Shown: one piece after another, positions 1 to 64,000 of the stretch | Layout: the number at the start of each line of letters is the position of its first letter | Numbering within the stretch: position 1 is the first letter of the stretch | Source: Cyanidioschyzon merolae | Taxonomy: Eukaryota | Strand: one strand, 5' to 3' | Assembly: GCA_000091205.1 (NCBI GenBank) | Contig: AP006490.2 | DNA length: 64,000 nt | The notes under the pieces: generated by a model | The model's input: only the letters and a program-made list of their open reading frames with translations | Told to the model about the DNA's origin: nothing | The model's database searches: none | Translations under genes and position numbers: made by a program

Positions 1-3000
1 CGTCCAAGTCGGCTGCGACCCGCCGCTGCGCTTCAGAATCCTCTTCAACTGAAGATGCCGATGCTGCTGACGTCGAAGACGATGAAGCAGAAGATGCCGG
101 TGGCTTCATCTCGCTACTCTGTGGCGCCTTGCGGGAAGCGCGTTGCATCGCCTCATGAACTCTCTGTCGTTTGGCAGAGGCTCGATGTCGACGACGACCG
201 CCAGGCGCACTGGAACCCGCGTCGTCTCGCTGCTCAAGACGCTGTGCCAAGTCCGCTTCGAGTTCAAGGGCCCATGCAGCAAGCATATCGTCCTGACCCC
301 GTCGATAACCGTGCTTCTCGGGGTTGCGCACAAAGTCTGGAATTTCGTGCTCCTCAAGCAGCGGCGGATAGTATTGCGACAGGTCTTGTAAGATGGGATC
401 GTGAGAATCGACGCCCCAGAGTCGCGCCAAGTACTCCCGATCTATCTGACAGAATATTTCGTACTCTTCATCGCTACGGGCCAGCAGACGATTGATCTCT
501 TCGAGCGTGTGAATACGCGCTCCCCGGCGTCGACCAGGATTCGCAGCAGCATCACCATCATCACCATCATCCTCATCATCTTCTTCTTCGACTTCGTTCA
601 TGGCAGACTCGCGTATTAAATGCCGTAAAAACGCTTCACGATCGCTGTCTTTTGCCTCTTGATGAAACATGCCCGCCCGAATGATTTTCTGCTCCAAGTC
701 CAGTTTCAGTTCGGCCTTGTCGAGGACGTGCTGCTCGACACTGCGCGCTGTGACGATACGCAGCACGCGTACTGCTTTCTTCTGACCGATACGATGGGCC
801 CGATCCTGGGCCTGTATATCCATCTGGGGATTCCAGTCCGAATCGAAGAGAATAACCGTGTCGGCTGTTTGGAGATTGACGCCCAAACCACCAGCCCGGG
901 TGGTCAACAGGAACACGTTGTATTTTGTACCTGGTCGGTTGAATTCCTGGACCAGCTCACGTCGCTCGTCGGCAGTGGTCAGTCCCTGCAGACGCAGGAA
1001 TGGAATATTGCGTGCTCTAAGGAGGCGCTCTTGCAAATCCATAATCCGCGTCATCTGATTGAAGATCAGGACCCTGTGGCCAGTGCGAAGGAGTTTCTGG
1101 ATACAGGAATCGAGGATTTGGAACTTGCCGGAGGCCCGCACGAGTTCGTTCACGCCGCCTTTTTCGTACTCGGGGTGGAAGAGGTACGGGTGGTTCACGA
1201 TCTTTCGCAACTGCATCTTGCTATTGCTGAGACGATCGTGGCGATGACGGCCGCTCTTGTCGGTGAACACCACGCGTTCATGACGGATTAACTGGCGATA
1301 GACGAGCCGTTGCCAAGCACTCATGTCGCAGAGAAAGAGCACTTCGCGCTTCTCCGGCAACTTTTCGCCTCCGCGAAGAATTTCGTTCTTAAGTCGTCGT
1401 AACAAGAACGGACGCAGCACCTTGTGCAGCCGGTTGATAATAAGAAGCGACTCCTCCTCGGTGAGCTCCAGATGTTCACCGGGCATCGTTGCGAACGGCG
1501 CATTGAACCAAGCCTCGAATGTGTCACAGGAGGAGAAAATCTGCGGCAGCAGGAAATTCAGCAGGGACCACAGTTCGGAAAGTGAATTGTGCAGCGGCGT
1601 TCCGGTTAAGAGCAACCTATTTCGTGAACGATACTTTTGACCCAGCACTTGGGCAAGTTTGCTCGCAGCGTTTTTGATGCGATGACCCTCGTCGACAATG
1701 ATATAAGACCAGATGATTTTGGAGAGGGCGGCTCGAGCGCGCAGTGCATACTCGTACGTTGTGAGCAGGATATGGAACGGAAAGCGCCCCGATGCGTCGC
1801 GCACGAAAAGCTCATTCGCTAGACGTCGTCGAGCGGTTCGATCGCCCTTGAAAACCGACACCTTGAGTGAAGGTGCCCAATGCGCCAGCTCGCTCTCCCA
1901 GTTGCTCACCGTCGAGAGCGGGACAACGATCAAAAAGGGGCCCTCATCCTGCTTGAACTCGATGAGATGACACAGAAGCGCAATGGTTTGAACAGTTTTG
2001 CCGAGGCCCATTTCGTCCGCAAGAACGCCATTCAAACGATTGTTGTACAGCGAGAGCAACCATTCGACCCCAACCAACTGGTAGTGTTTCAGCTCGCCAC
2101 CAGTTAGGAGCGAAGACTGATTCAGCACACGTTCTCGAACGCGATGCGCAAGTTCGTAGTAGCTATCAGCGGCTCGCTGGCCGGCCATGCTCGACGACGA
2201 CAACGACAACGACGACGCAGGGTCAGCAGCATCCGCTGCACGATCCGTCAAAACAGAACGATTCTCGCTTACAATGGCTCCGAGCTGCCGCAAATAGTCG
2301 TCGGTTTGTTCCAGAATCAATTTCAATCGTTCATTCTTTGTATTCTGCACCAGTGCACGATACGCCTCTTCGTTGTTCTCGCGAAGCGCCTGAATCCGTC
2401 GCCGTTCCTCTTCGCGTTCGCGTCGTTGATCAGACCTTTCGCGTTCCTCAAAAAAGCGGTGAATCTCGCGATTCAAACGTAGACGATTCCTCGTTTTCTC
2501 TTCCCGAAAGAACGCACGGAATGACGTTGCGTATTCTTCAACCGCTCGCCACATGGAGAGCGTGTGACGGCGTTGCTCGCGCTCGTCTGCTTCGCGAGCC
2601 CGTCGTTCCTCGCGTTCATAGCGGGCCAGCTCGCTGCGTATCCGTTTTTTCGAGAGACGGCCATGGCTACTGGCATTCGATCCGCGTGCTTCGGTACCTG
2701 CTTCGAGAATACGCTCCCGAATTCGCTGCTGGAGGCGGAGCAAGCGAAGCATGGCATGGCGTATCCGCACGTGCACATAGGTGCGCACCAGATGTTCGGG
2801 AATTGGGGCTGCGTCTTGTGTATACGCTGCCCGGAATTCACTTTCCAGGGCATGCAAAATGGTATCCAGCGCTCGTCGTGCTTCATTGAGGCGATGATGA
2901 ACTTCTCGGTCGCGCTCTCTGCATACCAGAATCGGATCGAGCGGGGGTGGTCGCGAGAGCTCGACTCCCTGTGCATTCATCACCTTGCCAACGGGTAGCC

Positions 3001-3866
3001 ATCGTTCTCCGGAGCATTGCGCACACACCTGCTCCGTATACTGCGCCTCTGATGATGCAAGGGCGGCCTCAGCTGCGTAAAGCTCTTCCCATTTCGGAAA
3101 TTCGCTCTGACATTGCTGTTCGATTTCGGTCATAACCTGTAAGCATTCTTCTGTGGAAGGCATCCGGGTGCCGTCCGGGAAGCGTCCACAAATCAGTCCG
3201 GTTACCATCGCCCGACGGAGTACGGCTGGTAGTACAGCGCCTGTTCGACGGAACACAGCACGAGGATGCCTTCCAGCGGCGGTGGCAGCTCGAGCTGCAG
3301 CCTCTGCGAGACGCAGGTAACGTTGCGCTTGTAGCTGCAGCTGAAGCGCCTTCAGCTGCGGAAAGGTAAACGCTCCATGACGCTTAACGCATGCCTGAGC
3401 CGCCAGTAAGCGCAGTACTGTTTGATAAGGCCGGTGATACTGCAAGAGCAGTTGTCGCTGATCAGGCCCCTCGTCTGCCGAAGCATGGATTGTTTTCGCG
3501 ACCTGTTCGTTCGTGGGGGGTTTCGGTACGGCGCGAACGAAAGCAGCAAGTGAAAGTAGCGCGTGAAGCTGGTCAGCGTTGAGCGGCCGCCTTCGCCACA
3601 CGACTGTGGCCTCCGACTTTCGAGAGCCGGCCGCCAGCGACAATCCGGCTTGCACTTCCTCCAGCTTCTGCGCTGGTGCAGCAGTCGTAGATTCGTCAGT
3701 CTGAAACTTAGTACTGACCTGTGGTTTCCCGTCCTCAGCGCACTCGTGATTCGTGCCTTGTTCCTGGTTCCCCAGGGGTTTCGTGGCCGGCTCCGCAGCT
3801 GCATTCGCCTGCCATACAGGTTGTACGTCCCGCTGCGAGCCAGAGCTACTTGGTGTCGCCTGCATG
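1..3866 (-). CDS. SWI2/SNF2 (Snf2/Brm-type) chromatin-remodelling ATPase, 3' end runs off the window start; the first in-frame ATG after an upstream stop is at about 3866
   Basis: Hand translation of the minus strand gives one uninterrupted frame from about 3866 down to position 1. It contains a QLQ-like segment (GAFTFPQLKALQLQLQAQRYL), an HSA-like basic region, a DEXH box (IIVDEGHRIKN), LLLTGTPLHNSLSELWSLLNFLLP, and helicase-C motifs (LLTTRAGGLGVNLQTADTVILFDSDWNPQMDIQAQDRAHRIGQKK). It is absent from the ORF track only because the stop lies outside the window. The plus-strand ORFs between 659 and 3135 are its antisense shadows. Confidence 0.85.
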
Positions 3867-4769
3867 CGACACCGTCAGCCTCGTCCACAACCTGGTTACA
3901 AGTCAATAGCCGCACAAGTCGCAATGTGATCGCCACCACCCCGCTCAATGGAAGCACAGTCAAAAGCAGAATAGCGCTCTGCGAAGACGGCAGGCACTCG
4001 TGCCGAACACTGACATGCGCTGTGCCGTCGTTGCCGCGATCGCCGTGCACTGTGATGGACACGTGTTGCCGGTGCGTCTGCGCCAGTGCACTGCTTTCTT
4101 TTCATGACAACATGGTTATATGGATCATAGATTCCAGTTTGCGGTTTGGATAATGGTAATCAAGAAAGCGTCCGTTATGATACACTTTACTTCCAAGTTC
4201 CATCTCTCATGCTTCCTCTGGGATACACTGGTCATTTCGTACGTTCTATCGTGTGCCAAGTGCCTGTCTTGCTGTACCCGTAATAGCAGATATGAAGCCG
4301 GAGCAGATGCATGACGAAGACAGAGCGGCTTTTGCTATATTACTGAGGGCATCGGAACGAGGAACGCTTGATCTGACACGGAGTCGGCGCTCATAATCAT
4401 TCTAGGAACGAGCAAGTTGTGCTGATAGCCTTACTGCCCGCAGCAGCTCGAGGCGATGGTAGAGGAGTCCACTGCGACCAGGGCGATACCCAGACGCAGC
4501 CAAACCGCCCCTGGTTCCAGAATGAATTGCGTGTCGGACGAGTTGCTGCTCAGGTCTATTCACAGCACTAGGTACTGGGAAGGTCAGGAAGCACTGGTCT
4601 GGCAGACTCGTCCGGCTCGCAGGACACGCCGCCTGGAAGGGACACGATCGACAATTCGGAAACCTGTTCCCTTTTTTAAAGTTTATCGTTGAGAGGGAGA
4701 GAAATTGTTATTTCGTTGCTACCTAGACGCTACTCTCTGTTCTTTGTTCCATATAGTGCGGTCGATACA

Positions 4770-7545
4770 CGCACCTCCATATCTGGGAGGCGTGAGAAAC
4801 GAAGCGCATCTGGCCGTTGAAGGGAAACGTGATACTAAACATGCGCGTGTTATTCTAGCGTAGAAGTTGTATTTGCGTTGAAGTCGTAGCAAAGTATAGT
4901 TTTTCAGTTAAATTGTGTTTCAACCCTCAGCTTAGTGTCTTCAAGTGATTTTCGCGGTTTATAGCAGAAGCGTTCAAGGTGCGTTCTATTTCAAAAAATA
5001 AAAAAATATGGAAAAGGATGTGGAAGATTCTGGAGCACAGGTAGCGCCGGCGGCAAGGAAAAAAAAGATAAAAAATGGCGGAGCAAAGAGGATCAGGAGA
5101 AGACGAAGAAGCTGCACGCGGGCGACAGTACGACGAGATCGTGACGAAAGCCTGTCTCTTTCAACATATCAAGGCTCCCTGCATGCAAAAGTTGCGAGAC
5201 GTCATCAGAAATTGTGTCGATTCATACCCCGGCAGTGTTCGTAACGCTTCTTTAGGACTGATGCATATTCCGAGGGAGAGATATCGCGATGTGACGGACA
5301 TCAGAACAGTTGAGGTTTCGGAAGAGTTTTTCGACAAGACCCTAATTCGTCACCTGATACTTGGCACAGGGGAAACGTCGACGAAAAATGAGCTCGTGCA
5401 TGCCCTCCACGAAAACTTCGCCGAATACGGCTGAAACTGTACTCGGTATCGGGATGACTCGCCTATTTACTGCTACGGAGCGATGAAGTGCCTCACGAAC
5501 CTGTAGAGCCACGTGATCGTGAACCTCAAACGCTTCATGGTACGCTCCGTCTTTGCACTGTACCCGGGACTGTTTCGCAAACGAATATGGGCGATTACCA
5601 ATGGAATCACGAACGATCGACAGGATGAAGATGAGATCGAATTCGTCGACAAGAAGACATCACGCAGAAGAAAGGATGAAGCTTCTGTAATCCGTGCGGC
5701 TATACAAGAGCACCGTGCGGTACTGAGGCTGGCGAATCCAGCAGACAAGATATCAGAGTTGAAAAAAGATACTGAAAGATACGAACGCATCGTCCTGTGG
5801 TATTTCGTATTTCTGGACCAAGAGCTCGAACGCAAGGCAGAGGTGAAGCTGAGTGTAGAGACAAATGAAGCGTGGGAGAGACGGAAGGCTGTCCTAATGG
5901 GGAAGCGCTTCGACGTGGTTCCAATGTGCAATAACAAGTCACATTTTGTGACTATTGACTCCACAGTCCTTCATGGCATCATGAAGGAGATCTGTCCAGA
6001 GTTCGATGCTAGCATGGAGGAGTTCTCCGGTGAAAACCGGGAGACGTACTGGAAGAATATCTTCGATTTCAAACGTCTCAAAGTGAGCAAACAAAAGGTT
6101 TTCACTGGGTTGATCGAAACCGATGGAGTAGCCTCGTGTATACACTATCGGCGGTTGAAGAAAGATCGGCCAGTTCCGCCCTCGGCTGCGCCCGTGACGA
6201 AGGATGAAGAAAACAAAGAGGAGGATCATGTGATGCAGGAGGTGGAGGATTACGATATTGTCGTTGACATGACGAAGCATGAAAAAAAGGAGGCGGCTGG
6301 TCCGGCGACTCAGGAGGTAGAGGATAACGGCTTTATCGTTGGCGCTGCGAAGCATGAAGATGAGAAGGAGGCGGATCTCACGACGCAAGTGGTGGAGAAT
6401 AACGACTTTGTCGTTGGCGCGACGAAGCAGGAAGGTGAGAAGGAGGCGGGTCCTGCGACGCAGCAGGTGCATGAGAAGCGCGTTGTCGTTGGCGCGACGA
6501 AGCATGAAGAAAAGAAGGAGGCGTATCCTGCGACGCAGAAAGTGCAAGATAACGACTTTGTCGTTGGCGCGGACCCCGGTAACACAAATGTCATAACCAT
6601 CGCTGCACCGAAGCGTGCGGAAGATGGTACTGGTGGTAACTTTTGTTAGAGAGACATGCGTCTGTTGAGGTTCTCGAGAGCGAGATACTATTGAGAATCG
6701 GGAATCATGAATGCGAGGAAGAAAATCGAGACGTGGAATGCAGGAATGAAAGATCACCTGGAAGCTTTGAGCGAGGTGACGAGCCGCGGGACGGACTTTG
6801 AAGCTTTTCGGAAATTCATGGAAGTTCGCATTGCTCACTGGGATGCGCTGTGGGAAGAATATACAAAGTCCCGCTGGGCTCGTTTGTGAATGAATTTGTA
6901 TTGTGGTAAGCGGCGGGCGTTCGCGAATTTTTTCAATGAGTTGAGCGCCCTCAAAGAGGATCAAAGTCAAGGGGTCGTAGTAGCGTATGGGGAAGGGCGC
7001 TGGGCGCCCAAGAAAGGGACTATGCCAGCTCCGACGACGAGGGTGTACAAAGAGTGCGCAAGGCGTTTCGTTACAATACCTGTAGACGAGTTCCCAACAT
7101 CGTATACACACCATGAACTGGGATGTACACTTCAGAGAGTGGAGATGGAAAAGTGCCAACGGAGCCCTGAGGAATTTGCAAAGTACGGACCGGTGACGGA
7201 GGAGCAAATGGAAAGGAGAGCGAAAGTGCGAGGATTGCTTGCATTGGTAAGTACAACGAATGACGGCAAGAAACGTATGGAGTTCGTGAACTGTAATTTT
7301 AACGCCGCAATCAGTATAAGCGGATGTGCGGTGCTGGAGGAAAGACCTCGAAAGTCCACAAGAGTGAACTTTGTTGGACAATCGCTCAAAGTAGAATTAT
7401 ATGAGACAAGATTGGAAGCAGTAGTAGGTGGCCGGTCCAATAAGACGGGGAGGCGTCTGCACGTCAGTCGAAGACTTTTCGTCCAGGGCGGGCTTCTCGC
7501 CACTACTGTACACCGCCGGCGACAACGTTTTTCTTTTGAAAGACG
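4770..7545 (+). mobile_element. TnpB/Fanzor-like element, copy A; degenerate, one frame 5075-7573 broken by five in-frame stops
   Basis: This copy aligns along its whole length with the element at 46680-49580 (left leader, coding region, and about 70 nt beyond the stop). The track ORFs 5075..5434, 5513..6649, 6707..6889 and 6890..7573 all lie in the same reading frame. They are separated only by stop codons: TGA at 5432-5434, TAG at 5504-5506, TAG at 6647-6649, TGA at 6692-6694 and TGA at 6887-6889. There are no frameshifts. RuvC-I is present ([11 protein letters not shown]). A TSxxC-like segment is present ([13 protein letters not shown]). The RuvC-III consensus is degraded, reading [11 protein letters not shown] where copy B has [11 protein letters not shown]. 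Confidence 0.7.
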
Positions 7546-7573
7546 TTTGCTGTTGCCGGTGACGGCTGCGTAA
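5075..7573 (+). pseudogene. TnpB/Fanzor-like RuvC nuclease pseudogene (copy A)
   Basis: Five premature stops in a single frame. Three lie where copy B has CAG, CGA and CGT. The RuvC-III Asp is replaced (RD to CN). Confidence 0.65.
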
Positions 7574-7637
7574 AGCTTTCAGGGAATCACAGAAGAGGGC
7601 TTGCTTTGGTGCTGTGCAACCACGTTCTAGATCGTGA

Positions 7638-9431
<1,794 letters not shown>

Positions 9432-9808
9432 AACTGAAAGGTATCGCTACGGGCCGGGGTTCGCAACGCGTCCATGGCACACGAGTTTGCCCCCACAGCA
9501 CGTCTGTCGAAGAGACGCGTTCGCAGGTTACTGTCCAAGCGCACAGATGCCGCAACTGGGGGCGCTGCCCGACACGACCGCTCGCCGCACAGCACCGAAA
9601 TGAGGGTTTGTGCGGGGTCAGCGCTCGATTGCGAGTGTGTCCCAACGCTCGTACCGCACTGGTCTACAAGTGCGTCACTCGTTCTCCTCGAGGCCGAGAC
9701 GGAAAAAGGAGTCCGAGATCATCAGTGGTCCTTGATCGTACCCAATGATCTAACCGTCTGCATCTATGTCAAAGTAACTCGTTTTGTCTCGAGGATGTTT
9801 CAAGAAGT

Positions 9809-10003
9809 TCAGAACACCTCGGGAGGCTGCTGAGTCGGCAACAGCCCAAAGCGCTTCTTCAGCGTGACCCGCTGCTTCGAGAACTTGTCATCTGGACTGA
9901 ACCGTGCCGGATGCGCCGATACAGTCGGCTCTTGGCACTTGGGACATAACTTTTGCAGTGTGTACCCGTGCTTTGGATCTTTTGAACACTTCATCAAGTA
10001 CAT
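9809..10003 (-). CDS. NOP10: H/ACA snoRNP subunit NOP10 (64 aa); the track ORF 9809..10117 carries a spurious N-terminal extension
   Basis: [56 protein letters not shown] matches NOP10 nearly residue for residue ([26 protein letters not shown]). The stop is TGA. Confidence 0.85.
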
Positions 10004-12101
10004 GGTATCGCCCAGCTGCCACGAACGATGGAGGCTAGCGCGTCCTCGTTTTGGGTAGCGCGCGTGCGCTGCGCGGCCGCGTCGACATGCGACACGCTCC
10101 TGCCACGAGTTGATCAAAAGCCTCGCTCTAGGTACCTCAAAAAGCTTTTGCGGACCGCAAGACGTGCAGCGACGCAGCGCCTGTAATCCAAGATCGATAG
10201 GCTGGAAGTCTTCAAGGAGAAGCTGAAGCCGGCAGCATGCGGCCGGTCAAAGAAAGGCCCGGAGGCGTCTCTAAGTGCGTATTCATGTACATTCAATAAC
10301 GTACCATAAACGTCAAAGGAAGGGAAGACCTTTCCATATTGTCGAAAGTTTACCGCCTAGGCGGAAGGTCCGCGAGCCGGACGAGTGTGCTGCGCTAGTG
10401 CTTTATCCTTCCTCCAGTGGCAGGTGCTGTGGCGAGACCTGCACAGCTCGTCTGCAACGCATTTCATTCTGGGACTAGACACAGTAAAGCCGCATATGGG
10501 CGTCGCCCTGGTCGCAGTGGACTCTTAGCATATCGCTTCGCGCTGTAGCAGGCAGTACGTCTGCATGTACAGCTTGCAGGCTCCCAGAATGATTACGTAC
10601 CCCGACCCCGTGTCGCATGAACCAAGCATCGAACCGACGCCCGCAGTGGTACGGAAAAGCCGTTCTGTCTCCGTGCAGCACCTGATTCAGCGGTACAAGC
10701 GCCAAGGCGGGTGTTCACGGCAGGCAGTCGGCGCACGATAGAACGTACGAAACGACCAGTATACTCGGGAGGAAGTATGGGTAATGGAACTTGATGGTAG
10801 GTGCTTCATCGTGGACGCTTTCCCGAGAGCCATGATACATTCCGAATTCTGGGATCCGTGGTCAATGTAAACGTTTTGCCATCTGAAGCAAATGGTGTTG
10901 ATTGTTCTTCCTGAGCCTACCATACCGCGCGGTACCAGGGCGCTGCACTGTAGATGCCTGAGTTTGGCTGGTGCCTCGCGAGTGGACGCGTGTAAGGTCG
11001 CTCGCTTCGCTGGTTGCCGCTCGGCATGGACTGCTACAGACGTTGCGGCAAATGGATCGATCCGGTGAAGAGCAGCGATGATCGTTGGGGATTTTGAAGA
11101 CACATCTATGATTAGAATCGTAAGGAGATAAAGCATCTGAAAAATGGCTGGGAGTATGCTCCATTCATCGATCGTGTGTGGTGGCAGGTATTTTGTGCAG
11201 CGAGGTGAGCGCGCGTCATCAGCCTAGAACTTGCACCGGGGAGCGTTCAAGTCCGATGCATTCTGAACAGAGCCGGGGGCTTGTCACCTCCGTCGGTCGA
11301 GTTATTGATGAGCACGATACGCGTAAATGCGCTGCGAATCGCCTTCGGATCCTTGCTTGACCTTCGCAGCTGCCACCAATATCCGCTCTAAGGCAAGTCC
11401 GACGCTGGCATTCCAGAAAAGCAATGCGAGCTTATTGGGCAGCGATCCTGGCCCCGCGTATCTCCTCGCGCTATGCCTGTTAGCAATCCTAGACTGGCAT
11501 TCCAGCAAAGTTTCATACATTCACTGAGTACGAGTTGGGGGCCTCGCGCATCGGTGCCTTCCCGGCATCGTAACCACTGCCACGAGAACGACAGCTGCCT
11601 TGCGCCGATGCCCGCGACGAACGTCGAAGCTGTTGCGTGTCTGTCGGAAGCTTATATTGATGTATCCAGCGCTGTGGCAAGTGTCTGGGCTAGGCTCGAA
11701 GTTCGTGGGGTCACAGAAGCGGGTGCAAATGCCAGGAGCCGTCACTGCCGTTTCTCAGCGGAGCGACTCGAACCTGCTTCCGCAAATAGCGCCCATTGCC
11801 TAGCACGGCACATCGCTACGCATGCAATCGACTGGTGAAGATGGGCCTCTCGACAGGCTATGTGCTCGCTGACGATGATTTCAGAGGCCTCGAAAAATTA
11901 GCGTTGAAGGACGACAGGGAAGCATACTTGCCTAGGGCAAGCAGCATACTGTGGATAGGGACGGAGCAACTGAATCCGTTTCTCTGGTGCATCCCGGAGA
12001 CAAGCAGGTAGGCAACCAGCCAGGCGTTTAGGTAGGTATTTAAGCAGACATGCAGAGACACATACACTCTGATGCACTCGTATCCGATTCAAATGGTACG
12101 A

Positions 12102-12868
12102 ATCCACTAACTTGGACGAAGGCAATAAAGTTTGATTCTCTTATCACTGTCATAAATACTAGCCTTCATGGACGATTTATGCGACTGCTTCGATTCACGC
12201 GCTCCTAGCTCCGGCTTTGAGTACGCTGGCCTCCCTGCCTGCCTATCCAACTCCGTTGCAAATAGTCACAGCATGTTGGTGGCAGCGTTCAATTACCGAT
12301 GCTGATGCTTCCAGATGTTTTCGACGCATTTCACGCACAGGCAGTACCCAGCATCTGCGCTTCGCTTGCCATTGTGATCTTCATTTCGTTCAGCGTCGGT
12401 GCGCCGGTCGAAGCGACGACGCTCGGCCTTGGTCAGGTGTTCCCGGACGTCGACAATGCTCCGTCTCCCGAGATCCACGCTGTGGCACATGAAGGTTCGC
12501 TTCATGATCCGGGATATGCGCATCACTGGGGCAGAGGACGCTGCTCGATGCCCCGCCTCGTTACCTAACTCGGTGCATCACCGACATAGGATTACCGGCT
12601 TCATCTGAGCGACCCGTCGATGGTTTGGCGTCGCCATTCTACGGAGGATTTCTGGAACACGATGATTTGCATGACGGAACGAGTACCGGACGGCAGTCCA
12701 GGTTGGGTACGAAATTTCCAGAGATTCCGATCCTTCTGGGCATTGCTGGAGCACAGCGGATATGCCGTCGCGAGTCTACACGAATGCTGCAACGACTCAA
12801 GTGTGGTCCTTGTACCCTTTGCCACGGAAACCGAAGAGACGGCATCCTCTTGGTGCATATCCTGTGAC
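12102..12868. repeat. Dispersed direct repeat, copy 1 (about 766 bp, non-coding)
   Basis: About 99% identical to 15808-16572. It begins at atccactaacttggacgaaggcaataaag and ends at ggtgcatatcctgtg. The internal ORFs are duplicated and have no recognisable protein features. Confidence 0.9.
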
Positions 12869-13669
12869 AGGTAACCTGTGGATGCTGTCGGATGTCGCCA
12901 CATGGGTTGCCACGAAATGAGCAGGGATTTATACATCGAACCGAACCGATCACGTGACGTGGCAAGTGGAGCAAACTTCTGGCTTGAGCATACCCCCCAA
13001 TTCGTGAACGACGGACGTCGAGGTTTTTCTCTTCGCCGGCCCAGCTGCGGGAATACCTGCGCCCACGACTTGCCTCGAAATAGAAAGAACGAAACCATGG
13101 AGAATGCCTCATTGGGGCATGAAACACGTAACGATAGGAAAAGAGTCCAGGCCTGCACGTATGTACTGGATCGTGGTATCCATTGCTTGGCGAACGCGTG
13201 TTCAAAGCAGTCGGGAATCATCTTGATTCCGGTGACGTAAAGAGTTCCAGCGGCGCAACATCGAAGCAGCCGTTCGCAAATGAACACCGAGCGTCCCTGA
13301 TTTACACATAGGAATCCCTAAGCCCCTACTGTCGTCGTTCCAGTATCGATACTACACAACGAAACAAAAAGTGCGGCAAATATCGCGAGGCACAACCTGG
13401 GCAAGCAGTTCCGGGCACGTTCGGCATCGGATACGTGTGTCCACCCTCTAATAGAGACATTTATGAACATTAGAGACATGAAACGGAACGCCACGCGCCC
13501 GGCGCATTCGAACGCGCGAATCTGCGTCAGCGGCGCACGCGCATCGCACACAGCCGTTGCGCATGGCGGTGTGCGCTGGCCTGGTGCAGCGGCATCGTGA
13601 ACGCCTGCTTCCATACGCTATCGGGCGCTGGACGCTCCTGCCCACTACAGGGACGCTGGACTGTAACTC

Positions 13670-14914
13670 ATGGGACTCTCGACGATAGATGCCGACGTTC
13701 TTCGGTCGTACACGGAGGTTGTCGAAGCAGCAGCGCCGGCAAGCGAACGAAAGGCCGGATTTCTGGTTCAACAGCACGGGGCGCTCGGTGATGGCGGAGA
13801 CGCTTCGCAACCCGCTGGTGGCGCCACTGAGGCTGGCGCTGCCAACAGCGAGGGCGACGCAGGCTCCAACGTTGACATGTTTTATTTCGAGCACGCGCTA
13901 GCGACAGCGATATCCAGCCAGCAGCAACACAGCGCTGGCGGCGGTGGCGGTGGCGGTGGCGCCCCAGACCCGTCTACGGTGCATACCACTGGCTCTGCGA
14001 CCACAACTGAAGGCGTGTCAAACCTCACCAGGCTTGTAGTCGAGGAACAAAAGACACTCGATCTTTTCCACAAACTCAAGTTTAACTGGCTCGAACTGCA
14101 GACAAAACAGTACTTCCTCGAGGTTCTTCTAGGCTGCCCCAAGGGCGTGACACCGAACGATCTTTGTCCATCGGACGCCGCCATTGCCGAACTTGAAATA
14201 TCATCTGCTCAAGCGAAGCAGGAGCTCAAAAAAATCAAGCAGCAGACGAAAAATTTGCACGAACAAATGGAATCACTCTGCACAGAGCTGGCTCGAGCCC
14301 ACGGGATATACCTAGCGTCGTTCAACGAATGCAGAACGGCCGTTGAGGATCTCTGCGCTCGCGTTCAGGAGCGAGCGTATCGAGATCAACTTGTCGAGCG
14401 TGATGCAGAATTAGCGTCACTGCGGCAGCAGGAAGCTGAGATGCTCGCCAAAAAAGCCAAGCTCGAGTGGGAGACGCGACCCCTCGAACAGAGCATCGAT
14501 GCATTGCGAGAAGAAATCGCAGCTACCGAGACGCGACTTGAAAGTGGTAATTCAGCGAGCGAAAAAGAGCCAGACGCCGCATTGCGAGCGCGCTACCAGG
14601 CCATGGTTGCGTGGTATCAAGCCATGATCCCATTGCTCGAGTCTATATCTGGCATTCGAATCGAGCGCTTTGAGACTGATCGCCTAGTGATCAGCATGGA
14701 ACACGCTGTTTCCGACCAAAAACAACAGGCCGTGCTCGATCTCATTCCCGGTTCGTGCTTGATATCTCGGATCACGTTGGAACCGCCACCGTCGCCAACA
14801 AGTGGACTCGACGCCGCCGAAATAGAGACACTTCTTCGCCGTGCGAACGAAACGAACGACATGGGCTGGTTGATTCGCACCCTTCAACAACGACTCTACT
14901 TGTGCGCCCGCTAG
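13670..14914 (+). CDS. Hypothetical coiled-coil protein (Gly-rich N-terminus, long heptad-rich central region)
   Basis: 414-aa ORF. The coiled-coil-like segment reads LEISSAQAKQELKKIKQQTKNLHEQMESLCTELA...LRQQEAEMLAKKAKLEWETRPLEQSIDALREEIAATETRLES. No diagnostic family motif. Confidence 0.45.
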   Translation: MGLSTIDADVLRSYTEVVEAAAPASERKAGFLVQQHGALGDGGDASQPAGGATEAGAANSEGDAGSNVDMFYFEHALATAISSQQQHSAGGGGGGGGAPDPSTVHTTGSATTTEGVSNLTRLVVEEQKTLDLFHKLKFNWLELQTKQYFLEVLLGCPKGVTPNDLCPSDAAIAELEISSAQAKQELKKIKQQTKNLHEQMESLCTELARAHGIYLASFNECRTAVEDLCARVQERAYRDQLVERDAELASLRQQEAEMLAKKAKLEWETRPLEQSIDALREEIAATETRLESGNSASEKEPDAALRARYQAMVAWYQAMIPLLESISGIRIERFETDRLVISMEHAVSDQKQQAVLDLIPGSCLISRITLEPPPSPTSGLDAAEIETLLRRANETNDMGWLIRTLQQRLYLCAR

Positions 14915-15042
14915 GTTCCAACAGCCGACTTTGAGCGCCGCGAACGCCTCCCTGGGCACGCGACGTCGCACTCCGTTTAAAGACACAAAGCTGCGCATCC
15001 GTTTCCGTAAGGCACGCTATGCCTCCTTGCCACTGGCGTTGC

Positions 15043-15453
15043 TCAGGGATCAGGTTCACAGCGCAGTACAGCCTGTACAAGTGCGTCAACGGCGGTCGCG
15101 AGTCGCTCTGCGGTTCGTGCCCTGTCGGCGTTTATGAGTTGCTCCGCTTTCTCTTGCAGCTTTTGACCTAATCCTTCCGTTGTACCAGCTAGTTCAGCCT
15201 GCATCTGTCGAAAACTCGCTTCCTTCCGTTCACGATAGGCAGCAATGTCTTTCTCGGCCTCAGACACGGCTAGACGCAAACGGTCCTCGCGCTCTTTTCG
15301 AGCAAGCTGGATACGCTCTGCAGCTTCCGCCTCGGCCTGGAGCAACAGACGAACGGTATCGGCCGTCTTGTTGGCTTCGGGACCCAAGCCCCCGTCCATC
15401 TTCAGTCCGGTGCGCTCTTTACTCATCAGCTGCGTAACGTGCGCACTCCACAC
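15043..15453 (-). CDS. V-type ATPase subunit G; the true start is probably the internal Met at MSKERTGLK, about 15426
   Basis: TVRLLLQAEAEAAERIQLARKEREDRLRLAVSEAEKDIAAYRERKEASFRQ matches the V-ATPase G consensus (GIQQLLQAEKRAAEKV..ARKRK..RLKQAKEEA..E...YR..RE.EF). Size is typical at about 120 aa. Confidence 0.7.
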   Translation of the reverse strand: MWSAHVTQLMSKERTGLKMDGGLGPEANKTADTVRLLLQAEAEAAERIQLARKEREDRLRLAVSEAEKDIAAYRERKEASFRQMQAELAGTTEGLGQKLQEKAEQLINADRARTAERLATAVDALVQAVLRCEPDP

Positions 15454-15807
15454 GAAGCAGCGCCAAAACCAGTGTGCGCGCTCTCTCCCTGTTGAGGACG
15501 CTTTGGGTACGCGGTGCTTGACACACCCTCCAGGGAGCGATGCGCCGCGGCTCTGCTGAAACTTGAGTACGCTCCGTAGCCGACCGTGTGCCTGAGCCTA
15601 AACGGCCACGTTAAGTGCTTCCCCTTGTGAGAGAGTAGCCGTTGTCGGCAACTCAGAACGCCCTAGAGCCACACGAGACTAGCCAGTGGGGTTCACGAAC
15701 GTCGTCGAGACGGTTGCGGCGGCGTTGCCGGTGACGCGTGCAGCCTTGCCGCGGAGCGCACCTGCGGCGTAACACACACCGATGTGAGCAAGTGCCATAA
15801 AACGGAT

Positions 15808-16572
15808 CCACTAACTTGGACGAAGGCAATAAAGTTTGATTCTCTTATCACTGTCATAAATACTAGCCTTCATGGACGATTTATGCGACTGCTTCGATTC
15901 ACGCGCTCCTAGCTCCGGCTTTGAGTACGCTGGCCTCCCTGCCTGCCTATCCAACTCCGTTGCAAATAGTCACAGCATGTTGGTGGCAGCGTTCAATTAC
16001 CGATGCTGATGCTTCCAGATGTTTTCGACGCATTTCACGCACAGGCAGTACCCAGCATCTGCGCTTCGCTTGCCATTGTGATCTTCATTTCGTTCAGCGT
16101 CGGTGCGCCGGTCGAAACGATGACGCTCGGCCTTGGTCAGGTGTTCCCGGACGTCGACAATGCTCCGTCTCCCGAGATCCACGCTGTGGCACATGAAGGT
16201 TCGCTTCATGATCCGGGATATGCGCATCACTGGGGCAGAGGACGCTGCTCGATGCCCCGCCTCGTTACCTAACTCGGTGCATCACCGACATAGGATTACC
16301 GGCTTCATCTGAGCGACCCGTCGATGGTTTGGCGTTGCCATTCTACGGAGGATTTCTGGAACACGATGATTTGCATGACGGAACGAGTACCGGACGGCAG
16401 TCCAGGTTGGGTACGAAATTTCCAGAGATTCCGATCCTTCTGGGCATTGCTGGAGCACAGCGGATATGCCGTCGCGAGTCTACGCGAATGCTGCAACGAC
16501 TCAAGTGTGGTCCTTGTACCCTTTGCCACGGAAACCGAAGAGACGGCATCCTCTTGGTGCATATCCTGTGGC
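15808..16572. repeat. Dispersed direct repeat, copy 2
   Basis: See copy 1. Same orientation, 3.7 kb downstream. The two copies bracket the coiled-coil gene and the V-ATPase G gene. Confidence 0.9.
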
Positions 16573-16749
16573 AGATGCGCACGCCGCGCAACGGCGATAC
16601 CGCGGCTACTGTAAGCTGTCACTGCGCTAGAGTGCAGCTCGCAGGAGCTTCTGGGGAACGCTGTGCGTCGCTTTTTCCCATGATCAAGTCGTTTTCGTAG
16701 TGGTTCCTCGACTAAGAATAGGCTGCATCTAGCGAGAACGCTCTCTAGG

Positions 16750-17871
16750 ATGCCCGTCATCTCGCTGGGACGCATCGAAGACGCGCATGAAAAAGGTGTC
16801 TGGGCGATAACGAAGCTTGGTAACGGTAGGTTTTTGTCCGGAGGACTTGACGGGGCGTTGAAGCTCTGGCAGTTAGGGGCGCAGGAGCGAGGTCCGGTGG
16901 ACGCTGCGCCCGCTGCCTCAGCACAGGAAGGCGACACCGCTACCAGTACGTCCGCTGGAGATGAGGTAGCTGAGTTGGTTGCACACTGGCCTCAAGCGCA
17001 TCATTTGGCAGTCACGAGCCTTGATTCAGTGCCGGCACAAAATCTAGCAGTTTCCACCGGATTCGACGGCCGCATCCGAGTGTGGAAGCTCGACGCTACG
17101 ACTCCAGAGCAGGCAGCGCTCAGCGAGCACCAACTGAACCCGCTGGAGGCGTTCCAGGTAGCCGTATCCGCGGGTGCAGACTCTGTGGCGATAGGCGGGG
17201 ACGTGTTCGCGGGAGCTTCTCAGCCGCAACGCATATGTCTTGCCGCTCTCTATAGACTGCCTCTGCTCGAGAAAGCGCATAGTCTAGAAGTTGAACGCGA
17301 CGCTCGTCTCGAGCAGTATCGCTTCACGACCTGCGTGCGCTTTGCCGCATCCGCGGCTACAACCGCACCAGCGAACATGCTACTTTGTGGAGGTAACAAT
17401 GGCACGCTTGTGGCTGTGGACATCAACACGGAAGCATGGGACTGTGTGACGCTTGCGTCTGATCATCAAAGCGGCGCAAGCGTTTCAGAAATCAAGTCAA
17501 GTGGATTACCTGTTCGGGCGCTTGCGCAAACCAAGAAAGAGCCATCGATCGTATTTTGTGCTAGCGAAGACGAATGCATCCATGTCGTGGATTGGCGTAT
17601 GTGCGAAGAGGCGAGCATCTTTGCGACGGCCGGCTCGGGGCCGCTCTTCGCGGTAACAGTCACCGAGGAGGAGCCGGTGTTAGTCTTTGCAGCGGGTGCT
17701 GATGGGCAAGTTCGAGCCTACGATCGGCGCAGTGGAGAATGCGTCTACACGCAAAATGCTGAGACGCGCAAAGCGATATGGTCGCTGGAATCGATCGACC
17801 GCGAGGGTCTCGGTGCTCCGCGTATCGTGCTTGGTGGTGATGACGGATACCTTGAGGTTTTGAAGGCCTGA
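16750..17871 (+). CDS. WD40-repeat protein (possibly WDR61/Ski8-like)
   Basis: Repeated units of the G-x-D-G-x-h-+-h-W type (GGLDGALKLWQL, TGFDGRIRVWKL, AGADGQVRAYD). The N-terminus IEDAHEKGVWAI resembles the WDR61 start. Confidence 0.5.
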   Translation: MPVISLGRIEDAHEKGVWAITKLGNGRFLSGGLDGALKLWQLGAQERGPVDAAPAASAQEGDTATSTSAGDEVAELVAHWPQAHHLAVTSLDSVPAQNLAVSTGFDGRIRVWKLDATTPEQAALSEHQLNPLEAFQVAVSAGADSVAIGGDVFAGASQPQRICLAALYRLPLLEKAHSLEVERDARLEQYRFTTCVRFAASAATTAPANMLLCGGNNGTLVAVDINTEAWDCVTLASDHQSGASVSEIKSSGLPVRALAQTKKEPSIVFCASEDECIHVVDWRMCEEASIFATAGSGPLFAVTVTEEEPVLVFAAGADGQVRAYDRRSGECVYTQNAETRKAIWSLESIDREGLGAPRIVLGGDDGYLEVLKA

Positions 17872-18606
17872 ACCAAGCGTTGTGAGCCCGAGGCATGCTT
17901 TCCGTTGTTTTTCATCCGTTATTGTCTATCTACGCATACACAACTGCTACAGACGAGCGGCAAGACGCAACGAACAAATCCTTCGTTCGGATGCATCCGC
18001 GGCCATAGTATGGAAATGTTAGGCATTTTTGCGCAACGAGATGGATACTCGAGCGTTGATCGACCGCGAAGAGCTTGTAGGTCGCTGCACAGTGCGGCGA
18101 TCGTTATCTAGCTGAAGCAGGGGGTTCTTTGTTTCTTTCCAGTCTGACACTGGGTGGGAACACGCGTTGCCGACCATGATCTAAGCACGCGTATCATGCA
18201 CTGGACGCTGTGGACGCTGCAGTAGAGCAGTGCCTGACTTGGCGGCAAGACAGCTGCTCTCCAGACTTGAAGCCTCTCAACGGCGTTGCACATGCGACAA
18301 GCGCTTGTGTGGACGCCGACGCCACTCGCCCGTGACGTCTGGAACGCAGCCCGCCGGCGGACGGAACTACGAGAACTGTTCTCTATCCGCAGCGTCGCAT
18401 CTCTCGTGTTGACGTCAGCGCATCCTACGCTGTGGGGATTAGGCCATCGATTGCCCTTCGTGGTTACTTTCGTTATACGTTGCCATGATCAGATGCAAGG
18501 ATGTAGGGCTGGTTCAGCGGCAGTTCCGTGTTGCAGCAGACTTTGCAGCAAGTCCGGCACCGGGTGCCGCATGGATACACATGGCGGGCGGCGCTGGTGT
18601 CGACTG

Positions 18607-18785
18607 CGGCTGCTGGGCACCCTGGATCATGAGGTCGCGTTCGAGTGGTAGCGCATTGACGCTGCTCAAGTCCGTGGCGCTCAACATGGACGATAATGGG
18701 AGCACCCTGGATCATGAGGTCGCGTTCGGGTGCCAGCTCATTGACGCAGCTCAAGCCCGTGGCGCTCAACATGGACGATGATGAC
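18607..18785. repeat. Tandem repeat, about 93-bp unit x2
   Basis: caccctggatcatgaggtcgcgttcg(a/g)gtg..cattgacgc.gctcaag.ccgtggcgctcaacatggacgat occurs twice in tandem, with a degenerate third echo near 18890-18925. Confidence 0.7.
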
Positions 18786-19609
18786 GAAGCAGGCTTCAGG
18801 CACGCTCTGCTTCTGGTGTGTTGCAGATGGGGAACGACCCGCCTCTGTCTACCAGTGCGCTTGCTTTTTGGTGTACACGGCATTCGTTAGCAACATGGAA
18901 GGAAACGAAGCGGGCTTCAGCAAGCTAAACACATATTCCCCAGCTTTTGATTCTGTATCCTGATTCGAGGTAAACGACGGGAGCGTTTGTCGCTTCCCCA
19001 GAAGCATGCCTTCGTTGAGACTCGTGACGGGCTTGTTGAACCTTTCGAGTCTACAACTCAATAATGAATCGAAAACGATGCTGCCGAATTCTTTGTTGTT
19101 TGCATCATGGATCAGTGTGCATGCTTTGCGACACTACCATTTATCGAAACATTTCCCTGCAGCATTGATACTCGTTTCCCGGGATACTGTCGATCCACGC
19201 GGTCGCTGCTCGACAGCATCGCGCGCTTCGTCTCTAGAACAAGGGTTACGTTTTCGCTAGCTACTGGTCAACAGTCGGGTGTCTGGGACCAGCTACAGGT
19301 CGTGCTTAGTGACCAATCTGGTAAAATTGGTGGCACCAGTTCTTGAACCGGGAACGGAACCAGCTGCAGACCCTTGTGCTGGGCGTGGCTCCGGACACAT
19401 ACGCACCTTTCAGAGGCAGGCGGGTGAGTCTCTTCCCAACAGTCGCTTCTCCTCGCTTTGTGTGGTTTAAAAACAAATAGTACGGTTCATGCCGCGGAAT
19501 TGAAGCTTGCCAAAGCAAGGGGACGGTTCCGTATTCACTCGGTGTCTGGCAACTGTACCGCTTCCGTGGCGAGGACGTTCTTTCGTAACTGCTGCTACTA
19601 GAAAAGCAG

Positions 19610-20218
19610 ATGCTCGATGCGGACTTTGGGTTATGGTTGCTCCTGCTCGCCTTTTTCCATATTTCCGAGGGTTTGTTTGCCTATGTTAAGCACGGAAAGC
19701 GCCCATCAGGGCGCTCTTTCCTGTTTTCCGCTCCGTACATGCTAGCGTTGGCATTGGCGACTGCGGAGCACCTGCTCATGGGGCATTGCCTATGGGCGCG
19801 GTCCCAGAGCACTGGCGGTTCCTCCCTGGCATCTCTTCTCGTCATCAAGGACCACAATCGCTCTGTAGGACTTGCTCTCTGCATTCTCGGTGAAACGATA
19901 CGAAAAACGAGCATTTTGACTCTGGGTGACGCCTTTACGCATGAGATCGCGGTGAAGCAGCGAGCGAGTCATCGGCTCCAGACGCGTGGCCTATACGCCG
20001 TTTGTAGACACCCAGCGTACACTGGTTGGCTGCTCTGGCTTGTGGGCACCCAGATCCTCCTGCGGAACGTGGTATGCGGCATTGCGTTACCATGTATAGC
20101 CTGGAATTTCTTCCGCCAGCGCATTTCTTTTGAAGAGGATCATCTGGAGCGATTTTTTGGGGATGCTTATCGGGAATATCGTGCGAAAACCTTCTCAGGC
20201 ATCCCGGGAATCCCATGA
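19610..20218 (+). CDS. Protein-S-isoprenylcysteine O-methyltransferase (ICMT/Ste14 family)
   Basis: C-terminal signature RLQTRGLYAVCRHPAYTGWLLWLVGTQILL....EE..LERFFGDAYREYRAKT. ATG verified at 19610; an in-frame TAA lies 8 codons upstream. Confidence 0.85.
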   Translation: MLDADFGLWLLLLAFFHISEGLFAYVKHGKRPSGRSFLFSAPYMLALALATAEHLLMGHCLWARSQSTGGSSLASLLVIKDHNRSVGLALCILGETIRKTSILTLGDAFTHEIAVKQRASHRLQTRGLYAVCRHPAYTGWLLWLVGTQILLRNVVCGIALPCIAWNFFRQRISFEEDHLERFFGDAYREYRAKTFSGIPGIP

Positions 20219-21751
20219 GCACATTCGCATCTACGAGATGCAATGCCTCTCTCTAGATGGTGCTCCGACTGTTCTAGCACACGATGCTGTGCGTTCGGGG
20301 GCATCTACGCGTTGCTGCGAGCCGAGCAAGTGTTACTCTGCACGATAAATGAAATCACACCACTCACGGCATTGCGTAGAGGTTCATCTTCTTGGTAGCA
20401 CGGCTGCTTCTGTTCTGGAGTGCACATTCTATTCGCGACTTTTTTCCGCTGATTTCCCACAGCGCTGCCCAGCCAAATGCGTCGGCGTTTGGAGCTTCTC
20501 CGGAAGCAACGCTTCAGCAGCATTCGAATCGCTACATGTGAAGTGGGCCAGCCAGCAAGCGACCTTTGAGCAGCATCCTATGCAATATCACCGGTGTGTT
20601 TGTCTGCGCGTCTACGCGCCCAATGAAGGATTTCACTCGCTTCACCATTCCTATGCTGCGACAACGAATATCGACACTGCCATATGCACCAGACGCTGAA
20701 CGAAATTGGTGCATCACGATATCTCATCTAGAGCCCGCGTCCATAGCGCAGCCCGGAGTGAGCGGCCAGGCTTCTGTTGTACGGCTCGAGCGGATACAAC
20801 GCATTCCCCAAGACACTCGAAAAGTCCGCGTTCCTCTTCGGATTCTTCCTAGAGAACGCACGAGACGACCTTTGGGATACGTCATACACCAGCAGGTATT
20901 GACGTGAATGCAGCGAGCGCTTTAGAGATCATCACGTGGTCGCTGGGGTCGCCTTTGCGTCGGAGCAGCCTGGTCAGCCGTCGGAGTTCCAGACTTGCGC
21001 TTGCGTGAAGCGTGACCTGTTGCGTTGCCAGGCTGCACAAGCGCAACACGAAGCAGAGCACCAGCACCGGATGAAGATACGTGCAGACGGGGAGTGCGGG
21101 GGCCCCGAACACCCGTGCCCACATATTGGGCCGTACGGAGCGCTACGAGATAACCCCACAGCGTTGCCGCAAGCAATGGGGGTGCAATCTTTCAGTGGGC
21201 GCGCCCCCCAGTTCTCGACGCACCAGGAGCCTTCAAGTTCCACGTTAGAGTGCTTTCGTGGAACATTACAAAACCACTTGAACACGGATGCACAGCAAAA
21301 CCCAATAAAACCAACTATTCATCCAAGTCCAGAAGCACAGACCTTGCACGATCTCGGAGTTTCCTGGCGTTTCCCGGCCCTGTCATCCCTGAGCTGTCAC
21401 CTTTCAAGCAACGTTCTCAAGTTGTCAGCGAAGGGCTGCCTCAAGAGCACTTTGCTATCACTTCGCTTCCACCAACTCTACACAAATACCTCTAACTGCT
21501 TCCGTCGAGCCAAGCGAGTGTGCTGCGTGCTCACCGTTGGAAGGCACAACGGCCAGTCGGCGGTGTTACCCTGCAGCAACCGGCACACACAAAAACCCTT
21601 ACCCGAGGGGGTTTTCGGGCCAGCCTCAGGTCAGTCACCGCTCAGCGAAACCCAGAGACACCAGTGAGCTCCTGGTGTCGAAAGCTGTCGTTCTGGGATA
21701 CCATTTCCGCACCGTTCCACCCTGAGGCTGCCTCGTGTTCAGGCGTAGCTT

Positions 21752-24541
21752 GTGCGTAGACGCGGGCGGATGCCAGCCCGACGTTGCGACTCGGTTGCCT
21801 TGTCGCCGCAACCGTTCTGGAGCGTACGTGCTGCCCGTGTTGACACGTCGCCTGGTGGCAAGCCGCTGTGGATGGGCGCTTTTTGTGACCACTATCTGGT
21901 ACTGGTTATCCACGGGGTTGGTGACCAATATGCGGATAACAACTTTATCACCAGTCTTGAGCGCTGCACAGAGGCACTGGCTCGCCTCATCGAGCGGCAG
22001 TCCAAACGCATTCGCGAACAGCTGCGGAGCACTAGTCAAGCACGTGGTTGCTTCGCGGATGCGTTACTGGAAAATTGGCCAAGCGTCGACGTGCGCTGTA
22101 TAGAGTGGCACTCGAAACTCCAGTACAAGCACGGTTGGAACCACATGGTCGAGCGCGTCACCCCAGCGGGTATTGAGGAAGTTCGTCGGATCATGCGTGA
22201 GACTTTCGGCGATATTGCGCTCTTCATGTCACCCAAATGGCACCAGGTGATCATGGAAGAAGTTGTTCGTGAGCTAACGCTAGCATACGAGCGGAAACGG
22301 GAGCAAGTTCGGCAGGCAGTGTCGCTGGACGGAGCTGTTCCGAGCGTTCGCGTTGCACTGCTGTGTCATTCGCTTGGGGCCCTGATCGGCTTCGACTTGA
22401 TTCGGCTCGGCTATGCGCTCCCGTTTCAGGTAGAGCATGTGTTTTTGTGTGGGTCCCCACTCGGAGCGTATTTGTCCTTGTTGCCAAACGGAGAGCAACT
22501 CGCCCGCAAGTACCTGCTCGATCTCTGGATAGAGCGGCAACGAGACGAGGACGTCGTTGGAAAAGCCACTCCGGCCGAGCGCTTCGCATCGAATACGCAG
22601 ATGCGATTACGCTCAGGCAGGGCAGATCGAACCGGTATCCGGCATACACGGGAACATGTCGATGGGTATGCCGCTTCTTCTCGGAATGCTGCCGCTGCCG
22701 GTGCGACGCTTCAACCACGGTTCTATAATCTGTTTCATCCGTTGGATCCGGCGGCGTTTCGCCTCGAGCCGTGGCTTGATCCATCCATGGCGCTGCAGGA
22801 GAGCGTGGAACTACCGCTCCCGTTGGAGTTGGAGCGATTGCTCAGCAGTCGGGCTCCTGCACAGGTGCCGGCAGCACCGCGAATGCAAACCGCCGCCACC
22901 GCCTTTACCACAACCAGCGCCATGACTGCGCCTACTGCTACCAACGCTGCAACGTTGCCGAAAGGCATCGACGCTTGCCCTGAGCAACAGCCGCCTCGGT
23001 ATGCACCGTGCGCTGCCAGCGCACTATCCGTTGAGGGTCCCGCTGCGTCTGCTGGCGACGATATGAGTGCGTCCTCCATTCCTGATGATGTCGATGCGCA
23101 GAGCACGGGCTCCTTCTCTTCCGCGGAGGTGTTGACGAGAGCGTCCTCGACACGGCGATCGCTATCTTCGCCGCGGCTCTCTCAACTCGGAGGCGAAGGC
23201 ACTTATCGAGATGATCCGTTCGCCACCACTGGACTCGGTGCCGCCCTACGAGGCAGAACCGCTGTTGGTCTCAGTCGATCGAGCTCGAATCCCGAGTTTA
23301 CCGTTCCGCTCACCGCTGCGGAGACGGATCTGCCGGCGAAGGACTCCGTACCTGCCGAAAGTCTGGATCCGGATAGGATGGGTTGTACTTGCGGGGAAGC
23401 TCACTCGCTCGACAGAAAACGGTTGCAATGTGCGATTCGAACTTGCACTCGTCGGGGCGCCAAGACAGGGCGTTCAGAGCAAGCGAAACAGGTAGAGTTA
23501 CCAGGCACGCAATTCCCGGATTCCGTTCAGGACTGGTGTCGTCCGTACCGCGAACCAGAATTCTCCCTAGACGATACCCGGGTGTACAAGCGGCCGCACG
23601 GGAATCCCGAGGTGGGGTGTTATTTTCGGCGTGTCGATTACGTCGTCCACGATCCGCAGGTCGCCCGCTCGGGACGCGTCTGGCAGTTTGTGCAGTGCCT
23701 TCGCTCCCATGCGTGTTATTGGACAAGTGATGAGGTTGCCTCGTTCGTGGTGGGCATCCTCTATGACTGTCTTCGACAGCCGCGGGCACGACTCAATGAA
23801 ATGGGCGCCTTGATGGGTACCGACCTCGGCTCCATGGCGTCCGCACAACGCTTCGGCAACGGACATGCTCGTTTCTGCACAGATGCCGTGCCTGATGCAG
23901 TCGCCAGTCTCGCAGATGGTCGTGACGCTAACGCACCTGCAGCGAATCGAGAAACGGATACCAGTGCACCAAGCGGGAACGGCATGCTCGCCCGAAGGCG
24001 TGCATCGCCGGCTCGGCGAAGTGCTTCGGCAGCTTCACTGGATCCTGCACAACGGAAACCTGAGTGCTGCCAACAGTGCATCCCTGGCGCCAGTACCGTT
24101 GCATTCACGTCGGTCGGTCGCCCCGGCGAGTTATTGACTGTGAGCACCAAAAACTCAGTTCGCAGCAGGAACGGTGCAGGGCATCGCGCGAGCGTTTCCC
24201 CAACAAATAGCGCATACGCTAAGCATGGGTCACCGGACCCCGACGAGAATCATGATCATCATACGGGTCAATTTCGGCTTCTACACGAGGTCTCATCCTT
24301 GTCACCGGCACCAACTGTGGGATTTCTCGTGGGTGACTCGGCGCCGCGCCCTTTGCGTATGATTAGTGACCTGCTGGAAAAACTTGTCACAGAGGGCCGT
24401 TGGGTCGCAGCGCTCATGCTTGTTTCTGGGGCATTTATTATGAGCTGTGGCCTTGTGGCCTTGATTCTGGCGCTTCTATTACGTAGCCTCTATGTGACAC
24501 TTTTTCTGAAGCAAAAACATCCACTGGGCTTCTTGTCATGA
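21752..24541 (+). CDS. DUF676-type putative serine esterase/lipase (alpha/beta hydrolase), with a long low-complexity middle and a C-terminal transmembrane helix
   Basis: HYLVLVIHGVGDQ matches the DUF676 start (HLVVLxHGL). Nucleophile elbow LLCHSLGALIGFD (GxSxG-like). A hydrophobic C-terminus (VAALMLVSGAFIMSCGLVALILALLL). The listed start may not be the true start. Confidence 0.6.
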   Translation: MRRRGRMPARRCDSVALSPQPFWSVRAARVDTSPGGKPLWMGAFCDHYLVLVIHGVGDQYADNNFITSLERCTEALARLIERQSKRIREQLRSTSQARGCFADALLENWPSVDVRCIEWHSKLQYKHGWNHMVERVTPAGIEEVRRIMRETFGDIALFMSPKWHQVIMEEVVRELTLAYERKREQVRQAVSLDGAVPSVRVALLCHSLGALIGFDLIRLGYALPFQVEHVFLCGSPLGAYLSLLPNGEQLARKYLLDLWIERQRDEDVVGKATPAERFASNTQMRLRSGRADRTGIRHTREHVDGYAASSRNAAAAGATLQPRFYNLFHPLDPAAFRLEPWLDPSMALQESVELPLPLELERLLSSRAPAQVPAAPRMQTAATAFTTTSAMTAPTATNAATLPKGIDACPEQQPPRYAPCAASALSVEGPAASAGDDMSASSIPDDVDAQSTGSFSSAEVLTRASSTRRSLSSPRLSQLGGEGTYRDDPFATTGLGAALRGRTAVGLSRSSSNPEFTVPLTAAETDLPAKDSVPAESLDPDRMGCTCGEAHSLDRKRLQCAIRTCTRRGAKTGRSEQAKQVELPGTQFPDSVQDWCRPYREPEFSLDDTRVYKRPHGNPEVGCYFRRVDYVVHDPQVARSGRVWQFVQCLRSHACYWTSDEVASFVVGILYDCLRQPRARLNEMGALMGTDLGSMASAQRFGNGHARFCTDAVPDAVASLADGRDANAPAANRETDTSAPSGNGMLARRRASPARRSASAASLDPAQRKPECCQQCIPGASTVAFTSVGRPGELLTVSTKNSVRSRNGAGHRASVSPTNSAYAKHGSPDPDENHDHHTGQFRLLHEVSSLSPAPTVGFLVGDSAPRPLRMISDLLEKLVTEGRWVAALMLVSGAFIMSCGLVALILALLLRSLYVTLFLKQKHPLGFLS

Positions 24542-24758
24542 GCGAGTCCGCTGATTACCGGGTTTCAAGTCCCTAAAACACTACTGACGCGTCGATCGCT
24601 TGCCAGATATACGCACCTGGAACGAACGAACGCAAGTGATCAGCCGCAATCATCCAGCGCATTCTGGATGAAACTTCGCGCCTGCACCTCGACAGCGACA
24701 ACATGTTACACCGCGGGATATGTACACCGAAAGGCGCGCTCCGGTTCGCGGAAGCATT

Positions 24759-25721
24759 CTATCCGATTGCTCTTCGAGAGCGAGCCGGGTCCACAGATGG
24801 ATACGTGGCCGTCCAGGTCCAGTCTGCGGCAGCATCGATTGCGGTTCCGTCGGTATCCAGTTTGTCTCGCGTTCCTGCCGTCATTCGATCCGCGATCTTG
24901 CAGCGGCTGGGTGCGTCTTCAAGCGATGGCGCTGGGGCCCGCCACGCCTGCTCGATCGCGTCACACACGCCTTCAGCCGTCGACTCGCACCGTACACCGC
25001 CATGATGCAGGAAATGTGCATTGATCATCTTTAGGGATGCCGCCGCCCGCATCCACTCCACAATGGGTTCCCAGTAGCCGTCAACGTCAAATAGCACGAT
25101 GGGTTTATTGTGGAATCCGAGCTGACGCCATGACAAGACCTCGGCGAGCTCCTCGAGGGTCCCGAGGCCCCCGGGCAGCGCCACGAACGCGTCTGAATCG
25201 AGGTAGAGGCCACGTTTGCGCTCCGCCATGTTTGTGACGGTGCGCACGGATGGCAGTTCCGGGTGACAGTTATGGACACGAAAGATATCGAGTATGACGG
25301 CATCGACGCGACCACCAACGGACAGCGCACCTTCGGTGAGTTTCCCCATGAGGCCAAAGCGGCCGCCACCGTTGCGCTGCGACCAACCGCGCTTCGCAAT
25401 CGCGACACCTAGCTCGAATGCTGCCTGTTGGTAGTGTTCAGGGGCATTCGCAGACGACGACGCGTAACACGTTACAACGGGAGTGTCTCTGGGGGCGTCG
25501 GGGTTGCCCGCCATGACGAAAAAAAAAGATCGCCAAGCGCGAGCCTCTTTTGTTCCCGTAAAGCGAGCACTATCGACGCCGATACCTGTCGCTTGGGCCC
25601 AGAACGGCTTTTCGAAAAGCCAGTGTATACATGCGGCCTTTCGGACCGTCCAAACACAGAAGCTTTCGCACTTGGAAGCGCGTTCAGGGGTACAGGCGTA
25701 CGGGAGCGTGCGCGCGCGCAT
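24759..25721 (-). CDS. LOG family protein (cytokinin riboside 5'-monophosphate phosphoribohydrolase / lysine-decarboxylase-like), with an N-terminal extension
   Basis: GGGRFGLMGKL...GGRVDAVILD...ALPGGLGTLEELAEVLSWRQLGFHNKPIVLFDVDGYW matches the LOG (TIGR00730) PGGxGTxxE signature. Confidence 0.85.
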   Translation of the reverse strand: MRARTLPYACTPERASKCESFCVWTVRKAACIHWLFEKPFWAQATGIGVDSARFTGTKEARAWRSFFFVMAGNPDAPRDTPVVTCYASSSANAPEHYQQAAFELGVAIAKRGWSQRNGGGRFGLMGKLTEGALSVGGRVDAVILDIFRVHNCHPELPSVRTVTNMAERKRGLYLDSDAFVALPGGLGTLEELAEVLSWRQLGFHNKPIVLFDVDGYWEPIVEWMRAAASLKMINAHFLHHGGVRCESTAEGVCDAIEQAWRAPAPSLEDAPSRCKIADRMTAGTRDKLDTDGTAIDAAADWTWTATYPSVDPARSRRAIG

Positions 25722-26056
25722 CTTCGCCGGATACGCGCCTTTAACGATCCGTCATGAAAAACGGGCCAAAAGTGGTTGGTATAGTATAAAAAGAATATTT
25801 AGGGATGAAGTGGCCATAGAGCATGGATGACGGGTGTGTCGTTTGCGTGTGGCGCACGCGCGCATCGATCACGGAATGATCGCCATACCACCTCAATGCA
25901 TAACTCGATCCATATGCACGACTTGCTTTTCGCTGACTTGCAGACTCGGTGTGTCTCACCGGCACTCTCGAACAGAATAACACTTGCTTGAGGGTCACGC
26001 TTCTTCTCGTGTGGAGTTCGAGCTCCGTCATACGCGCCCTGGTCGAAGCAGTGTGA

Positions 26057-26920
26057 TTGACCGGAACTCGTGCAGCTCGTCAGCAATACCTGCACCCTGG
26101 GAGCATGTTTCAAGTCGTGCCAGCGATTCAGCGCCGAGTGCCTGGCCACCAAAGCGGCTACTCCTGGGCAACACGGCTCGAGGCGAGGCGCCGCCGCCAG
26201 CTTCGTGCTGGCCGTTTCACCATGCTGTGGCCGTTCGGTGCGCTGGAGAAGCGCCGGCGCGCGTTTGCCGAGCTCTTCACCAACCCGAACTTCCCGCCAA
26301 GCTGGCCGTACACTGCGTCCGATTTTGAGCGTCTCGATGAATCGCCGGATGAGTTGTTTTACACACAGCCGCGATTCGTGACCCATATTGATGACGACGC
26401 AATCGCTGCGCTCAAGTCGTTCTACGGGGAAACACTGCGTGATGGAACCGATCTGCTCGACTTGTGTTCGTCATGGATTTCGCACTTACCGGAGCAGTAT
26501 CGACCACGCCAGGTCGTTGGGCTCGGGTTAAACGATCTTGAATTGAAAAAGAACACTCGCTTGGACCGGTGGGTGGTTCAGAACCTGAACGAGAACCCGG
26601 TATTTCCGTTTGCGGATGATTCGTTTGATTACGTCACATGCGTGGTATCCGTCGACTACCTGACCAAGCCGTTACAAGTATTTCGCGAAATACGACGGGT
26701 ACTTCGTCCCGGAGGAATGGCCATCATTGCCCAGTCAAATCGATGTTTTATGCAGAAAGTGATTGCGATCTGGCTTTCCACGAATGACCTGGAGCACGCT
26801 TATATCATAGGATCCTATTTTCATTACGCCGGTGGTTTTGAGAACTTGCTAGCACGCGACATTTCACGGGGACGTGGCGACCCCATGTTCGTGGTCACCG
26901 CTACGAAGCAGAGGACATAG
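26057..26920 (+). CDS. Class I SAM-dependent methyltransferase (Methyltransf_11-like)
   Basis: LLDLCSSWISHLP...FDYVTCVVSVDYLTKPLQVFREIRRVLRPGGMAIIAQSNRCF carries the typical SAM-binding motifs I and post-I. Confidence 0.7.
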   Translation: MTGTRAARQQYLHPGSMFQVVPAIQRRVPGHQSGYSWATRLEARRRRQLRAGRFTMLWPFGALEKRRRAFAELFTNPNFPPSWPYTASDFERLDESPDELFYTQPRFVTHIDDDAIAALKSFYGETLRDGTDLLDLCSSWISHLPEQYRPRQVVGLGLNDLELKKNTRLDRWVVQNLNENPVFPFADDSFDYVTCVVSVDYLTKPLQVFREIRRVLRPGGMAIIAQSNRCFMQKVIAIWLSTNDLEHAYIIGSYFHYAGGFENLLARDISRGRGDPMFVVTATKQRT

Positions 26921-28754
26921 TTGCTGCTGGCGCTGCCGCTGACGAAGATGATGACGAAGGATGGCGCTTCGCGTCTCGGAACATGGACGCAAAGAAGGCC
27001 TTGTCGCGGCGATCCTGTTCGCGAAGAATGCGCTTCAGCTCCTGGAATTTGCGTTGCGCTGGTTCATTCCGAGGTTCGAGTTCCAGGATTCGCCGCAAGT
27101 CGCTCGCTGCTTCGTCGTAGTCGGCGCGAGCGATGTACGCGCACGCTCGTCGATACAGCGCCTTGGTTTGGGCGCTTTCGCGCTCGAGCACCTTGTTGCA
27201 ATGCTCTATGACCTTGTCAGGGCGCCGGCGTTTCTCGTACACAGCGGCAAGGTTGAGCCTTGCTGCCCGCATGAGTTCCGCAGCCTCTGCTTTGAGGTCA
27301 GCCGGCAGGTCTGCATCATAACTGAATGCATTCACAATAAAATCATAATGGGGCTCAGCTCGATCGTAGCGTTGCTCTTTGTACAGTTTGTTACCGATTT
27401 CCTTGTGGCGTCTGGCGGCCTCAATTTTCTCCTGCGGCGACATTTCATAGCTTTGCTTGCCGTTCGTGAAACCGCAAAGCTTCACGTGATAGCTCTTCGG
27501 CAACTCACTCTCTGGCGTTGCTGGATCAGCGTACTGCTTGCTATGGATAGTGACAACCGCCTCCGCGCCTTTCTTCATTTTTGCGAGTGCCATCTCGAGG
27601 CCCGTGCAAGCCATACTGCCGTCGCCGAGCGTGACCTCTTCCTCGATGCCGCCACCACTACCATCAATGACGATTCGGCACCGCGAATCGATCTCGTTGG
27701 GACGCTCCCAGCCTTCACCTTCCTCCAGCACCTTCACCGTTACCTGACCGTCTGCAAGACTCGTGGTGCGATGCCATTTTGCGAGCCGCAGCTCTATCAC
27801 CGCCGAATCGCTCGCGCCAAGTCCCAACGTTGTAAACTCCTGTGCATATTGTGGCGCACAGGTCAGCTCGACGACCTCGCCTTTCTTCATATCCCGGATT
27901 GCTCGCTCTACACAGCGCGGCACAGGCATGCCCTGGTAACTGGGGCGCATCTCCGTATCCCGTCGAACAGCAAAGATGAGTTCATGCTCAGCACTGTCCT
28001 GCACCGGTTCTCCGTTTCTCCGAACGAGTCTATAGAAGGTAACTGCCTCGTCTCCATCGCGCACGTGCTCCCATCCGCTACCCTCGCGGATCACTTTGCG
28101 AACGCAGCCACGATCGCCGAACAAGTCACGCACACTGTGCCAGGACAGAAGCTCGATCTCGAACTCGAGGGTAGCGTTCGGAGGGATTTTCGGCGGTGCG
28201 CCCGCCTCACCGTACGCATAAGAGGGTGCAATTTCGAAGACCGCAACTTCGCCCTTTGCCATCGATTTCACTGCGATATCCCATCCTTTGATGACGCTAC
28301 CGCTGTCGAGCGTGAACTCGAACGGCTCACCGCGCTCGCGTGAAGAGTCAAACTGGGTCCCGTCGGACTTGAGGCGACCTACGTAGTGCACGCAAACCTC
28401 GTCTCCAGACTCTGGGTGCTCCCACGACGTCTGGGAGCGCTTGATGACTCGTTTCAAAACGCCACCGTCGCCAGTAAGGTCCTTCTCCTTATCGTCCTTG
28501 AGCGGCTCCGCGTCATCCATGTCGTCGTCTATGCCGCCGCCAACGTTTTCGGGTGCGAGTTCGTCGAGACTCTCCCCGTCGCCTTTGAACTCGGACTCGT
28601 CAGCCGCTATCGGTGTTGGTTCAGGAAGGCCTGTCTCTGGCTCGGTGACTTTTTCCGTATCTTTTGTGGGCTCGCTCTGTGCTTGGTTCATGGCTTTGTT
28701 TGCAGTGTCCTGTCGCGTAGTTTTCCGAGACTTGCGAGAGCGCAGCGTTACCAT
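26901..28754 (-). CDS. FKBP-type peptidyl-prolyl isomerase with C-terminal TPR repeats (FKBP52/FKBP62-like immunophilin)
   Basis: FKBP domains (GDEVCVHYVGRLKSDGTQFDSSRERGEPFEFTLDSGSVIKGWDIAVKSMAKGE; LEFEIELLSW) followed by TPR units (EKIEAARRHKEIGNKLYKEQRYDRAEPHYDFIV; KAEAAELMRAARLNLAAVYEKRRRPDKVIEHCNKVLE; ALYRRACAYIARADYDEAASDLRRILELEP). The 3' end overlaps the convergent methyltransferase gene by 20 nt. Confidence 0.9.
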   Translation of the reverse strand: MVTLRSRKSRKTTRQDTANKAMNQAQSEPTKDTEKVTEPETGLPEPTPIAADESEFKGDGESLDELAPENVGGGIDDDMDDAEPLKDDKEKDLTGDGGVLKRVIKRSQTSWEHPESGDEVCVHYVGRLKSDGTQFDSSRERGEPFEFTLDSGSVIKGWDIAVKSMAKGEVAVFEIAPSYAYGEAGAPPKIPPNATLEFEIELLSWHSVRDLFGDRGCVRKVIREGSGWEHVRDGDEAVTFYRLVRRNGEPVQDSAEHELIFAVRRDTEMRPSYQGMPVPRCVERAIRDMKKGEVVELTCAPQYAQEFTTLGLGASDSAVIELRLAKWHRTTSLADGQVTVKVLEEGEGWERPNEIDSRCRIVIDGSGGGIEEEVTLGDGSMACTGLEMALAKMKKGAEAVVTIHSKQYADPATPESELPKSYHVKLCGFTNGKQSYEMSPQEKIEAARRHKEIGNKLYKEQRYDRAEPHYDFIVNAFSYDADLPADLKAEAAELMRAARLNLAAVYEKRRRPDKVIEHCNKVLERESAQTKALYRRACAYIARADYDEAASDLRRILELEPRNEPAQRKFQELKRILREQDRRDKAFFASMFRDAKRHPSSSSSSAAAPAATMSSAS

Positions 28755-29254
28755 ACACTAGCGCAGACCCAATCCTGTTTCGTGTGAAGCCCAAATCTCG
28801 CACAGTGCTTGAGTGTATGCCACACGCTCCTTAGTGCCTTGTGCGAAAACGAGCTGCAAACAACCCGTATTAGATTGGCCTGGAACAACTGGCGGAGGCG
28901 ATCCGCATCGCACCCGGGTCAAGACGAACTTTCCAGAAGACACGCTAGGCGTGTTGTCGCCCTGAGGCGAAGGATCATTCACCTAGACTGTATAAATATG
29001 TATTTTTTAGTATATTATAGGTAAAAGAGGACGGACGACCAATGGTCCGTGTTACCTAGCATGTCGATCGCTCTGAGGTATTGCCCCGCAACCGGTCTCC
29101 ATCGTTGGATACGAGACAGGATTCACGCTGATCAAGCACGAGAGCGTAGTACAACTTCTCGGGTGCAGCATCCAAACGATAAAACTCTCGAATAGCTGAG
29201 ACACAGCCGCTGCTGGGCCGCCGCACGGTGACAAATTTCGAACGCATGGCGTGG

Positions 29255-29740
29255 GCGTCCACGATCGTAGTCGTCTTTTAACTTTATTCTATTCCACGTT
29301 CAAGTGAGTGTAAACAGATGCTTTTCGCAGTTTATAGCGGATACATACAAAGTGCGTTCAAGTTCATAAACATATCCTCATCTTGCGGACCATCGGGCGA
29401 AGAATAGCAATTGACGAAGAAGAAGACGGGAGATACACGAGAAAAGGTATTCGCCTAACGGGACATGGCTGAGATTGTAGTGGCACAATGGGCACGAGTT
29501 CTGGCAATCCTTGCAATGATCAGTTGCGCCAAAGGCGAAAAACGCATGGAGTTCGTGAAGTGAGACTTCAACGCCGCCATCAATAGCAGACGATGTGCGA
29601 TACTGAAGACGAGACCAGAGGAGCTGACGCAATCATACCTCATGGGGCAGTCTCTCAAGCTCGAAGTCTAAAAGGAGAATCTGGAACCTATAGCGAGGGG
29701 CCGGTCAAACAAGGCTGGCAGACGTGTGCGCGTGGGTATT
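29255..29740 (+). mobile_element. Internally deleted (MITE-like) derivative of the TnpB/Fanzor-like element, copy C
   Basis: About 200 bp homologous to the 5' leader and N-terminal coding start of copies A and B (ttcaagtga...cgcagtttatagc.ga...gcgttcaag). This joins directly to about 270 bp of the 3' end: KRMEFVK*DFNAAINSRRCAILKTRPEELTQSYLMGQSLKLEV*KENLEPIARGRSNKAGRRVRV, compared with [66 protein letters not shown] in copy B. Confidence 0.7.
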
Positions 29741-30475
29741 CATTAACAGCACATAGAAGTGGGTCATTTTTTGTTTCTCTGAACACATTGTATCTCTGTA
29801 CCGCAGTAATCGGCGCTTAAAAGCTCCGGTTCCTGCTGAGTGCATTCGCTTGCTGGCCGGCCGGCCAGCTCTGTGGTCCCATTATGAGCTACCCGACAAA
29901 CCCCTTGTCTCTTTGCATGTTTTCTATGTCCTTTCTAGCGGGAGCACGTTGTCTTGCCTACTTGTTGCAAGGACGCCTGCTCGCTCATACGGAGACTCTG
30001 GACGGAGGTGGGTCTGCATCTTCGGCCTCCGATCTCCTGTTTTTCATACGTCGTGGCATCATGGTCGACATTTTTAATGGCATCTCGTATTGCCGGACTT
30101 TTCCTTGGATCATGGGTTTCATTCAAGGCGCTGATCCCGTCGCTATCTGAGTCCATGTAGCCTGTATTCGCACAGGCACAGGTACAGGCGCAGCTCAGCA
30201 TAGCGCACACGCCAGCATCTTCGTGGCAGACAGAGAGACACCACCACCATTCATGGATTGTCTAACATCACTCGCGTTCGACAGCATCCAAGGCAAGCCA
30301 CGCCATGCGGCCGTGTCGTCGGCGTCGGTTTTCGTCGAGCGTGTATGCTATAACCGGAGTCGACATGTATCGAAATGTTCATTCATTCGGTTATCAATCC
30401 CACTTAACACCTGACCTTGCACAACACCAAGAATCAAGTTCTCATGTAGAGTCAAGGGGCCAGGTTCATGCTGTA

Positions 30476-31186
30476 TCATCGCAGCACGCGGCTCTCGCCA
30501 GTATTCAGAAGATTTCCATAACAGCGCCTGTAGAGGTCCACTTGACGCTCATAAAGTGCCGCAACAGCTGGATGTCGCAGGGCTTCGCGAAACTCGGCAG
30601 AACACAATTGTTCCAAGAAAAAAAGCGCAATCGGCTGGGACACGTGCTGCCGGTACGCCGGGTCCTGCCGCCAGCGCTGCAGAGTTGTGAGTCGTCTCTG
30701 CGCCACGACGTCGTCGAATCGACGCATCTGGCACAAATATGCCACATAAGACGGCGACGCAAGCGACTCTACCCAAGCAAGCTCCTCCAGAAAAGATGCC
30801 GCTGGCGGTATGCTCTCCAAAAACGACTCGTGCAAACCGCCCGAAGGCATCTCCTGTTGCTCCGTGTGTGCAACACCGGCAGCGGTGCTGGCGCTAGCGT
30901 CGGCACTGCCAACCAGCGAGGTGCTCTCCGAGCCCTCCCCCGCCTCGGGAGCAAGCTCCGCTGTCTTAGCTGCAAGTTTCCGTTTGCGTCCCGGCATTGG
31001 TGCAGCGTATCGAGCGGTTTCCTCAAGCGCCCAACCGCCAAAGCTGGCAGGTACCGATACGAAACACGGAGTGTGTCCGCTATCGTCGGCTAAGCGTTGC
31101 GCTTCGCCACCAGTGATCGTCAGATCCCGTGCCAAACCCGCCCAACAAACGCTGCAGTCCAGGAAACAAAGACACAGACGCTGCAA
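30476..31186 (-). CDS. MED31: Mediator subunit MED31/SOH1-like; the true start is probably internal at MPGRKRK (about 30997)
   Basis: RFLESIPPAASFLEELAWVESLASPSYVAYLCQMRRFDDVVAQRRLTTLQRWRQDPAYRQHVSQPIALFFLEQLCSAEFREAL follows the MED31 pattern RFxxELEFVxCLAxPxYxxxLAQxxYFxDxxFxxYLxYLxYWxxPEYxxxLxYPxCLxxLELLQxExFRxEL. Confidence 0.55.
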   Translation of the reverse strand: MQRLCLCFLDCSVCWAGLARDLTITGGEAQRLADDSGHTPCFVSVPASFGGWALEETARYAAPMPGRKRKLAAKTAELAPEAGEGSESTSLVGSADASASTAAGVAHTEQQEMPSGGLHESFLESIPPAASFLEELAWVESLASPSYVAYLCQMRRFDDVVAQRRLTTLQRWRQDPAYRQHVSQPIALFFLEQLCSAEFREALRHPAVAALYERQVDLYRRCYGNLLNTGESRVLR

Positions 31187-31633
31187 CTATTTCCCCTGAT
31201 CAACAGATCGTTCACATGAACTACCCGGAGTCACGAAAGCCGGGACAGCGATCCGCTGCGCACGCTCGAGCACGCCACCCGCGCACACATCGCAGGAGCG
31301 CGCGGACACGTGTCTGCGCTGCCTCGCAAACTGCGGCAGCCGCAACGGCCGTCAGCGCGATCTCCCGCGTCGATTCGCGAGCATTTGCCTTGCATCAGCG
31401 GCTGTGCTGCTGCTGCTGCTGCGCGCCGTCGCCGTGCACCGCCACGAGCAGCCAGCGCACGTCGCGTGCTGCGGCAGACGACGCACCTCGCGGGGCCAGC
31501 GCGCTCCATTCAGCAGCGAACACTGCGATTGGGGTCGCCTGAGCGCCTCCTGGAAGTGTGTGCTTCAGTGTTCCCTGGACTGGTGTCGTGCACCTGTGAT
31601 CACTTGGGTTCTCGGTGAGCTACTCGTTCGTAA

Positions 31634-32515
31634 ATGGTTTTCGTTACATCTGCAGGTATAGCAGCCGCAAGGTCTGGGTGCTCTTGGTTCGGTGCCGCTC
31701 GTTCACCGGCTGCGTTGAGACGTACTGTGTGCAGTCGACGACCTCAGCAGCTGTTGGCGTCAGCGTACCCGGGCTCACGACCACCGCACGCCCACGAGGC
31801 TGTCCATCACGACGGTGCGCATCGGCCTGGCGAGCGAAAAGGTTTCGTACAGGAGATGCGGGTTGTCGCCATGCGCCTACACACGAAAGATCAGGCGCGA
31901 GAGGGGAAGCAGGAGGAGTCAGCACTGCCTATCACGGAATGGCGTCCGACGCGCGCCGACTTTTTGCAGTTTTTGGTGGACTCCAAGGCAGTCTATGATT
32001 TTATGGAGGGTTATGTGGCCGGTGAGGCCTCAAAGGGAAACCCACTCTTCAAACCTTTCGTGAACACGGGCCTGGAACGCGGTCAGGCGCTGGCCTCTGA
32101 CATTGCCTGGTTCCGCGACGAACTCGGCTATCAAGTACCCGAGCCGACCGAGGCAGCGCAGCGTTACATAGACTATTTGCGAGGTCTCTTCGAACGCAGT
32201 CCAGAGGCCGTGCTCTGCCACTGGTACAATTATTACTTCGCACACACCGCTGGTGGTCGAATGATTGGACGGAACATGGAGAATATGCTGTTTGGCGACG
32301 GGCCCAATGCAAAGCGCTTCGAGTTCTACAAATGGGAGCGAGACGTCAAACAGATCTTGGATGAGGTACGTGAGCGAATTGATGAAGTAGCCAAGGATTG
32401 GCCCCGGGAAGTCAAGGATGCATGCTTGAACGAGACCGGCCTCGCTTTCGCGTACAGTGGAACCATTCTAAATAATCTCGCGAAACGCGCCGAGGAGCCG
32501 GCACCAGCATCGTGA
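31634..32515 (+). CDS. Heme oxygenase, plant/algal/cyanobacterial type (HY1/HO1-like), with an N-terminal extension (possible organellar targeting peptide)
   Basis: Near-collinear match to plant HO1: EMRVVAMRLHTKDQAREG...WRPTRADFLQFLVDSKAVYDFME...GLERGQALASDIAWFRDE...YIDYLRGLFERSPEAVLCHWYNYYFAHTAGGRMIG...RFEFYKWERDVKQILDEVRERIDEV. The stop is TGA. Confidence 0.85.
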   Translation: MVFVTSAGIAAARSGCSWFGAARSPAALRRTVCSRRPQQLLASAYPGSRPPHAHEAVHHDGAHRPGERKGFVQEMRVVAMRLHTKDQAREGKQEESALPITEWRPTRADFLQFLVDSKAVYDFMEGYVAGEASKGNPLFKPFVNTGLERGQALASDIAWFRDELGYQVPEPTEAAQRYIDYLRGLFERSPEAVLCHWYNYYFAHTAGGRMIGRNMENMLFGDGPNAKRFEFYKWERDVKQILDEVRERIDEVAKDWPREVKDACLNETGLAFAYSGTILNNLAKRAEEPAPAS

Positions 32516-33355
32516 AAGTTTATCGAACCTGTTTGTGCGTAAAACGTAGTTTTTGTATGTATGGTCGCTGTTTGGCATCCGGGTCCCTCACAAAGTCTCG
32601 GAGCGGTCGCGTATGATGCACCGCCAGCGCCGTGAACCCGCTCGTTGCCCGGCTGCGGACAGCGCGTCGGCACTGCTTGCCGCATGCACGCCAGCAAGAC
32701 GAGCTCGACGGGCGCCTGCGAGACAACTCCGTAAAAGCGCGCTCTGCACTATGAGAGACAAGCGCACGACGTCCATGACACCAAATATGATCTGGTACGC
32801 GGGGATCGAGTTTCGTCGCTGACCACGAACGAAGCATTCCCGGTGCGATCTGTAAATGGAACAGCTAGGAGATGCCCGCAGACGCTCCGTTGACGAAGAC
32901 GCGTATATTAAAGAAGACCATGCGATCCTGCTGGTCATCGTGATCGTGCGTTCTGTGCTTCTGGTAGTGACGAGCACAGCAGGCGCAACGCCTCCGCTCA
33001 GCTAGTTTTCCATCGTTCCAGTGCGGCAGCATCGTATATGGCATCTTCGCTACTGGCGCTGCACACACGCCTGCGATCTGCTCTACTGAAGAGTCCGCGA
33101 GACGAACGAAGCAATCGCGGGATATGCGATGCCTGTCAGCATTCAGTTAATCGACGACCGCTGCACATCAGACTTCGTACGTGCCGAGAACCCGGGGCAA
33201 GACTTGCCTTCGTGGATCACGATGCAGCGCGGGAGCGCTCCTGAGGCACGGCACGCGGGACATCCGCGAACGCATCCATGGTGTTGTAGGGGGCAGCCAA
33301 CCGCCATGCGGTATCGAGGATACCGCTGCGCCGATGGACAAGTCCAAGCGAACGT

Positions 33356-34792
33356 TTACACAGAACCGTTGAATGCCGGGGTCTCCTGCGAGCCTGCCTT
33401 GGCCATGCGCCAGACGTCGTCGCCTCGAGCGAGCAACTCTATCAGGTGCAGGCCGCTGGGCGTCTCCACGATGCCACTCAGTTGGCCGGGTTCCAGGTTG
33501 CGAACGGCTCGTTCGAATTCTGCATGCATCTCACCGGGCCCAAAAGGACGTATCCGACCGCCGTATCGGCTGCTTTTGCAATCGCTATGCTGCAAGGCCA
33601 GCTGTTCAAACGAGACGAGTCCGCTTTGTATCGTTTTCTGGAACTTGGACAGAAGGGCCCGCGCTTCCGCTTTACTACGCACAATGGGGTGGCCCTTCAG
33701 GTCGCTAGGGTTTCGTGATCCGGTATGCTTCAACAATATGTGACGAACATAAAAGACATCGTCCGGTGCCCGAGTCGCGTTCGACTGGGTCGCATCTGTG
33801 TCGCCACCGGTGATGCCGCTCGCGGGTGATGCCTGCTGCTCCGGACAGCGGCGACCGAGCAGCTGAATCAGATGGAAGCCAGACGAGGTCTCCACAACGT
33901 CGCTGATATCGCCGGTATGTTTCAGCTCCAGAAACGCCACTCGGGCAAATGGCTCCTGCATGGTTGTGTAGTCAAACCAGCCCAGGTCGCCACCTCGTTT
34001 GTAAGAATTACAGTCTGATTCGATTCGAGCGACCTCCTCAAAGCTTGCTTCCCCGCTGAGAATGTGTTGCCTCAGAGACTCAATCACAGCGCGTGCCTCA
34101 TCTCGGCTAATGCTCACTGGTTGTCCGGTGCGCTTGGATACCGGGTTCCGCACGTCGCGATGTTTGATAAGGATATGGCGAGCGCGCACCTGTCCAGGAA
34201 CTGGAGCCGCCGCAGTGCTCTCCGCAGGCGATTGACGCTCTGGAGCGCCACCAAGCCGAAGCCTCACGTATTGGGAGCTAGACCCGAACTCTATACGCGA
34301 GCCTTCAGCGATTACAAGTGGCTTAAGCGGCTCAACTTGTTGTCCACGTACTCGCGTGGCCCCAGCGCCCAAGTCGATCAGATAAAACTTTCGATGTTCG
34401 CGGTGAAATGCGACGGCAGCGTGGAGCGCTCCAACGTCAGACGCGTCCGCGAGAACAATGTCAACTGCAGTGGCCTTTCCTTGGCCGTTTCCAACAAGCA
34501 GGTAGCCCCGATTCGCCGGAAAAGGAACTTTGCGGACCCGCTCGTTGCTCTTTTGAGTGTAAACGTCTAGACGTGCGCCAGACGGTGCAGCCCCTAGCCA
34601 ACGTGGTTCTTTAAAGGTAGGTTGGGCTTTTACACCAGAAGCTTTGCGAGCAGCTTCCATAGTCTTTCCGTGCGACTTACCTCCCTGAGCGAGCGCGGTT
34701 TCGCCAGCGCTTTGTTTCCCTCTGTAGTAGACACGACCCACCGGTTTGATAAAGTATACCGCTTCTTTGCTCCCAAAGGTTTCCACGAACAA
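33356..34792 (-). CDS. FHA-domain protein with two tandem parvulin-type PPIase (rotamase) domains
   Basis: FHA-like N-terminus (GYLLVGNGQGKATAVDIVLADASDVGALHAAVAFHREHRKFYLIDLGAGATRVRGQQV). Two PpiC domains: RHILIKHRDVRNPVS...SDCNSYKRGGDLGWF...SGFHLIQLL and RHILLKHTGSRNPSD...SDCKSSRYGGRIRPFGPGEM...SGLHLIELL. Confidence 0.8.
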   Translation of the reverse strand: MFVETFGSKEAVYFIKPVGRVYYRGKQSAGETALAQGGKSHGKTMEAARKASGVKAQPTFKEPRWLGAAPSGARLDVYTQKSNERVRKVPFPANRGYLLVGNGQGKATAVDIVLADASDVGALHAAVAFHREHRKFYLIDLGAGATRVRGQQVEPLKPLVIAEGSRIEFGSSSQYVRLRLGGAPERQSPAESTAAAPVPGQVRARHILIKHRDVRNPVSKRTGQPVSISRDEARAVIESLRQHILSGEASFEEVARIESDCNSYKRGGDLGWFDYTTMQEPFARVAFLELKHTGDISDVVETSSGFHLIQLLGRRCPEQQASPASGITGGDTDATQSNATRAPDDVFYVRHILLKHTGSRNPSDLKGHPIVRSKAEARALLSKFQKTIQSGLVSFEQLALQHSDCKSSRYGGRIRPFGPGEMHAEFERAVRNLEPGQLSGIVETPSGLHLIELLARGDDVWRMAKAGSQETPAFNGSV

Positions 34793-34799
34793 CTAGAAC

Positions 34800-35374
34800 G
34801 CTGTAGTCTCTACAAATGCGCCCTTGAATATGGAACCTTTCATTGCTACTGAAGTCAGACAGCCGAGCTTTTGGTGCCACAGCTCGAGACGGCTGCGTGC
34901 ACCCCTCTGTAACGCAGGCGTCGTGCCGCCGAACGCTACCCCAGCGAAGTGCGAGCTCGTGCGCACGGCTTTAGCGCCTTTTGCGGCAAACTAGGTGCGC
35001 TGGTCTCGACGCTCACCTTGGGCTACGTCGACATTCGAACGATATTCATCCTTACTGCCGCTGCTGCCGTCATCGGTTTCCTGGCGACGTTCATCTTCCT
35101 TCCGGATGCAACCGGGTTGGATCTGCGCGAACATGACTGGGAATGGGACCTGACTCTTCGTAACCACGCTGAGCTGTACGGCGGCGAGGCCGCCAATCTA
35201 CGACATCTGTCGCTCTGCGAACGCTGGCAAGGCAGAGGCAAACGCTACACGCCGCACTGGCGAGCCCAGTTGCGCAAAGAGGAACGTTCAAGTGATGCAG
35301 CGGCAACCAAGCTAGCAACACCGCCGATCGCGGCGAGCACCCTCATACCGTCTACTGCTCCTGACAATCGCTGA
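34800..35374 (+). pseudogene. 3' fragment of a PHO84-like MFS inorganic phosphate transporter (frameshifted remnant)
   Basis: The C-terminus RARAHGFSAFCGKLGALVSTLTLGYV...IFILTAAAAVIGFLATFIFLPDATGLDLRE matches PHO84 TRYRSTAHGISAASGKVGAIIAQTALG...IFALFMLLGIFTTLLIPETKRKTLEE. Upstream, PLNMEPFIATEV (matching GPNTTTFIVPGE) lies in a different frame. The N-terminal roughly 400 aa of a transporter are absent; the adjacent parvulin gene ends at 34792. Confidence 0.55.
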
Positions 35375-37154
35375 GCATCGAGCGAACGATCCGGTACGAT
35401 GATACGGAGTATGGATGCCGTGCGCGTTGTAAAGGATCAAGTGATATCTATTGACGCTGAGCGAAAGCGTGAGCGACGTACAACTTGACACTTGGGCGCA
35501 GCAGCGCGACGACACGAGCCATGTTCCCGTTTCGAAACGCGAGCACAGCACGAAGGTATCAGCAGTACCAGCGGGTGACTGCGGTAGAACGAGCACTCGC
35601 GCTGCCTGGCAGCGTCTCGCGCATCGCATGGAACTGGAACTCGTGCGTTGCGTTTACGACGAAAGCGCTACACCTGGATCCACCTAAAATGGAATAGGTC
35701 TCATAATTTGGACGCGCTCTCTAAAGCTCGAGACTGTTTCCACTGCCGCCAACACTAGTGTGTGCGGGGATTTTCTGCAACAGCGCCCGTTTGCTCTCTC
35801 TTATTTCAGATTTTAGATACGCCCGTCTCTCCTTTCTTTGCGGCTCCGATGTCAGCAGTGAAAGCACGATGGCGGTAGCGTCAGCATCCCGATTCGGACG
35901 CTTCTGGTTGTTTGCGACGCATTGCGTTCACGGACGGGAGATGCAATCTACGGTTCGCTTGCCATTTCGAGCCTCTTGGTATGCAACTTCTGTGCAAACT
36001 CTCTAGCTGTGGCACTTGGTTGTGGTCAGGCCCTCCCGAATGCATGTGTCAGACCTGCCCGTGCTCCGAGCGCTGCTGTGTCGCGCGTCCAGGCTCGCTG
36101 CGTCGCTCTGTTCATACCCCTTCGGATCCAGAAGGCTCCATTGGATGCTGTTCTCGTTTTCAACGCTCAGTGCTGCATCCAACGATCTGGGGCTTCTTCT
36201 GAGTGATGTCCTCCGGGAGTATTCTGTCTGGTGCACGGGCGGTTGCAGGCTATTCCCGCTGACCGAGGATGTATGGAACGTGATGAATTCCATCATAAAT
36301 CGAATACCAAAAACAAAATCCAGGCTGGAGATCATAAGCACAAGTGTCTGCCCGTCACCGTTCCCATTGTGCAAAGCGATGAAGACGCTCTCCGCTGGAC
36401 CCAGTGGATGCGATGACTCAATTCCGAAGACAAGAGCCTTTTCGATGCAAACAGAAGATACGGAAGCGTTTGGGAGCGTGTCACCCGAAATGCAGCATGC
36501 CGGTGCTGTCGAATGCAGTTGTGTCACTGGTCACAGCCACAGGAGGGTTTGTCTTTCGAACGCAATCGAATATTTGGGTGAGAAACTCAGGGACTTTTCG
36601 GCTTGAGCTGGCGAAGAACGCATCCTGGAATGACGCCCCGTTTTTTGATTCCCCTTCAATCCCACATCGCCTATAACGTTCCTTAGCGAGAGATCCATAA
36701 AATTAAAGCACGCGCGATTTGAACATCCTGCACATAAGGAACGGAGAAGACCGGAGGCTTATCCATATGGACTGACGATTGATATCCTTTGTTTCACGAA
36801 AACTAGTTCGAAGGAGGCGTGAAACGTCCTCATTCCGGCCACGTACCGAATTCCAGCGGCAAAGCGTCGAAAGAGCCACGTCGAACAGCGTGACATGAAT
36901 CCTGAGGCTACTTGTATGCGTCCGTAAGCTGTTACTTTTTGCACGTCGAAAACCGACTTTGCACATCTAAATTTTCGTTCGAAAAATACTCCGAGATGTA
37001 GGAACAAAGCACAGCATCCCGTGGTGCACTTCACTCGGATACGTATGAAGCGTATGCCGCTCTTCGACGAACGCTAGCTCAGCTTGTCTGCTGCTTGCTG
37101 ACCTCGAGGCGACCAGTGAGCGCCTCGAAGCACTCGAGTTGTCACGCCTAGGGT

Positions 37155-37796
37155 ATGGGAAGCACGCAGGATGTGCTTTTGATGAAACGTGAACTTCGAA
37201 AGCGCATGCGGGAGCTGCTTCGGCAGGTGTCAAGGAACGATTTGCGAGAGCGTTCCGCGGAAGCCTGCCGACAGCTCACCAACTCGGAGGTGTTTCGGTC
37301 TGCACGAACTGTAGCGGCATTCTGCCACATGCCGACTAGCGAAGTGGAGACGACTGATTTGCTTGCCGCCTGTTTTGCTGAAGGGAAACGCGTTTTTCTG
37401 CCCCGTGTGGATGAAGGATCAGTGCGAAAGATGTTGTTTTTGGAGGCCCACGGTCTGCAGGACGTCGAGAGCTGGCCCCTGAACGCCATGGGTATTCGGG
37501 AGCCGCCTTCTACGTGGAACGGACAAGTCAGAAGAGAAGTGCGCACGCTGGTTGAGCGAGAGCGAAAACCTCTCGACCTCATTGTCGTGCCCGGACTCGC
37601 CTTTGACACGTTCGGTCGTCGACTGGGTCGCGGCAAGGGCTACTACGACACCTTTCTGGCGACGTGTGAGCATTTGCATCACGAGATGCAGCTTCCTCCG
37701 CCTCGAAGAGTTGGTCTTGCGCTTTCATGCCAGATGGTCACCGAGGTGCCGGTATCAGCACATGATCAGGTCGTGGAGGCAGTCTTTTACGCTTGA
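37155..37796 (+). CDS. 5-formyltetrahydrofolate cyclo-ligase (MTHFS)
   Basis: LRKRMRELL...RSARTVAAFCHMPTSEVETTDLLAACFAEGKRVFLPRV...DLIVVPGLAFDTFGRRLGRGKGYYDTFL carries the family signature GxGxGYYD. Confidence 0.85.
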   Translation: MGSTQDVLLMKRELRKRMRELLRQVSRNDLRERSAEACRQLTNSEVFRSARTVAAFCHMPTSEVETTDLLAACFAEGKRVFLPRVDEGSVRKMLFLEAHGLQDVESWPLNAMGIREPPSTWNGQVRREVRTLVERERKPLDLIVVPGLAFDTFGRRLGRGKGYYDTFLATCEHLHHEMQLPPPRRVGLALSCQMVTEVPVSAHDQVVEAVFYA

Positions 37797-38726
37797 GGTG
37801 TCCGGCCATACCATGGAACGCTATGGCAAACGGGCACGCAGCTATAGCCATAGACGCTCGTACGCGCGCAAGCTTGACGATGAACGATAGCCCCGGGAAG
37901 CGCGAGCGTAAAAGCACTGACTCGGCACCGTGCACGATACAGATACCGCTGAACCTATTCATCACTGCATCGAAGCCGCAAGGCGAACTTTATCCGATCA
38001 AAACGATTGCTGAAGACTGCATGCACGACTAGAGGAGCTAGATGAAGGAACCTCTTCTGCAGGTGCATGCTCGCACTGCGTCCTATGCTGAAAAGCAGAT
38101 CCACCAACAATTCATGGGGAAGCGTACATTGCCACTGAGCACTTCACTATCCGAAAGCATCCTTCGGATGGAGTCCTTTGCCAAAACCGCGACACGACAG
38201 AGCGCTGATGGCAATCATTTCAGAAGCGTGATTATTTGACGTATGTGCGTTGCCGCGACAATAGAGCCGGCTAGGTTCGGGGATCTGGTATCATCGTAAA
38301 GAACGCAGTGCAATTCTGTGTCTTCGCGCATTGTTTTGCCCCGGTGGCATTGCACAAAGAAGTCCCTGCGTCTGAGGCAAGGCCTCGGGGTACACGCTGC
38401 ACCCGGGTCTCTGATGCCAGTAATGCTGGAGTGCTGCACTGCAGCGCACACAGGCTCACCCCTGGATGCAAAAGGCGCGTGTTCCTCGCAGCGTTTATGA
38501 TGCGTTTTCCCAAACCATGCGACAGTTTATCAAGGCCGCATCCAGAGGGCATGCACAGTCTGCGTTCCTTCAAGTATCGGGATTCTGCTGGCATAGACAC
38601 AACCACGCATCCGTGCGTACAGAGCTGGTGGTGCGATCGGTATTCGCCCAGGTGCCTCAGAGGCTGTGCAAGGCTCTCCCGCGCTCAACCATTCCACCAC
38701 CTGCCATCGTTGCGCCATCGGACTCA

Positions 38727-40007
38727 TTACAGCGCCCAGTCCTCTTCATCCAAATCAGATTCATCATCTTCTTCCTGGTCTAGTGATGCGATATCGATTT
38801 GGTATCGCAGAATACCTCCAATGCCACCAAAACCTTTCACGAACTGACTGCCCTCTGCGGTTCGATCTGTCACCAAGTCCAGATGTGCTCCGAATCGCTT
38901 GTAGTTTTGCGCGAGCCAGTCCACCAGGGACTCTGACTCTTTGATTTCCATGTCTGGTCCGCCGTCCTTGGCCGTATCACTCGCCAACTGATCCAGCTTC
39001 TCCTTCTGAACGATCCGCACAGTCTCTTCGCCCGACTGTGGGTTCATCAAGACAACACGGTCATACTCGAGGTTCTCCCAGACAATTAATTTCTCTACTG
39101 CGCCCATTTCCAGCGCCTTCATGGTATCGTCGACCCCGTAGCAATATTACCCAGTATCCAGTGCGATCTGGTCATAAAATTCCTTCAAAAGCCGCTTCTC
39201 ACGTACATATTTCACGTTTGACAGACTGTCAGCAGCCAGTTCAATCGCTTGATTGAGACCAACCTCACCGCCCTAGCTGATATCTACGACCGCGATCACT
39301 TTGGCCTGTAGACGGGGGTCGAACAGGTCGCTGCGTGCGAGCTCATTCTTAAAGTCCGCGGAACCAGCCAGCACGATGCCGCTCACATTAACTTTGTCGC
39401 CATCGGGAATAAAGAGCCGCACCGCATCTTCGCCAACACGTCGTAGATAGTTATGCCGTTTTTCCATGCGGAGACGCGCAAAACGGAGCGCGGACTGACC
39501 ACCTCGACCATGCTTCTTCGGCAAATCGACCGTGAAACGATGCAGAATCTCGCGCGTATTCCCCGAAAGTACAGCGGAAAGCGCCCCATTCCCGTCGATG
39601 ATGATGAACCCGAACTTTTCATCACCTTCAAGCAGATTCATCAGTGGTTCTACGTGGAACCGCGAGTCGCAATAATACAACGACGTGTTGATCGGCTTGT
39701 GTGCCTCGAAGTCGATGGTCACTTGTTTCTCGCCCTTGTCCGTTAGAACAGTCCCACAGTAAATTGCTAGACCGTTCGGTGGAACTTTGTTGTAGAGCTT
39801 AAGGCGCTGTTGCGTAGATGTGATAGCAGACAACACGGAAAGTCGGTTGACACGGGACTTGATGTTGGGGGCTGTTCCCGCTTCGTCTGCGAGAAGTTTC
39901 CCAACCTTTGCAACTTGGTCGCCCGGTGGAATCAGTAACGAAATCATGGACGTGCCGTTACCACGTGCTGCCTCCAAGCCTTTGAGCAGTTTTTTAATGC
40001 GGAACAT
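38727..40007 (-). CDS. Eukaryotic peptide chain release factor subunit 1 (eRF1), interrupted by two in-frame stop codons (TAG at 39273-39275 and TAA at 39147-39149 on the minus strand) with the frame fully preserved
   Basis: Track ORF 39273..40007 covers domains 1 and 2: [17 protein letters not shown] in [17 protein letters not shown] in [17 protein letters not shown]. Track ORF 38727..39122 covers the C-terminus. Between them, hand translation in the same frame reads ...[76 protein letters not shown]... This matches the canonical DISYGGENGFNQAIEL...[28 protein letters not shown]. The total span is 426 codons, as expected for eRF1. The terminal stop is TAA. Confidence 0.85.
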
Positions 40008-40607
40008 GGTTACCGCCCGATCCTCATCGTCCTATTCGTGGTTGTTCGACGGCAGTGCGGCGCCCACGGCAGCAGCAGCTACCGTCGTGATGGATGCCAT
40101 GCTTAGCGGGAAAGCACACGAACGCGACTCTCTGAACGCGTAAAAAGTAATCTCTATGCGATGAAGGCTTTTTGCTCTGCCTAAGAGTCACCCTGGTTTT
40201 AACGCAACAGCACCACCAGTGCTAGACAACGCGTAGCCGAACACTGCTGCCACCCGGTGAGAAGACCCTGGGTCGAGCGCGCATTGTGGCAGCCTTCGCC
40301 GGCGCGCCGCATCATCACAACGTCTTGGGAGAAGAGCGCTTTTCACACAGTGCTTCAGGATGTTGTTCGGTATAGCAGAGACCTGATTGCGGTAGGGAAT
40401 CGAAACAGGTTTCCAAGCGACAGCTTGAACGGCACGGTTCTAGTTCGACAGTTGCACGCAGCCTGCTGCGTTAAAAGCGGAGGAAAGCGCTTTTTCGCTT
40501 GGAGCAGGATTTGCTGCCTGTTGCAGCGAAAGAAGATTCGCTGAAAACGACGCTTTGGGCTAGCGTTCTATCGCCGAACTGGTGTTGTTGCAACGAGTAA
40601 ACTCAGC

Positions 40608-41651
40608 ATGCGGCTATTGTTGCAGCGTTGGAGCCAAACGATGCGGCACGGGAGCCGCAACGCGCTCGGGATCGTGAGGCTGCGATCCTTTCCTGGTTGC
40701 CTCTCTGGGTCGGAAAGTCGATCACACTGGAGGCCAGTCACGGTATGGAGCACGTGTGCAGCCGTCATCGCGGCGAGCTTAGCGAGCGTTCAACGCCCGG
40801 AATGGCGACCGTGGCTCTGCTACGCTGAGGCGTCCACCTCGCTAGAAAGTACACACAACTTCACGGCTGCTACGGAAAAAGTTGCACCCTTGAGCGATGC
40901 AGCGGAACCGGCAACAATACTGTGGAAACAACTGCCTGACTCGCTTGCAGAGCTGCGCAAGGCCGACATCGTGCTTTACCAATATGAAACATGTCCATTC
41001 TGCAATAAACTCCGGGCCTATCTGGACTATTGGCGAATACCGTACAAGGTTGTCGAGGTGAATCCAGTAGGCAAGAAGGAGCTAAAATTCAGCTCCTATC
41101 GCAAAGTACCCATTCTGGTGGTGAACGGCACACAACTCAACGACTCTGCTGCTATTATCAAAGCACTGGCGCGCATCACGGACCCGGACCGTGCGTTAAA
41201 CACGCAATGGTTCGACTGGATCGACTCCTGGTTTGTGCACACCTTACCACCAAATATATACCGCACCCGTCATGAGGCGCTGGAAACGTTTGACTACATC
41301 ACGGAAAAGGAGAAATTCTCGCCGTGGCAGCGCTTCACGATTCGCTACGTGGGTGCTGCGGCCATGTATTTTGTGAGTCGCCGCCTCAAGAAGAAGTATC
41401 ATATCGTCGATGAGCGCCAAGCACTCTATGATGCATGTCGTGACTGGCTCCAGGCTGTCGGTTGGCCAGAACGTCGTTTTCTGGGAGGTGCACGACCATG
41501 TGCTGCAGACCTGGCCATGTTTGGCGTCCTTCGCAGCATCGAGGGTTTCACAGCGTTTCATGAGCTCGCGGCCAATGTGCCGGAGATCGTTCAATGGTAT
41601 CGGATCATGAAGGACCAGGTGGGTCCGTCTGCGCGCATTGATTCGATGTAG
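40608..41651 (+). CDS. Prostaglandin E synthase 2-like protein (glutaredoxin plus GST-C fold)
   Basis: VLYQYETCPFCNKLRAYLDYWRIPYKVVEVNPVGKKELKFSSYRKVPILVVNGTQLNDSAAIIKAL, ...NIYRTRHEALETFDYI..., ...ARPCAADLAMFGVLRSIEGFTAFHEL. This is collinear with vertebrate PTGES2 ([34 protein letters not shown]...KFSSYRKVPIL...LNDSSVIISAL...NVYRTPTEALASFDYI). Confidence 0.85.
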   Translation: MRLLLQRWSQTMRHGSRNALGIVRLRSFPGCLSGSESRSHWRPVTVWSTCAAVIAASLASVQRPEWRPWLCYAEASTSLESTHNFTAATEKVAPLSDAAEPATILWKQLPDSLAELRKADIVLYQYETCPFCNKLRAYLDYWRIPYKVVEVNPVGKKELKFSSYRKVPILVVNGTQLNDSAAIIKALARITDPDRALNTQWFDWIDSWFVHTLPPNIYRTRHEALETFDYITEKEKFSPWQRFTIRYVGAAAMYFVSRRLKKKYHIVDERQALYDACRDWLQAVGWPERRFLGGARPCAADLAMFGVLRSIEGFTAFHELAANVPEIVQWYRIMKDQVGPSARIDSM

Positions 41652-42375
41652 AAAAGTTGCCGAATTTTCTGGTGAACTGATTACCTGCAGAACGCAAAGA
41701 ATGGAATTTTTTATCTATTTTGATGGATTGAGGATCGAAAACAATGCAGTGTTGCGTGTTGAACGCGAACGGCACAAAGAATGCAACGTTATCGATCTGG
41801 ATTGATTGTGGGTCTGGGCTGCGCAGAACGGTCTGGAAGATAGACGAGTCACCTGTGAGCACCCTCCATATCCTGAGCAAAGTACTTCGTCATCCGTGGC
41901 GAATCGTGTGCATATCTTGGATTTGTCATATGGGCAATTTTGATTGGTAGCCTGGTGCATTGCTGGTACACGTCATCCACCGAGATGCTTTGACTGTCTC
42001 ATACCAACAACCCATTCGCAAGAACGCACACGGCATCGTGTTTTGTTCCCGTAGCGGGAACTTCCGGTAGTAACCTCAACTGAGGAAGGAGCCGCTCGCT
42101 CGTGCTGCGCCCAAACCTCCAGCTGGGCATCATCATTTTTCATATCTCTGTTCAGTGCGACGAGCATGTAAAGGCAAAACTCATCAGAGATAGGCAGACG
42201 AACTAGGCACTTCCCTAGTAGCGAGGACTCTCGTTTAAGACGCCGAGTTGCCGGTGCGTCCTGCAACGTGCACCAGCGCTGTTCTCTATCGCCATCCGCT
42301 GGCTCACGCGGTACACCCAAACCTAGTCTGCGGGAAACTTACGCAAAGTTTCCAGGATCATAGCTTTGGGGCTCC

Positions 42376-42693
42376 TCACTCCCGAGTCGCGCTGTGCGTG
42401 ACCTCTTTTCGCTGGGTTGGCATCCCCAGCGACCGAACGAGGACGACGTTTTCGCCTTTGAGGAGGATCGTCCCTAGAGCAACCGTCCGCCGCTTATGCT
42501 TTGCAGTACTTCCCCACTGCTCCACGGTGTCGACCAGAACTAGATTGGTGTGTTCGTCGAAGCCGCGCAAGGTGCCTTCCAGAGAGTATCTGGTGTTTTC
42601 GAATAACCAGACCTCAACGCGGGCTTGTTGGCGCGCCAGCGTTGCTAACAACTGCTCTGGAACTATCCGTCTGTCCAGAGCGTCCTTCGGCAT
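42376..42693 (-). CDS. Sm-like (LSm/Sm) small nuclear ribonucleoprotein
   Basis: Sm1/Sm2 motifs: VEVWLFENTRYSLEGTLRGFDEHTNLVLVD ... LGTILLKGENVVLV. Confidence 0.7.
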   Translation of the reverse strand: MPKDALDRRIVPEQLLATLARQQARVEVWLFENTRYSLEGTLRGFDEHTNLVLVDTVEQWGSTAKHKRRTVALGTILLKGENVVLVRSLGMPTQRKEVTHSATRE

Positions 42694-43305
42694 CTATGTT
42701 CACCACTTAAGTTGGCTGCAGGCGTGCAACCAGGGGATTTTGCCTGCTTTTCACGGTTTGCTCGGGAGCAGATAACAGCGCGAATGCCGAAGCGAACAAC
42801 GTTACGTCAGCGCAGCAAACCCGTTTCGCCACAATATCGTGTACATGAATATCCACCCGCAGACGTGTCTCAGCCTTTTCTTACAGGGTTCTGGTATCGG
42901 TTTCAGTTTCTCCATATACACTCCGACGCTGTGAGGCTGCCCAACAAAGTTAGCTTGCCGCAGCGCTGCGTGCCTCGCATTCAGCACAAGCATCTCCTGA
43001 TATTGATACCAGCGTTGAGGTCTCGGTTCATGGACTCCATGCGTTTGTTGCCGCTGGTTGATCTCACCAATGATAGGAGACCAGAACTCGTGTACGCTGT
43101 GCCATTGGGTGCTCTGTCAGCTCTTCGTGCTGATTTGTCGACGAAATGCTCCGCTGGCCTCGCTCCAACTCAACGTCCTAGGGTGTATATTCCAGCTCAT
43201 CCCTTCGATTTTTCGAAAATGAACGCATTTGCTTATAGCCTGAGATGAGAACCTTCCCGCATCGAGCAGCACATGCGGAATAAAGACCAAATGTGCCCCG
43301 GTTGG

Positions 43306-44173
43306 TCACCATGTGCTGAACGCTTCATCAATTCGCCCGGTGGAGCGATCGTGACGATTCAGGACCCCAAACTCTCCTTCTATGGGGATGAACCACGGGT
43401 GACAAGAAGGAATGAAACCAGCTCTACCCCTCGATAGAATTGGCAAGTGCTCGAACTGAAGCAGAACGGCTGAATACCACTGTGTCCAATAGAAGGACCT
43501 TACCAGACGTTTGGGACAAGTCTTCAATGACTCGACAAAAAGAGGGCGCTGCTGCATGAGTGTTCTCTTCAGCGGAACTGAGGCAGCCAAATGAATCCAC
43601 CGCAGCTAGAACAGATGATGATGTCGACGTTCTCTACGATTTCGAGCGTACGAGCAACGGGCTCCCGCTCAGCAAGTATTCATCTGCGCTGCGATTGTCT
43701 CGTTTGAAGCAAGTCTCATCGAGTGAGAAAATAAACTGATGTTCCTGTGCTTCATACCGATCGCGACGTTCCAGGAACGCCGTGCCTGCGATTTCGGTGG
43801 AAGCTGGCCGTGAATGAACTAGCACTTTATTGCGATTGGATCCCGGTGTTTTCAGGATCACGCGAATAAGCTGTTGAGAAACAGAGACGCCCGTGGTGGC
43901 TACTATGGACGCATTTGCTTCCCGTAAATTGATCAACTGGTCGTTTTCTATCACTGAGTGCAGGCAGGCTTTGAGAATATCAGGTTTCGGCCCGGAGCGC
44001 ATATACTTGTTTCTTTCAGTGCTCGTCAAGCATCTGCGTATAGTGGTATGATTGACATCGAGGAGCAACGCAATTATCATTGCATTGTTCAGTGAAGAAT
44101 ACATATGCCGTATGCAATTCCTCCACAATCTATACAGAACATTACCTAGTGATTTCAACCTCCTCCTACACAC
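43306..44173 (-). mobile_element. Degenerate Tc1/mariner (IS630-Tc1-mariner) DDE transposase relic
   Basis: ORF 43634..44173 has an HTH region, then GPKPDILKACLHSVIENDQ...RPASTEIAGTAFLERRDRYEAQEHQFIFSLDETCF. This resembles the Tc1 segment PGRKP.L..K...ARL.FA..H..W.......V..SDE..F. ORF 43306..43590 (different frame) has WTQWYS...FIPSCHPWFIPIEGEFGVLN, resembling the C-terminal QSPDLNPIENLWGEL region. Frames are broken and there is no intact DDE triad. Confidence 0.45.
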
Positions 44174-44712
44174 CGCAGCCGCGATGAAAGAAAATTGAGT
44201 TGAAAGACTATCAACCGAAGCGCCTTTACGTCGTAACAGCGTCTGGTACTCGAAATTCTAACGCAGCCACGTACCAGCAGCGGATCGAGACGGTGAACGG
44301 ACGCACCAGCGTATACCTCTATGTACGGTATTCGCCTCTACCAGATACGCAGCATGCCTGCGATCAATGCGAACAGGCATCGAAGTGCCCTTGGTACCCA
44401 AGTTTTGCCGTCCGAGCATGCCTTCCTCGAAGACGCACCTTGCATCTATCCTCAGATCGTCGAAAACGACACCAAACATGCTTCTGCACAGCGTCCTGTC
44501 GTACAAGCGCGCCAAGTAGGCGTTTGTTTTCAGCACGGTGCTGTCTGACGCTTGGACTGCACGAGTGTAGATGCTACCGATCCCGACCAGGTCCACGGCA
44601 CCTGATAGCTGACGAGCAGGTTCCGCTGCGACTCCAAGCCCGGCAATTGGCAAGCACACGAGTCGCGCTCAACTTGCAGAGCGCTGTGTCGATCGCCGAT
44701 GCTGCCCTTGGT

Positions 44713-46599
44713 CTAACGATTCAGAGTGGCAATGTTGACAGCAGGCACGCGCCGCTGACGCACAGCTTGAGGATCGCTTCGATTCGAGACCACGGCGACA
44801 ATACGCGACCATTTCAGCGCACCGAATGCGACTTCTCCGTCACTGGCCTGCAGCTCAACTAGGCGTCGTGCAACGCGCATCTTAGCTTCCAGGACCTCGA
44901 GGGAAGCGTCCGTCGGGTCGCAGAGCCAATCCACAAAGCCCGCCATACTAGCCAACGCGACAACTCCGATTCTCGACAGACCTAGCGCAGCGAATACCGC
45001 CGCAGCAGCGAGCCGCTCTTCTTCCGAAGGATGCCGTGCACAGTCCAGGACAATGGGCAGTGCATTCGTGAACGCCTTGACGGGATCCGCATCCCTGATC
45101 GCATCAGTGAACAGATGCAGCACCCTTTGCTGCCGAAATTCGAGGTCGGATTCGGCGGCTCCGTACCCTGAGACGGCTGCTGATGAAAGCGGCTCGTCGA
45201 GACCTGCCAGGAACACACTCAAAGCACGCAAGGAGGCCACTCGAATATCGCACACGCTCGCCGTTTGAATGAAACGAAGCGTTAGTTTCAAGGTGTCAAC
45301 GTCCGCAAGCAGCACGTCCATGCCGCGTTCACAGAGCCCCAGAGCGCCAACCGCGGAGATCAGATGCACCAGCAGTGTCGTCCGACGAACTTGATCAAGT
45401 CGTACGGACCAGTGTGCTGTCTCAGTCTCGCCATCTACCACGTGAAGCAAGAGAAAGCGCCCAAGAATCTCTACGAGATTGGCGTTCATCCAAGCGTGGA
45501 AGGCGCAACGACTGGACCCGGCACTGGTGCGCACGAACCTCAGAATCCCACACATCCAAATAAACCAGCGTTCCGCCAAGTCGCTCGAGGCAGGCTCGTC
45601 TGGCGCCAACAAATGGGCAAGGTGTTGGCGTAGCAGCACATCGAATACCGAAATTTGGTCGAGCAACTCGGCTGCTATTGCACTGCGTTGCATAAAAGCC
45701 CCAAGCACATCCAGCAAGTTCAAGCGGAGTAGCAAGTCCTCATCCAAACGAACAGGAGCTGCGATTTTGGCTACAAGCACGGTTGGCAACAGCCGACGTG
45801 CGGCAATCTCTGCAACAGACGAGTAGTCGCAGATCTCAAGCAGGAAGCTCAAGGCTCGGATATGCGCGACCGCACCCGCTGCACCCGAGAGCATCTCCTG
45901 TACGAGGATTTGCGCGCCTCGTGCTTCGCTGAAGAGCACAACTGCGCCGCGGAACGGCTTCAGCTGTACCAGGTTCTTCAGGATTTTTTCACAAAGTCCC
46001 GCAGCTTCGGTGGATGGATCATCACGGAAGCTCAGCAGCACCAGTGACAGGATATCGCTGGCGTGCTGTGCAGTTGTGCTGGGAGCGTCCACTTCTGGAC
46101 CTGGCGCTTGTGCGGCCTCTATCTCCGGACGAAGCTCGTTCGTACTTTCAAAACGTTCGATAATGGTGTCTGCAACTTGCTGACAAAACGCTTCAGGCAA
46201 GTCATTCCGTTCAAGAAGGAGACAAAGCAGACGGAGCGCAGCTGTGCGTACCAGCGGGTACCGGCTGCTCAGACCGAGCTGGATGAGCTGGAGCACCTGC
46301 TCTGTAGGTACGACGTGACGAACTCGGGCACTTGTTGCAGAGAGCTTGACCAGTTTCTCCATTGTTTTCGTTAATACCCGGATGGAATCAAATATGTTGT
46401 CGGATGGTACCGCGTCGCTGTCTGAAGCCTCGAGCGACGCCCGCACCGCGTACTCCTCCAGTGTCCAGCCCAGCAGCGGTAACGGCAAACGCTCCAGCAA
46501 GTCCAGTGCCGCACACTCCGACAGTGCTCCAGCGTCTACATATTCCCTCACTGTATCCAATACTTTATCGGGAGTCCAGTCATTGTGGTGAGCGTTCAT
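44713..46599 (-). CDS. Hypothetical protein with predicted HEAT/ARM-like helical repeats
   Basis: 628-aa uninterrupted ORF. It is Leu/Ala-rich with an amphipathic repeat character. No diagnostic motif recognised. Confidence 0.4.
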   Translation of the reverse strand: MNAHHNDWTPDKVLDTVREYVDAGALSECAALDLLERLPLPLLGWTLEEYAVRASLEASDSDAVPSDNIFDSIRVLTKTMEKLVKLSATSARVRHVVPTEQVLQLIQLGLSSRYPLVRTAALRLLCLLLERNDLPEAFCQQVADTIIERFESTNELRPEIEAAQAPGPEVDAPSTTAQHASDILSLVLLSFRDDPSTEAAGLCEKILKNLVQLKPFRGAVVLFSEARGAQILVQEMLSGAAGAVAHIRALSFLLEICDYSSVAEIAARRLLPTVLVAKIAAPVRLDEDLLLRLNLLDVLGAFMQRSAIAAELLDQISVFDVLLRQHLAHLLAPDEPASSDLAERWFIWMCGILRFVRTSAGSSRCAFHAWMNANLVEILGRFLLLHVVDGETETAHWSVRLDQVRRTTLLVHLISAVGALGLCERGMDVLLADVDTLKLTLRFIQTASVCDIRVASLRALSVFLAGLDEPLSSAAVSGYGAAESDLEFRQQRVLHLFTDAIRDADPVKAFTNALPIVLDCARHPSEEERLAAAAVFAALGLSRIGVVALASMAGFVDWLCDPTDASLEVLEAKMRVARRLVELQASDGEVAFGALKWSRIVAVVSNRSDPQAVRQRRVPAVNIATLNR

Positions 46600-46679
46600 T
46601 CAGCAACAGGTTATCACGCTTTGAGATAGACATATCCAGAAGCAATCTCCTGATCGGCGGCGGGGCGCAGGACAGCCGC

Positions 46680-49580
46680 TGCGCGTGCACGCGCACCTGG
46701 CAGATCCGGCGGGCACGAGACACGACGCTCTGGTCGCTCCTGAGGGGAACAGTGATCCTGATCATTGGCGTGCTATTCTACTGTAAAAGTTGTATTCGCG
46801 TTGAGGTCGTAGCAAAGTATAGGTTTTCTGTTCCATCCTATTCCGACCCTCAATTGAGTATATTCAAGTGTTTTTTCGAAGTAAATAACAGAAGCGTTCA
46901 AAGAGCGTTCGTTTTCATAAAAAATTAAAAGGAAAGGCATGGAAATGGAAGTGGAGGATCCCGGAGGGCCGATATCGCCGGCTCTCGGAAAAGAAGGATA
47001 AACATGGCGGAGCAAAGAGGAACAGGAAGTGATGAAGAATCAAAAGGGGGCGAGGTTCTACGTCGAAGGCGGCAAGAAAGGCAACTGTACGGCGATATTG
47101 TAGTGAAAGCCTGTGTTCTTAAATATATCAAGGATCCGTAGAAGGAAAAGTTGCCGGACGCCATCAAAAACCGTCTCGAGTCGTACTCCATGAGTATGAT
47201 AAAGGCTTCTTCAGGACCGACGCATTTGGTGAGGGAGATGTATCGCTACGTGACGAACATGGAAACGGTCGAGATTCCGGACGAGTTTTTCGACAACACA
47301 TTTTTTCGTCACTTGATGCTTGGCACAGGGGAAGAGCGGAAGGATATAAGAGCTAGTGCATGCCCCTCACGAACAACATCCCTTTTGCAGGTTCGAGGGT
47401 AATCGAAACAAGGGGGACTGGGGTATTTACGACTATGGGGCGATGAAGTACATCACGAACCTGAAGAACCATTTGAAAACGAACCTCGAACGTTTCATGA
47501 TACGCGCCGTGTTTGCACTCTACCGGGGCCTGTCTCGCAAAGGAATATGGGCGATTATCAATGGCATCACGAACGATCGAAACTATGGAAATGAGGTCGA
47601 ATTCGTTGACAAGAAGGAGTCAAACCAGAGCACGAATGAGAATTCCGTCATCCGTGCGGTTATCGAAGAGCATCGTGCGGTACTGGGGCTGGCGAATCCA
47701 ACAGACAAGATATCAGAGTTGAAAAAAGATAGGGAAAGATACGATCGCCTCGTTCTGCGCTATTTTGTGTTTCTGGACCGAGAGCTCGAACGCAAAGCGG
47801 AGATGAAGCTGAGTGAAGAGACAAATGAAGAGTGGGAGAGACGGAAGGCTTTCCTAATGGGTAAGCGCTTCGACGTGGTTCCAATGTGCAAGATCAAGTC
47901 ACATTTTATGACTATCGACTCCGGCGTCCTTTACGGCATCATGAGGGAGATCTGTCCGGAGTTCGATGTAAGGAAGACAGAGTTCCCCGGTGAAAACCGT
48001 GAGACGTACTGGAAGAATATCTTCGATTTCAAACGTCGCAAAGTCAGCAAACAAAAGGTATTCACTGGGTTGATCGAAACCGAAAGAGTAGCCTTGTGTA
48101 TACACTATCGGAGGTTGAAGAAAGATCGGCCAGTCCCTCCCTCGGCTGCGTCCGTCACGAAAAATGAAGAAAAGGAGGAGGCTGGTCCTGCGAAGCAGGA
48201 GGTAGAGGATAACGACCTTGTCGTTCACGCGGCGAAGAATGAAGAAAAGAAGGAGGCGGGTCCTGCGACGCAGGAAGTGGAGGGTAACGACCTTGTCGTT
48301 GACGTGACGAAGGATGAAGAAAAGAAGGATGCGGATCCTGCGACGCAGGAGGTAGAGAATAACAGCTTCATCGTTAACGCGACGAAGCATGAAGAAAAGA
48401 AGGAGGCGGGTCCTGCGATGCAGGAGGTGCATGAGAAGGACCTTCTCGTTGGCGCGGCGAAGGATGAAGATGAGAAGGATGCGGATCCTGCGACGCAGGA
48501 GGTAGAGAATAACGACTTTATGGTTGACGTGACGAAGCATGAAGAAAATGAGGATGCGGGTCCTGCGACCCAGAAAGTGCAAGATAACGACTTTGTCGTT
48601 GGCGCGGACCCTGGGAATACGAATATCATCACCATTGCAGCACCGAAGCGTGCGGAAGATCGTACTGACGGCAACTTGCGTCAGAAAGACATGCGTCTTT
48701 TGAGGTTCTCGAGAGCGAGATACTATCGAGAATCGGGAATCATGAATGCGAGGAAGAAAATCGAGACTTGGAATTCAGGAATGAAAGAGCACCTGGAAGC
48801 TGTGAGCGAGGTAACGAGCCGAGGAGCGGACTTTGAAGCTTTTCGGAAATTCATGGAAGTTCGTGTTGCGCATTGGGATGCTCTGTGGGAGGAGTATACC
48901 AAGCCCCGGTGGGCTCGACTGCGTATGAATCTATACGGTGGGAGGCAGCGCGCATTCCCAAATTTTTTCAATCAGTTGAGTGCCCTGAAGGAGGATGAAA
49001 GTCAGAGGCTCGTAGTAGCGTACGCAGCAGGGCGCTGGAAGACCCAAAAAGGGACTACTCCGGCCCCAACGACAAGAACGTTCAAGGAGTGCGCAAGGCG
49101 TTTCGTTACGATACCTGTAGATGAGTTCCGAACGTCGTATACGCACCATGAACTGGGGTGTACACTCCAGAGGGTGGAGATGGAAAAGTGCCAGCGGAGC
49201 CCTGAGGACACAGCAAAGCACGGACTGCTGACGGAGGAGCAAATGGAAAGGATGGCAAAAGTTCGTGGACTGCTTGCATTAGTGAGTACAACCAGTGATG
49301 GTAAGAAACGTATGGAATTCGTGAACCGTGACTTTAACGCCGCTATCAATATACGGAAATGTGCGGTGCTGGAGAAGAGACCTCCAGAATTGACAGGAGA
49401 GAATTTCGTTGGACAACCTCTCAAAGTCGAACTATATGAGAAAAAGTTGGAGGCAGTTGTAGGCGGCCGGTCGAGAAAGGCTGGGAGGCGTCTGCACGTC
49501 AGGTAAAGAGTTTTGTCTAAGGCGCCGGTCGTCTCAACTGTACACTGGCACCATCGCCGGTGCATTCGACAGATGGTGTC
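46680..49580 (+). mobile_element. TnpB/Fanzor-like element, copy B; most intact copy
   Basis: The left leader is homologous to copy A from about 46680. An N-terminal ORF (ATG about 46994 to TAA 47402) contains one in-frame TAG and then a 1-nt insertion relative to copy A. That insertion shifts into the main 716-aa ORF 47356..49506 (GTG start as listed). A conserved non-coding tail of about 70 nt follows the stop. Confidence 0.75.
47356..49506 (+). CDS. TnpB/Fanzor-like RuvC-fold nuclease (IS605 OrfB superfamily), core ORF of copy B
   Basis: RuvC-I: [18 protein letters not shown]. TSxxC-like: [15 protein letters not shown]. RuvC-III hallmark: [21 protein letters not shown] (RDxNAAxNI). There are six to seven 26-aa tandem repeat units ([22 protein letters not shown]) immediately N-terminal to RuvC-I. 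Confidence 0.75.
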
Positions 49581-49824
49581 CATGTTGTACTGAATTTACC
49601 AGTCTCCGGCGTCGTGCAGCCGCGGCCCCGCTGCAGCACTGGCAGTGTCGCCACCGCCGTCCTTTCGTTCGCTCATCGGGTATCGTCTCCAGTCCGACTT
49701 GCTAGTGGCCCGCCTTCCCTGTAGAGGAAACAGGGACTGGACTGTTCGTGACCTCGCTACCGAGTTCCGGTCGCTGTTTGAGTTCTCTTGCAGTTGCGGT
49801 TTCCGCTAACTACTTGTCTTTCGC

Positions 49825-50598
49825 ATGGCGCGTGGCCCAAAGAAGCATCTGAAGCGCCTGGCAGCGCCAAGGCACTGGATGCTCGCTAAACTTGGCGGCA
49901 TCTGGGCCCCTCGACCTTCAGCTGGCCCACATAAGCTTCGAGAATGTTTACCTCTGATCATCATTCTGCGAAACCGGTTGAAGTACGCGCTCACTGGGCG
50001 AGAGGCTATGCAGATCCTCATGCAGCGGCTGGTTCGTGTGGACGGGAAAGTTCGCACAGACCGCACTTTTCCCGCTGGCTTCATGGATGTTATCCATATC
50101 GAAAAAACCAATGAGACATTTCGTTTACTCTACGACACAAAGGGGCGTTTTGTGCTCCATCGAATCACACCCGAGGAGGGCAAGTACAAACTGTGCCGCA
50201 TCAAGCGTCAACAACTGGGTGCCCGTGGCATCCCGTACATCGTGACACACGACGGGCGCACCATTCGGTATCCAGATCCATTGATCAAAGTGCACGACAC
50301 CGTCGTCCTTGATATCGAGACCGGGAAGATCACGGACTTTGTCAAATTCGACATCGGCGCGCTCTGCATGATCACCGGAGGCCACAATATTGGTCGCGTT
50401 GGTGTCGTACAGCACCGCGAGAGACACCCGGGTGCGACTGAAATTGTGCACTTGAAGGACGCTGCAGGGCGAGAGTTTGCGACACAGATCAGTAACGTGT
50501 TCGTTATTGGTCGAGAAAAGTCGCTCGTCTCGCTACCGCGTGGCAAGGGAGTGAAGCTCTCCGTCGTTGAGGAGCGCGAGCGGCGAGGCCTGCTCTAG
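49825..50598 (+). CDS. RPS4: 40S ribosomal protein S4 (eS4)
   Basis: [61 protein letters not shown]... is collinear with eS4 throughout. The stop is TAG. Confidence 0.95.
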
Positions 50599-52578
50599 AC
50601 ACACACATGCAGCGCGCTTGGCAACATACGCCGTTGGTTGACGTGAATCAAAGCGGATTGGGAGCCTTCCAGTGTCTCGTAAAGACGGAGAACCGTTTGC
50701 GGGAACTGTTCGAGGAACATCGGTTGGGACACCTCCCGTGAGGAGGCGGGACGCTCTGCCTCCATGGATATTCCCTCAACGCAGCACCCGTGTCAGATAA
50801 AAATGGAATACTGTACTACTCGCCATGTGACTGTTTCTCGATTTTTTACGAATCTTATCAGATGTACGGCATCGGCATTCGAAACGCAGCGGTGAGAGCT
50901 TACAGGGTCATGAATTGCTTCAGGATCCCTGACCGTATGTTCGTTCGGAGTAGCTCCATCGATGTTTCGCGTCTGGGAGTCGTTATATCACCGGAATCAA
51001 GATGATTCGCGACGCGGTCGAACAGGGGTTCGGAAAATAACCAATCTCATTATCGGAGTCATGCCTATAGGCTTCCAGACTTCTCATTTGCTTACGTGCA
51101 GCACGCACGAATCACGAAGTTTTCACGTTTTCGAGTTTCAGTTTCGAGGCAACTCGTGCGCGCAGCGATCCGCATCTGTTGACGGATGCGGAAAAGTGTC
51201 GACGACGTCCGTCGACGACTTGTTCAAAAGCTCATTCCGGAAGTTCACTGACTATTCTACCTCGAATCATCGATTCCGTTAGGAAAACAAATCCCACTTT
51301 CTTTGGTGCGATCGACAACACCGCACTCTACGTCAGCATGGTAACACCCAGGGTAGATGCCCTGGAAGGATCCCGCCTCTTCTGTCTGCGTGGACAAGGG
51401 TCCTGGAATCGGACTTGCCAAGTCGCAGTAACGTTGTCTCACTCTAGAGTGTATCGTATACTCGCACAAAAGGACGCGGAGACGGATCGAAATTTCTCGA
51501 CTTGTTCTCCATCATGAATTTTTTTCCTACGGCACTTGTTTCATCATGGACAGCATCGTGCTTCGCCAATCCTTTATCGGATGCAACGTTGTGCGCTTAC
51601 GTGTGCTTCGGATGAAGTCCTCGCCGGGCGGAGTTCCCCCAGAAGCAGCTCACGATCATAGGGTCTAGAACCGGGCACAGCAACGGAGGCACGCGTCTAC
51701 GGAAGAGCCTTCTTCGCTCGTCGAGGACGTGAACCGAGCGATGAACCGAGTGTGCACGCGCCAAAGTATCGCCCTCCGAGTTCTAGCGGGATGAGCGGGG
51801 GCAGGTGCAGGCGATACGGTACACATTCCCTAACACATGACGACAGCGAAACGTTATCGCTACGACGGGCGCATCGAGGCCTCATCCAAAGAACACGAGC
51901 ACGGCAAGCGAAGCGTAGACGGCAACGTTTGCTTGGACATGAACAATGTTGACAACAGCCAGAAGCGTCGATATCGGAATGCCAACGCTACCACCAACAC
52001 CATTCGACTGCTGAAAACGGAGCTTGATAGACACGATTGACCGACGGACTTTAAAGCCGCAGATGTTCTAGAGGAAAAGAAAGCAGTCACAGAAAAAATC
52101 CGAAAATGCTGGTGCTGATTACCGAGGGAAGCGATCCAGAGTGTGGCGTGCACGCCCGAGTCACAGGGCACGCTCCATTACATGCTGACACGGGTTCCGT
52201 GCCAACATCCAAGGACGTTGCTTCCAAGGATATCGTTCGGATCCAGACCCCGTGAACACGCTACCCGAATATGAAACGTACTTTCTGAGGCGCGCTACTG
52301 CACCTTTTTCCACTTCAGGGGCGATGACCGAAGCGTGCGCAGCAGTAGCATCGCAGCGGTCGTGCAGCGGCGTCCGCGGAGACAACTCCAGCGTGCCCAG
52401 CGCGAGCCGCGCGCCGTGCACCTGGCAGGTACTCTGGAAGGCACGAAAGCTGCGGAACGTGTGCTTCTTGTCATGCTTTGTAGCAGGTACCTGTGAACGT
52501 GCCATTCCGGTGCCCAACGGCTCTTCTTGCTGATGCGATGTTTTAACGCAACTTGCAGTAGACGGTCACTGAGCACAC

Positions 52579-55500
52579 TTGTCGAGCAACCTTTGCGTGG
52601 CTAGAAGCGTTGCGCGTTCGAGACGCTACTGGGCGAGCAGGCATCTGGAGGGCTTTTTTTTTCGGAAAGCAGACGGCTCTCGGCCGCGTATGCGGACGAC
52701 GCGCCCTTCACGCAGATCAAAGGATGCAACTGAAAACTCCGAAGAGGCCGTTAGGGCAACGCTGCAGTTTGTTGAGCGGCTGCTCAGTCGGATCGACAAG
52801 GACGCGCTTCTCTTTCCAGCAGGGACGTTTTACGGCCCAGGCGGAGTTCGAGCGGACCCGCTTGCTCTGGAAAGACACTCACCGACCGCACGCACGGTGG
52901 CAGCGGTCCCAAGTCGGGAAGCACCGGCGCTTGCACGGCCCTGCAAACTGGAAAACTGCACTGACTCGAAACTGAAGAAGAGCCTGGTCCTGTATTTTGA
53001 AACGCACGCTACCATTGCCGTTAGACTATGGTTCTTATACCGCAGTCTCACCGAGGCGGAGCGCTGGCAGTATGCGGAGCCGTCAACAACGGAGGCGTTC
53101 GAACAAGCTGCTGCAGCGCCCGCTGCGCAGATGAGCCATCCACCAGCCGCCACGAACGAGGCAGAAATTCGAAAAATACCCGAGCCTTTTGTGAGCAAAG
53201 AAAGCTCCCAGCCAAACGAAGCTACCCAAAGGCGCAGCACCTCTGGTCCATGCGATGTGCACCAGTTGGCGCGGCTATATGAAATAGCCCAGTGCTGGAG
53301 CGCGGTTTGCCCGAGACTCTACGTCCTTTCAACCGTAGCCGGTGCTCTGATTGCATGTCACCCTTCTCGAAGGGATGAAATCGCTCAGGATTTGCTTGAA
53401 ATGCTGGCTGGCGTTCAGCACCCGCTGCTGAGTCTGCCGCTGCGTACCTTTGTCGCCAAGCTGCTTGTGGATGCCTGGAAGCCACAAGAAGGGGCAACGG
53501 ATCTCGAAACAGAGCATCTTGTGGACCATCTCATGGACAATTGGGAGAACATGGTGGACGCGTTGATGCGCGTACCCAGCTACGGTTTCGAGCTGCGTCC
53601 GCTCTCGTCGAGTTCAGCTCGAAACGATCTCGCTGCATGTCGCTGGGTGCTGGCAGAGCAGCTCAGTATTCTGCTTGGTTCACAGTTTACAGTGCTAGCG
53701 AGGACTGCATTCGTGAAGGGTGCCATATTCCGCGAAAAAATGCTTCCTATGCTATCGCAGCGCATTCTTCGCATCGCTGAAGCGCCCCTTCAAGAATACC
53801 TGCTCGAATGCTTGATCCAGGCGTTTCCAGAGGAATTCCTCGCTTTCGCCGCCCAGCACTACCTTGACATGATTCAGCGTACTCGGGTCGGGGTTCGTCA
53901 CGCACGTCTCCTGGCTCGTTTCTGGGAACGTCTTCATCGCTGGTTGCAGCGGTCACCGGCGTGGACGCAAGCTGTCCAGGACCTGCCGCTGGTTGTTTGC
54001 GGCATCGAGGCATTGACCTGGGCGTCGCCCGTTCGGACTCCATTCGAATCCGTTGACCGTCTGGACGCATGCGAGATGCTCATAGAACTCGCCCTGAAAA
54101 TGGGTGGTATTCATCATACGAGCTTGAACGAGCTCCTGACACTCTATCTTCGGGCCTGGAAACGTGCATATGCCGACTTGTGTCCGAAGAGTCCAGTCTC
54201 TGCGAGATATCTGGTGCCTCCGACAACAACGACTTTGGTGTCGCTTCCGGGAGCGAGGTCTGCATGTGAGCTGACGCCGTCGCAGTGCCCCTGCGAACTT
54301 CATTCGCCATGTTCACCGGATATGGAAGAGCGCGTGGATCTGGGGGGAATATTCGCGCCCTGTGCCCGTTCGACAGAGGCAAGCTCGTGCACCACTGAAC
54401 AAGCTTATCTGGGCGCCGCGAGACTCGTGCGGCTCTGCAAACGTCTCGTGCGTGCCGCTGGGTGCTGGTCAGACTTGCTCATGGTGCCAGCGTTCAACGA
54501 TTTGTTGACGCTATTGCCGATGGATGATCGGCGTCGCCTCGCTCGCCAGCTTGCGCTTTGGATCGTTCTGGATCGGCCATCGTCAGCCACGGTGTTGCGT
54601 CCTGAGCTTTGCCTTCGCCGCACGAATGCAGAGGCGCTGAAGATTTCACGGCACTATGCATCGATTCTGATATGGCTTGATGCACTTGTGCGCGGGGCAA
54701 AAGCACTGGAAACCGATGAGGAAATCGGGTACCAAGAGGCTAGTCAACACTCAACGAAAGCAGCGCGACAGCAAACCGCGCACGACCTTGACGTTGACGC
54801 CGCCGGTTGTCTGCGAAGCATGCCCGAACCGACCACCGATGATGCTCTCTATGATGTCATGCTCTGCAGCTGTGTGGTGGGAAAATTCACCTGGAACGAC
54901 ATACCCCTTCTTGACCAGCTCATGAACTGGGTCCTGGGGACACCAGCTGCTGCGAGACGCCAACTGCTACCAACCTGCGCAAGTACAGTCATGAGGCTGC
55001 TCGCGGAGCAGGCATCCGCGTCAGAATTCTTACGCACCCAGCTATGGGAACGAATGCACGCGATGCTTGCAAATCTGGCACAGATTGAAAGCGCACAAGC
55101 TGCAGTGCTATCGATAGATGCAGCACTACTGGCTGATCAGGTGGCAGTGGATTCACCGGCACTCGTGAGAAACCTCCTCGTCCAAGCGCTGGTGATACTG
55201 GAAGAGGACCGCTTAAGTGCCCGCGCCTATCGCACGATTCTCCTCCGCGTCATCGATGCGTTGCGCGTTCTCGAGCGGCTCGAGTACGATGCGCTTCTGC
55301 GACTCGCCAGCCAGGTAGCGCATCAGGCAGAGTCGTGCTGGGTACCCGTCGATCGTTGTCAGGCGCTCTGTGCGGTTGCGAATCTCTACGCCTGCATCGC
55401 TGCAGCGCACGAACAATCGACAAGTGCACCCATGCTGCAAGCGGGTACGCAAGCACTTCAGTGCTGGAAACGTGCGCTCGTCATCGCTATGGAAGCGTGC

Positions 55501-55746
55501 GGCGTTTCTGAACGTGCGCATTTGTTGCTCGATGTTTACCGTGCTGGTCGACAATTAACTGTAACGGTTTGCGCGTCTGGTTTTCCTGACTCGTTCCGGG
55601 ATGAACTAGACGCGACATGTTTCGAATGCGTAGCCAGCGTGCAACAGATCATTCGGCAGTTCGGTTGGAGCCACCACGCGGAGCATTTGCATCTCGCGTG
55701 GGCCCGACTTGTTCGACTTGCCGCGTCTCGTGAGGTCCCTCGTTAA
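52579..55746 (+). CDS. Large hypothetical protein (1055-aa ORF, helical-repeat-like); the true start may be downstream
   Basis: Uninterrupted 3.1-kb ORF with coding-like composition. No family motif recognised by eye. Confidence 0.4.
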   Translation: MSSNLCVARSVARSRRYWASRHLEGFFFRKADGSRPRMRTTRPSRRSKDATENSEEAVRATLQFVERLLSRIDKDALLFPAGTFYGPGGVRADPLALERHSPTARTVAAVPSREAPALARPCKLENCTDSKLKKSLVLYFETHATIAVRLWFLYRSLTEAERWQYAEPSTTEAFEQAAAAPAAQMSHPPAATNEAEIRKIPEPFVSKESSQPNEATQRRSTSGPCDVHQLARLYEIAQCWSAVCPRLYVLSTVAGALIACHPSRRDEIAQDLLEMLAGVQHPLLSLPLRTFVAKLLVDAWKPQEGATDLETEHLVDHLMDNWENMVDALMRVPSYGFELRPLSSSSARNDLAACRWVLAEQLSILLGSQFTVLARTAFVKGAIFREKMLPMLSQRILRIAEAPLQEYLLECLIQAFPEEFLAFAAQHYLDMIQRTRVGVRHARLLARFWERLHRWLQRSPAWTQAVQDLPLVVCGIEALTWASPVRTPFESVDRLDACEMLIELALKMGGIHHTSLNELLTLYLRAWKRAYADLCPKSPVSARYLVPPTTTTLVSLPGARSACELTPSQCPCELHSPCSPDMEERVDLGGIFAPCARSTEASSCTTEQAYLGAARLVRLCKRLVRAAGCWSDLLMVPAFNDLLTLLPMDDRRRLARQLALWIVLDRPSSATVLRPELCLRRTNAEALKISRHYASILIWLDALVRGAKALETDEEIGYQEASQHSTKAARQQTAHDLDVDAAGCLRSMPEPTTDDALYDVMLCSCVVGKFTWNDIPLLDQLMNWVLGTPAAARRQLLPTCASTVMRLLAEQASASEFLRTQLWERMHAMLANLAQIESAQAAVLSIDAALLADQVAVDSPALVRNLLVQALVILEEDRLSARAYRTILLRVIDALRVLERLEYDALLRLASQVAHQAESCWVPVDRCQALCAVANLYACIAAAHEQSTSAPMLQAGTQALQCWKRALVIAMEACGVSERAHLLLDVYRAGRQLTVTVCASGFPDSFRDELDATCFECVASVQQIIRQFGWSHHAEHLHLAWARLVRLAASREVPR

Positions 55747-56752
55747 AACTTATTTTCACAGCACAAGCCAGCTACGCAGGAACACATCAGCTCCAATCAG
55801 AATCGCTCGGGTGTTTTTCGTGGCCAACCTGGAACGGTAGCGGGAACAATGCAAGCGCACCAGTTTTGTCGTTTGGGGTTCGGGCATGTTGCAGCCGATT
55901 GATAGCCCATGTGATGGGGTATGCAACAGTATCCTGCAGTCAAATGGAGTCATCACGCGCTGGTGCAAGCGTCTTTGTGAATGCGTCGTACGGCAGCGTG
56001 CTGACGACATGTTCGGGCACATAGATGCGCTGTTGCGAGGCATGTGTACTGGGTTCTGCTCAGCGCCTCTGTGCCTAACACGAGCACCTTGAGCCGATGC
56101 ATTTTCGCAGGTGCAGCAACGCCGACCGAGGTCCGCAGTGACGCTCTAGGTACTGTTGGCGGGGGTACTCTGGGCAGGCACTTGGCACCCAGAGGAGGAT
56201 CTTTTCAATGCAACGTGATCCTCAAAGGCAAGTCGAGGTGGTGGTTACAGCGCTTGCTTCTGAAACATAGAGGCAGGGCTTGCAAGAATAATAATAATGG
56301 TAATGATGACGACGGACGCTTCCCGCCCCCTGTATCGATGCCCGTCGCGCACTTTGGTATCGCCTGGTCATTCAAAAGTCCTGATAATCCAACACGAACA
56401 TCTGCGGAGCACCAGCAGCACCAGCATCGATCTGGCACTGAAAAGTGTGCCCTGCAATAGACGCGACGATGGGTGTACGACTCCTGCAATACAGACGCAT
56501 TTGTCGCCTGTCTTGACATTGTTTCTCTTCAAGATACGAGGCAACTGCCACAAAGCACTTGCGCGTGTCCGTGTGAACAAGTGTTGACGTCAGTGAGACA
56601 CAGTGAGCTTGCGCGCGAAGAAGGGATCCGCACTGCACCGCACTGCACTTTTCGTGGAACTTGCTTGATTCAGCGACACCGCGAAGCGACACAGTGCAGT
56701 CTCTCGTTGCGTAACGCTGCTCGAGCGACGCGATCGTCCCACGTCAGACTGG

Positions 56753-57328
56753 TTGGATACGACGAACATGTTTAAAAAGTTCGATGCAGATGAGCAAGTC
56801 AGTGGACAGGCCCAGCTCAAGTCGTCGGCGACACGGGCCCTGCGCACAGCGGTCTGCACCCAGATGCCTCGGTTTGAGCCCTATGTCGACGACGTGGTTC
56901 CAAAGAAGGCCCGCATTTTTCAAGTACGCTTACATAACCACTACCAACTTCTTTGTGACGAAGCGGGGCGTGTTCTGTTTCTCCAAGACCGCGACGGACG
57001 GCTCTATCCGACATTGCGTCTCCTGCACGCGTACCCGTTTATGCTGCCGTGGGTGCAGGTCGATCGAGGCGCGATTCGTCACGTCCTCCGGGGTGCGAAT
57101 GTTATGTGTCCCGGCTTGACGAGCCCTGGAGGCTACGTACCTCCAGAACTTGCCGCTGATCAAGTGGTGGCCGTCATGGCAGAAGGAAAGGCCCGAGCCC
57201 TCGCCGTCGGTAGGATGCTGCTCTCTGTTGCACAGGTTCTGCAACAGAATCAGGGCGTGGCCATCGAAAACGTGCACGTACTTGGCGATGAAATATGGAA
57301 ACGAGAACGATGGAGTGCGTCCGGGTAG
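56753..57328 (+). CDS. MCTS1: MCTS1/Tma20-like translation re-initiation factor (DUF1947 plus PUA); the start is probably the Met of MFKKFD at 56768
   Basis: [47 protein letters not shown]...[43 protein letters not shown]...[18 protein letters not shown]...[15 protein letters not shown]. This is collinear with human MCT-1 (MFKKFDEKENVS..QLK.S....[43 protein letters not shown]). Confidence 0.85.
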   Translation: [191 protein letters not shown]

Positions 57329-58009
57329 ACAGGTCACCTGCGTTTCGCCAGAGGGCCACAGGATGCGCTTTGCGCAGCGTCACAGTCTCATATTCTTGTT
57401 CTTGTGGAAAAGGCGATTGAAGCGTCTGTCGGGGCGACGTCTGTTTCGCGTTCCGCATCGGCAGGTGAATGCGTCGACGGCTCGCAAAGTCTTGTGGTAC
57501 GGAGCGAGTGAGCTATCTCGATACATAGCAACCCACACGGCGATAGAGGCGCCTCGTCAAACAAAGCGTCTACCTGGCTAAGGCCATTTGTCTCTTCGAG
57601 AGCAAGCCCTTTTGTGCACAAGGTGCCTTACGTAGCAACGCACAACCGAATGCTGTAGCCGGAAAAGAGGTGCCTGCAGATTGACGCTTTCTTCAGCAGC
57701 AAGGCGTACCGCGCCAGCGACGGTGAAGCGTCCAGCCGGTTATCGAGCAATGCATGTGACTCTATCACTGAACGCAACGTTGTACACCGGCAGACACCAG
57801 AGACGTCTCCGTGGTGCCACATACTTGTTCTTGAACGGAGCGTTCAATTTGAAGGCAAGCCTCTGGGCCGTGGCGCGTCCTCGCTAGCCATTCACAGCGC
57901 CAAGAGACCGTGCGGACTCTCAGGCGGTGCGTGGCCCGCTGCTTGATTCGAACCACCATACAGCACTGTAAACAGGTGTCCTTGCTTTTGGAGTCGTCGA
58001 TACGCCTCC

Positions 58010-59032
58010 CTAATATGGCGTGGTTCGAGCGGAGTCAGCAGCGCTCCATCCGGTCCAATTGGGGGAAGCGTGCACCGCTTCCCCACGGGTGGCGATTTCC
58101 CGATTTCGATCCCATTCGCACTTGATCTGGACCGCGGTCTCTACCAGGTCGCCAACGAACATCTTGCCAAGACCCTGTAGCGCAATGAGGAACGGATGAC
58201 CCGGTGCGTACCCGCTTGCACCACCAACGAGGGCATTGACAAAGCGTCGCAAGTTCTGCGGTCGTAGGGCGGCGCGTCGGAACTCAACATAGCGCTCCTT
58301 CTGGGCCTCTGTCAGCATCTCAAACTGCTCATTGGTCAGCTCCCGGAACGACCGGAACTCGTGCTCGGAACGCTCTGGTTTTGCGAGCGGATTGCTCAGA
58401 ATAGCACTGTATTCCGGAAAGATTTGCGCGTCGATACCATCAAGCAGGTCCGAGTCCATGCTGGTATCGAGATCTGCTGCGTCAGGTTTGAGATCGCCCA
58501 GGACTTGTTCCGCATCATCCCCGAGCAGCACAAACTGAGACAATGAACCTTGTTCTGGGGCGCGCTCCTCCGAATCCTTGTCGAGGGCGGTCTCTGCTCG
58601 GTAACCGCTTCCGGGTGCAGGGGCTGCGGTGCGTCCGCCCCGGGCGTGCCGCTGTGCTCCGGCAGTGCGACCACCACGGCCTCTTGGCCTGCGGTACGCA
58701 GCCTCGCTTTGAGGTCCTTCCAGCTCACCGGTTTCAGTTATACGCGACCTGCGACCTCTGCCTCGTCCCCGCGGGGTCGTTGTACGTTTCTGGGTAGCTT
58801 TTGCTTCCACCGGTGCACCAGCGCCAGCAGCAGTGTCATCCTTTCCGGACACAGCCTGCTCATTCGAGTCAGTGCGTTTTCGGTTGCCATCCGAGCGTCG
58901 GCGTTTCGGTTTGGGCGACGCACTACTCTCAGGTGCGGCTGCTGGCCCGGATTGCGTTGCAACCGACTCAGGGGCGTCACCAACACCCAGCGCGAAACGA
59001 ATGCTGGCTCCACGCGCTTCTTGGGTAGTCAT
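58010..59032 (-). CDS. TAF11: TFIID subunit TAF11-like (histone-fold), with a long basic, low-complexity N-terminus
   Basis: C-terminal histone-fold region FEMLTEAQKERYVEFRRAALRPQNLRRFVNALVGGASGYAPGHPFLIALQGLGKMFVGDLVETAVQIKCEW. This matches the TAF11 segment [64 protein letters not shown]. Confidence 0.65.
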   Translation of the reverse strand: MTTQEARGASIRFALGVGDAPESVATQSGPAAAPESSASPKPKRRRSDGNRKRTDSNEQAVSGKDDTAAGAGAPVEAKATQKRTTTPRGRGRGRRSRITETGELEGPQSEAAYRRPRGRGGRTAGAQRHARGGRTAAPAPGSGYRAETALDKDSEERAPEQGSLSQFVLLGDDAEQVLGDLKPDAADLDTSMDSDLLDGIDAQIFPEYSAILSNPLAKPERSEHEFRSFRELTNEQFEMLTEAQKERYVEFRRAALRPQNLRRFVNALVGGASGYAPGHPFLIALQGLGKMFVGDLVETAVQIKCEWDRNREIATRGEAVHASPNWTGWSAADSARTTPY

Positions 59033-61999
59033 GTTGCCCGTCTAAAATCTGGAGCCAATCGATTGCCGCCGCGACCGCTGATGCTATAACAAGAAAGGAC
59101 TTTTACCAGTCGCCCATGTGCACGTACAGAGAGATGTATGGTATTTTCGACTGGTTGAGCTGCTGGGGCGAAGCGCAGGCGACCCTGTTCGAACGCATTG
59201 CATCGTTTCTGAGTCTGTATCTAAATAGATATTTATATACATTATAGGTATGAAAGGACATCAGATACGTGTCCGATTTCCAATGGAGCCGGCCATACGC
59301 TGTCGAATGCACCCACAAGTATGCAGGATGGAGGAGCGAGGTGCACCACGAGTTTGCTGCGAAACGGCATTGTTTCACAGACCGAATATCATTGACGGAA
59401 CAGATTCAAACTCTGGGTCTCCTGGGCGACGGAAATTGTCGGCAATTCCAGTCTCCCAAGTCGCTGTGATCCATTTGTAATGAACACGAGTTTCGCTTCT
59501 GTTCGGGACAAGGTCTTGTGCGTTGACAGCATATGCAAATGTAACGGAAGCTTTAGGCTGTAAGGGTGTTTTTTCTGTGAGGTGGTTCCGGTGTAGTGGT
59601 GTGTGCCTGCTTCGTGCACAAGCCGGAGTATATCGCAAACAGCACCTGGTTATCGATACGAGCTGCGAGCCAGCTTATCCACATGCGTTCTGTTCCGAGC
59701 GGACGCCTGCCAAGGCGTTAAATCGCCGTTCTGTATCCGAACGGCATCCGCAGCGGCGCCCAAGTCGCTGTGGCAGGTTTGCACGGCGGACTCAACACCT
59801 AGGGTATCGTTTCAACGGATCATGATCCCGAAGAGGAGACGCATCCGTGGCTATTGGATGTGTCGGGTCCAGAATGTCGCCGTGGTCGCTTGCCGTGTTG
59901 CCGGCTTTTAGCATCTGCGCATCTCCCGTGGCCCGTGCTTAAGCTTATCCATGATGCACCATAAAAAATAGGATTATTCATGCGATACTGGTACGGTGTC
60001 TTTCTCCGATCCCCGTGGCAATCGAAGCAAAAGGCAATGCTACCTTCAATCCGAGCATTCGCGGTGCAAACAAGCTATCATGGAAACTTCAGTAGCCAGC
60101 ACGCAGTCGAACTAGTCCGTTTGCATTCAACACAGGAGAGGTATATTGTTTCGATACACACGATCGTATTCAGCGCAGATTTTGCGCCTGTCTCTGGAGG
60201 CTCTCAAACGTTTCCTGGAAATGCGTCGCTCTCTGGGGAGCTCAAAAAGCAACAAGCTCGATGTCGATGTTCCAGTAGCCTTCTAGAATGCCCCAGGGTT
60301 TCATTCACGAGTCGCCGTAAACAACGCTTTGCCGATTGGCCAGATATCCCTCCACAACGTTGCCCCTGACAAGACCGAGCGGATCCAGGTGCGGTGTCAA
60401 GATCCGTGTGCAATCGGCACGCTGCACGTCGTCCAGCGACACGACATGGTCCGGTCCGTGGACGGATTTCGTTGGAAAGCGGCATGCGGGTGCCGGTGAA
60501 TCAGCATCAAGGCAAACGCGCATCGGACTCGAACTGGACCAGATTGTTGGATGCACACACAGTGTCGACAAGTGCATGCAGAAACCCAGCTCCGGTCCAG
60601 CCTGGGTATTATTCCGTTCCTTAGCACGCGCTGGGCCCGTCCTACGCAATTCTGTGTACGGGAGAGATCACGAGTTCATGGAACGCTCTACGGGTCTGAG
60701 GTTCGTGCGCGCAGCTCGTCGGTAAACTGCTTATGGGGCATGTCGCACCGCGCACCGAAGTATCGCTTCCACATTGCTTCATAGAAATATATTCTCTCCC
60801 TGAAGCGGACTCAGCAAGTGACGCGTTTCGCAAATGTCACCACTACCCTGGCACTGGCCGTATTGCGGCAGCAATTTACAGTCCTCGTGCGCGTCTTTCG
60901 CAACCAAGATCATAGAAGCGTGTCGGCGAACTCGCTCTCACTGGTCACCTCCGTCGCTAAGACATTACTCGGACGGTAAGGAGTCCACGTCGCAGAACGT
61001 TATCCGCAAGCCCATCGCAAAGATAGTCCCCCGCTATCCCCAATGCACTGTCATCGCTCGTGTCCACACTCAAGCAAAGAAAGCTGCTTATGCACTCGCG
61101 TCGTACTGCAGCTTCGGCGGCACTCGGAATGAAGCTCTTTAGAGCCGCCGACGCCTGCGTGCTTTCGCGTGTCCACTGGGGCCAACGCCCACAACGCTGC
61201 AACATCGCCTGTGGAGCAGAGGTGCCAAGCGGTGCAGCACAATGCCAACGATAGTGGAAGAGGGCGCGTATCTGCTGTCTCCTTTTATCCATGCACTTGC
61301 ATGTTCAAGGCGGCGAAGCATCTTACGATGTTGCAGCAAGAGCCTATGAACTAGCCCGCGTTTTCCTGCACCTCAAACCAAGCAAGGTATAGCCGCTTGG
61401 CTCGCTTGTTCGAATCCAAGTCGACGACACTGCCGAGGACTGACCCTTTTCTCTTGAGACCCAAGTTCACCGGTACTCCGGGTTTGTACGGGACTCGACA
61501 GATGCGATGCTCCTCAAGCGTTGTTGTTCGCGTTGGCGATCAGGCCGTTCCACCCGGTATACGAGCGGACCTAGAACACCAAAGGTTCCCAGTGCAACGC
61601 TCAGGACAAGCACCGGCTGCTGCTGCCAGGCAGTTTCAAGGAAACTCAAACACCGTCTCCACATAAGCAAACAAACTCCAGAGAACGCAAGTCAACACGC
61701 CAGACGCCTCTGGACTAAAGCACAGGTATCCAATTCGCTGTTTCAAAGCGAGACTCCGCCGCCACTACGTTGTGGTCCGGCTGCGCAGTAGCAACAGCGC
61801 GCAGTCGGCGCAGCACTAGAAACACCCCGCTAAAGCCCTCTCCATACACTTTTTGGTCTCGTTGGACGCAAGTCTGCGGCGAGGGTTGTTGTCTTTTTGC
61901 TTTTCGAGAGAAGCAGCTCGATTGCAGCGGAAGCCGGTCTCATGTGCCTGTAGCTCGAAAACTTGAGAAAATTTTGAGCTGGAGCACAGGTAGAACACT

Positions 62000-62680
62000 A
62001 TGGGACGCGGCTCGCTCTATACAGCTCGGTTTGCTGCCATCAAACGCATCGTTGAAGAAGATCGCTGTTGGCGTCTTTTTGATGCTCGGGATCAAGTACT
62101 GGGACGGCTGGCTAGCCGCGTGGCTTGCATCCTTCTGGGGAAGCATAAACCTTACGCTTTGCCGTACGTGAACCCTCAACCTGGCGACGGGGTTATCGTT
62201 ATCAACGCGCGACACGTAGGCCTCACTGGAAAGAAACTAGATCAAAAGCTCTACCGTCACCACACAGGGTACCCTGGTGGCCTCAAATCGGAACTTGCTC
62301 GGAGCCTACTGGCTCGAAAACCGGAGCGCGTCATAGAGCTCGCTGTTCGGAGAATGCTGCCGCCAGATCGTCGACGACGCAACCTCGTCCGAGACTTGCT
62401 ACGAGTTTATCCGGATGAGAAGCATCCTTTTCCGGAGGAACAGCTTGTGCACATGGGTCTTGTTTGGCGTCGAGTTGGTGAAGGCGGGATCGCAGACGAC
62501 ACGGATGAGGAGCGGTACCGTGCCCAATTCGAGTTCGAGTGGAATCGTCTTGTTCTGCTGGCGTCTCCTGAGCGGGTGCGAGAAATTCTCCGGGAGGAGT
62601 TTGCAGCAAGCCGAGTCATCGAAAGAAAAGAGGTTGCAGAGCAGTCCAATGAACGGGATGAAGACGCTTTCAGTTCGTAG
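62000..62680 (+). CDS. Mitochondrial ribosomal protein L13 (uL13m), with a C-terminal extension
   Basis: WRLFDARDQVLGRLASRVACILLGKHKPYALPYVNPQPGDGVIVINARHVGLTGKKLDQKLYRHHTGYPGGLKS...ERVIELAVRRMLP matches the bacterial-type L13 signature (W.vvDA....LGRLA...A..L.GKHK..y.P..d.Gd.viViNA.kv..TG.K...K.Y..HtG.pGG.k). Confidence 0.85.
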   Translation: MGRGSLYTARFAAIKRIVEEDRCWRLFDARDQVLGRLASRVACILLGKHKPYALPYVNPQPGDGVIVINARHVGLTGKKLDQKLYRHHTGYPGGLKSELARSLLARKPERVIELAVRRMLPPDRRRRNLVRDLLRVYPDEKHPFPEEQLVHMGLVWRRVGEGGIADDTDEERYRAQFEFEWNRLVLLASPERVREILREEFAASRVIERKEVAEQSNERDEDAFSS

Positions 62681-64000
62681 CCGGCCCCTGATTGCGCGTC
62701 ATGGTGGCGCGCTGTCCGCGAGGCACGCGCGCGCGATGAGGCGCCTTCGTGGCGAACAGCATGGACTCGCGTGTCCCTCGGTATCAGAGGGATATACCGG
62801 AGCATCCTCAGACGCGAGGACATTGACTCGAAGCAGCACCCAAAGCGATGCAAACTGCCCCCGATGTTGGACGGATACGCGGAGACACTGGCAGCTGCGA
62901 ACGCCGCCACCATGAGCCAGACGAGCAGAGGCGTCAACGAACATTTGAAAGGTTTCCGCGCATCTGTGGCGCGATTGCTCGATGCGCACATACTCTGGTG
63001 TAGGGCTCAAGCGCATCGGATCCGTGCTAGGGCGTGCGCAAAACCTCTAGAACAAAAACACGTAGCAGAGCAGTATGACGGGAACGCTTGCTGCTTCCGA
63101 ACGAGCCTCGCAGCCAGCGTGACGTTCTATCGGCTGCGTGGGCCCCCATCCAGAGCGCACCGTATCTAGGCGCGAAGCGGCTCTGCACGGCGAAGACGCT
63201 GCATAGCACCTATGTCGTTCGCTCAAGCGCGTGACGCAAGTCTGCAGCGTGCGACAGGCCAGAAACCGCGTTTTATTTGATAGACGACGATTCTCACTGG
63301 AATACGCATCGCTGTGAACGCGCGGTTGCGAGAGCAACCCGCGATGCAGGTCGCGAGTGCCCAGGGCACGAACGCGCGCCCTGTCCGTTTCTATGTGTCG
63401 CATGCGTAGCCGGTACTCGCTGATGTCTATTGCCTGCGCTAGCGTTTATATAGGATTAAAATCAAAGCCTGAACTACTCGCTCTGTCCCTGGAATGCGAG
63501 TGCTTCCGAACTCGTTTAGATACGCAGTTTCGATGTTCCAAGTACAGCAACAAGGGTGTGCTCGTCTAAACGTAGTTCAGGGTTGGCTGGTCGGTTATTC
63601 GGGGTGGCGCATTCTGCTTTTCGGCGCTAGAACTCATGACGGTATCGGAAACAGGATGATTGAGATGTGCTGGAACAAGTGCGCAAACAATATCGGTTAT
63701 TGATTTTCTGATTCGTACGTAGCAGCATATATTCATTCCGCTTCCTGACGTGCTGCATGCGTCAAGTTTTCGATCCCGCTTCGATGCGGTAACTCGCAGG
63801 CGCGGCGAGTGGCGCTTCTGGACTGGAGACGAAACAATGCCGATCTCGTGCCCGGATGGCTCGTTCAGAGGCTCTTGTCGAGCGTTTACTGATATTCTCA
63901 CGTAAACGAATAATAGAATACGTCCGAAAGCCAAATGCTTATCTCATTGTGGTTATTGGCGAAACGGCACTCGAGACGAACAAGACGCTTTTCACGGGGA

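Follow-up and report, generated by a model that had tools for sequence, protein, structure and literature searches.

Fanzor1-type elements in a nuclear DNA window of Cyanidioschyzon merolae and their relationship to the CMe-1A repeat family

Introduction

Fanzors were shown in 2023 to be RNA-guided nucleases. A sequence-only reading of a 64,000-nucleotide stretch of Cyanidioschyzon merolae DNA (contig AP006490.2 of assembly GCA_000091205.1; referred to here as the window) proposed that it holds three related copies, A, B, and C, of a TnpB/Fanzor-like element belonging to a recently active or proliferated family. The locus of copy A, placed by that reading at 4770-7545, raises the question of whether these elements do encode a RuvC nuclease of the TnpB/Fanzor type, to which family they belong, and whether any of them could still give rise to a functional protein. 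These points are addressed below by repeat mapping, profile and structure searches, and comparison with related metagenome loci and solved structures.

Results

Family membership of the window elements

Very probably, the elements lie in nuclear DNA of C. merolae and are old, degenerate members of CMe-1A, a Fanzor1-encoding repeat family that was published in 2013. The host is indicated by the RPS4 gene at 49825-50598, whose product matches that of C. merolae 10D (BAM79871.1 / XP_005536157.1) residue for residue. CMe-1A was described as a family of ~150 copies, each ~80% identical to a 3169-bp consensus, lacking terminal inverted repeats (TIRs), with target-site duplications (TSDs) not determined and the transposon class given as unknown; its 5′ 635 bp correspond to TE-N2_CMe, its 734-aa protein, CMe-1, was assigned to Fanzor1 by its describers, and in some members of the family an intact protein is still encoded (Bao & Jurka 2013, Mob DNA 4:12, PMC3627910). 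The published consensus maps by blastn to copies A, B, and C, to a further fragment, D, and to a solo 5′ module, with identities of 69-90%, and copies A and B show the ~80% identity to the consensus, in a C. merolae host, by which family members are recognized. At the protein level, the open reading frame of copy B (ORF B) is 91% identical to CMe-1 over the C-terminal 324 aa, comprising the RuvC half, and 76% identical over the N-terminal 292 aa. The 2013 description had already established the family with its Fanzor1 assignment, copy number, and age.

Copy A is a full-length pseudogene

Copy A occupies 4104..7545 on the plus strand and aligns with consensus positions 3-3169 at 82-87% identity (blastn). 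The start at 4770 given by the sequence-only reading is only the point at which similarity between A and B begins; consensus mapping extends the element 5′ to 4104, the added segment (4104..4766, plus strand) being a module equivalent to TE-N2_CMe (consensus 1-~650) that shares 72% identity with the solo copy at 10303-10793. Downstream of this module, A and B share 81-83% DNA identity over ~2.7 kb, and tblastn with ORF B recovers a decayed Fanzor1 reading frame at 5075..7573 (plus strand), with 72% protein identity along 715 residues, all in one frame (E = 0), far beyond chance. This frame is interrupted by in-frame stops at 5432, 5504, 6647, 6692, and 6887. A reassigned stop codon was considered and dropped, as neighboring genes read normally and copy B has sense codons at these positions.

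Directly upstream of RuvC-I, TRF delineates a tandem repeat of five 75-bp (25-aa) units at 6196..6571 (plus strand), for which the consensus gives four further unit matches of 74-76 bp. The RuvC-I motif GADPGNTN, which carries the Fanzor DPG signature, with a D and a G that do not vary among 46 relatives, follows at 6566..6589 (plus strand). The shifted RuvC-II glutamate and its TS motif, with the zinc-finger cysteines replaced, lie at 7082..7114 (plus strand), and the RuvC-III motif lies at 7286..7318 (plus strand), where its RD has become CN. Because of the five in-frame stops and the RD-to-CN change in RuvC-III, copy A cannot yield a nuclease product. The open reading frames at 6890..7573 and 47356..49506 from which the sequence-only reading started do exist and end in RuvC-III-type segments; likewise, GADPGNTN is present in both copies, but in copy A it belongs to a separate open piece at 5513..6649.

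Copy A is flanked by an imperfect direct repeat (19/20 nt; local alignment), with the 5′ copy at 4064..4082 and the 3′ copy at 7551..7570, both on the plus strand, and its alignment score was reached in 0 of 2000 shuffles. The target-site analysis that had been called for thus gave a repeat at copy A only, and no TSD was found at copy B, copy C, the solo module, or nine other full-length loci. An orthologous filled site for copy A is locus L078.

Other copies in the window

Copy B is a core-only CMe-1 element at 46689..49580 on the plus strand, corresponding to consensus 658-3137 at 84-90% identity (blastn). It has an orthologous filled site, L005, and the locus is also present in L001-L004. 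ORF B (47356..49506, plus strand) encodes a 716-aa, N-terminally truncated Fanzor1 in which D418, E590, and D659 are intact. It contains six units of the 75-bp repeat at 48157..48606 (TRF), GADPGNTN at 48601..48624 and, at 49321..49353, a RuvC-III motif whose R658 and D659 are invariant in relatives, all on the plus strand.

The third proposed copy, C, is real but small: it is an internally deleted old fragment spanning 29292..29733 on the plus strand, in which consensus 810-889 and 2889-3088 are matched at 29292-29370 and 29534-29733 with 72-75% identity. In tblastn, 82 residues were matched at 29492-29734 (E = 9e-20), and the position of the RuvC-III arginine is a stop codon. The count of three was too low, since it missed two pieces on the minus strand, namely fragment D, an old 3′ fragment at 42907..43200 (consensus 2737-3032, 69% identity), and the solo TE-N2_CMe-like copy at 10302..10883 (consensus 2-581, 83% identity).

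Homology to Fanzor1 and the catalytic center

No window protein matched a Pfam or NCBIfam model by hmmscan, a weak PF07282 match was obtained for only 7 of 46 relatives, and searches of the PDB with phmmer, using the published CMe-1 protein, or with a shallow family profile, returned nothing meaningful. In contrast, a profile built from 46 diverse relatives (24-41% identity) matched, within the PDB, Fanzor1 structures alone, namely 9cf0 (2.4e-21), 8gkh (2e-17), and 9cer (1e-11). A shallow alignment of near-identical copies gave an AlphaFold model with a pLDDT of 35.7, whereas the diverse alignment was needed for a usable model of ORF B (AF2; pLDDT 72.5, pTM 0.69), in which the repeat region before RuvC-I is disordered. 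The best seven Foldseek matches to this model were all Fanzor1 structures (E = 1e-10 to 2e-7), after which came Cas12o1, TnpB (8h1j), and other Cas12 proteins. The N-terminal region, in which no motif had been recognized, aligns in the profile comparison with the pre-RuvC part of solved Fanzor1 proteins.

Published Fanzor signatures include a RuvC-I DPG motif and a RuvC-II glutamate displaced toward the C-terminus, to about six residues ahead of where the zinc finger would lie, with an inert residue taking its canonical place, and both are present here. The RuvC-I aspartate stands in a DPG motif in A and B, and the shifted glutamate (E590, invariant) lies in VDEF(R/P)TS, which in profile alignments faces the DEFRTS/DEYKTS of solved Fanzor1 proteins (8gkh, 9cf0); the strand LVVAY(G/A)AGRW occupies the canonical RuvC-II glutamate position. 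A RuvC-III motif of the RDxNAAxNI type is retained in B and inactivated in A. Across the 46 relatives of the clade, D418, G420, E590, R658, D659, N661, A663, and N665 are invariant. The CMe-1 family protein is a eukaryotic TnpB homologue with the Fanzor catalytic arrangement. Failure of profile or structure searches, or placement in an unrelated nuclease family, had been named as outcomes that would speak against a TnpB/Fanzor-type RuvC nuclease in a multicopy element; both were looked at, and the Fanzor1-only profile matches, the fold, and the CMe-1A identity all favored that reading.

Competing explanations

The RDxNAAxNI motif is common to TnpB, and TnpB 8h1j is a weak fold match (E = 5e-3), so that in principle the elements might be not a eukaryotic Fanzor but contaminating bacterial DNA or prokaryotic TnpB insertions of the IS200/IS605 or IS607 type. 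The chance of this is practically negligible: the genes flanking the elements are C. merolae nuclear genes, the OrfB_IS605 and Zn-ribbon Pfam profiles gave no match, Fanzor1 leads both profile and fold searches by many orders of magnitude, and no second ORF with a recognizable domain, such as an associated TnpA, occurs in elements A and B. A more instructive difficulty is the [TS][TS]-x-x-C4 zinc finger between RuvC-II and RuvC-III, listed as strictly conserved in the original description (Bao & Jurka 2013, PMC3627910). Of the TSxxC segment noted in the sequence-only reading, the TS is present in the window copies, but the segment, which runs on to EKCQ, has no CxxC pair. The cysteine pair is missing in 43 of 46 clade members, the exceptions being P0169, with two pairs, and P0055 and P0061, with one each; as the finger is absent from nearly the whole clade, nuclease competence of the CMe-1 subclade is not guaranteed. 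The clade could accordingly be pictured as a zinc-finger-less Fanzor1 derivative acting as a non-cleaving RNA-guided DNA binder or in another non-nuclease role, for which some TnpB derivatives provide precedent, and cleavage by the algal Fanzor1 CrFNuc-1 was not detected in vitro (Jiang et al.). This explanation is judged highly improbable, since the three catalytic residues are invariant in 46/46 relatives, which would be unexpected had catalysis been given up, and the occurrence in many decaying copies fits a mobile element and not a domesticated gene.

It is likewise improbable that copy B or its close genomic siblings represent a working element whose 716-aa ORF, read from an internal start, yields an active RNA-guided nuclease, so that the family would be active to this day. 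This explanation draws on a frame that is open over 716 codons with an intact catalytic triad, a dN/dS of 0.12 against the consensus, retention of the ORF at the corresponding position of metagenome contigs L001 and L002, and the report of intact proteins from some CMe-1A copies (Bao & Jurka). However, ORF B begins with GTG and lacks ~140 N-terminal residues of the family protein, including the basic N-terminus, owing to a stop and a frameshift at 47100-47400; the 3′ tail of copy B, of the version-2 type, is decayed in both its conserved motif and its hairpin; and in L003 and L004 the ORFs at this locus are shorter. The low dN/dS against the consensus is mostly a signature of selection that acted on ancestral master copies and not on copy B itself. 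Old, decayed CMe-1A copies thus remain the preferred reading of the window.

Age, selection, and mobility

The CMe-1A family is old and not recently active, given that its copies have diverged by 17-30% and contain numerous stops; proliferation, as proposed, agrees with the ~150 reported copies, but recent activity does not. A single long ORF (722 aa counted from an internal Met, at L008) was found among 80 related metagenome loci. In the RuvC half, dN/dS of the copies against the consensus is 0.12-0.17, and purifying selection during the spread of the family is shown. The CMe-1A element encodes no transposase. No ORF resembling a transposase was found in the 5′ modules of related loci, and ORFs on the antisense strand of A and B lack domains.

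The 3′ non-coding tail and a candidate guide RNA

The non-coding tail of copy A (7487..7550, plus strand) contains the motif ACTACTGTACAC at 7502-7513 and a terminal 10-bp hairpin at 7524-7547. The motif is 92.5% conserved, the terminal hairpin is found in most copies, and folding of the 250-nt 3′ region gives z = -3.1. The tail is a candidate for the end of an omega-RNA scaffold and/or the right end of the transposon. RNAalifold analysis of 47 3′ ends gave only a 4-bp GGCG/CGCC stem with no covariation, and Rfam had no match in 3900-11100. A hairpin around ACTACTGTACAC was also considered and rejected, its arms pairing over only 3-8 bp and inconsistently.

Discussion

By homology with Fanzor1, the intact ancestor of these elements would have bound RNA transcribed from the element's own 3′ terminus (omega-RNA or fRNA) and, by analogy with tested Fanzor1 enzymes, may have cut guide-matching DNA beside a short adjacent motif. 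A fuller proposal can be put forward, though it is rather unlikely to hold as a whole: that the CMe-1 clade is a catalytically competent, zinc-finger-less Fanzor1 lineage of a thermoacidophilic alga, with a guide RNA ending in the conserved motif and terminal hairpin, and that its ~2.5-kb core, bearing hairpins near both ends, no TIRs, and interchangeable 5′ modules, was moved in trans by other machinery. If this proposal holds, the published 3169-bp consensus would be a composite of TE-N2_CMe and the core.

As a discovery, the locus carries small weight, the family having been known since 2013; the finding is an ordinary one for that reason and because copy A is a dead pseudogene. The motif-based call made from the letters alone proved sound. 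A heat-tolerant eukaryotic Fanzor could be of interest to genome engineers, but the copies in the window are broken.

Comparison with known systems

The window copies and published CMe-1A belong to the same family: the consensus spans copy A end to end at 82-87%, and both lack TIRs and share the TE-N2_CMe-type 5′ module. They differ in that the window copies carry 5-6 units of the 75-bp coding repeat, to which the published consensus aligns with just one ~75-bp segment, and in that conserved sequence runs ~10-14 nt past both ends of that consensus. In addition, unlike published CMe-1A, many related copies have a core that lacks TE-N2 or is joined to different 5′ modules.

The solved Fanzor1 proteins SpuFz1 (8gkh), PpFz (9cf0/9cf1), and GtFz (9cer) are homologous to CMe-1 over the pre-RuvC and RuvC regions in the profile comparison and are the best fold matches to the ORF B model (TM 0.40-0.57), although they share only 11-14% sequence identity with it. 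Both have a DPG aspartate, a DE[FY]xTS segment that carries the shifted glutamate, and a C-terminal RD/NRx motif, whereas CMe-1 lacks the zinc-finger cysteines and has a disordered insert of 25-aa repeats before RuvC-I. Bacterial TnpB (ISDra2, 8h1j) and Cas12 effectors share with CMe-1 the RuvC fold and an RDxNAAxNI-type RuvC-III, and are distant fold matches to the ORF B model (E = 3e-3 to 0.1). TnpB has its RuvC-II glutamate at the canonical position, usually D-hydrophobic-G instead of DPG, and a C4 zinc ribbon; it is accompanied by TnpA. CMe-1 has no Pfam OrfB match.

Among algal elements, Chlamydomonas CRe-1, CRe-2, and CRe-3, in which Fanzor1 is carried by a non-autonomous Helitron2, and Volvox VCa-1 resemble CMe-1A in being present in many copies with no transposase of their own, and VCa-1 is 25% identical to ORF B over 217 residues (E = 2e-9). 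The CRe elements have hairpins at both ends (Bao & Jurka 2013, PMC3627910). In contrast to the CRe elements, no Helitron-type termini or asymmetric TIRs are recognized in CMe-1A, which nonetheless shares with them the carriage of Fanzor1 in an algal multicopy element.

Identity of the elements

The elements picked out by the sequence-only reading are relics of an already known repeat family; the observation itself is confirmed and its interpretation supported. Both named ORFs (6890..7573 and 47356..49506) are present, with RuvC-III-type ends at 7286-7318 in copy A (the element under study) and 49321-49353 in copy B, and with the GADPGNTN motif at 6566-6589 and 48601-48624, respectively. The kinship drawn between the two copies holds at 81-83% DNA identity across ~2.7 kb and 72% protein identity across 715 residues in a single frame. 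Their surroundings are ordinary nuclear genes (encoding ATP synthase beta, a WD40 protein, a Sos7-like protein, and Vps35), and the gene at 49825-50598 encodes a 40S ribosomal protein S4 identical to that of C. merolae 10D (BAM79871.1/XP_005536157.1).

A single Fanzor1 family, CMe-1A, was described in C. merolae by Bao & Jurka (2013; PMC3627910): ~150 copies, each ~80% identical to a 3169-bp consensus, without TIRs, with the TSD given as undetermined and the class as unknown, and with 635 bp at the 5′ end that are identical to another repeat, TE-N2_CMe. Both the consensus published there and the CMe-1 protein (734 aa) were mapped onto the window. Copy A corresponds to consensus positions 3-3169 (4104-7545, plus strand, 82-87% identity) and copy B to positions 658-3137 (46689-49545, plus strand, 84-90% identity). 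Copy C, the third element claimed, is genuine but merely a short decayed fragment (consensus 810-889 and 2889-3088 at 29292-29370 and 29534-29733, plus strand, 72-75% identity), in which a stop replaces the RuvC-III arginine. An additional minus-strand fragment at ~42.9-43.2 kb, absent from the sequence-only reading, was found by tblastn (consensus 2737-3032 at 42907-43200, 69% identity); it is old and spread over three frames. ORF B, the 716-aa ORF of copy B, is 91% identical to CMe-1 in the C-terminal 324 residues and 76% in the N-terminal 292. Because the consensus maps onto the window and ORF B matches CMe-1, the window elements belong to the published CMe-1A family. A solo TE-N2-like copy also occurs on the minus strand (consensus 2-581 at 10302-10883, 83% identity), with similarity stopping near consensus position ~590, within a predicted hairpin.

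Support for the Fanzor assignment

No match came from scanning the window proteins directly against Pfam and NCBIfam, or from searching PDB sequences with either CMe-1 as published or a profile built on near-identical copies; precomputed annotation gave a weak DUF8286 and nothing more. Searching exhaustively with the family profile, HMMER retrieved 2298 representative proteins at E <= 1e-3 (336 at E <= 1e-30), 46 of which, 24-41% identical to ORF B, form alignment A2. Its invariant columns include, in ORF B numbering, D418 and G420 (DPG), E590 (in VDEF), and R658, D659, N661, A663, and N665 (RDxNAAxNI). Against the PDB, the A2 profile matched exactly three distinct sequences, all Fanzor1, from Parasitella (9cf0, E 2.4e-21), Spizellomyces (8gkh, E 2e-17), and Guillardia (9cer, E 1e-11), in alignments spanning RuvC plus the pre-RuvC region. 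With an AlphaFold model of ORF B built using A2 (pLDDT 72.5, pTM 0.69), the top seven Foldseek matches were likewise Fanzor1 structures (E 1e-10 to 2e-7, TM 0.40-0.57), followed by Cas12o1, ISDra2 TnpB, and other Cas12 proteins. Published Fanzor signatures comprise the DPG motif and a RuvC-II glutamate shifted C-terminally. The profile and structure searches by which the TnpB/Fanzor-type reading had proposed to be judged came out in its favor.

One defining Fanzor feature failed: the C4 zinc finger, part of the motif of Bao & Jurka (PMC3627910), is missing from CMe-1 and from 43 of the 46 clade members, with vestigial Cys pairs in three homologs (P0169, P0055, and P0061). Between E590 and R658 in A2, a conserved RGLLWCxST motif persists where the zinc finger is lost, and PF07282 matches only 7 of the 46 members, weakly. 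The segment reported as 'TSxxC' turned out to be a stretch of 10 residues lacking any CxxC. By homology with tested Fanzors, an intact CMe-1, with a predicted active site of D418, E590, and D659, would bind RNA from the 3′ end of the element and cut matching DNA adjoining a short motif; the absent zinc finger makes such RNA-guided cleavage more doubtful.

State and age of the copies

Copy A is a dead pseudogene: its frame contains stops at 5432, 5504, 6647, 6692, and 6887 and a frameshift near the start, the catalytic RD has become CN, and its own stop codon is lost. Copy B retains a 716-codon ORF with the catalytic triad intact; this ORF begins at GTG, an upstream stop and a frameshift having cost ~140 residues of the family protein. 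The suggestion of a 'recently active or proliferated' family stands as to proliferation but finds no support as to recent activity. Copies A and B differ at a dS of 0.57, and of 80 related loci in JGI metagenomes of hot-spring type, most are broken and only one has a long ORF (L008, 722 aa from an internal Met). The low dN/dS in the RuvC half (0.12-0.17) fits the remark of Bao & Jurka (PMC3627910) that coding capacity in the family was long preserved, a sign of past master copies under selection rather than of recent activity.

Element ends

The core of the element extends from consensus position ~648 to the end and starts with a small hairpin. Among related loci (L006-L083), it is preceded by at least four different conserved 5′ sequences (TE-N2 in either orientation and two modules, of ~450 bp and ~1 kb), so the published consensus looks composite; another class of loci retains only position ~2093 to the end. 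A search for a transposase-like ORF in the 5′ modules of the related loci found none. Conserved sequence runs ~10-14 nt past both published ends. Copy A is flanked by an imperfect direct repeat (19/20 nt; 4064-4082 and 7551-7570; TGTTGCCGGTG(A)CG(T/G)CTGCG), whose score was reached by 0 of 2000 shuffles. This repeat was not adopted as a target-site duplication: no flanking repeat was found at ten other copies, and an unrelated copy has a similar TG-rich motif on its 5′ side.

Past the stop codon, the non-coding tail contains a 12-nt motif, ACTACTGTACAC (7502-7513 in copy A), conserved at 92.5% across 47 copies, above both the coding sequence (87-90%) and neighboring non-coding columns (72-74%). 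A 10-bp hairpin closes the element in two sequence versions: AACGTTTTTC-TTTT-GAAAGRCGTT, carried by copy A, and CGTCGTTCGA-CTT-TCGAACGGCG, whose decayed form in copy B indicates that this copy is not 3′-truncated. RNAalifold saw no covariation in the 3′ tail, and the hairpin may serve as an RNA scaffold, as the end of a DNA transposon, or in both roles.

Repeats within and beside the elements

Elsewhere in the window, two 773-bp direct repeats (12098-12870 and 15802-16574; 99.2% identical, 3.7 kb apart) bracket an ORF at 13670-14914 whose product carries a Sos7 kinetochore domain; they could be LTR-like or stem from a recent segmental duplication. At 18617-18783, a short stretch of ~82-85 bp is duplicated in tandem (91% identity).

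Within the elements, a coding tandem repeat of 75 bp (25 aa) directly precedes RuvC-I, with five units in copy A (6196-6571) and six in copy B (48157-48606), and is disordered in the AlphaFold model of ORF B. Unit number differs among metagenome copies as well, and an intact homolog in ENA (P0044, 627 aa, 36% identity) is without the acidic repeat. In the published CMe-1A consensus, unlike the window copies with their five to six units, a single ~75-bp segment matches the array.

Follow-up and report, generated by a model that had tools for sequence, protein, structure and literature searches.

Five premature stop codons without a frameshift in a Fanzor1 element of the red alga Cyanidioschyzon merolae

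Results

A single reading frame interrupted by stop codons

The window analyzed here is a stretch of 64,000 nucleotides of Cyanidioschyzon merolae 10D DNA (contig AP006490.2, assembly GCA_000091205.1), in which a repetitive element is found in several copies alongside host genes. The copy located furthest upstream, termed copy A, contains a reading frame that spans positions 5075–7573. Translation of this single frame yields 833 codons with five internal stops (three TGA and two TAG) and not one frameshift. Including the terminal stop, the frame contains six stop codons, compared with 37 and 46 in the other two sense frames and 44 ± 6 in shuffled sequences; owing to this large deficit, we regard it as a real degenerate ORF. 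An initial reading of the sequence alone had described four ORFs in phase and split only by stops, which the one-frame translation confirms. Its description of copy A as carrying five premature stops and no indels holds for the stops and for the absence of frameshifts, but not for indels as such: close to the N-terminus, copy A departs from copy B (a second long copy in the window) and most of the family by an in-frame difference of ~30 nt, and a 75-bp tandem repeat counts five units rather than six.

Copy A was set against 45 further loci of the family, taken from related metagenome populations, and against three orthologues of its own (L013, L014, and L023). The features of the copy A reading frame are as follows, with the RuvC motifs assigned by homology.

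5075–7486, plus strand: degenerate Fanzor1 reading frame of copy A, 804 codons long when taken to the native stop; five premature stops, frameshift-free
5432–5434, plus strand: premature stop 1, TGA; TTC in 36 of the 45 other loci, two transversions; present in all three orthologues
5504–5506, plus strand: premature stop 2, TAG; from family AAG by an A>T transversion; also in the orthologues
6196–6571, plus strand: tandem repeat array of five 75-bp units, a 25-aa acidic/lysine-rich repeat directly upstream of RuvC-I; unit number differs among copies
6572–6586, plus strand: predicted RuvC-I motif DPGNT within GADPGNTN; catalytic Asp kept; aligns to DPGR of solved Fanzor1 proteins
6647–6649, plus strand: premature stop 3, TAG; from family CAG by C>T outside CpG; also in the orthologues
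6692–6694, plus strand: premature stop 4, TGA; from family CGA by C>T within CpG; also in the orthologues
6887–6889, plus strand: premature stop 5, TGA; CGA in the three orthologues, CGA or CGT in the family
7085–7099, plus strand: predicted RuvC-II motif DEFPT (DEFRT in the family); catalytic Glu kept
7289–7318, plus strand: predicted RuvC-III motif, a degraded 10-residue stretch; catalytic Asp codon (7295–7297) changed to Asn in copy A and the three orthologues
7484–7486, plus strand: native stop position; CAG in copy A (lost), TAG or TAA in 26 of 46 loci, TAG in L013 and L023

The three orthologues derive from independent metagenome assemblies, are 98–99% identical to copy A, and show no indel over 3100 bp. 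All of them share four of the five premature stops, which are therefore not sequencing errors. The remaining one, stop 5, reads CGA in every orthologue and hence is recent, having arisen in the 10D lineage. As the native stop is lost in copy A, positions 7487–7573 represent a stop-loss extension into the element 3′ end and the flank.

Assignment to Fanzor1

By homology, the copy A ORF is a gene for Fanzor1, a eukaryotic TnpB-like protein belonging to a family of RNA-guided RuvC nucleases, within what is very probably the multicopy element CMe-1A. A profile built from the family and its distant relatives matches Fanzor1 chains only in the PDB, namely 9cf0 from Parasitella (E = 1.1e-17), 8gkh from Spizellomyces (E = 4.8e-9), and 9cer from Guillardia (E = 2.2e-4), with alignments that take in the DPG, DEFRTS, and NRD motifs. 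Distant relatives retrieved from a representative-library search were needed in the profile to reach these structures; querying the PDB with one sequence alone, or with a shallow profile, gave no match. Pfam scans of the copy B protein and its relatives likewise returned no significant family, and the only precomputed label is DUF8286, marked as weak. Structure prediction was carried out on the copy B ORF. An earlier AlphaFold model from a 15-sequence alignment reached a pLDDT of 35 and was unusable, whereas the RuvC half of the later model is predicted with pLDDT about 85–90. The model adopts a fold of the TnpB/Cas12 type in which the RuvC domain is split, and Foldseek places SpuFz, PpFz, and GtFz as best matches (E = 6e-9 to 3e-6), with TnpB, Fanzor2, and Cas12 ranking next. 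In the same model, the segment encoded by the 75-bp repeats is predicted to be disordered.

Homology to the solved proteins SpuFz1 (8GKH), PpFz1 (9CF0), and GtFz1 (9CER) spans the WED/REC part through RuvC-I, -II, and -III. Compared with these, the algal family is only 11–19% identical in structural alignments, carries the variable 25-aa tandem repeat insert directly before RuvC-I, and is devoid of the CxxC cysteine pairs of the zinc-finger (TNB) region. A search for such a zinc-finger insert found no CxxC pairs after DEFRTS in the family, where the sequence includes VRGLLALVS; more distant relatives retain only “LLWC” of the cysteine motif, and the best hit of the Pfam TNB model lies in a single relative (E = 0.0023). 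The cysteine motif thus appears degenerate in the algal clade, making zinc binding less credible and leaving the homology unaffected. Both the family consensus and copy B have the RuvC triad Asp/Glu/Asp, and in copy A the third Asp is replaced by Asn. With this catalytic residue gone, copy A is, as far as its sequence can tell, a dead member of the Fanzor1 family. An Rfam scan of the window identified no RNA family. We considered whether constraint on synonymous sites at the ORF 3′ end might point to a guide RNA overlapping it, and dropped the idea for want of a clear signal: over the last 150 nt, diversity at third positions (0.224) is not clearly below that of the rest of the ORF.

Element anatomy and relation to CMe-1A

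Beyond the copy A ORF, the following parts and copies of the element are found in the window.

4100–4790, plus strand: 5′ module of long-form elements, carried by about a quarter of family loci
4767–5074, plus strand: upstream non-coding region, common to copy A, copy B, and most family members (blastn, family coverage)
7487–7556, plus strand: element 3′ end; family homology stops at ~7520 or ~7545–7560; presumed location of a putative guide-RNA scaffold
10303–10882, minus strand: solo inverted 5′ module, 70% identical to 4104–4689
29492–29734, plus strand: fragment C, limited to the C-terminal 82 codons; its RuvC-III motif is interrupted by an in-frame TGA
42895–43282, minus strand: fragment D, a C-terminal remnant over three reading frames, hence with frameshifts
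46689–49552, plus strand: copy B, a short-form element with a long ORF (47356–49506) and an intact D/E/D triad

Family coverage of copy A begins either at ~4071–4104, in long-form loci, or at ~4767–4800, in short-form loci such as copy B. By blastn, positions 4767–6569 of copy A align to 46689–48529 of copy B with 78% identity, and the copy B protein matches copy A by tblastn as one segment in one frame. The 5′ end of copy B is also broken, by a TAG at 47139–47141 and a frameshift around 47340–47400. The inverted repeat of 586 bp formed by 4104–4689 and 10303–10882 was considered as the terminal inverted repeats (TIRs) of a composite element with ATP synthase beta as its cargo; we rejected this in favor of a 5′ module and a solo copy of it, which fits better. 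The solo copy is probably an independent insertion of the TE-N2_CMe type rather than a TIR.

CMe-1A has been described in C. merolae as a family of about 150 copies, ~80% identical to their consensus, ~3 kb long, and lacking TIRs, whose 5′ part also occurs in a short element of its own, TE-N2_CMe (Bao & Jurka 2013, Mobile DNA 4:12; PMC3627910). The same study reports that intact copies exist in the genome and that the coding capacity is unusually long-lived for so old a family. Our assignment is a match to these described features, not an alignment to the Repbase consensus: species, copy number, ~80% identity, ~3 kb length, absence of TIRs, and the shared 5′ module all agree. The existence of two 5′ forms and of a solo module in our data fits that description, and the module at 4100–4790 probably corresponds to the TE-N2_CMe-like 5′ part. 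Bao & Jurka give no figures on selection, mutation spectrum, or the rates of stops and frameshifts, which the present analysis supplies.

Purifying selection on shared variation and neutrality of private changes

A MAFFT majority nucleotide consensus turned out to be frame-inconsistent in the 5′ half and was replaced by pairwise projection of each locus onto the codon frame of copy A. The resulting consensus of 46 loci is an 802-codon ORF without a stop, and none of the 46 loci is itself fully intact. Between copies A and B, dN is 0.116 and dS 0.429 (dN/dS 0.27), and direct differences distribute over codon positions 1:2:3 as 101:78:154. Variants shared by at least five copies show a similar preference for third positions (127:91:272), with 53% being synonymous versus a neutral expectation of 24%. 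In the RuvC half, the ratio of diversity at position 3 to that at positions 1/2 amounts to 2.1–2.9.

Substitutions confined to single copies behave differently from shared variants. We polarized these “private” changes against the majority consensus, which consists mostly of metagenomic relatives and not of other 10D copies, so that some sites are perhaps mis-polarized. The 76 private changes of copy A fall evenly on the three codon positions (25:24:27), with 18% synonymous versus the neutral expectation of 24%; family-wide, 2451 private substitutions are spread as 846:835:770, of which 21% are synonymous. Differences among the copy A orthologues, counted by hand, also cover all three positions (about 18:16:22). 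Shared variation therefore shows purifying selection, and private changes of single copies are neutral. Continued purifying selection on the stop-containing ORF of copy A was not found, be it in its private changes, the differences among orthologues, or the lost catalytic Asp. Recent inactivation after a long period of purifying selection, one of three explanations offered by the sequence-only reading, finds support in the A–B dN/dS, the synonymous excess of shared variants, and the neutral private changes of copy A.

A flat mutation spectrum

The same reading had proposed deamination of a silenced, methylated transposon, in which cytosine methylation or a RIP-like process would generate C-to-T stops faster than indels accumulate. 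The last three stops indeed lie opposite CAG, CGA, and CGT in copy B, as had been stated, and a C-to-T origin stands for the stops at 6647, 6692, and 6887, derived from CAG or CGA; two of them lie at CpG, and the youngest is a CGA>TGA change. It does not stand for 5432 (TTC to TGA, two transversions) and 5504 (AAG to TAG). Moreover, the genetic code allows single transitions to create stops only by C>T or G>A, rendering the three C>T stops an ascertainment effect, and their CAG, CGA, or CGT origin is hence uninformative on mutational bias.

Substitutions other than the stops provide a direct view of the spectrum. The private changes of copy A comprise 37 transitions and 39 transversions, with 18 C>T plus G>A against 19 A>G plus T>C. 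Family-wide, the ratio of transitions to transversions is 1105:1346 (about 1:1.2), and per-site rates of the four transitions are virtually equal (C>T 0.61, G>A 0.57, A>G 0.60, T>C 0.61). CpG sites are not hypermutable, taking 28% of C/G changes while making up 29% of C/G sites, and observed/expected CpG ratios in copies A (1.19) and B (1.21) are close to that of host genes (1.16). We judged TpA, at 0.61–0.66 in the copies versus 0.57 in host genes, as not raised. In line with this, a bisulfite re-analysis of C. merolae detected nuclear 5mC at levels not above organelle background, transposons being marked by H3K27me3 instead (bioRxiv 10.1101/2022.10.24.513474). The proposal thus fails the test set for it beforehand: the spectrum is balanced, CpG has no effect, and frameshifts are common in other family members, leaving deamination-driven decay extremely improbable. 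RIP or methyl-CpG decay of silenced repeats likewise yields copies with several nonsense codons and no frameshifts; the likeness is superficial, as CMe-1A copies show neither C>T/G>A excess, nor CpG/CpA depletion, nor TpA gain.

Regular termination in host genes

An unbroken frame of 2.5 kb might also be retained if the organism tolerated stop codons by readthrough or recoding, such that full-length copy A protein would still be made and its frame kept under selection. In-frame stops in an eRF1 gene of the window could be read as a hint in this direction, and the sequence-only reading had named its eRF1 observation as a reason for testing it. This gene contains three such stops and no frameshift, and is the sole host-type gene with internal stops. 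An intact eRF1 (BAM80981.1) is encoded on another chromosome, with canonical TASNIKS, YYCDSRF (YxCxxxF), and GGQ motifs; alterations of the stop-recognition motifs were not found in this functional protein. The window gene is, judging from this comparison, a pseudogene duplicate of BAM80981.1 in the course of decay, and the hint falls away with it. Fourteen host ORFs in the window are uninterrupted, with TAA, TAG, and TGA all used at their normal ends, and no in-frame stop in a conserved functional gene was found among them; the three proteins checked (RPS4, FKBP, and a LOG-like protein) are identical to GenBank C. merolae 10D entries. A kinetoplastid origin of the DNA, with a Blastocrithidia-type code, was also considered and rejected, RPS4 being nearer to animal and fungal than to trypanosomatid sequences and the organism being C. 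merolae. On copy A itself, the neutral changes on its own lineage, the Asp-to-Asn change of RuvC-III in copy A and orthologues, and the polymorphism of stop 5 between populations further argue against a protein still in use. General tolerance of stop codons is consequently the explanation to which we give the least credence, practically none.

Rates of stops and frameshifts

To relate stops to frameshifts, frameshifts were counted in pairwise nucleotide alignments, with nearby compensating gaps merged, and the N-terminal 60 nt and the 75-bp array left out. Across the 45 other loci, 2375 private substitutions are accompanied by 130 stops and 81 frameshift events. At these rates, copy A is predicted to contain 4.2 stops and 2.6 frameshifts, compared with five and none observed, and the probability of no frameshift is 0.075. 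Nine of 46 loci are frameshift-free, where a Poisson expectation gives 9.3, and the probability of at least one frameshift-free locus among the nine most-decayed ones is 0.42. The family thus shows about one frameshift for every 30 substitutions. A tally in orthologous pairs serves as an independent check and yields roughly 20 small indels per 560 substitutions (~1:28). The view that stops without any frameshift are not what unconstrained decay usually produces is therefore not borne out; the state of copy A is the outcome expected of ordinary neutral decay in this family.

These figures also bear on the idea that the frame was kept up by gene conversion from intact paralogues, or by an unusually low indel rate in a thermoacidophile. 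The low probability of a frameshift-free copy A, the low indel-to-substitution ratio, and the eRF1 pseudogene, which has also gathered stops and no frameshift, would be compatible with it. In addition, nine 10D-specific differences lie within 99 bp (7258–7356), resembling a conversion tract. However, a single-rate Poisson process accounts for the observed number of frameshift-free loci with no need for an extra force, conversion should also remove stops, of which four have persisted since before the population split, and the clustered differences do not return the RuvC-III motif to the consensus. We consider this explanation improbable as an account of copy A as a whole, though somewhat less so than deamination or stop tolerance; given P(0) = 0.075, some weak additional force that preserves the frame, such as gene conversion by intact copies, may nevertheless have acted at copy A.

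Discussion

Copy A is very probably a dead, fixed CMe-1A insertion that was inactivated recently after long selection and has since undergone ordinary decay. Among the three explanations raised from sequence alone, inactivation after selection thus stands, and deamination and readthrough do not. Most of the ~18% divergence between copies A and B would be older than either insertion, having built up in active source lineages in which the Fanzor ORF was under purifying selection. Selection on the source ORF explains why the divergence lies mostly at synonymous sites with the frame kept intact, and we infer that source copies needed a working Fanzor protein. After insertion, copy A would have evolved neutrally, acquiring about 4% private substitutions with a flat spectrum, and this phase would have produced the five nonsense codons as well as the loss of the RuvC-III catalytic Asp and of the native stop. 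Four of the stops predate the split of strain 10D from the metagenome populations, and one is specific to 10D. Small indels arise about 30-fold less often than substitutions, which is why copy A has so far escaped a frameshift; a frameshift-free state is expected for roughly one-fifth of family loci.

As a discovery, copy A is of small value. The family was published in 2013 together with the long persistence of its coding capacity, and the rates measured here for substitutions, nonsense changes, and indels account for the pattern seen in this copy. A note of caution may be of wider use: stops derived from CAG, CGA, or TGG cannot serve as evidence of deamination bias, since the code holds no other transition route to a stop. 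Fanzor1 is the sole gene of CMe-1A, which has no transposase and no terminal repeats, and it has been under purifying selection (dN/dS ~0.27) that is strongest in the RuvC half. This combination suggests that the nuclease itself might drive spread or retention of the element in a eukaryote, for instance through RNA-guided cleavage combined with homology-directed copying, a reading that we regard as unlikely at present. If true, occasional gene conversion between copies would help old copies such as copy A to stay in frame. For C. merolae, our results amount to a clean negative, a red alga with neither a deamination or RIP-like signature nor stop-codon tolerance. For CMe-1A, they describe the family in numbers, with selection during diversification, neutral decay of each insertion, and about one small indel per 30 substitutions.

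Copy A carries one degenerate reading frame

Direct translation of copy A, a degenerate Fanzor1 reading frame at 5075-7573 (+), yields 833 codons in one frame with five internal stops, and confirms the sequence-only reading that its four ORF pieces lie in phase. This frame contains 6 stops including the terminal one; the other two sense frames contain 37 and 46, and shuffled sequences 44 ± 6. The protein of copy B, a second family member at 46689-49552 (+) with 78-82% identity to copy A, matches it as one tblastn segment in a single frame. The copy A frame is a genuine degenerate ORF, interrupted at the following sites.

Premature stops of copy A and the family codon at each position
5432, +, TGA; family codon TTC
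5504, +, TAG; family codon AAG
6647, +, TAG; family codon CAG
6692, +, TGA; family codon CGA
6887, +, TGA; family codon CGA/CGT

The last three align to CAG, CGA and CGT in copy B, as described earlier. A metagenome scan of related Cyanidioschyzon populations recovered 80 family loci, which together with copies A and B collapsed at 97% identity into 46 distinct loci. Three of these (L013, L014 and L023) are copy A orthologues, 98-99% identical including the flanks, with zero indels across 3100 bp and four of the five stops in common; at position 6887 all three read CGA. Recurrence in three orthologues marks the stops as genuine: four are older than the split of the populations, and the fifth arose in the 10D lineage. 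The RuvC-III Asp is replaced by Asn in copy A and every orthologue. Around this motif, 9 of the ~20 10D-specific differences from the orthologues fall within 99 bp (7258-7356), which may reflect gene conversion from another copy of the family or locally clustered mutation. The native ORF stop lies at 7484-7486, with TAG or TAA in 26 of the 46 loci (TAG in L013 and L023). Copy A has CAG there, so the final 87 nt of the frame as originally delimited are a stop-loss extension.

The family is the Fanzor1 element CMe-1A

All three RuvC motifs typical of TnpB-like proteins occur in the ORF ([15 protein letters not shown]; [10 protein letters not shown]). A Pfam search and single-sequence PDB searches with the ORF gave no match, and an exhaustive profile search collected >2000 relatives, typically 600-700 aa long. 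When a profile including some distant relatives was compared with the PDB, Fanzor1 structures were the sole matches (E-values 1e-17 for Parasitella, 5e-9 for Spizellomyces and 2e-4 for Guillardia), in alignments spanning all three catalytic motifs. An AlphaFold model built from the relatives' alignment is predicted confidently in its RuvC half, and its structural matches point to the same Fanzor1 proteins as best, followed by TnpB, Fanzor2 and Cas12. Solved Fanzor1 and TnpB proteins have the CxxC pairs of a zinc-finger/TNB insert after DEFRTS, whereas the C. merolae Fanzor1 clade is without them; family-wide (window 7085-7250), the sequence after DEFRTS reads SYTHHELGC...EKCQ...VRGLLALVS, and distant relatives retain only 'LLWC'.

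CMe-1A has been described as a C. merolae Fanzor1 family of ~150 copies that are ~3 kb long and ~80% identical to their consensus; the element lacks terminal inverted repeats and has its 5' 635 bp in common with the separate element TE-N2_CMe, and its persistent coding capacity was remarked as unusual (Bao & Jurka 2013, PMC3627910). The anatomy of the window copies agrees with this description, and the element is transposase-less. The long form, to which copy A belongs, begins near 4100 and the short form, to which copy B belongs, near 4770-4800; family homology ends on the 3' side at about 7520-7560. The window also contains two short remnants.

Fragments of the family
29492-29734, +, fragment C, short remnant
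42895-43282, -, fragment D, short remnant, frameshifted

Copy A and the mitochondrial ATP synthase beta gene (7641-9431) are enclosed by a 586-bp inverted repeat of 70% identity (4104-4689, +; 10303-10882, -). We rejected these arms as terminal inverted repeats, and interpret 4104-4689 as the 5' module of copy A and 10303-10882 as a solo TE-N2_CMe-like element, independent of that copy. Directly upstream of RuvC-I, the ORF contains a 75-bp tandem repeat encoding 25 acidic/lysine-rich residues (6196-6571 in copy A, 5 units; 48157-48606 in copy B, 6 units), a site that varies in length by 147-297 bp in other loci. The segment is predicted to be disordered, and each unit terminates in 'NDxVV', the strand before the catalytic Asp. 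Elsewhere, a perfect 300-bp direct repeat (12098-12397 and 15802-16101, 100% identity, 3.7 kb apart) flanks a Sos7-like ORF at 13670-14914.

Shared variants are constrained and private changes are neutral

All loci were projected onto the copy A codon frame, where their majority consensus is an 802-codon ORF with zero stops. Variants shared by at least five loci are distributed 127:91:272 over the codon positions and are 53% synonymous, compared with 24% expected from random mutation, and thus reflect purifying selection. Copies A and B differ directly at 17.9% of sites (codon positions 101:78:154), within the 15-20% estimated beforehand, with dN 0.116 and dS 0.429 (dN/dS 0.27); constraint is greatest in the RuvC half. 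Private substitutions, found in no more than two loci, are neutral, both family-wide (n=2451; 846:835:770; 21% synonymous) and in copy A (n=76; 25:24:27; 18% synonymous). Differences among the copy A orthologues likewise cover all codon positions (~18:16:22, hand count).

Deamination of a methylated transposon had been proposed as the origin of the stops, and three of the five are indeed C>T changes, two of them at CpG; the other two arose via transversions, one with two changes. The only single transitions that yield stops are C>T (in CAA, CAG and CGA) and G>A (in TGG), so such stops are uninformative on mutational bias. The private spectrum is flat: family-wide, transitions and transversions number 1105:1346, with per-site rates of 0.61 for C>T, 0.57 for G>A, 0.60 for A>G and 0.61 for T>C (transversions 0.28 to 0.44), and in copy A 18 C>T plus G>A changes oppose 19 A>G plus T>C. 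CpG accounts for 28% of C/G changes and 29% of C/G sites; for the observed/expected CpG ratio, the copies give 1.19-1.21 and host genes 1.16. A bisulfite re-analysis of C. merolae found nuclear 5mC not above organelle background, with transposons carrying H3K27me3 instead (bioRxiv 10.1101/2022.10.24.513474). A balanced spectrum, no CpG bias, no reported nuclear 5mC and frameshifts elsewhere in the family match the conditions named beforehand as refuting deamination, and we reject it.

Frameshift-free copies are expected

Stops without any frameshift had been considered unusual for decay. Outside the 75-bp repeat array and the first 60 nt, which align poorly, 2375 private substitutions in the 45 other loci are accompanied by 130 stops within the frame and a net 81 frameshift events; orthologous pairs give a similar independent estimate (~20 small indels per 560 substitutions, own tally). 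For the 76 private substitutions of copy A, this predicts 4.2 stops (5 seen) and 2.6 frameshifts (0 seen; P(0) = 0.075). Nine of the 46 loci are frameshift-free, with 1-5 stops apiece, where a one-rate Poisson model gives 9.3, and the chance of at least one such locus among the nine most decayed is 0.42. Frameshifts occur in copy B, in fragment D and in 37 of the 46 loci (1-6 each). Within the family distribution copy A is unremarkable, and it was singled out post hoc. A GGGG run aligned to 5856-5860 shows a recurrent -1 frameshift in nine of the 46 loci, which could reflect homopolymer slippage, common ancestry or an assembly artefact.

Termination is canonical in the host

A general tolerance of stop readthrough, by which copy A would stay translatable, is likewise rejected. 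Host ORFs in the window are unbroken and terminate normally, using all three stop codons; the RPS4, FKBP and LOG-like proteins are identical to annotated C. merolae 10D proteins, encoded on a chromosome of 739,753 bp. The intact, annotated eRF1, which maps to another chromosome (BAM80981.1), keeps TASNIKS, YxCxxxF and GGQ in canonical form, and with the RuvC-III Asn a readthrough product would be catalytically dead anyway. The eRF1 gene in the window (40100-38727, -) is 98% identical to BAM80981.1 (418/426 aa), has TASNIKS altered to TAPNIKS, and contains three in-frame stops and no frameshift.

Stops of the window eRF1
N-terminus, -, Gln to stop
'VVDIS*GGEV', -, Tyr to TAG
'LDTG*YCYG', -, Lys to TAA

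Metagenome relatives have an intact version of this duplicate (P0355) or one that ends exactly at the TAA (P0351, P0353 and P0360), which marks it as a young, polymorphic pseudogene. The window eRF1 is a decaying duplicate, with no hint of altered termination; three stops among so few changes are a candidate mild excess. The LOG/lysine-decarboxylase-like gene (24759-25721, -) clusters at 90% identity with BAM82255.1, a paralogue of 320 aa encoded on a third chromosome (1,232,258 bp). This pair and the eRF1 duplicate jointly suggest that inter-chromosomal duplications involve parts of the region.

Copy A as a dead insertion

Copy A is an inserted Fanzor1 element of a known family and is now dead. 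Its divergence from copy B would mostly have built up in active source lineages while purifying selection acted on them, which explains how the frame could stay intact at 18% divergence; ~4% neutral decay after insertion would then have produced the five stops and the loss of the catalytic residue and the terminator. Frameshifts are lacking because indels are ~30 times rarer than substitutions. Among the explanations first offered, that of a recent inactivation preceded by long purifying selection is borne out by constrained shared variants, a dN/dS of 0.27 between copies A and B, and neutral copy A-private changes. The finding is nothing new in kind, and the family itself is already published; the proliferation of a transposase-less Fanzor1, and selection on its nuclease gene, is a family-level question that stands apart from copy A.

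Follow-up and report, generated by a model that had tools for sequence, protein, structure and literature searches.

An eRF1 gene with three in-frame stop codons on chromosome 8 of Cyanidioschyzon merolae is probably a young duplicated pseudogene

The bacterial gene prfB is interrupted by an in-frame stop codon; it carries a conserved slippery site and a Shine-Dalgarno-like stimulator, is decoded with a +1 frameshift, and is the only gene for RF2. Eukaryotic cases have also been described in which stop codons and the release factor eRF1 act on each other. In plants an autoregulatory loop of eRF1 that works through readthrough and nonsense-mediated decay (NMD) is established (PMC5397192), and in yeast sup45 nonsense mutants are viable through readthrough feedback and gene amplification (PMC8701342). 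An earlier note on the DNA analysed here, a 64,000-nucleotide stretch of C. merolae 10D chromosome 8 (the window), had described an eRF1 gene with in-frame stops and offered three explanations: a recent pseudogene with a second copy elsewhere, errors of sequencing or assembly, or a release factor that depends on readthrough of its own premature stops. The locus is like prfB in that an in-frame stop interrupts a release-factor gene, but the slippery site, the stimulator, the frameshift and the status of sole gene are all absent from it. Plant eRF1-1 is like what the note proposed in that the abundance of eRF1 feeds back on its own mRNA via readthrough; however, the plant circuit is a conserved one that relies on the ordinary stop codon, placed in a leaky context, and on an NMD-inducing 3'UTR, whereas the stops in C. 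merolae are internal, non-conserved and non-leaky (PMC5397192). With the yeast sup45-n and sup35-n mutants the locus shares premature stops in an eRF1 coding sequence, the idea of readthrough feedback and a change in release-factor copy number, but yeast has no source of eRF1 other than the mutant allele and depends on readthrough and amplification for viability, whereas C. merolae has an intact paralog and the copy with the stops carries damaging missense changes too (PMC8701342). The viable sup45 nonsense mutants are also described instances of internal stops in an eRF1, of which the note had known none (PMC8701342).

Unprocessed pseudogenes that arise by segmental duplication offer a further comparison. 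The locus is like them in having an intact parent elsewhere, co-duplicated neighbours, nonsense changes and changes at invariant residues, a raised pN/pS and lesions that vary between strains. It is unlike the typical duplicated pseudogene in that the window copy is free of indels, that three nonsense changes exceed expectation at ~1% divergence, and that it lies in a genome of very low redundancy. We consider it very likely, at a probability of roughly 0.93, that the chromosome-8 eRF1 is a young, unprocessed duplicated pseudogene with a functional copy elsewhere. The first of the three explanations is thus the one that we retain, on the strength of a paralog on chromosome 13, the partial and derived nature of the duplicate, relaxed constraint, and stops that vary between contigs.

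Chromosome 8 is 739,753 bp long according to Table 1 of the finished-genome paper (PMC1955436). Reading the minus strand of the window from 40007 to 38727 confirms that the TAG at 39275-39273 and the TAA at 39149-39147 lie in frame, without a frameshift and with the NIKS and GGQ (HGRGGQS) motifs retained, and the Pfam domains eRF1_1, eRF1_2 and eRF1_3 follow one another in order across the stops with E-values of 3e-23 to 5e-44. Other particulars of the earlier description change once the gene is aligned to its 457-aa relatives: the start moves from 40007 to an ATG at 40100, 31 codons upstream, which gives 457 codons as in the relatives; the internal stops become three instead of two, the third being a TAG at 40034-40032; and the two stops first described are separated by 41 codons and not by 42 (Table 1). 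In the closest relatives the residue aligned with codon 23 is Gln, Leu or Asn. The gene ends in TAA-TGA, and we considered whether the TGA might be the real terminator but rejected this, as the relatives end at the same residue as the TAA; judged by that alignment, the terminal TAA is the genuine gene end.

A codon-usage scan scored 40 codons either side of each stop in all six frames of the window. The strongest two-sided coding signal of all in-frame stops belongs to 39275 and the third strongest to 39149, and in the whole window the scan found no other coding region that is interrupted by in-frame stops. The accessions of the flanking 5-formyltetrahydrofolate cyclo-ligase (FTHF; BAM79867.1) and glutathione-S-transferase-like gene (GST; BAM79868.1) are consecutive, so no eRF1 protein was deposited from this locus, and a literature search found no published description of a C. 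merolae eRF1 pseudogene.

Table 1. Coordinates of the eRF1 copy, its lesions and the surrounding duplicated block, in positions of the window
Feature	Position	Strand	Remarks
Segmental duplication block	34919..49525	.	similarity to contig L008 stops sharply at either edge
Sugar-transporter C-terminal stub	34937..35323	+	about residues 502-632 (last ~130 codons); left edge of partial duplicate
FTHF, BAM79867.1	37155..37796	+	intact ORF in block
Probable eRF1 pseudogene	38727..40100	-	457 codons plus terminal TAA; 3 internal stops; without CDS annotation in the 10D record
TAA, codon 318 (K318*)	39147..39149	-	AAA (Lys) in relatives; same GGG TAA in L086, L087, L088
TAG, codon 276 (Y276*)	39273..39275	-	TAT (Tyr) in all related contigs; Tyr in 118/118 eRF1s
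F175S, codon 175, TTC -> TCC	39576..39578	-	common to other chromosome-8-type copies; Phe in 116/118 eRF1s
D159G, codon 159, GAT -> GGT	39624..39626	-	private to window; Asp in 113/118 eRF1s
P133A, codon 133, CCA -> GCA	39702..39704	-	common to other chromosome-8-type copies; Pro in 118/118 eRF1s
S78P, codon 78, TCC -> CCC	39867..39869	-	in TASNIKS stop-recognition motif; private to window; Ser in 118/118 eRF1s
TAG, codon 23 (Q23*)	40032..40034	-	CAG (Gln) in relatives; same TAG in JGI contigs L086 and L088
Start codon ATG	40098-40100	-	aligned to 457-aa relatives; 31 codons upstream of the 40007 ATG
Prostaglandin-E-synthase-2-like GST, BAM79868.1	40608..41651	+	intact ORF; paralog BAM80980.1, chromosome 13
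Sm protein E (SmE), BAM79869.1	42376..42693	-	intact ORF; paralog BAM80979.1, chromosome 13
CMH216C, hypothetical protein	44713..46599	-	intact ORF in block; paralog CMQ418C, chromosome 17
Transposon-like repeat	46689 to ~49525-49545	+	right edge of block; unannotated 716-codon ORF 47356-49506

Nine ORFs of the window have products identical to deposited C. merolae 10D proteins, including ATP synthase beta (BAM79854.1), RPS4 (BAM79871.1), FKBP, GST and CMH216C. ATP synthase beta and VPS35 terminate at TAA, RPS4, FKBP, GST and CMH216C at TAG, and other genes at TGA; because the exactly matching proteins end at TAA or TAG and other genes at TGA, the genetic code is the standard one, and the statement that TAG and TAA serve as ordinary terminators in this window, with ATP synthase beta and RPS4 as examples, stands. 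The same matches, together with the codon-usage scan, rule out TAA and TAG as window-wide sense codons. A reassignment of TAA and TAG, whether partial or genome-wide, could appeal to the YxCxxxF motif of eRF1, which in the Cyanidioschyzon and Cyanidium lineage has the unusual form YYCDSRF (39660-39680, minus strand, codons 142-148; also in contigs L001, L002, L004 and L008): only 2 of 118 eRF1s have it, the other 116, that of Galdieria included, having YLCDNKF. However, relatives that bear YYCDSRF use TAA, TAG and TGA as terminators, and the motif is a lineage trait that is separate from the decay of this eRF1. We give reassignment next to no probability, given that TAA and TAG close annotated genes of the window whose products match deposited proteins exactly, that same-motif relatives use all three stops, that there are no further in-frame stops across the window, and that the intact paralog has sense codons at the stop sites. 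A variant code of the kinetoplastid, ciliate or syndinean kind, at first suggested by the stops, is excluded by the alternation of gene strands and by the exact C. merolae matches. The window also contains no tRNA genes, and hence none for the suppressor tRNAs that the note had suggested looking for.

On protein-level evidence, C. merolae 10D has an intact 457-aa eRF1, BAM80981.1, on chromosome 13 (866,983 bp), deposited as 'eukaryotic peptide chain release factor eRF subunit 1 [C. merolae 10D]'. It sits in the 90%-identity cluster of the window eRF1's closest relative, differs from the conceptual product of the window copy at 9 of 457 codons, is canonical at Q23, S78, P133, D159, F175, Y276 and K318, and matches the solved human eRF1 with an E-value of 2e-188. 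By accession it is adjoined by BAM80980.1 and BAM80979.1, the paralogs of GST and SmE (Table 1). The chromosome 13 copy enters the comparison as a protein sequence, and near-identical metagenome contigs represent the DNA of the ancestral-type locus in what follows.

The order of genes in related species (contigs L001, L004/L005 and the Cyanidium-type L002) is LSM/SmE, GST, eRF1, FTHF, a full-length sugar transporter and a P-type ATPase. Three contigs that are ~98-99% identical to the window, L007, L008 and L009, have this ancestral order, and their collinearity with the window reaches no lower than 34919; in these, as in L004 and L002, a full-length sugar transporter is followed by the ATPase. 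In the window the transporter is a stub that abuts an unrelated Ess1-like gene, and the same arrangement occurs in L006, which is collinear with the window across the left edge (28736-44080). Because a transporter stub in the window stands against ancestral neighbours in L007, L008 and L009, the chromosome-8 copy is a partial, derived duplicate. Identity of the block to L008 is 98.1-98.9% over 34919-46688 and 95% over 46689-49525, the latter being the repeat, and on the right the homology to L008 stops at 49525, where the transposon-like repeat ends. We note that CMQ418C, the paralog of CMH216C, lies on chromosome 17 (1,232,258 bp), so that 10D may contain a third copy of part of the block.

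The stops themselves vary between contigs. L006, an environmental contig of chromosome-8 type, has an open frame with no stop and carries only P133A and F175S; L087 has one stop, K318* only; L086 has two, Q23* and K318*; L088 has the same two with P133A, F175S and E347D; and the window, from 10D chromosome 8, has all of the L088 changes plus S78P, D159G and Y276*, and thus three stops. At the sites of the stops L006, L003, L007, L008 and L009 have sense codons. The nested series of zero, one, two and three stops fits stepwise decay. A cluster of 10 sequences consists of 131-aa ORFs that start directly behind codon 318, and one of these ORFs occurs on 13 contigs. Since independent JGI contigs (L086, L087 and L088) carry them, Q23* and K318* are not base-call errors, and the note's suggestion of sequencing error falls for these two stops and retains a place only for Y276*, which among the contigs retrieved occurs in the 10D reference alone. 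As an explanation of the locus, base-call or assembly error in the reference could point to Y276* and likewise to S78P and D159G, which are also confined to the 10D reference among those contigs, but we think it highly improbable: the same codons recur as Q23* and K318* in independent JGI assemblies, the 131-aa cluster lies just beyond the last internal stop, the changes are all substitutions and not the indels typical of assembly error, and the finished genome sequence extends from telomere to telomere (PMC1955436).

Three observations on the contigs stand somewhat apart. At two of the stops there are double base changes close together, CAA/CAG to TAG and GGA AAA to GGG TAA, K318* having come with an adjacent synonymous change in the latter. 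Variants typical of one paralog or the other are mixed in some contigs: L007 and L009 have ancestral flanks but A133 and S175, and L086 combines Q23* and K318* with the D453 of BAM80981.1. Such mixed contigs could be the products of gene conversion or other real recombinants, or else short-read assembly chimeras between 99%-identical copies. Over 34919-44080, L006 differs from L008 at 81 positions and from the window at 121, and 86 sites are private to the window; that L006 is closer to L008 than to the window suggests either gene conversion between the two copies within strains or strain divergence on top of the duplication.

Comparison with the intact ancestral-type gene in L008 gives 14 base differences in 1374, all of them substitutions with no indel. 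Six are synonymous, five are missense (S78P, P133A, D159G, F175S and E347D) and three are nonsense (CAG to TAG, TAT to TAG and AAA to TAA), so that eight are nonsynonymous in all. We counted conservation column by column in an alignment of 118 diverse eRF1s, in which the Y276 column has Tyr in all 118, the K318 column has Lys in 109 and Arg in 8, and E347D falls at a variable column. The changes at the conserved positions 23, 78, 133, 159, 175, 276 and 318 are all derived, and six of these seven positions are invariant or nearly so. The sequence is therefore not the textbook eRF1 that it had been taken for: TASNIKS has become TAPNIKS, and P133A, D159G and F175S replace residues found in 118, 113 and 116 of the 118 eRF1s. 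Where a functional gene has an open frame and keeps its invariant residues, this copy has three stops as well as S78P, P133A, D159G and F175S. Between the window eRF1 and L008, pN/pS is 0.41, on the small counts of 8 nonsynonymous and 6 synonymous changes, against about 0.06 (0.059-0.062) for eRF1 between species, where synonymous sites are saturated and the true baseline is for that reason still lower. Constraint on the window eRF1 is relaxed, and the changes bear the mark of its loss. We also considered a mutation bias resembling RIP as the source of the changes, and rejected it because they mix transitions and transversions.

Two features run counter to a plain pseudogene reading. Nonsense changes make up 3 of the 14 substitutions, above a neutral expectation of ~0.5 (~3-4% per substitution; P about 0.007-0.013), although this test is biased because the locus was picked for its stops, and we treat it as weak evidence. 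In addition, eRF1 alone is broken in the block; the other four genes have accumulated 33 substitutions and no stops against ~1.2 nonsense changes expected, a difference that is not significant. It is possible, though we regard it as unlikely, that silencing of the copy was selected: an extra eRF1, or the P133A/F175S variant, would have been harmful through dosage or a dominant-negative effect, and nonsense alleles would have been favoured. This would refine the pseudogene reading rather than replace it. Both features speak for selected silencing, the former at P about 0.01, as does the fact that yeasts and plants change in phenotype when eRF1 is over- or under-expressed (PMC5397192). The ascertainment just described and the tiny numbers speak against it. 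Moreover, any stop after the first should be neutral, except where some product escapes through reinitiation at Met32 or through readthrough, and another strain (L006) still has an intact copy of chromosome-8 type. A more elaborate idea, to which we attach only a small probability, is that the chromosome-8 copy is transcribed and that its stop-laden mRNA, or truncated products of the N and M domains (e.g. residues 32-275), sense or modulate the efficiency of termination and NMD; the nonsense excess would then reflect selection on that role.

The immediate contexts of the stops are gaa TAG gac, agc TAG ggc and ggg TAA tat, and the sequence around them does not differ from the normal coding sequence of the intact copy. 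We take these contexts to lack known leaky features. They weigh on the third of the note's explanations, a programmed autoregulation in which full-length eRF1 would be made through its own premature stops under negative feedback. The retention of the frame without an indel is in keeping with such a circuit, and the viable yeast sup45 nonsense mutants show that feedback of this kind is physically possible (PMC8701342); however, the frame survives simply because the 14 substitutions have not yet been joined by an indel. Chromosome 13 carries an intact paralog, and this gene is not the sole eRF1 of the cell; the stops are not conserved, L006 having none, L087 one, and L086 and L088 two; the contexts (TAG-G, TAG-G and TAA-T) are without known readthrough signals; any readthrough product would be altered at invariant or near-invariant positions by S78P, P133A, D159G and F175S; and three stops in series multiply three small probabilities. 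We therefore see very little chance that this explanation is right, and recoding plays no part in the one we favour. The note had also remarked that the residues replaced by the stops it described, Tyr and Lys, are those that near-cognate tRNAs insert at such stops. This match is automatic and carries no information, because a single-base nonsense change arises only from a codon that one substitution turns into a stop, such as those for Tyr, Lys and Gln, and codons one step from a stop are by definition read by near-cognate tRNAs.

If the chromosome-8 eRF1 is a duplicated pseudogene, as we think very likely, then a block of ~14.6 kb comprising the tail of the sugar transporter, FTHF, eRF1, GST, SmE, CMH216C and the transposon-like element would have been copied into chromosome 8 from an ancestral locus that is now on chromosome 13. 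The canonical chromosome 13 eRF1 presumably supplies the cell's release factor, and the redundant chromosome-8 copy, freed from constraint, would have decayed through point substitutions. P133A and F175S, common to the open environmental chromosome-8-type copy, may have come first; K318*, Q23* and E347D are common to other contigs, and S78P, D159G and Y276* would be changes private to 10D.

For translation biology the consequence is slight, in that the locus is no natural case of a release factor dependent on readthrough, and an autoregulatory circuit of eukaryotic eRF1 is already known from plants (PMC5397192). The genomics of C. merolae gains a little from the locus: a pseudogene that lacks annotation, and a duplication of 14.6 kb, bounded by a transposon-like element, that links chromosomes 13 and 8. 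Three further duplicated genes in the block have annotations that treat them as independent loci. The case also carries a caution: when an in-frame stop is met in an essential gene with an otherwise intact frame, a paralog should be looked for first.

Lastly, the element at the right edge of the block lies in a genome whose features are described as unusually simple and whose transposons as very few; eight class II elements with weak similarity to bacterial transposases are mentioned for it (PMC1955436). By eye, a C-terminal motif of its 716-codon ORF suggested TnpB/Fanzor, an identity that found no support in sequence searches of Pfam, NCBIfam and the PDB. A second, diverged copy of the element, 78-83% identical to the copy at 46689, is present at 4767-7513, and the element contains internal 75-bp tandem repeats (48153-48607 and 6193-6572). 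Elsewhere in the window, a 773-bp direct repeat whose two copies are 99.2% identical (12098-12870 and 15802-16574) flanks CMH199C (13670-14914).

What the first reader, a model, noticed from the sequence alone, without database searches (positions are those of the whole stretch)
46680..49580. Copy B: an apparently intact 716-aa nuclease ORF, but a TAG and a 1-nt frameshift in the N-terminal extension
The main ORF (47356-49506) is uninterrupted and keeps RuvC-I Asp and RuvC-III Asp. The region upstream is homologous to the copy A N-terminus (MAEQRG...KAC...FFD...HL.LGTGE). It has an in-frame TAG (where A has TGC) and a 1-nt insertion just before the ELVHA segment where the main frame takes over. 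So either the functional protein starts internally (the track start is GTG at 47356, with a TAA three codons upstream), or this copy also needs recoding. Copy B has AAG in the candidate RuvC-II segment (VVAYAAGRW) where copy A has GEG (VVAYGEGRW). If that Glu is the RuvC-II catalytic residue, each copy lacks a different catalytic residue. That assignment is uncertain.
Basis: partly seen in the sequence, partly recalled or inferred. Interest (0 to 1): 0.55.

Follow-up and report, generated by a model that had tools for sequence, protein, structure and literature searches.

The report
Decaying Fanzor1 transposon copy in red alga
This is a partly broken copy of an already described mobile element (Fanzor1 element CMe-1A) of the red alga Cyanidioschyzon merolae: its nuclease reading frame is still open, but the beginning of the gene is destroyed, so it is an ordinary young pseudogene, not a case of recoding.

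Summary
ORF 47356-49506 (716 codons) is open. Upstream lies a homologous N-terminal segment in another frame, with TAG at 47139-47141 and a 1-nt insertion near 47345. Independent metagenome assemblies of the same locus carry the insertion (three assemblies) and the TAG (two of three).

The window is Cyanidioschyzon merolae 10D. The ORF is a Fanzor1 (eukaryotic TnpB-like RNA-guided nuclease): a family model matches solved SpuFz1, PpFz1 and GtFz1 structures. Bao & Jurka (2013) described this element family as CMe-1A.

The N-terminal segment belongs to the ancestral protein. It is conserved to 37% identity, confidently folded in the model, and in frame in the consensus of 39 copies.

The RuvC-II idea is wrong. 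The 'AYG' position is Gly in 99% of relatives. The real glutamate is in VDEFRTS (B E590 = SpuFz1 E541), intact in both copies. B keeps D418/E590/D659.

Copy B is decaying. It has private changes at near-invariant residues. Other alleles of this locus carry nonsense codons, and pN/pS is about 0.6. None of the 39 copies is fully intact.

Best reading: a recently dead pseudogene. Internal start or recoding is unlikely. Low interest.

The parts
46681..49581 (+). Copy B of the Fanzor1-bearing element (family CMe-1A). The ends are approximate, +/- 10 nt.
   Evidence: Homology of 37 other full-length copies and copy A starts at 46689-46691 and runs to 49545-49547. A further ~35 nt of a family-typical 3' tail follows. 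The left-end palindrome straddles 46689. No terminal inverted repeats were found.
46681..46694 (+). Left-end palindrome GCGCGTGCACGCGC
   Evidence: Every copy has a short hairpin at this place. The stem sequences differ but remain complementary: GCGCTC..GAGCGC, GTGCG..CGCAC.
46939..47001 (+). Ancestral start codon and leader (MEMEVEDPGGPISPALGKEG), cut by TAA at 46999-47001
   Evidence: The consensus of 39 copies gives one ORF of about 787 aa starting at this ATG (MKKQVDDPGGPVSPAARKKQK...).
47004..47346 (+). Remnant of the N-terminal coding region (frame of ATG 47004). It holds the nonsense codon TAG at 47139-47141 (ancestral TAC, Tyr) and a 1-nt insertion near 47345.
   Evidence: DNA alignment with copy A, L004 and the orthologous contigs L005-L007. 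The region is conserved in P0001, P0036, P0040, P0042, P0043 and in P0044 at 37% identity. Many full-length relatives match profile positions 2-10 onward. pLDDT is above 90 in the AF2 model.
47356..49506 (+). Open 716-codon frame: the rest of REC, then WED, RuvC and TNB of the Fanzor1. The first in-frame ATG is at 47443.
   Evidence: Foldseek hits of the family model to SpuFz1, PpFz1 and GtFz1 have E = 5e-16 to 5e-13. The family profile hits the same PDB proteins by sequence.
48157..48606 (+). Six in-frame 75-bp (25-aa) tandem repeats ([22 protein letters not shown]). They form a disordered linker just before RuvC-I.
   Evidence: TRF. Copy A has five. Copy number varies between copies. pLDDT is below 50 in the equivalent P0001 residues 383-469.
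48607..48609 (+). RuvC-I Asp (D418, GADPGN), intact
   Evidence: Invariant (100%) in the 93 distant relatives; E and G in two broken close copies. Aligns with SpuFz1 D383. Codon checked.
49024..49026 (+). Canonical RuvC-II position (A557). The family residue is Gly, not Glu.
   Evidence: Gly in 99% of distant relatives. Gly in orthologous alleles. Aligns with SpuFz1 'VMG'. Fanzors carry Gly or Pro here (PMC10530073).
49123..49125 (+). Relocated catalytic Glu (E590, VDEFRTS), intact
   Evidence: 99% conserved. Aligns with SpuFz1 E541 in LLDEYKTS. E541 is catalytic.
49330..49332 (+). RuvC-III Asp (D659, [10 protein letters not shown]), intact
   Evidence: Invariant. Aligns with SpuFz1 D606. Codon checked.
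49507..49581 (+). Non-coding 3' tail with small hairpins. This is the expected place of the 3' part of an omega-RNA scaffold; that role is inferred, not shown.
   Evidence: The tail is conserved across about 50 copies up to ...CTGTACACYG, followed by a hairpin-forming segment. RNAalifold found only weak structure and no compensatory pairs. No Rfam match.
4767..7549 (+). Copy A: an older, dead copy of the same family, preceded by a ~650-bp TE-N2_CMe-like module at 4100-4766.
   Evidence: Five in-frame stops: TGA 5432, TAG 5504, TAG 6647, TGA 6692, TGA 6887. The RuvC-III motif reads NCNFNAA. The 5' module is repeated elsewhere.

Best explanation
Copy B is a recently inactivated copy of the Fanzor1-carrying transposable element CMe-1A in the nuclear genome of Cyanidioschyzon merolae.

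The ancestral element encoded one protein of about 790 aa. From N- to C-terminus it had: a basic, NLS-like N-terminus; the first WED strand; the REC helices; the rest of WED; a repeat linker; and RuvC-TNB. By homology with SpuFz1, GtFz1 and PpFz1, this protein is an omega-RNA-guided DNA endonuclease with the rearranged RuvC triad D / E(DEFRTS) / D.

In copy B the first ~145 codons have been knocked out by point lesions: TAA in the leader, TAG at 47139 and +1 nt near 47345. The remaining 716 codons are still open because the copy descends from a lineage that was under protein-level selection until shortly before, or at, insertion.

Since then the copy has drifted. It has replacements at near-invariant residues. 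Nonsense alleles segregate in related strains, and its divergence is at least as fast as that of intergenic DNA. No functional nuclease is expected from this copy.

Shown here: homology, fold, positions of the triad, reality of the lesions, relaxed constraint. Inferred: RNA-guided activity of the ancestral protein, loss of function of the truncated product, and the presence of an omega-RNA at the 3' end.
For: Organism. The neighbouring RPS4 is 100% identical to XP_005536157.1 of C. merolae 10D.

Family.
- Hits carry Pfam DUF8286, and some relatives carry OrfB_Zn_ribbon PF07282.
- The AF2 model of the closest near-full relative, P0001, has pLDDT 84 and pTM 0.82.
- Foldseek top hits are SpuFz1, PpFz1 and GtFz1, E = 5e-16 to 5e-13, TM(target) 0.5-0.73.
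- The family profile hits the same proteins by sequence: 5.6e-22, 4e-14 and 3e-9.
- The element family is described in PMC3627910.

The N-terminus is part of the protein.
- It is conserved down to 37% identity.
- Of 2519 family hits, many of the top-listed full-length ones match from profile positions 2-10.
- pLDDT is above 90 for residues 10-180 of the model.
- The consensus of 39 copies is one continuous ORF through it.

The lesions are real and are not shared by the family.
- They are present in independent assemblies of the same locus.
- They are absent from copy A, from L004 and from the 39-copy consensus ORF, and the TAG is polymorphic.

Decay.
- Private changes D243E, G244R, G557A and R681G fall at residues conserved in 93-99% of relatives. 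The first three are the ancestral D, G, G in other alleles.
- Among orthologous alleles there are 44 nonsynonymous and 20 synonymous variants (pN/pS about 0.6), plus K232* and W561*.
- The element ORF differs by 1.3-2.4% between strains, against 0.8-1.3% for intergenic DNA and 0-0.8% for host genes.
- None of 39 full-length copies has a complete ORF.

Why the ORF is still open. B against the consensus gives dN/dS 0.22 in the main ORF. Most of its divergence therefore arose under selection, before the copy died.

Annotation. The ORF product is absent from the protein collection with any of three starts, although the neighbouring gene is present.
Against: - A 716-codon open frame with all three catalytic residues intact is the third-longest ORF among 39 copies. 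A residual or altered function cannot be excluded from sequence alone.
- pN/pS 0.6 is not significantly different from 1, but it is also not proof of neutrality (roughly p = 0.06 against the 3.6:1 site ratio, before allowing for transition bias).
- Metagenome contigs of a repeated element may be chimeric. That would inflate apparent polymorphism and could create the nonsense alleles and the TAC in L007.
- No expression data were available.
Confidence: 0.86

Rival explanations
1. The copy makes a functional, N-terminally truncated Fanzor from an internal start (ATG 47443, or the GTG at 47356).
For: The 716-codon frame is open and keeps D418, E590 and D659. dN/dS against the consensus is 0.22.
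Against: - This is a eukaryotic nuclear locus, so GTG initiation is unlikely. The first in-frame ATG is codon 30 and lies behind 11 upstream ATGs.
- The product would lack about 145 residues that are conserved family-wide and confidently folded: strand 28-36 and helices 4-27, 46-78, 92-123 of the model.
- By the known WED-REC-WED-RuvC order of TnpB and Fz1, this region is the first WED strand plus part of REC. GtFz1 residues R85, S123, H126 and Y130 in the corresponding N-terminal region are needed for TAM binding and cleavage (PMC11423790).
- Private changes hit invariant residues, and nonsense alleles occur at this locus.
Confidence: 0.06
2. A full-length protein is made by recoding: readthrough of TAG 47139 plus a programmed +1 frameshift near 47350.
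For: A +1 shift anywhere between 47350 and 47402 would restore the ancestral frame and length. The sequence at the junction, GCU-AGU-G (47353-47359), resembles the Ty3 +1 site GCG-AGU-U; that resemblance is recalled from memory and was not tested.
Against: - Neither lesion is found in the other copies compared (copy A, L004) or in the 39-copy consensus; the copies are broken over different, non-matching stretches.
- The TAG is polymorphic at this locus: L007 has TAC.
- The ancestral sequence is in frame.
- Two independent low-efficiency events would both be needed, in addition to the leader TAA.
- The rest of the copy shows relaxed constraint.
Confidence: 0.02
3. The TAG and the extra base are sequencing or assembly errors, and the gene is intact.
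For: None beyond the general possibility.
Against: The insertion is present in three independent metagenome assemblies of the same locus, and the TAG in two. Even without these two lesions the leader has a TAA, and near-invariant residues are replaced.
Confidence: 0.01
4. The open frame is kept because the host has domesticated this copy for a new function that does not need the N-terminus.
For: The insertion is shared by all sampled strains and sits between two housekeeping genes. The frame is open in the reference strain.
Against: The sampled strains are very close (host genes 99.2-100% identical), so a shared insertion says little. pN/pS is about 0.6, other alleles carry nonsense codons, and divergence is higher than intergenic. 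No gene model exists in the protein collection.
Confidence: 0.03

Closest known systems
CMe-1A, the Fanzor1-bearing transposable element of Cyanidioschyzon merolae (Bao & Jurka 2013, PMC3627910)
   Same: Same host. Single Fanzor1 ORF. About 3 kb. Many diverged copies (about 80% identical to the consensus). No TIRs. Copy A has the 5' ~635-650-bp TE-N2_CMe-like module described in the paper.
   Different: Copy B lacks that 5' module: its homology starts at the left-end hairpin near 46681-46689. It has six 75-bp repeats and is broken at the N-terminus. I could not compare with the Repbase consensus itself because it is not available in these tools.
Fanzor1 nucleases with solved structures: SpuFz1 (8GKH, 9CEU...), PpFz1 (9CF0...), GtFz1 (9CER...)
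   Same: Fold (Foldseek E down to 5e-16, TM 0.5-0.73). Profile-level sequence homology. Same rearranged triad: D in xDPGx, Gly at the canonical RuvC-II site, E in DE(F/Y)(R/K)TS, D in NRDxN.
   Different: Only about 13-16% identity. The CMe family has a repeat-expanded disordered linker before RuvC-I. Its zinc-finger cysteines are poorly conserved (THHELGC...C instead of CPxC...C). No omega-RNA or activity has been shown for the CMe family.
Bacterial/archaeal TnpB (IS200/IS605, IS607), especially the 'TnpB2' group with a relocated RuvC-II glutamate
   Same: RuvC nuclease core and the relocated glutamate (PMC10530073). Single-ORF element without TIRs and with hairpins near both ends.
   Different: Eukaryotic nuclear host. 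Larger REC. No TnpA partner in the element. Copy B's ORF and the close relative P0001 do not reach Pfam OrfB_Zn_ribbon, although some relatives do.

Membership tests
Fanzor1 (eukaryotic TnpB-like RNA-guided nuclease) | Overall fold like solved Fz1 proteins (WED-REC-WED-RuvC-TNB) | tested here: met
   AF2 model of the family member P0001 (79% identical to copy B): pLDDT 84. Foldseek gives SpuFz1, PpFz1 and GtFz1 as the only strong hits, E = 5e-16 to 5e-13.
Fanzor1 (eukaryotic TnpB-like RNA-guided nuclease) | Sequence homology to known Fz1 | tested here: met
   Family profile against PDB sequences: PpFz1 5.6e-22, SpuFz1 4e-14, GtFz1 3e-9. C. merolae is listed with one Fanzor1 family in PMC3627910.
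Fanzor1 (eukaryotic TnpB-like RNA-guided nuclease) | RuvC-I Asp and RuvC-III Asp (or Asn) | tested here: met
   Copy B has D418 and D659, aligned to SpuFz1 D383 and D606. Copy A has Asn at RuvC-III. In Fz1 that change alone need not inactivate: SpuFz1 D606N is active and GtFz1 has a natural Asn.
Fanzor1 (eukaryotic TnpB-like RNA-guided nuclease) | Canonical RuvC-II Glu replaced by Gly/Pro, with a conserved alternative Glu downstream | tested here: met
   Gly in 99% of relatives (Ala in copy B, Glu in copy A, both private). The near-invariant (99% of distant relatives) E of VDEFRTS equals SpuFz1 E541, and is E590 in copy B.
Fanzor1 (eukaryotic TnpB-like RNA-guided nuclease) | Zinc-finger/TNB insertion between RuvC-II and RuvC-III | tested here: inconclusive
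   A segment of the right length and position is present and modelled. The CxxC pairs are not conserved in the CMe subfamily. Pfam PF07282 is not reached by copy B but is by some relatives.
Fanzor1 (eukaryotic TnpB-like RNA-guided nuclease) | Omega-RNA encoded at the 3' end of the element, overlapping the ORF end | tested here: inconclusive
   The 3' tail and ORF end are conserved and contain small hairpins. RNAalifold gave weak structure and no compensatory pairs. No Rfam match.
Fanzor1 (eukaryotic TnpB-like RNA-guided nuclease) | RNA-guided DNA cleavage | not testable with these tools
   Needs biochemistry.
Fanzor1 (eukaryotic TnpB-like RNA-guided nuclease) | Complete coding sequence (functional member, as opposed to a relic) | tested here: not met
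   Copy B has TAA at 46999, TAG at 47139 and +1 nt near 47345. Copy A has five stops.
CMe-1A transposable element (Repbase; Bao & Jurka 2013) | C. merolae host, ~3 kb, multicopy at ~80% identity to consensus, Fanzor1 ORF, no TIRs | tested here: met
   430 confirmed related stretches in Cyanidioschyzon-containing metagenomes; B 87-91% and A 82-88% identical to my consensus.
CMe-1A transposable element (Repbase; Bao & Jurka 2013) | 5' ~635 bp identical in kind to TE-N2_CMe | tested here: not met
   Present 5' of copy A (4100-4766) and as a solo copy at 10303-10882 (-). Absent from copy B, whose upstream flank is the promoter side of a host gene. So copy B is a member lacking this module; the module may be a separate element.

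The most novel reading that the evidence does not exclude
Copy B is still expressed and yields a working nuclease or regulator. This would happen either from the internal ATG at 47443, giving a Fanzor without its first WED strand and part of REC, or by TAG readthrough plus a +1 frameshift at the Ty3-like GCU-AGU-G site at 47353-47359.
Probability: 0.03. Interest if true: 0.5.

Novelty: already known. Interest (0 to 1): 0.1.

Why it matters
It matters little beyond annotation. The locus should be labelled as a Fanzor1 (CMe-1A) pseudogene, not as a gene with a GTG start or a recoding candidate.

Two points are useful for anyone reading such copies:
- In Fanzors the canonical RuvC-II position is Gly, and the catalytic Glu sits in the DE(F/Y)(R/K)TS motif. 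A missing Glu after the 'AYG' strand is therefore normal.
- An Asn at RuvC-III does not by itself mean inactivity in Fz1.

The survey also suggests that Cyanidioschyzon populations hold no fully intact copy among the 39 full-length elements sampled. L004 and L021 come closest, which is relevant if someone wants to resurrect a thermo-acidophile Fanzor from the consensus.

Tried and rejected
- Pfam scan of the copy B ORF and of P0001: no hit at E <= 0.1. The local Pfam copy lacks DUF8286.
- Single-sequence and close-family profile searches of PDB sequences found nothing. Only the broader profile A3 reached the Fanzor structures.
- Exact look-up of the copy B product with three alternative starts: not on record.
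- RNAalifold on the last ~220 nt of 35 copies: 11 weak pairs, no compensatory change. I therefore make no omega-RNA claim. The alignment of the terminal hairpin region is poor because two hairpin versions pair in different registers.
- Rfam on the whole window: no match.
- Search for terminal inverted repeats in copy B: none.
- Stop-codon reassignment as an explanation of copy A's in-frame stops: rejected. The stops are a mix of TGA and TAG, the host genes use the standard code, and other copies have sense codons there.
- I could not measure inter-residue distances in the AF2 model because coordinates are not exposed. The triad assignment therefore rests on the profile alignment to SpuFz1 and on conservation.
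Full report
**What is in the sequence.** The ORF list shows a 716-codon open frame at 47356-49506 (+). It starts at GTG, with TAA three codons upstream. Upstream, in the frame of ATG 47004, the translation reads MAEQRGTGSDEESKGGEVLRRRRQERQLYGDIVVKACVLKYIKDP*KEKLPDAIKNRLESYS...FFDNTFFRHLMLGTGEERKDI. The stop is TAG at 47139-47141. The main frame takes over at ELVHAPHEQ. A second copy lies at 4767-7513: 78-82% nt identity, and 72% aa identity over all 716 residues. It carries the same N-terminal segment in frame. A DNA alignment shows that copy B has one extra base near 47345 (GGATATAAGAG against GGA-AAATGAG). It also shows that the TAG corresponds to TGC in copy A and to TAC in other copies.

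**The lesions are real.** The neighbouring RPS4 gene (49825-50598) is 100% identical to XP_005536157.1 of Cyanidioschyzon merolae 10D. The same locus (element, then RPS4, then VPS35) occurs in many JGI metagenome contigs at 98-99% identity. L005, L006 and L007 reach the N-terminal region. All three have the extra base. L005 and L006 have the TAG, and L007 has TAC. Sequencing error is excluded.

**What the protein is.** Close relatives occur almost only in JGI metagenome contigs (one ENA contig besides) and carry Pfam DUF8286. A full HMMER scan with a family profile found 2519 relatives. Many are 600-700 aa long and match from profile positions 2-10 to the end. A second word-indexed search added named green-algal proteins and relatives with Pfam OrfB_Zn_ribbon, the TnpB C-terminal domain. 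An AlphaFold2 model of P0001, the closest nearly full-length relative (79% identical to copy B), reached pLDDT 84 and pTM 0.82. Its only strong matches in the PDB are the Fanzor1 structures: SpuFz1, PpFz1 and GtFz1, with E = 5e-16 to 5e-13 and TM up to 0.73. The family profile also hits these proteins by sequence, at 5.6e-22, 4e-14 and 3e-9. Bao & Jurka (2013) already list one Fanzor1 family in C. merolae, the element CMe-1A. They describe about 150 copies, each about 80% identical to a ~3-kb consensus, with no TIRs. Its 5' 635 bp is shared with the non-autonomous TE-N2_CMe (PMC3627910). Copies A and B belong to this family.

**The catalytic residues.** The profile alignment to SpuFz1 gives these correspondences:
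- GADPGN aligns to IDPN, so D418 of copy B corresponds to SpuFz1 D383.
- VVAYG aligns to VVMG.
- VDEFRTS aligns to LDEYKTS, so E590 corresponds to E541.
- NRDFNAA aligns to NRDMLST, so D659 corresponds to D606.

D383, E541 and D606 are the metal-binding catalytic residues of SpuFz1 (PMC10432273; PMC11423790). Across 93 distant relatives the two Asp are invariant, the Glu is 99% conserved, and the residue after 'AY' is Gly in 99%. This is the rearranged Fanzor active site described by Jiang et al.: Gly or Pro at the canonical RuvC-II position and an alternative Glu downstream (PMC10530073). Copy A's GEG and copy B's AAG are both private departures from GAG, and other alleles of copy B have Gly (A557G). 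The true Glu is intact in both copies. Copy A's NCNFNAA has Asn at RuvC-III. In Fz1 this need not abolish activity: SpuFz1 D606N is active, and GtFz1 has a natural Asn. Copy A is dead anyway, because it has five in-frame stops of mixed type.

**The N-terminal segment is part of the protein.** Four results agree:
- It is conserved in P0001, P0036, P0040, P0042 and P0043, and in P0044 at 37% identity.
- It is matched by many of the top-listed full-length relatives.
- It is modelled with pLDDT above 90: helix 4-27, strand 28-36, and helices 46-78, 92-105 and 115-123.
- It is continuous with the rest of the ORF in the majority consensus of 39 full-length copies. That consensus gives one ORF of about 787 aa.

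The consensus ORF starts at an ATG equivalent to 46939 (MKKQVDDPGGPVSPAARKKQK..., basic and NLS-like). From that start copy B also meets a TAA at 46999-47001 and a 2-nt indel near 47050. By the known domain order of TnpB and Fz1, the missing part would be the first WED strand and the first REC helices. GtFz1 residues R85, S123, H126 and Y130 in the corresponding N-terminal region are required for TAM recognition and cleavage. That the truncated product would be inactive is an inference.

**Is copy B alive?** Several measures say no.
- Copy B has private replacements at residues conserved in 93-99% of relatives: D243E, G244R, G557A and R681G.
- Among orthologous alleles from metagenomes I counted 44 nonsynonymous and 20 synonymous variant codons (pN/pS about 0.6), plus two nonsense alleles, K232* and W561*.
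- The element ORF differs between strains by 1.3-2.4%. Intergenic DNA differs by 0.8-1.3% and the flanking host genes by 0-0.8%.
- None of 39 full-length copies has a complete ORF. Copy B has the third-longest.
- The product is not in the protein collection with any of three starts, although the neighbouring RPS4 is.

Caveat: contigs of a repeated element can be chimeric, which would inflate the variation.

**Why is the frame still open?** Copy B against the consensus gives dS 0.24, dN 0.05 and dN/dS 0.22 in the main ORF. Codon-position conservation across copies follows position 2 > 1 > 3. Most of the divergence between copies therefore arose in active lineages under protein selection. Copy B died recently and has so far collected only a few lesions, which happen to lie at the 5' end.

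**Internal start or recoding?** In a eukaryotic nucleus the GTG at 47356 is not a credible start. The first in-frame ATG is 47443 (codon 30), behind 11 upstream ATGs counted from the ancestral start. Recoding would need readthrough of the TAG and a +1 shift. Neither lesion is found in copy A, in L004 or in the 39-copy consensus, the copies have their open frames interrupted over different, non-matching stretches, and the TAG is polymorphic at this very locus. The junction happens to read GCU-AGU-G, which from memory resembles the Ty3 +1 site GCG-AGU-U. I regard this as coincidence.

**Anatomy of the element.**
- Homology among copies begins at 46689-46691 and runs to 49545-49547.
- At the left end every copy has a short palindrome or hairpin straddling this point: copy B has GCGCGTGCACGCGC at 46681-46694, others have GCGCTC..GAGCGC or GTGCG..CGCAC.
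- Beyond ...CTGTACACYG at the right end there are about 35 more family-typical bases that form a hairpin in two versions. Copy B therefore ends near 49581.
- There are no TIRs.
- Six in-frame 75-bp repeats (48157-48606) encode a disordered linker just before RuvC-I. Copy A has five.
- Copy A is preceded by a ~650-bp TE-N2_CMe-like module (4100-4766), which also occurs alone at 10303-10882 (-). Copy B lacks it.
- An omega-RNA is expected at the 3' end by analogy. RNAalifold gave no covariation support and Rfam gave no match.

**Verdict.** The object is an ordinary, recently inactivated copy of a transposable element family described in 2013. Interest is low.

Noticed in passing
window 4100-4766 (+) and 10303-10882 (-): A ~650-bp repeat, apparently the non-autonomous TE-N2_CMe of Bao & Jurka. 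It sits directly 5' of copy A and occurs as a solo inverted copy 3.5 kb downstream. In metagenome loci it lies next to many Fanzor copies, in both orientations and also downstream of them. Copy B lacks it.
   Followed up: partly
window 29492-29734 (+) and 42895-43174 (-): Two short relics of the Fanzor C-terminus (RuvC-III region), with 44-69% aa identity to copy B. This window therefore holds at least four insertions of the family.
   Followed up: no
window 46681-46694 and 49548-49581; the same places in L017-L095: Both ends of the element carry short hairpins whose stem sequences differ between subfamilies yet stay complementary. Left end: GCGCGT/ACGCGC, GCGCTC/GAGCGC, GTGCG/CGCAC. Right end: CGTCGTTCGA-CTT-TCGAACGGCG or AACGTTTTTC-TTTC-GAAAGGCGTT. 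With no TIRs, this recalls IS200/IS605-type or Helitron-type ends and might bear on the unknown transposition mechanism of CMe-1A.
   Followed up: partly
window 48157-48606 (copy B) and 6196-6571 (copy A): In-frame 75-bp tandem repeats encode [22 protein letters not shown]. Copy number ranges from one unit to 6 among the family members aligned. The repeats are predicted disordered and lie in the linker immediately before the RuvC-I strand. The distant homologue P0044 has none.
   Followed up: partly
window 47353-47359: The place where the main frame takes over reads GCU-AGU-G. From memory this is similar to the Ty3 programmed +1 frameshift heptamer GCG-AGU-U. Probably coincidence, since other copies are in frame here.
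   Followed up: no
window 46960-47000 and the same place in 37 loci: A poly-A run (AGAAAAAAACAAAAAACAG) early in the consensus ORF varies in length between copies. It shifts the frame in several, including L004/P0001, whose called gene therefore starts at a GTG downstream. It is a hotspot for inactivating slippage.
   Followed up: partly
L004 (6001-8259) and L021: These are the least damaged family members found: 778-819 open codons covering the N-terminus, cut about 30 codons before the usual stop. They would be the best templates for reconstructing an active protein.
   Followed up: no

What the first reader, a model, noticed from the sequence alone, without database searches (positions are those of the whole stretch)
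49507..49580. Conserved non-coding tail downstream of the nuclease stop codon in copies A and B: candidate omega-RNA / right-end region
After the stop, A (7470-7545) and B (49507-49580) remain alignable at roughly 70% identity. A reads cgtcag tcgaagacttttcgtccagggcgggcttctcgccactactgtacaccgccggcgacaacg. B reads cgtcag gtaaagagttttgtctaaggcgccggtcgtctcaactgtacactggcaccatcgccggtgca. Flanking host sequence is unrelated. The segment contains short inverted repeats (gccggtcg...cgccggtg). From established knowledge, in TnpB/Fanzor systems the guide (omega) RNA overlaps the 3' end of the ORF and extends into the right end.
Basis: partly seen in the sequence, partly recalled or inferred. Interest (0 to 1): 0.5.

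Follow-up and report, generated by a model that had tools for sequence, protein, structure and literature searches.

The report
Fanzor transposon right end, probable guide RNA
The roughly 80 conserved bases after the nuclease gene are the structured right end of an old, already catalogued red-alga Fanzor1 transposon family. It most likely encodes that nuclease's guide-RNA scaffold, which makes it an expected feature of a known system, not a new one.

Summary
The tails of A and B align at 48 of 66 columns (z 6.3), and the sequence beyond them is unrelated.

The same tail occurs in 88 more copies from hot-spring metagenomes, always on the nuclease strand. It has three parts:
- a small hairpin (SL1) that spans the family's usual stop codon;
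- a short G+C-rich hairpin (SL2), followed by a conserved linker ACUACUGUA;
- a long terminal hairpin (SL3; B 49543-49584, A 7511-7561).

SL3 is the informative part. All 19 of its pairs show compensatory changes, and G·U outnumbers A·C 200 to 34. It therefore acts as the single sense strand. Conservation stops at its 3' foot, and the next bases carry no positional information in 55 distinct loci.

The protein is a Fanzor1. A profile that includes it hits the solved Fanzor1 structures 9cf0, 8gkh and 9cer.

The family fits CMe-1A of Cyanidioschyzon merolae (Bao & Jurka 2013). The tail's position, length and architecture match known Fanzor1 ωRNAs.

Not shown: any RNA, any guide use, any TAM. A role as a DNA-level transposon end is not excluded and may coexist.

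Both window copies are decayed. The verdict is a new member of a known kind, of modest interest.

The parts
49485..49584 (+). Copy B tail as matched by the family covariance model: last ORF codons, SL1 remnant, SL2, linker and SL3
   Evidence: cmsearch with R1: 42.9 bits, E 3e-8 to 3e-9, full model 1-102. Folded alone: -39.1 kcal/mol, z -1.48.
49507..49518 (+). B: remnant of SL1 (AGA/GTTTT/(G)TCT). In the family this is AGAC-loop-GUCU and carries the usual TAG stop
   Evidence: Alignments. The modal stop lies in the 3' arm. B has a 1-nt deletion here.
49521..49533 (+). B: SL2 (GGCG-CCGGT-CGTC), a weakened version of the family's GGCG..CGCC hairpin
   Evidence: In the family, 96% of cells are paired but there are no double changes.
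49534..49542 (+). B: single-stranded linker TCAACTGTA (family consensus ACTACTGTA, over 90% conserved)
49543..49584 (+). B: terminal hairpin SL3 (CACTGGCACCATC ... GATGGTGTCCATG). Its 3' foot is the right end of the element
   Evidence: The MFE fold extends it to 49540-49590. Family covariation; G·U/A·C asymmetry.
49585..49604 (+). B: first 20 nt of unique flank (TTGTACTGAATTTACCAGTC). This is the putative guide if the tail is an ωRNA scaffold
   Evidence: No positional information downstream of the SL3 foot in 55 distinct loci. The guide role is inferred only.
47356..49506 (+). Copy B Fanzor1 ORF (716 codons) with RuvC residues D418, E590 and R658-D659. It contains six 75-bp tandem repeats at 48157-48606
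47094..47342 (+). B: N-terminal Fanzor coding segment in a different frame from the main ORF (frameshift), so B is not fully intact
   Evidence: tblastn with relatives P0123, P0137 and P0241.
46680..46695 (+). B: G+C-rich palindrome TGCGCGTGCACGCGCA at the left edge of the module shared by all copies (family: GCGCTC-GGT-GAGCGC)
7450..7561 (+). Copy A tail (SL1, SL2, linker, and SL3 at 7511-7561)
   Evidence: cmsearch: 77.3 bits, E about 1e-17. Fold: -51.3 kcal/mol, z -3.10, 0 of 200 shuffles as good.
4767..7449 (+). Copy A Fanzor module, degenerate: frameshifts and stops, RuvC-III D to N, family stop TAG mutated to CAG
4091..4700 (+). TE-N2_CMe-like module fused upstream of copy A, which gives the CMe-1A architecture
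   Evidence: description in PMC3627910.

Best explanation
The tail is the right end of a roughly 2.9-3.5 kb non-autonomous Fanzor1 transposon of a Cyanidioschyzon/Cyanidiococcus-type red alga. The family fits CMe-1A.

Proposed mechanism, with each step marked:
1. The last codons of the Fanzor ORF and the roughly 70-80 nt after the usual stop are transcribed with the gene (inferred).
2. They fold into SL1, SL2, a conserved single-stranded linker and a long terminal hairpin SL3. The folding of SL3 in the sense strand is shown by covariation and by the G·U excess.
3. The transcript runs on into the flanking DNA. The scaffold plus about 15-20 nt of flank forms an ωRNA of about 100 nt (inferred by analogy with SpuFz1, PpFz1 and GtFz1).
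4. This ωRNA would load into Fanzor1 and direct RuvC cleavage of sites that carry the matching flank next to a TAM, that is, sites lacking the element. This would favour retention or copying of the element (inferred).

Both window copies are decayed. A is a pseudogene. B has an N-terminal frameshift, an early stop and a weak tail. They are relics of this system, not active units.
For: - The tail is conserved in about 65 distinct copies. A covariance model finds 88 full-length tails in the related loci, plus A and B in the window, all on the Fanzor strand.
- SL3 covaries. Overall, 87% of cells are paired against 79.5% in shuffles (0 of 500 reach the observed value). 21 of 27 pairs have changes on both sides (12.7 expected), in 114 cells against 33 expected. 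The covariation score is 0.197, against at most 0.04 for the slid controls. All 19 SL3 pairs show double changes.
- Two hairpin classes keep a 10-11 bp stem in a shifted register: CGUCGUUCGA/UCGAACGGCG and AACGUUUUUC/GAAAGACGUU.
- The structure is strand-specific. G·U outnumbers A·C 200 to 34 in SL3. The + strand folds at -33.5 kcal/mol on average, the - strand at -28.7 (p = 7e-7). Mean z is -1.45 for the tail, 0.04 for the flank and +0.93 for the CDS.
- The boundary is sharp. At most 0.13 bit per position is found after the SL3 foot in 55 distinct loci, and pairwise identity falls to 0.26.
- The protein is a Fanzor1. Profile A3 hits 9cf0 (7e-21), 8gkh (3e-14) and 9cer (3.5e-7). D418, E590 and R658-D659 are conserved. 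16 of 77 relatives match PF07282.
Against: - No RNA data of any kind were available.
- The tail's sequence identity does not exceed that of third codon positions, so there is no sign of purifying selection on primary sequence.
- SL1 and SL2 hardly vary, so they are uninformative. Neither clearly equals the 7-bp SL1 of solved Fz1 ωRNAs.
- The covariation counts come from an alignment fitted to the structure. The plain MAFFT alignment gave weak statistics.
- The middle of the distal SL3 stem is unpaired in about 30-40% of copies.
- No TAM or empty site could be defined.
- B's own tail scores poorly (43 bits, z -1.5).
- The zinc-ribbon cysteines of the TNB domain are largely missing in this clade, so nuclease or RNA-binding competence is unproven.
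- G·T-tolerant hairpins in single-stranded DNA would give the same strand asymmetry.
Confidence: 0.6

Rival explanations
1. The tail is purely a DNA-level transposon end. SL3, perhaps with the left-edge palindrome, is a single-stranded DNA hairpin recognised by a transposase supplied in trans. Candidates are HUH/rolling-circle enzymes (Helitron2- or IS200/IS605-like) or some other type. On this reading no guide RNA is made from it.
For: - The family has no TIRs and no TSDs (PMC3627910; none seen).
- Palindromes lie at both edges of the shared module.
- The strand asymmetry fits a top-strand ssDNA hairpin as well as an RNA.
- The N2 5' terminus GACAAAACGT is complementary to ACGTTTTGTC in SL1 (p about 0.007), and the flank left of N2 is T-rich. 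Both recall the asymmetric TIRs and the TTTT target of Helitron2, which carries Fanzor1 in Chlamydomonas.
- 5'-truncated 3' fragments exist in the window.
Against: - No RepHel, Y1 or other co-amplified transposase ORF occurs within about 4 kb of 80 loci or in the window.
- The putative 3' ATIR lies about 75 nt from the end, not the 20-30 nt of Helitron2.
- A stem with about 5 G·T in 19 pairs is weak as DNA.
- Every characterised Fanzor so far has its ωRNA at exactly this place.
- This rival does not exclude an ωRNA: in IS200/IS605 both functions overlap.
Confidence: 0.2
2. The tail has no function of its own. It is simply the last stretch of an old repeat, conserved by descent, and its hairpin is a neutral leftover or an mRNA 3'-end or stability element.
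For: - Pairwise identity of the tail (0.59-0.80) is no higher than at third codon positions (0.79).
- Copies are about 80% identical and many are decayed.
- There is no Rfam match.
Against: - Compensatory changes occur at all 19 SL3 pairs, and the stem has been re-formed in a shifted register.
- The 6:1 excess of G·U over A·C is not expected for neutral decay of a palindrome.
- The tail is more structured than the flank or the CDS.
Confidence: 0.12
3. The tail is coding. Either it is a C-terminal extension of the nuclease, or B's 'cag|gtaaag' is a 5' splice site and the ORF continues.
For: A reads through to 7573. B's stop context resembles a splice donor.
Against: - The modal stop is a TAG inside SL1, and other copies stop earlier.
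- Indels of 1, 2 and 4 nt are common after it.
- B's GTAAAG derives from the family's GTTGGAGAC by point changes.
- The host genes in the window are uninterrupted long ORFs.
Confidence: 0.03

Closest known systems
CMe-1A Fanzor1 element and TE-N2_CMe of Cyanidioschyzon merolae (Bao & Jurka 2013, PMC3627910)
   Same: - Red-alga host of the same lineage: RPS4 is 95% identical to that of Cyanidiococcus.
- About 3 kb, with hundreds of copies about 80% alike.
- No TIRs or TSDs, and only some copies have an intact Fanzor1 ORF.
- The 5' part is a 600-670 bp module that also exists alone: window 4091-4700, and solo at 10303-10886 on the - strand.
   Different: - The Repbase consensus was not available, so identity with CMe-1A is by description only.
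- The host is not C. merolae 10D itself. It is a hot-spring metagenome lineage.
- The 2013 paper predates ωRNAs and does not describe the 3' tail, its hairpins or the left-edge palindrome.
- Many copies here, B among them, lack the N2 module or carry it inverted.
SpuFz1 / PpFz1 / GtFz1 ωRNAs (Saito 2023 PMC10432273; Xu 2024 PMC11423790)
   Same: - The RNA is encoded from the ORF end to the transposon right end.
- The scaffold is 60-135 nt and made of stem-loops.
- It ends where conservation ends, and the guide is the adjacent flank.
- The protein is homologous.
   Different: - No RNA or activity data exist for this family.
- Spu-1 has 30-nt IRs and this family has none.
- The solved ωRNAs share a 7-bp SL1. 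Here the first two hairpins have 4-6 bp, and the guide-proximal hairpin is unusually long (up to 19-23 bp).
- The zinc-ribbon cysteines are mostly lost in this clade.
CRe-1/2/3 Fanzor1 elements in Helitron2 of Chlamydomonas reinhardtii (PMC3627910; fRNA in PMC10530073)
   Same: - Fanzor1 is the only ORF of a non-autonomous element.
- There is a conserved structured 3' UTR/right end and a terminal hairpin.
- 3' fragments are in excess, and the left flank is T-rich.
- A short asymmetric inverted repeat joins the 5' terminus to a subterminal 3' site.
   Different: - The 3' repeat is about 75 nt from the end, not 20-30 nt.
- No RepHel partner was found.
- The complementarity is only 10 bp (p about 0.007).
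IS200/IS605 TnpB ωRNA / right end
   Same: Subterminal hairpins at both ends, no TIRs or TSDs, and an ωRNA scaffold that overlaps the 3' end of the nuclease gene and the RE, with the guide outside the element.
   Different: This is a eukaryotic nuclear element. No Y1 TnpA is present, no conserved target or TAM motif was identified, and the protein is a Fanzor1 with large insertions.

Membership tests
Fanzor1 (protein of copy B) | RuvC catalytic residues D ... E ... RD in the C-terminal half | tested here: met
   D418 (DPGNTN), E590 (VDEFRTS) and R658-D659 ([10 protein letters not shown]) are invariant or nearly invariant among 77 relatives. Copy A has N in place of the last D.
Fanzor1 (protein of copy B) | Detectable sequence homology to characterised Fanzor1 proteins | tested here: met
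   B alone gives no hit in Pfam, NCBIfam or PDB. A profile of B plus 76 relatives hits PpFz1 9cf0 (7e-21), SpuFz1 8gkh (3e-14) and GtFz1 9cer (3.5e-7).
Fanzor1 (protein of copy B) | C4 zinc ribbon (TNB / OrfB_Zn_ribbon) between RuvC-II and RuvC-III | tested here: not met
   B has only two Cys and two His in this stretch, and the clade consensus lacks the CxxC pairs. PF07282 matches 16 of 77 relatives but not B.
Fanzor1 (protein of copy B) | TnpB-like fold | tested here: inconclusive
   The AlphaFold2 model has pLDDT 48 and pTM 0.27. It is too poor for a fold search.
Fanzor/TnpB ωRNA | Encoded on the nuclease strand, overlapping or following the ORF 3' end and running to the transposon right end | tested here: met
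Fanzor/TnpB ωRNA | Conserved scaffold ends at the RE and is followed by locus-specific sequence (the guide) | tested here: met
   At most 0.13 bit per position in 55 distinct flanks. Identity is 0.26 beyond the foot.
Fanzor/TnpB ωRNA | Conserved secondary structure supported by covariation | tested here: met
   Met for SL3, with the caveat that the alignment was fitted to the structure. SL1 and SL2 are invariant and so uninformative. The alternative helix H0 is not supported.
Fanzor/TnpB ωRNA | A 7-bp first stem-loop that contacts RuvC/TNB (Fz1 structures) | tested here: inconclusive
   SL1 has 4-5 bp and SL2 has 4-6 bp. No correspondence could be established.
Fanzor/TnpB ωRNA | A stable RNA that co-purifies with the nuclease and guides TAM-dependent DNA cleavage | not testable with these tools
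   No expression or biochemical data are available.
Fanzor/TnpB ωRNA | Conserved TAM at the left flank | tested here: inconclusive
   The left edge abuts several other repeat modules. Only a loose A-T/G-Y tendency is seen before the left palindrome.
CMe-1A / TE-N2_CMe | About 3 kb, about 80% identity, no TIR or TSD, 5' roughly 635 bp equal to a separate short element, Cyanidioschyzon-type host | tested here: met
   The match is by description only.
Helitron2 | 5' ATIR at the terminus paired with a 3' ATIR 20-30 bp from the 3' end, just upstream of the hairpin | tested here: not met
   A 10-bp complement exists (p about 0.007), but it lies about 75 nt from the end, upstream of two hairpins.
Helitron2 | RepHel-encoding autonomous partner | tested here: not met
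   None found in the window or within about 4 kb of 80 loci. The whole genome was not searched.
IS200/IS605-like | Y1 HUH TnpA and conserved cleavage or target motifs at LE and RE | tested here: not met
   No such ORF was found, and there is no conserved flank motif.

The most novel reading that the evidence does not exclude
The element may be a eukaryotic analogue of an IS200/IS605-type unit. It has palindromes at both edges, no TIRs or TSDs, and a sense-strand-specific terminal hairpin. That hairpin could serve twice: as a single-stranded DNA end for a still unidentified HUH-type (Helitron2-like) transposase, and as the guide-proximal stem of a Fanzor1 ωRNA. The nuclease here has lost its zinc ribbon. 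If so, this would tie Fanzor1 homing to ssDNA transposition in a nearly intron-less red alga that suits experiments.
Probability: 0.15. Interest if true: 0.6.

Novelty: new member of a known kind. Interest (0 to 1): 0.35.

Why it matters
This gives the unclassified CMe-1A family defined ends and a concrete, testable candidate ωRNA: a scaffold of about 85-100 nt whose boundary is mapped to the base in dozens of copies. The host group, Cyanidioschyzon and its relatives, has tiny genomes and is genetically tractable. That could let the still unknown biological role of Fanzor in a native eukaryote be tested. In every other respect it confirms what is already known for Fanzor1 systems.

Tried and rejected
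- Direct Pfam, NCBIfam and PDB searches with B found nothing. A profile of close copies only also found nothing.
- The AlphaFold2 model of B was too poor to use.
- RNAalifold on a raw MAFFT alignment found only SL2. Pair counts on the MAFFT alignment were weak because the two hairpin classes are out of register.
- The alternative helix between the last codons and the SL1 5' arm is not supported.
- Rfam gave no match.
- Search for an empty site:
  - L086 turned out to be joined to unrelated AT-rich sequence 200 nt from the element. It is probably a chimeric contig.
  - The proteins flanking A and B were not on record.
  - The Cyanidiococcus syntenic loci align only in coding regions, and they lack the whole 15 kb between the rotamase gene and RPS4.
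- The splice-donor and coding-extension readings of the tail were rejected.
- A TIR between the module's left edge, or the N2 5' end, and the SL3 end was looked for by eye and not found.
- No transposase ORF is co-amplified with the element. The multi-copy ORFs are antisense or out-of-frame artefacts.
Full report
**1. The observation**

B's ORF (47356-49506, 716 codons) ends in TAA. Homology to copy A continues past that stop. The next 80 nt are unrelated (z = -0.7).

Three details need correcting:
- The 'inverted repeat' gccggtcg/cgccggtg is a direct repeat of CGCCGGT.
- Copy A has no stop at that position and is a pseudogene: it has frameshifts, and the RuvC-III D has become N.
- B's stop is premature. 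In the family the modal stop is a TAG 15 nt further on (27 of 54 copies).

**2. What the elements are**

The window is nuclear DNA of an intron-poor eukaryote. Its genes include an ATP synthase subunit, Vps35, TAFII28, RPS4e and a kinetochore Sos7 protein. RPS4 is 95% identical to that of Cyanidiococcus yangmingshanensis and 86% to that of Cyanidium. The gene order rotamase-RPS4-Vps35-PUA-TAFII28 is shared.

B alone matches nothing in Pfam, NCBIfam or the PDB. An exhaustive profile search found 1431 relatives. A profile of B plus 76 of them, at 22-42% identity to B, hits three solved Fanzor1 proteins: Parasitella (9cf0, 7e-21), Spizellomyces (8gkh, 3e-14) and Guillardia (9cer, 3.5e-7). Sixteen of the 77 match PF07282. 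D418, E590 and R658-D659 are conserved. The zinc-ribbon cysteines are not.

Bao & Jurka (2013, PMC3627910) described this kind of element in Cyanidioschyzon merolae as CMe-1A:
- about 150 copies, about 80% alike;
- about 3 kb long, with no TIRs or TSDs;
- the 5' 635 bp equal to a separate element, TE-N2_CMe;
- class unknown.

The window reproduces this. An N2-like module lies upstream of A (4091-4700), and a solo copy lies at 10303-10886 on the - strand. A metagenome scan found more than 446 copies, of which 80 loci were kept, at 80-97% amino-acid identity.

**3. Anatomy of the tail**

Across about 65 distinct copies the conserved region runs for about 85-100 nt after '...CUGCACGUCAG'. In order it contains:
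- SL1: AGAC(G)-loop-(C)GUCU, which carries the TAG stop.
- SL2: GGCG-loop-CGCC.
- A linker, ACUACUGUA, that is over 90% conserved.
- SL3: for example CACCGUUGGCGUCGUUCGA-CUU-UCGAACGGCGUUGAUGGUG, 19 bp with five G·U pairs.

In B these parts lie at 49507-18, 49521-33, 49534-42 and 49543-84. In A, SL3 is 7511-7561. A folds well (z -3.1). B folds only moderately (z -1.5).

**4. Is the structure selected?**

A covariance model built from 12 copies finds 88 full tails in the loci, plus A (77 bits) and B (43 bits). All lie on the Fanzor strand, and there are no others in the window.

On the model-based alignment:
- 87% of cells pair, against 79.5% in shuffles (0 of 500 reach the observed value).
- 21 of 27 pairs have changes on both sides (12.7 expected).
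- 114 cells carry such changes, against 33 expected.
- The slid controls collapse to a covariation score of at most 0.04, against 0.197 observed.

All 19 SL3 pairs covary. SL1 and SL2 barely vary and so say nothing either way. Two hairpin classes keep a 10-11 bp proximal stem in a shifted register. This is why the plain MAFFT alignment scored poorly.

Within SL3, G·U outnumbers A·C 200 to 34. The + strand folds 4.8 kcal/mol better than the - strand (p = 7e-7). The tail (mean z -1.45) is more structured than the flank (0.04) or the CDS (+0.93). The hairpin therefore works in the single sense strand.

Two caveats apply. The alignment is fitted to the model, and cells are not independent events. 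Also, the tail's pairwise identity (0.59-0.80) does not exceed that of third codon positions (0.79), so sequence conservation alone reflects common descent.

**5. The boundary**

In 55 distinct loci the bases after the SL3 3' foot carry at most 0.13 bit per position, and identity falls to 0.26. The right end is therefore the foot of SL3: B 49584, or 49578 if one stops at GAUGGUG.

**6. Mechanism**

In every characterised Fanzor the ωRNA/fRNA comes from the non-coding region between the ORF end and the right end, and it extends 14-21 nt into the flank. [quoted passage not shown] Four other Fanzors behave the same way. Fz1 ωRNAs are 75-150 nt long and built of stem-loops.

The tail matches these in position, strand, size, architecture and boundary behaviour. 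The best explanation is that it is the ωRNA scaffold of this family, with the adjacent flank as guide (confidence about 0.6). Transcription, processing, binding, cleavage and the TAM are all inferred.

**7. Rivals**

The same hairpin could be a single-stranded DNA transposon end. Several observations recall Helitron2, which carries Fanzor1 in Chlamydomonas, or IS200/IS605:
- the module starts with a G+C-rich palindrome (B 46680-46695);
- there are no TIRs or TSDs;
- the N2 5' terminus GACAAAACGT is complementary to SL1 (p about 0.007);
- the flank left of N2 is T-rich;
- 5'-truncated 3' fragments occur in the window.

Against this, no RepHel, Y1 or other co-amplified transposase was found, and the geometry differs from Helitron2. 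The two roles may coexist.

Neutral decay is argued against. A coding or intron reading is argued against.

**8. State of the window copies**

A is dead. B keeps the catalytic residues. However, its N-terminal roughly 85 residues lie in another frame (47094-47342), its stop is early, and its SL1 and SL2 are damaged. Both copies are relics.

**9. Novelty**

The family and the ωRNA principle are both known. What is new is the definition of this family's tail, its ends and its hairpins. This is a new member of a known kind. No empty site could be recovered, so the TAM and guide remain untested.

Noticed in passing
window 47094-47342 versus 47356-49506: B's Fanzor gene is split by a frameshift. 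Residues about 50-135 of relatives are encoded in another frame just upstream of the 716-codon ORF. The 'intact' copy is probably not functional as annotated.
   Followed up: partly
window 48157-48606 (B) and about 6193-6572 (A): Six 75-bp (25-aa) tandem repeats ([22 protein letters not shown]) are inserted in the Fanzor ORF just before the RuvC-I motif. The AlphaFold2 model predicts this stretch to be disordered.
   Followed up: partly
window 4091-4700 (+) and 10303-10886 (-): These are TE-N2_CMe-like short repeats, one fused upstream of copy A and one solo. The 5' terminus is ..GATGACAAAACGTTTACATTGACC, preceded by T-rich sequence. In other loci the module sits inverted directly against the Fanzor module.
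   Followed up: partly
window 29492-29734 (+) and 42895-43174 (-); also L061 about 6995-7146: These are degenerate 3' fragments of a second, more distant Fanzor subfamily (54-69% aa identity over the last 80 residues). They have their own tail motif, GTGGRTATTCAT, and are not matched by the tail model.
   Followed up: partly
window 46680-46695; family: GCGCTC-GGT-GAGCGC at the start of the shared module: A G+C-rich palindrome marks the left edge of the Fanzor module in all copies. Upstream of it, at least four different repeated sequences occur in different copies.
   Followed up: partly
N2 5' end (for example window 10870-10880 on the - strand) versus SL1 of the tail: There is 10-bp complementarity, GACAAAACGT / ACGTTTTGTC, between the N2 5' terminus and the SL1 region (p about 0.007 by shuffling). 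It resembles the asymmetric terminal inverted repeats of Helitron2.
   Followed up: partly
B residues about 592-657 (window about 49129-49326): The zinc-ribbon (TNB) cysteines typical of TnpB and Fanzor are mostly absent, both in B and in the consensus of its clade.
   Followed up: no
L019, L029, L035/L037, L075/L076, L078: Two tails lie 3.5-3.9 kb apart on the same strand. This suggests head-to-tail arrays or an amplified composite unit containing a Fanzor 3' fragment, a spacer of about 740 nt and a full module.
   Followed up: no
window 34792-49825: About 15 kb lies between the FHA-rotamase gene and RPS4. It includes a PSMD5-like gene, fragment D and copy B. In Cyanidiococcus and related contigs this interval is only about 750 nt.
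   Followed up: partly
L093 541-1449 and 1607-3706: A 699-aa relative (46% identical in the RuvC half), from a brine metagenome, sits directly downstream of a DDE_3 (Tc1/mariner-type) transposase gene.
   Followed up: no
window 5939-7381 (-); 57 similar ORFs in the loci: A long antisense ORF runs across the Fanzor gene and recurs in most copies. It looks like a by-product of the strong purine skew of the sense strand (GC skew +0.2), not a gene.
   Followed up: no
L086 1-2960: This contig carries the window's RPS4 region (99% identity from window 49785) joined to unrelated AT-rich sequence. It is probably a chimeric assembly and not an empty site.
   Followed up: yes
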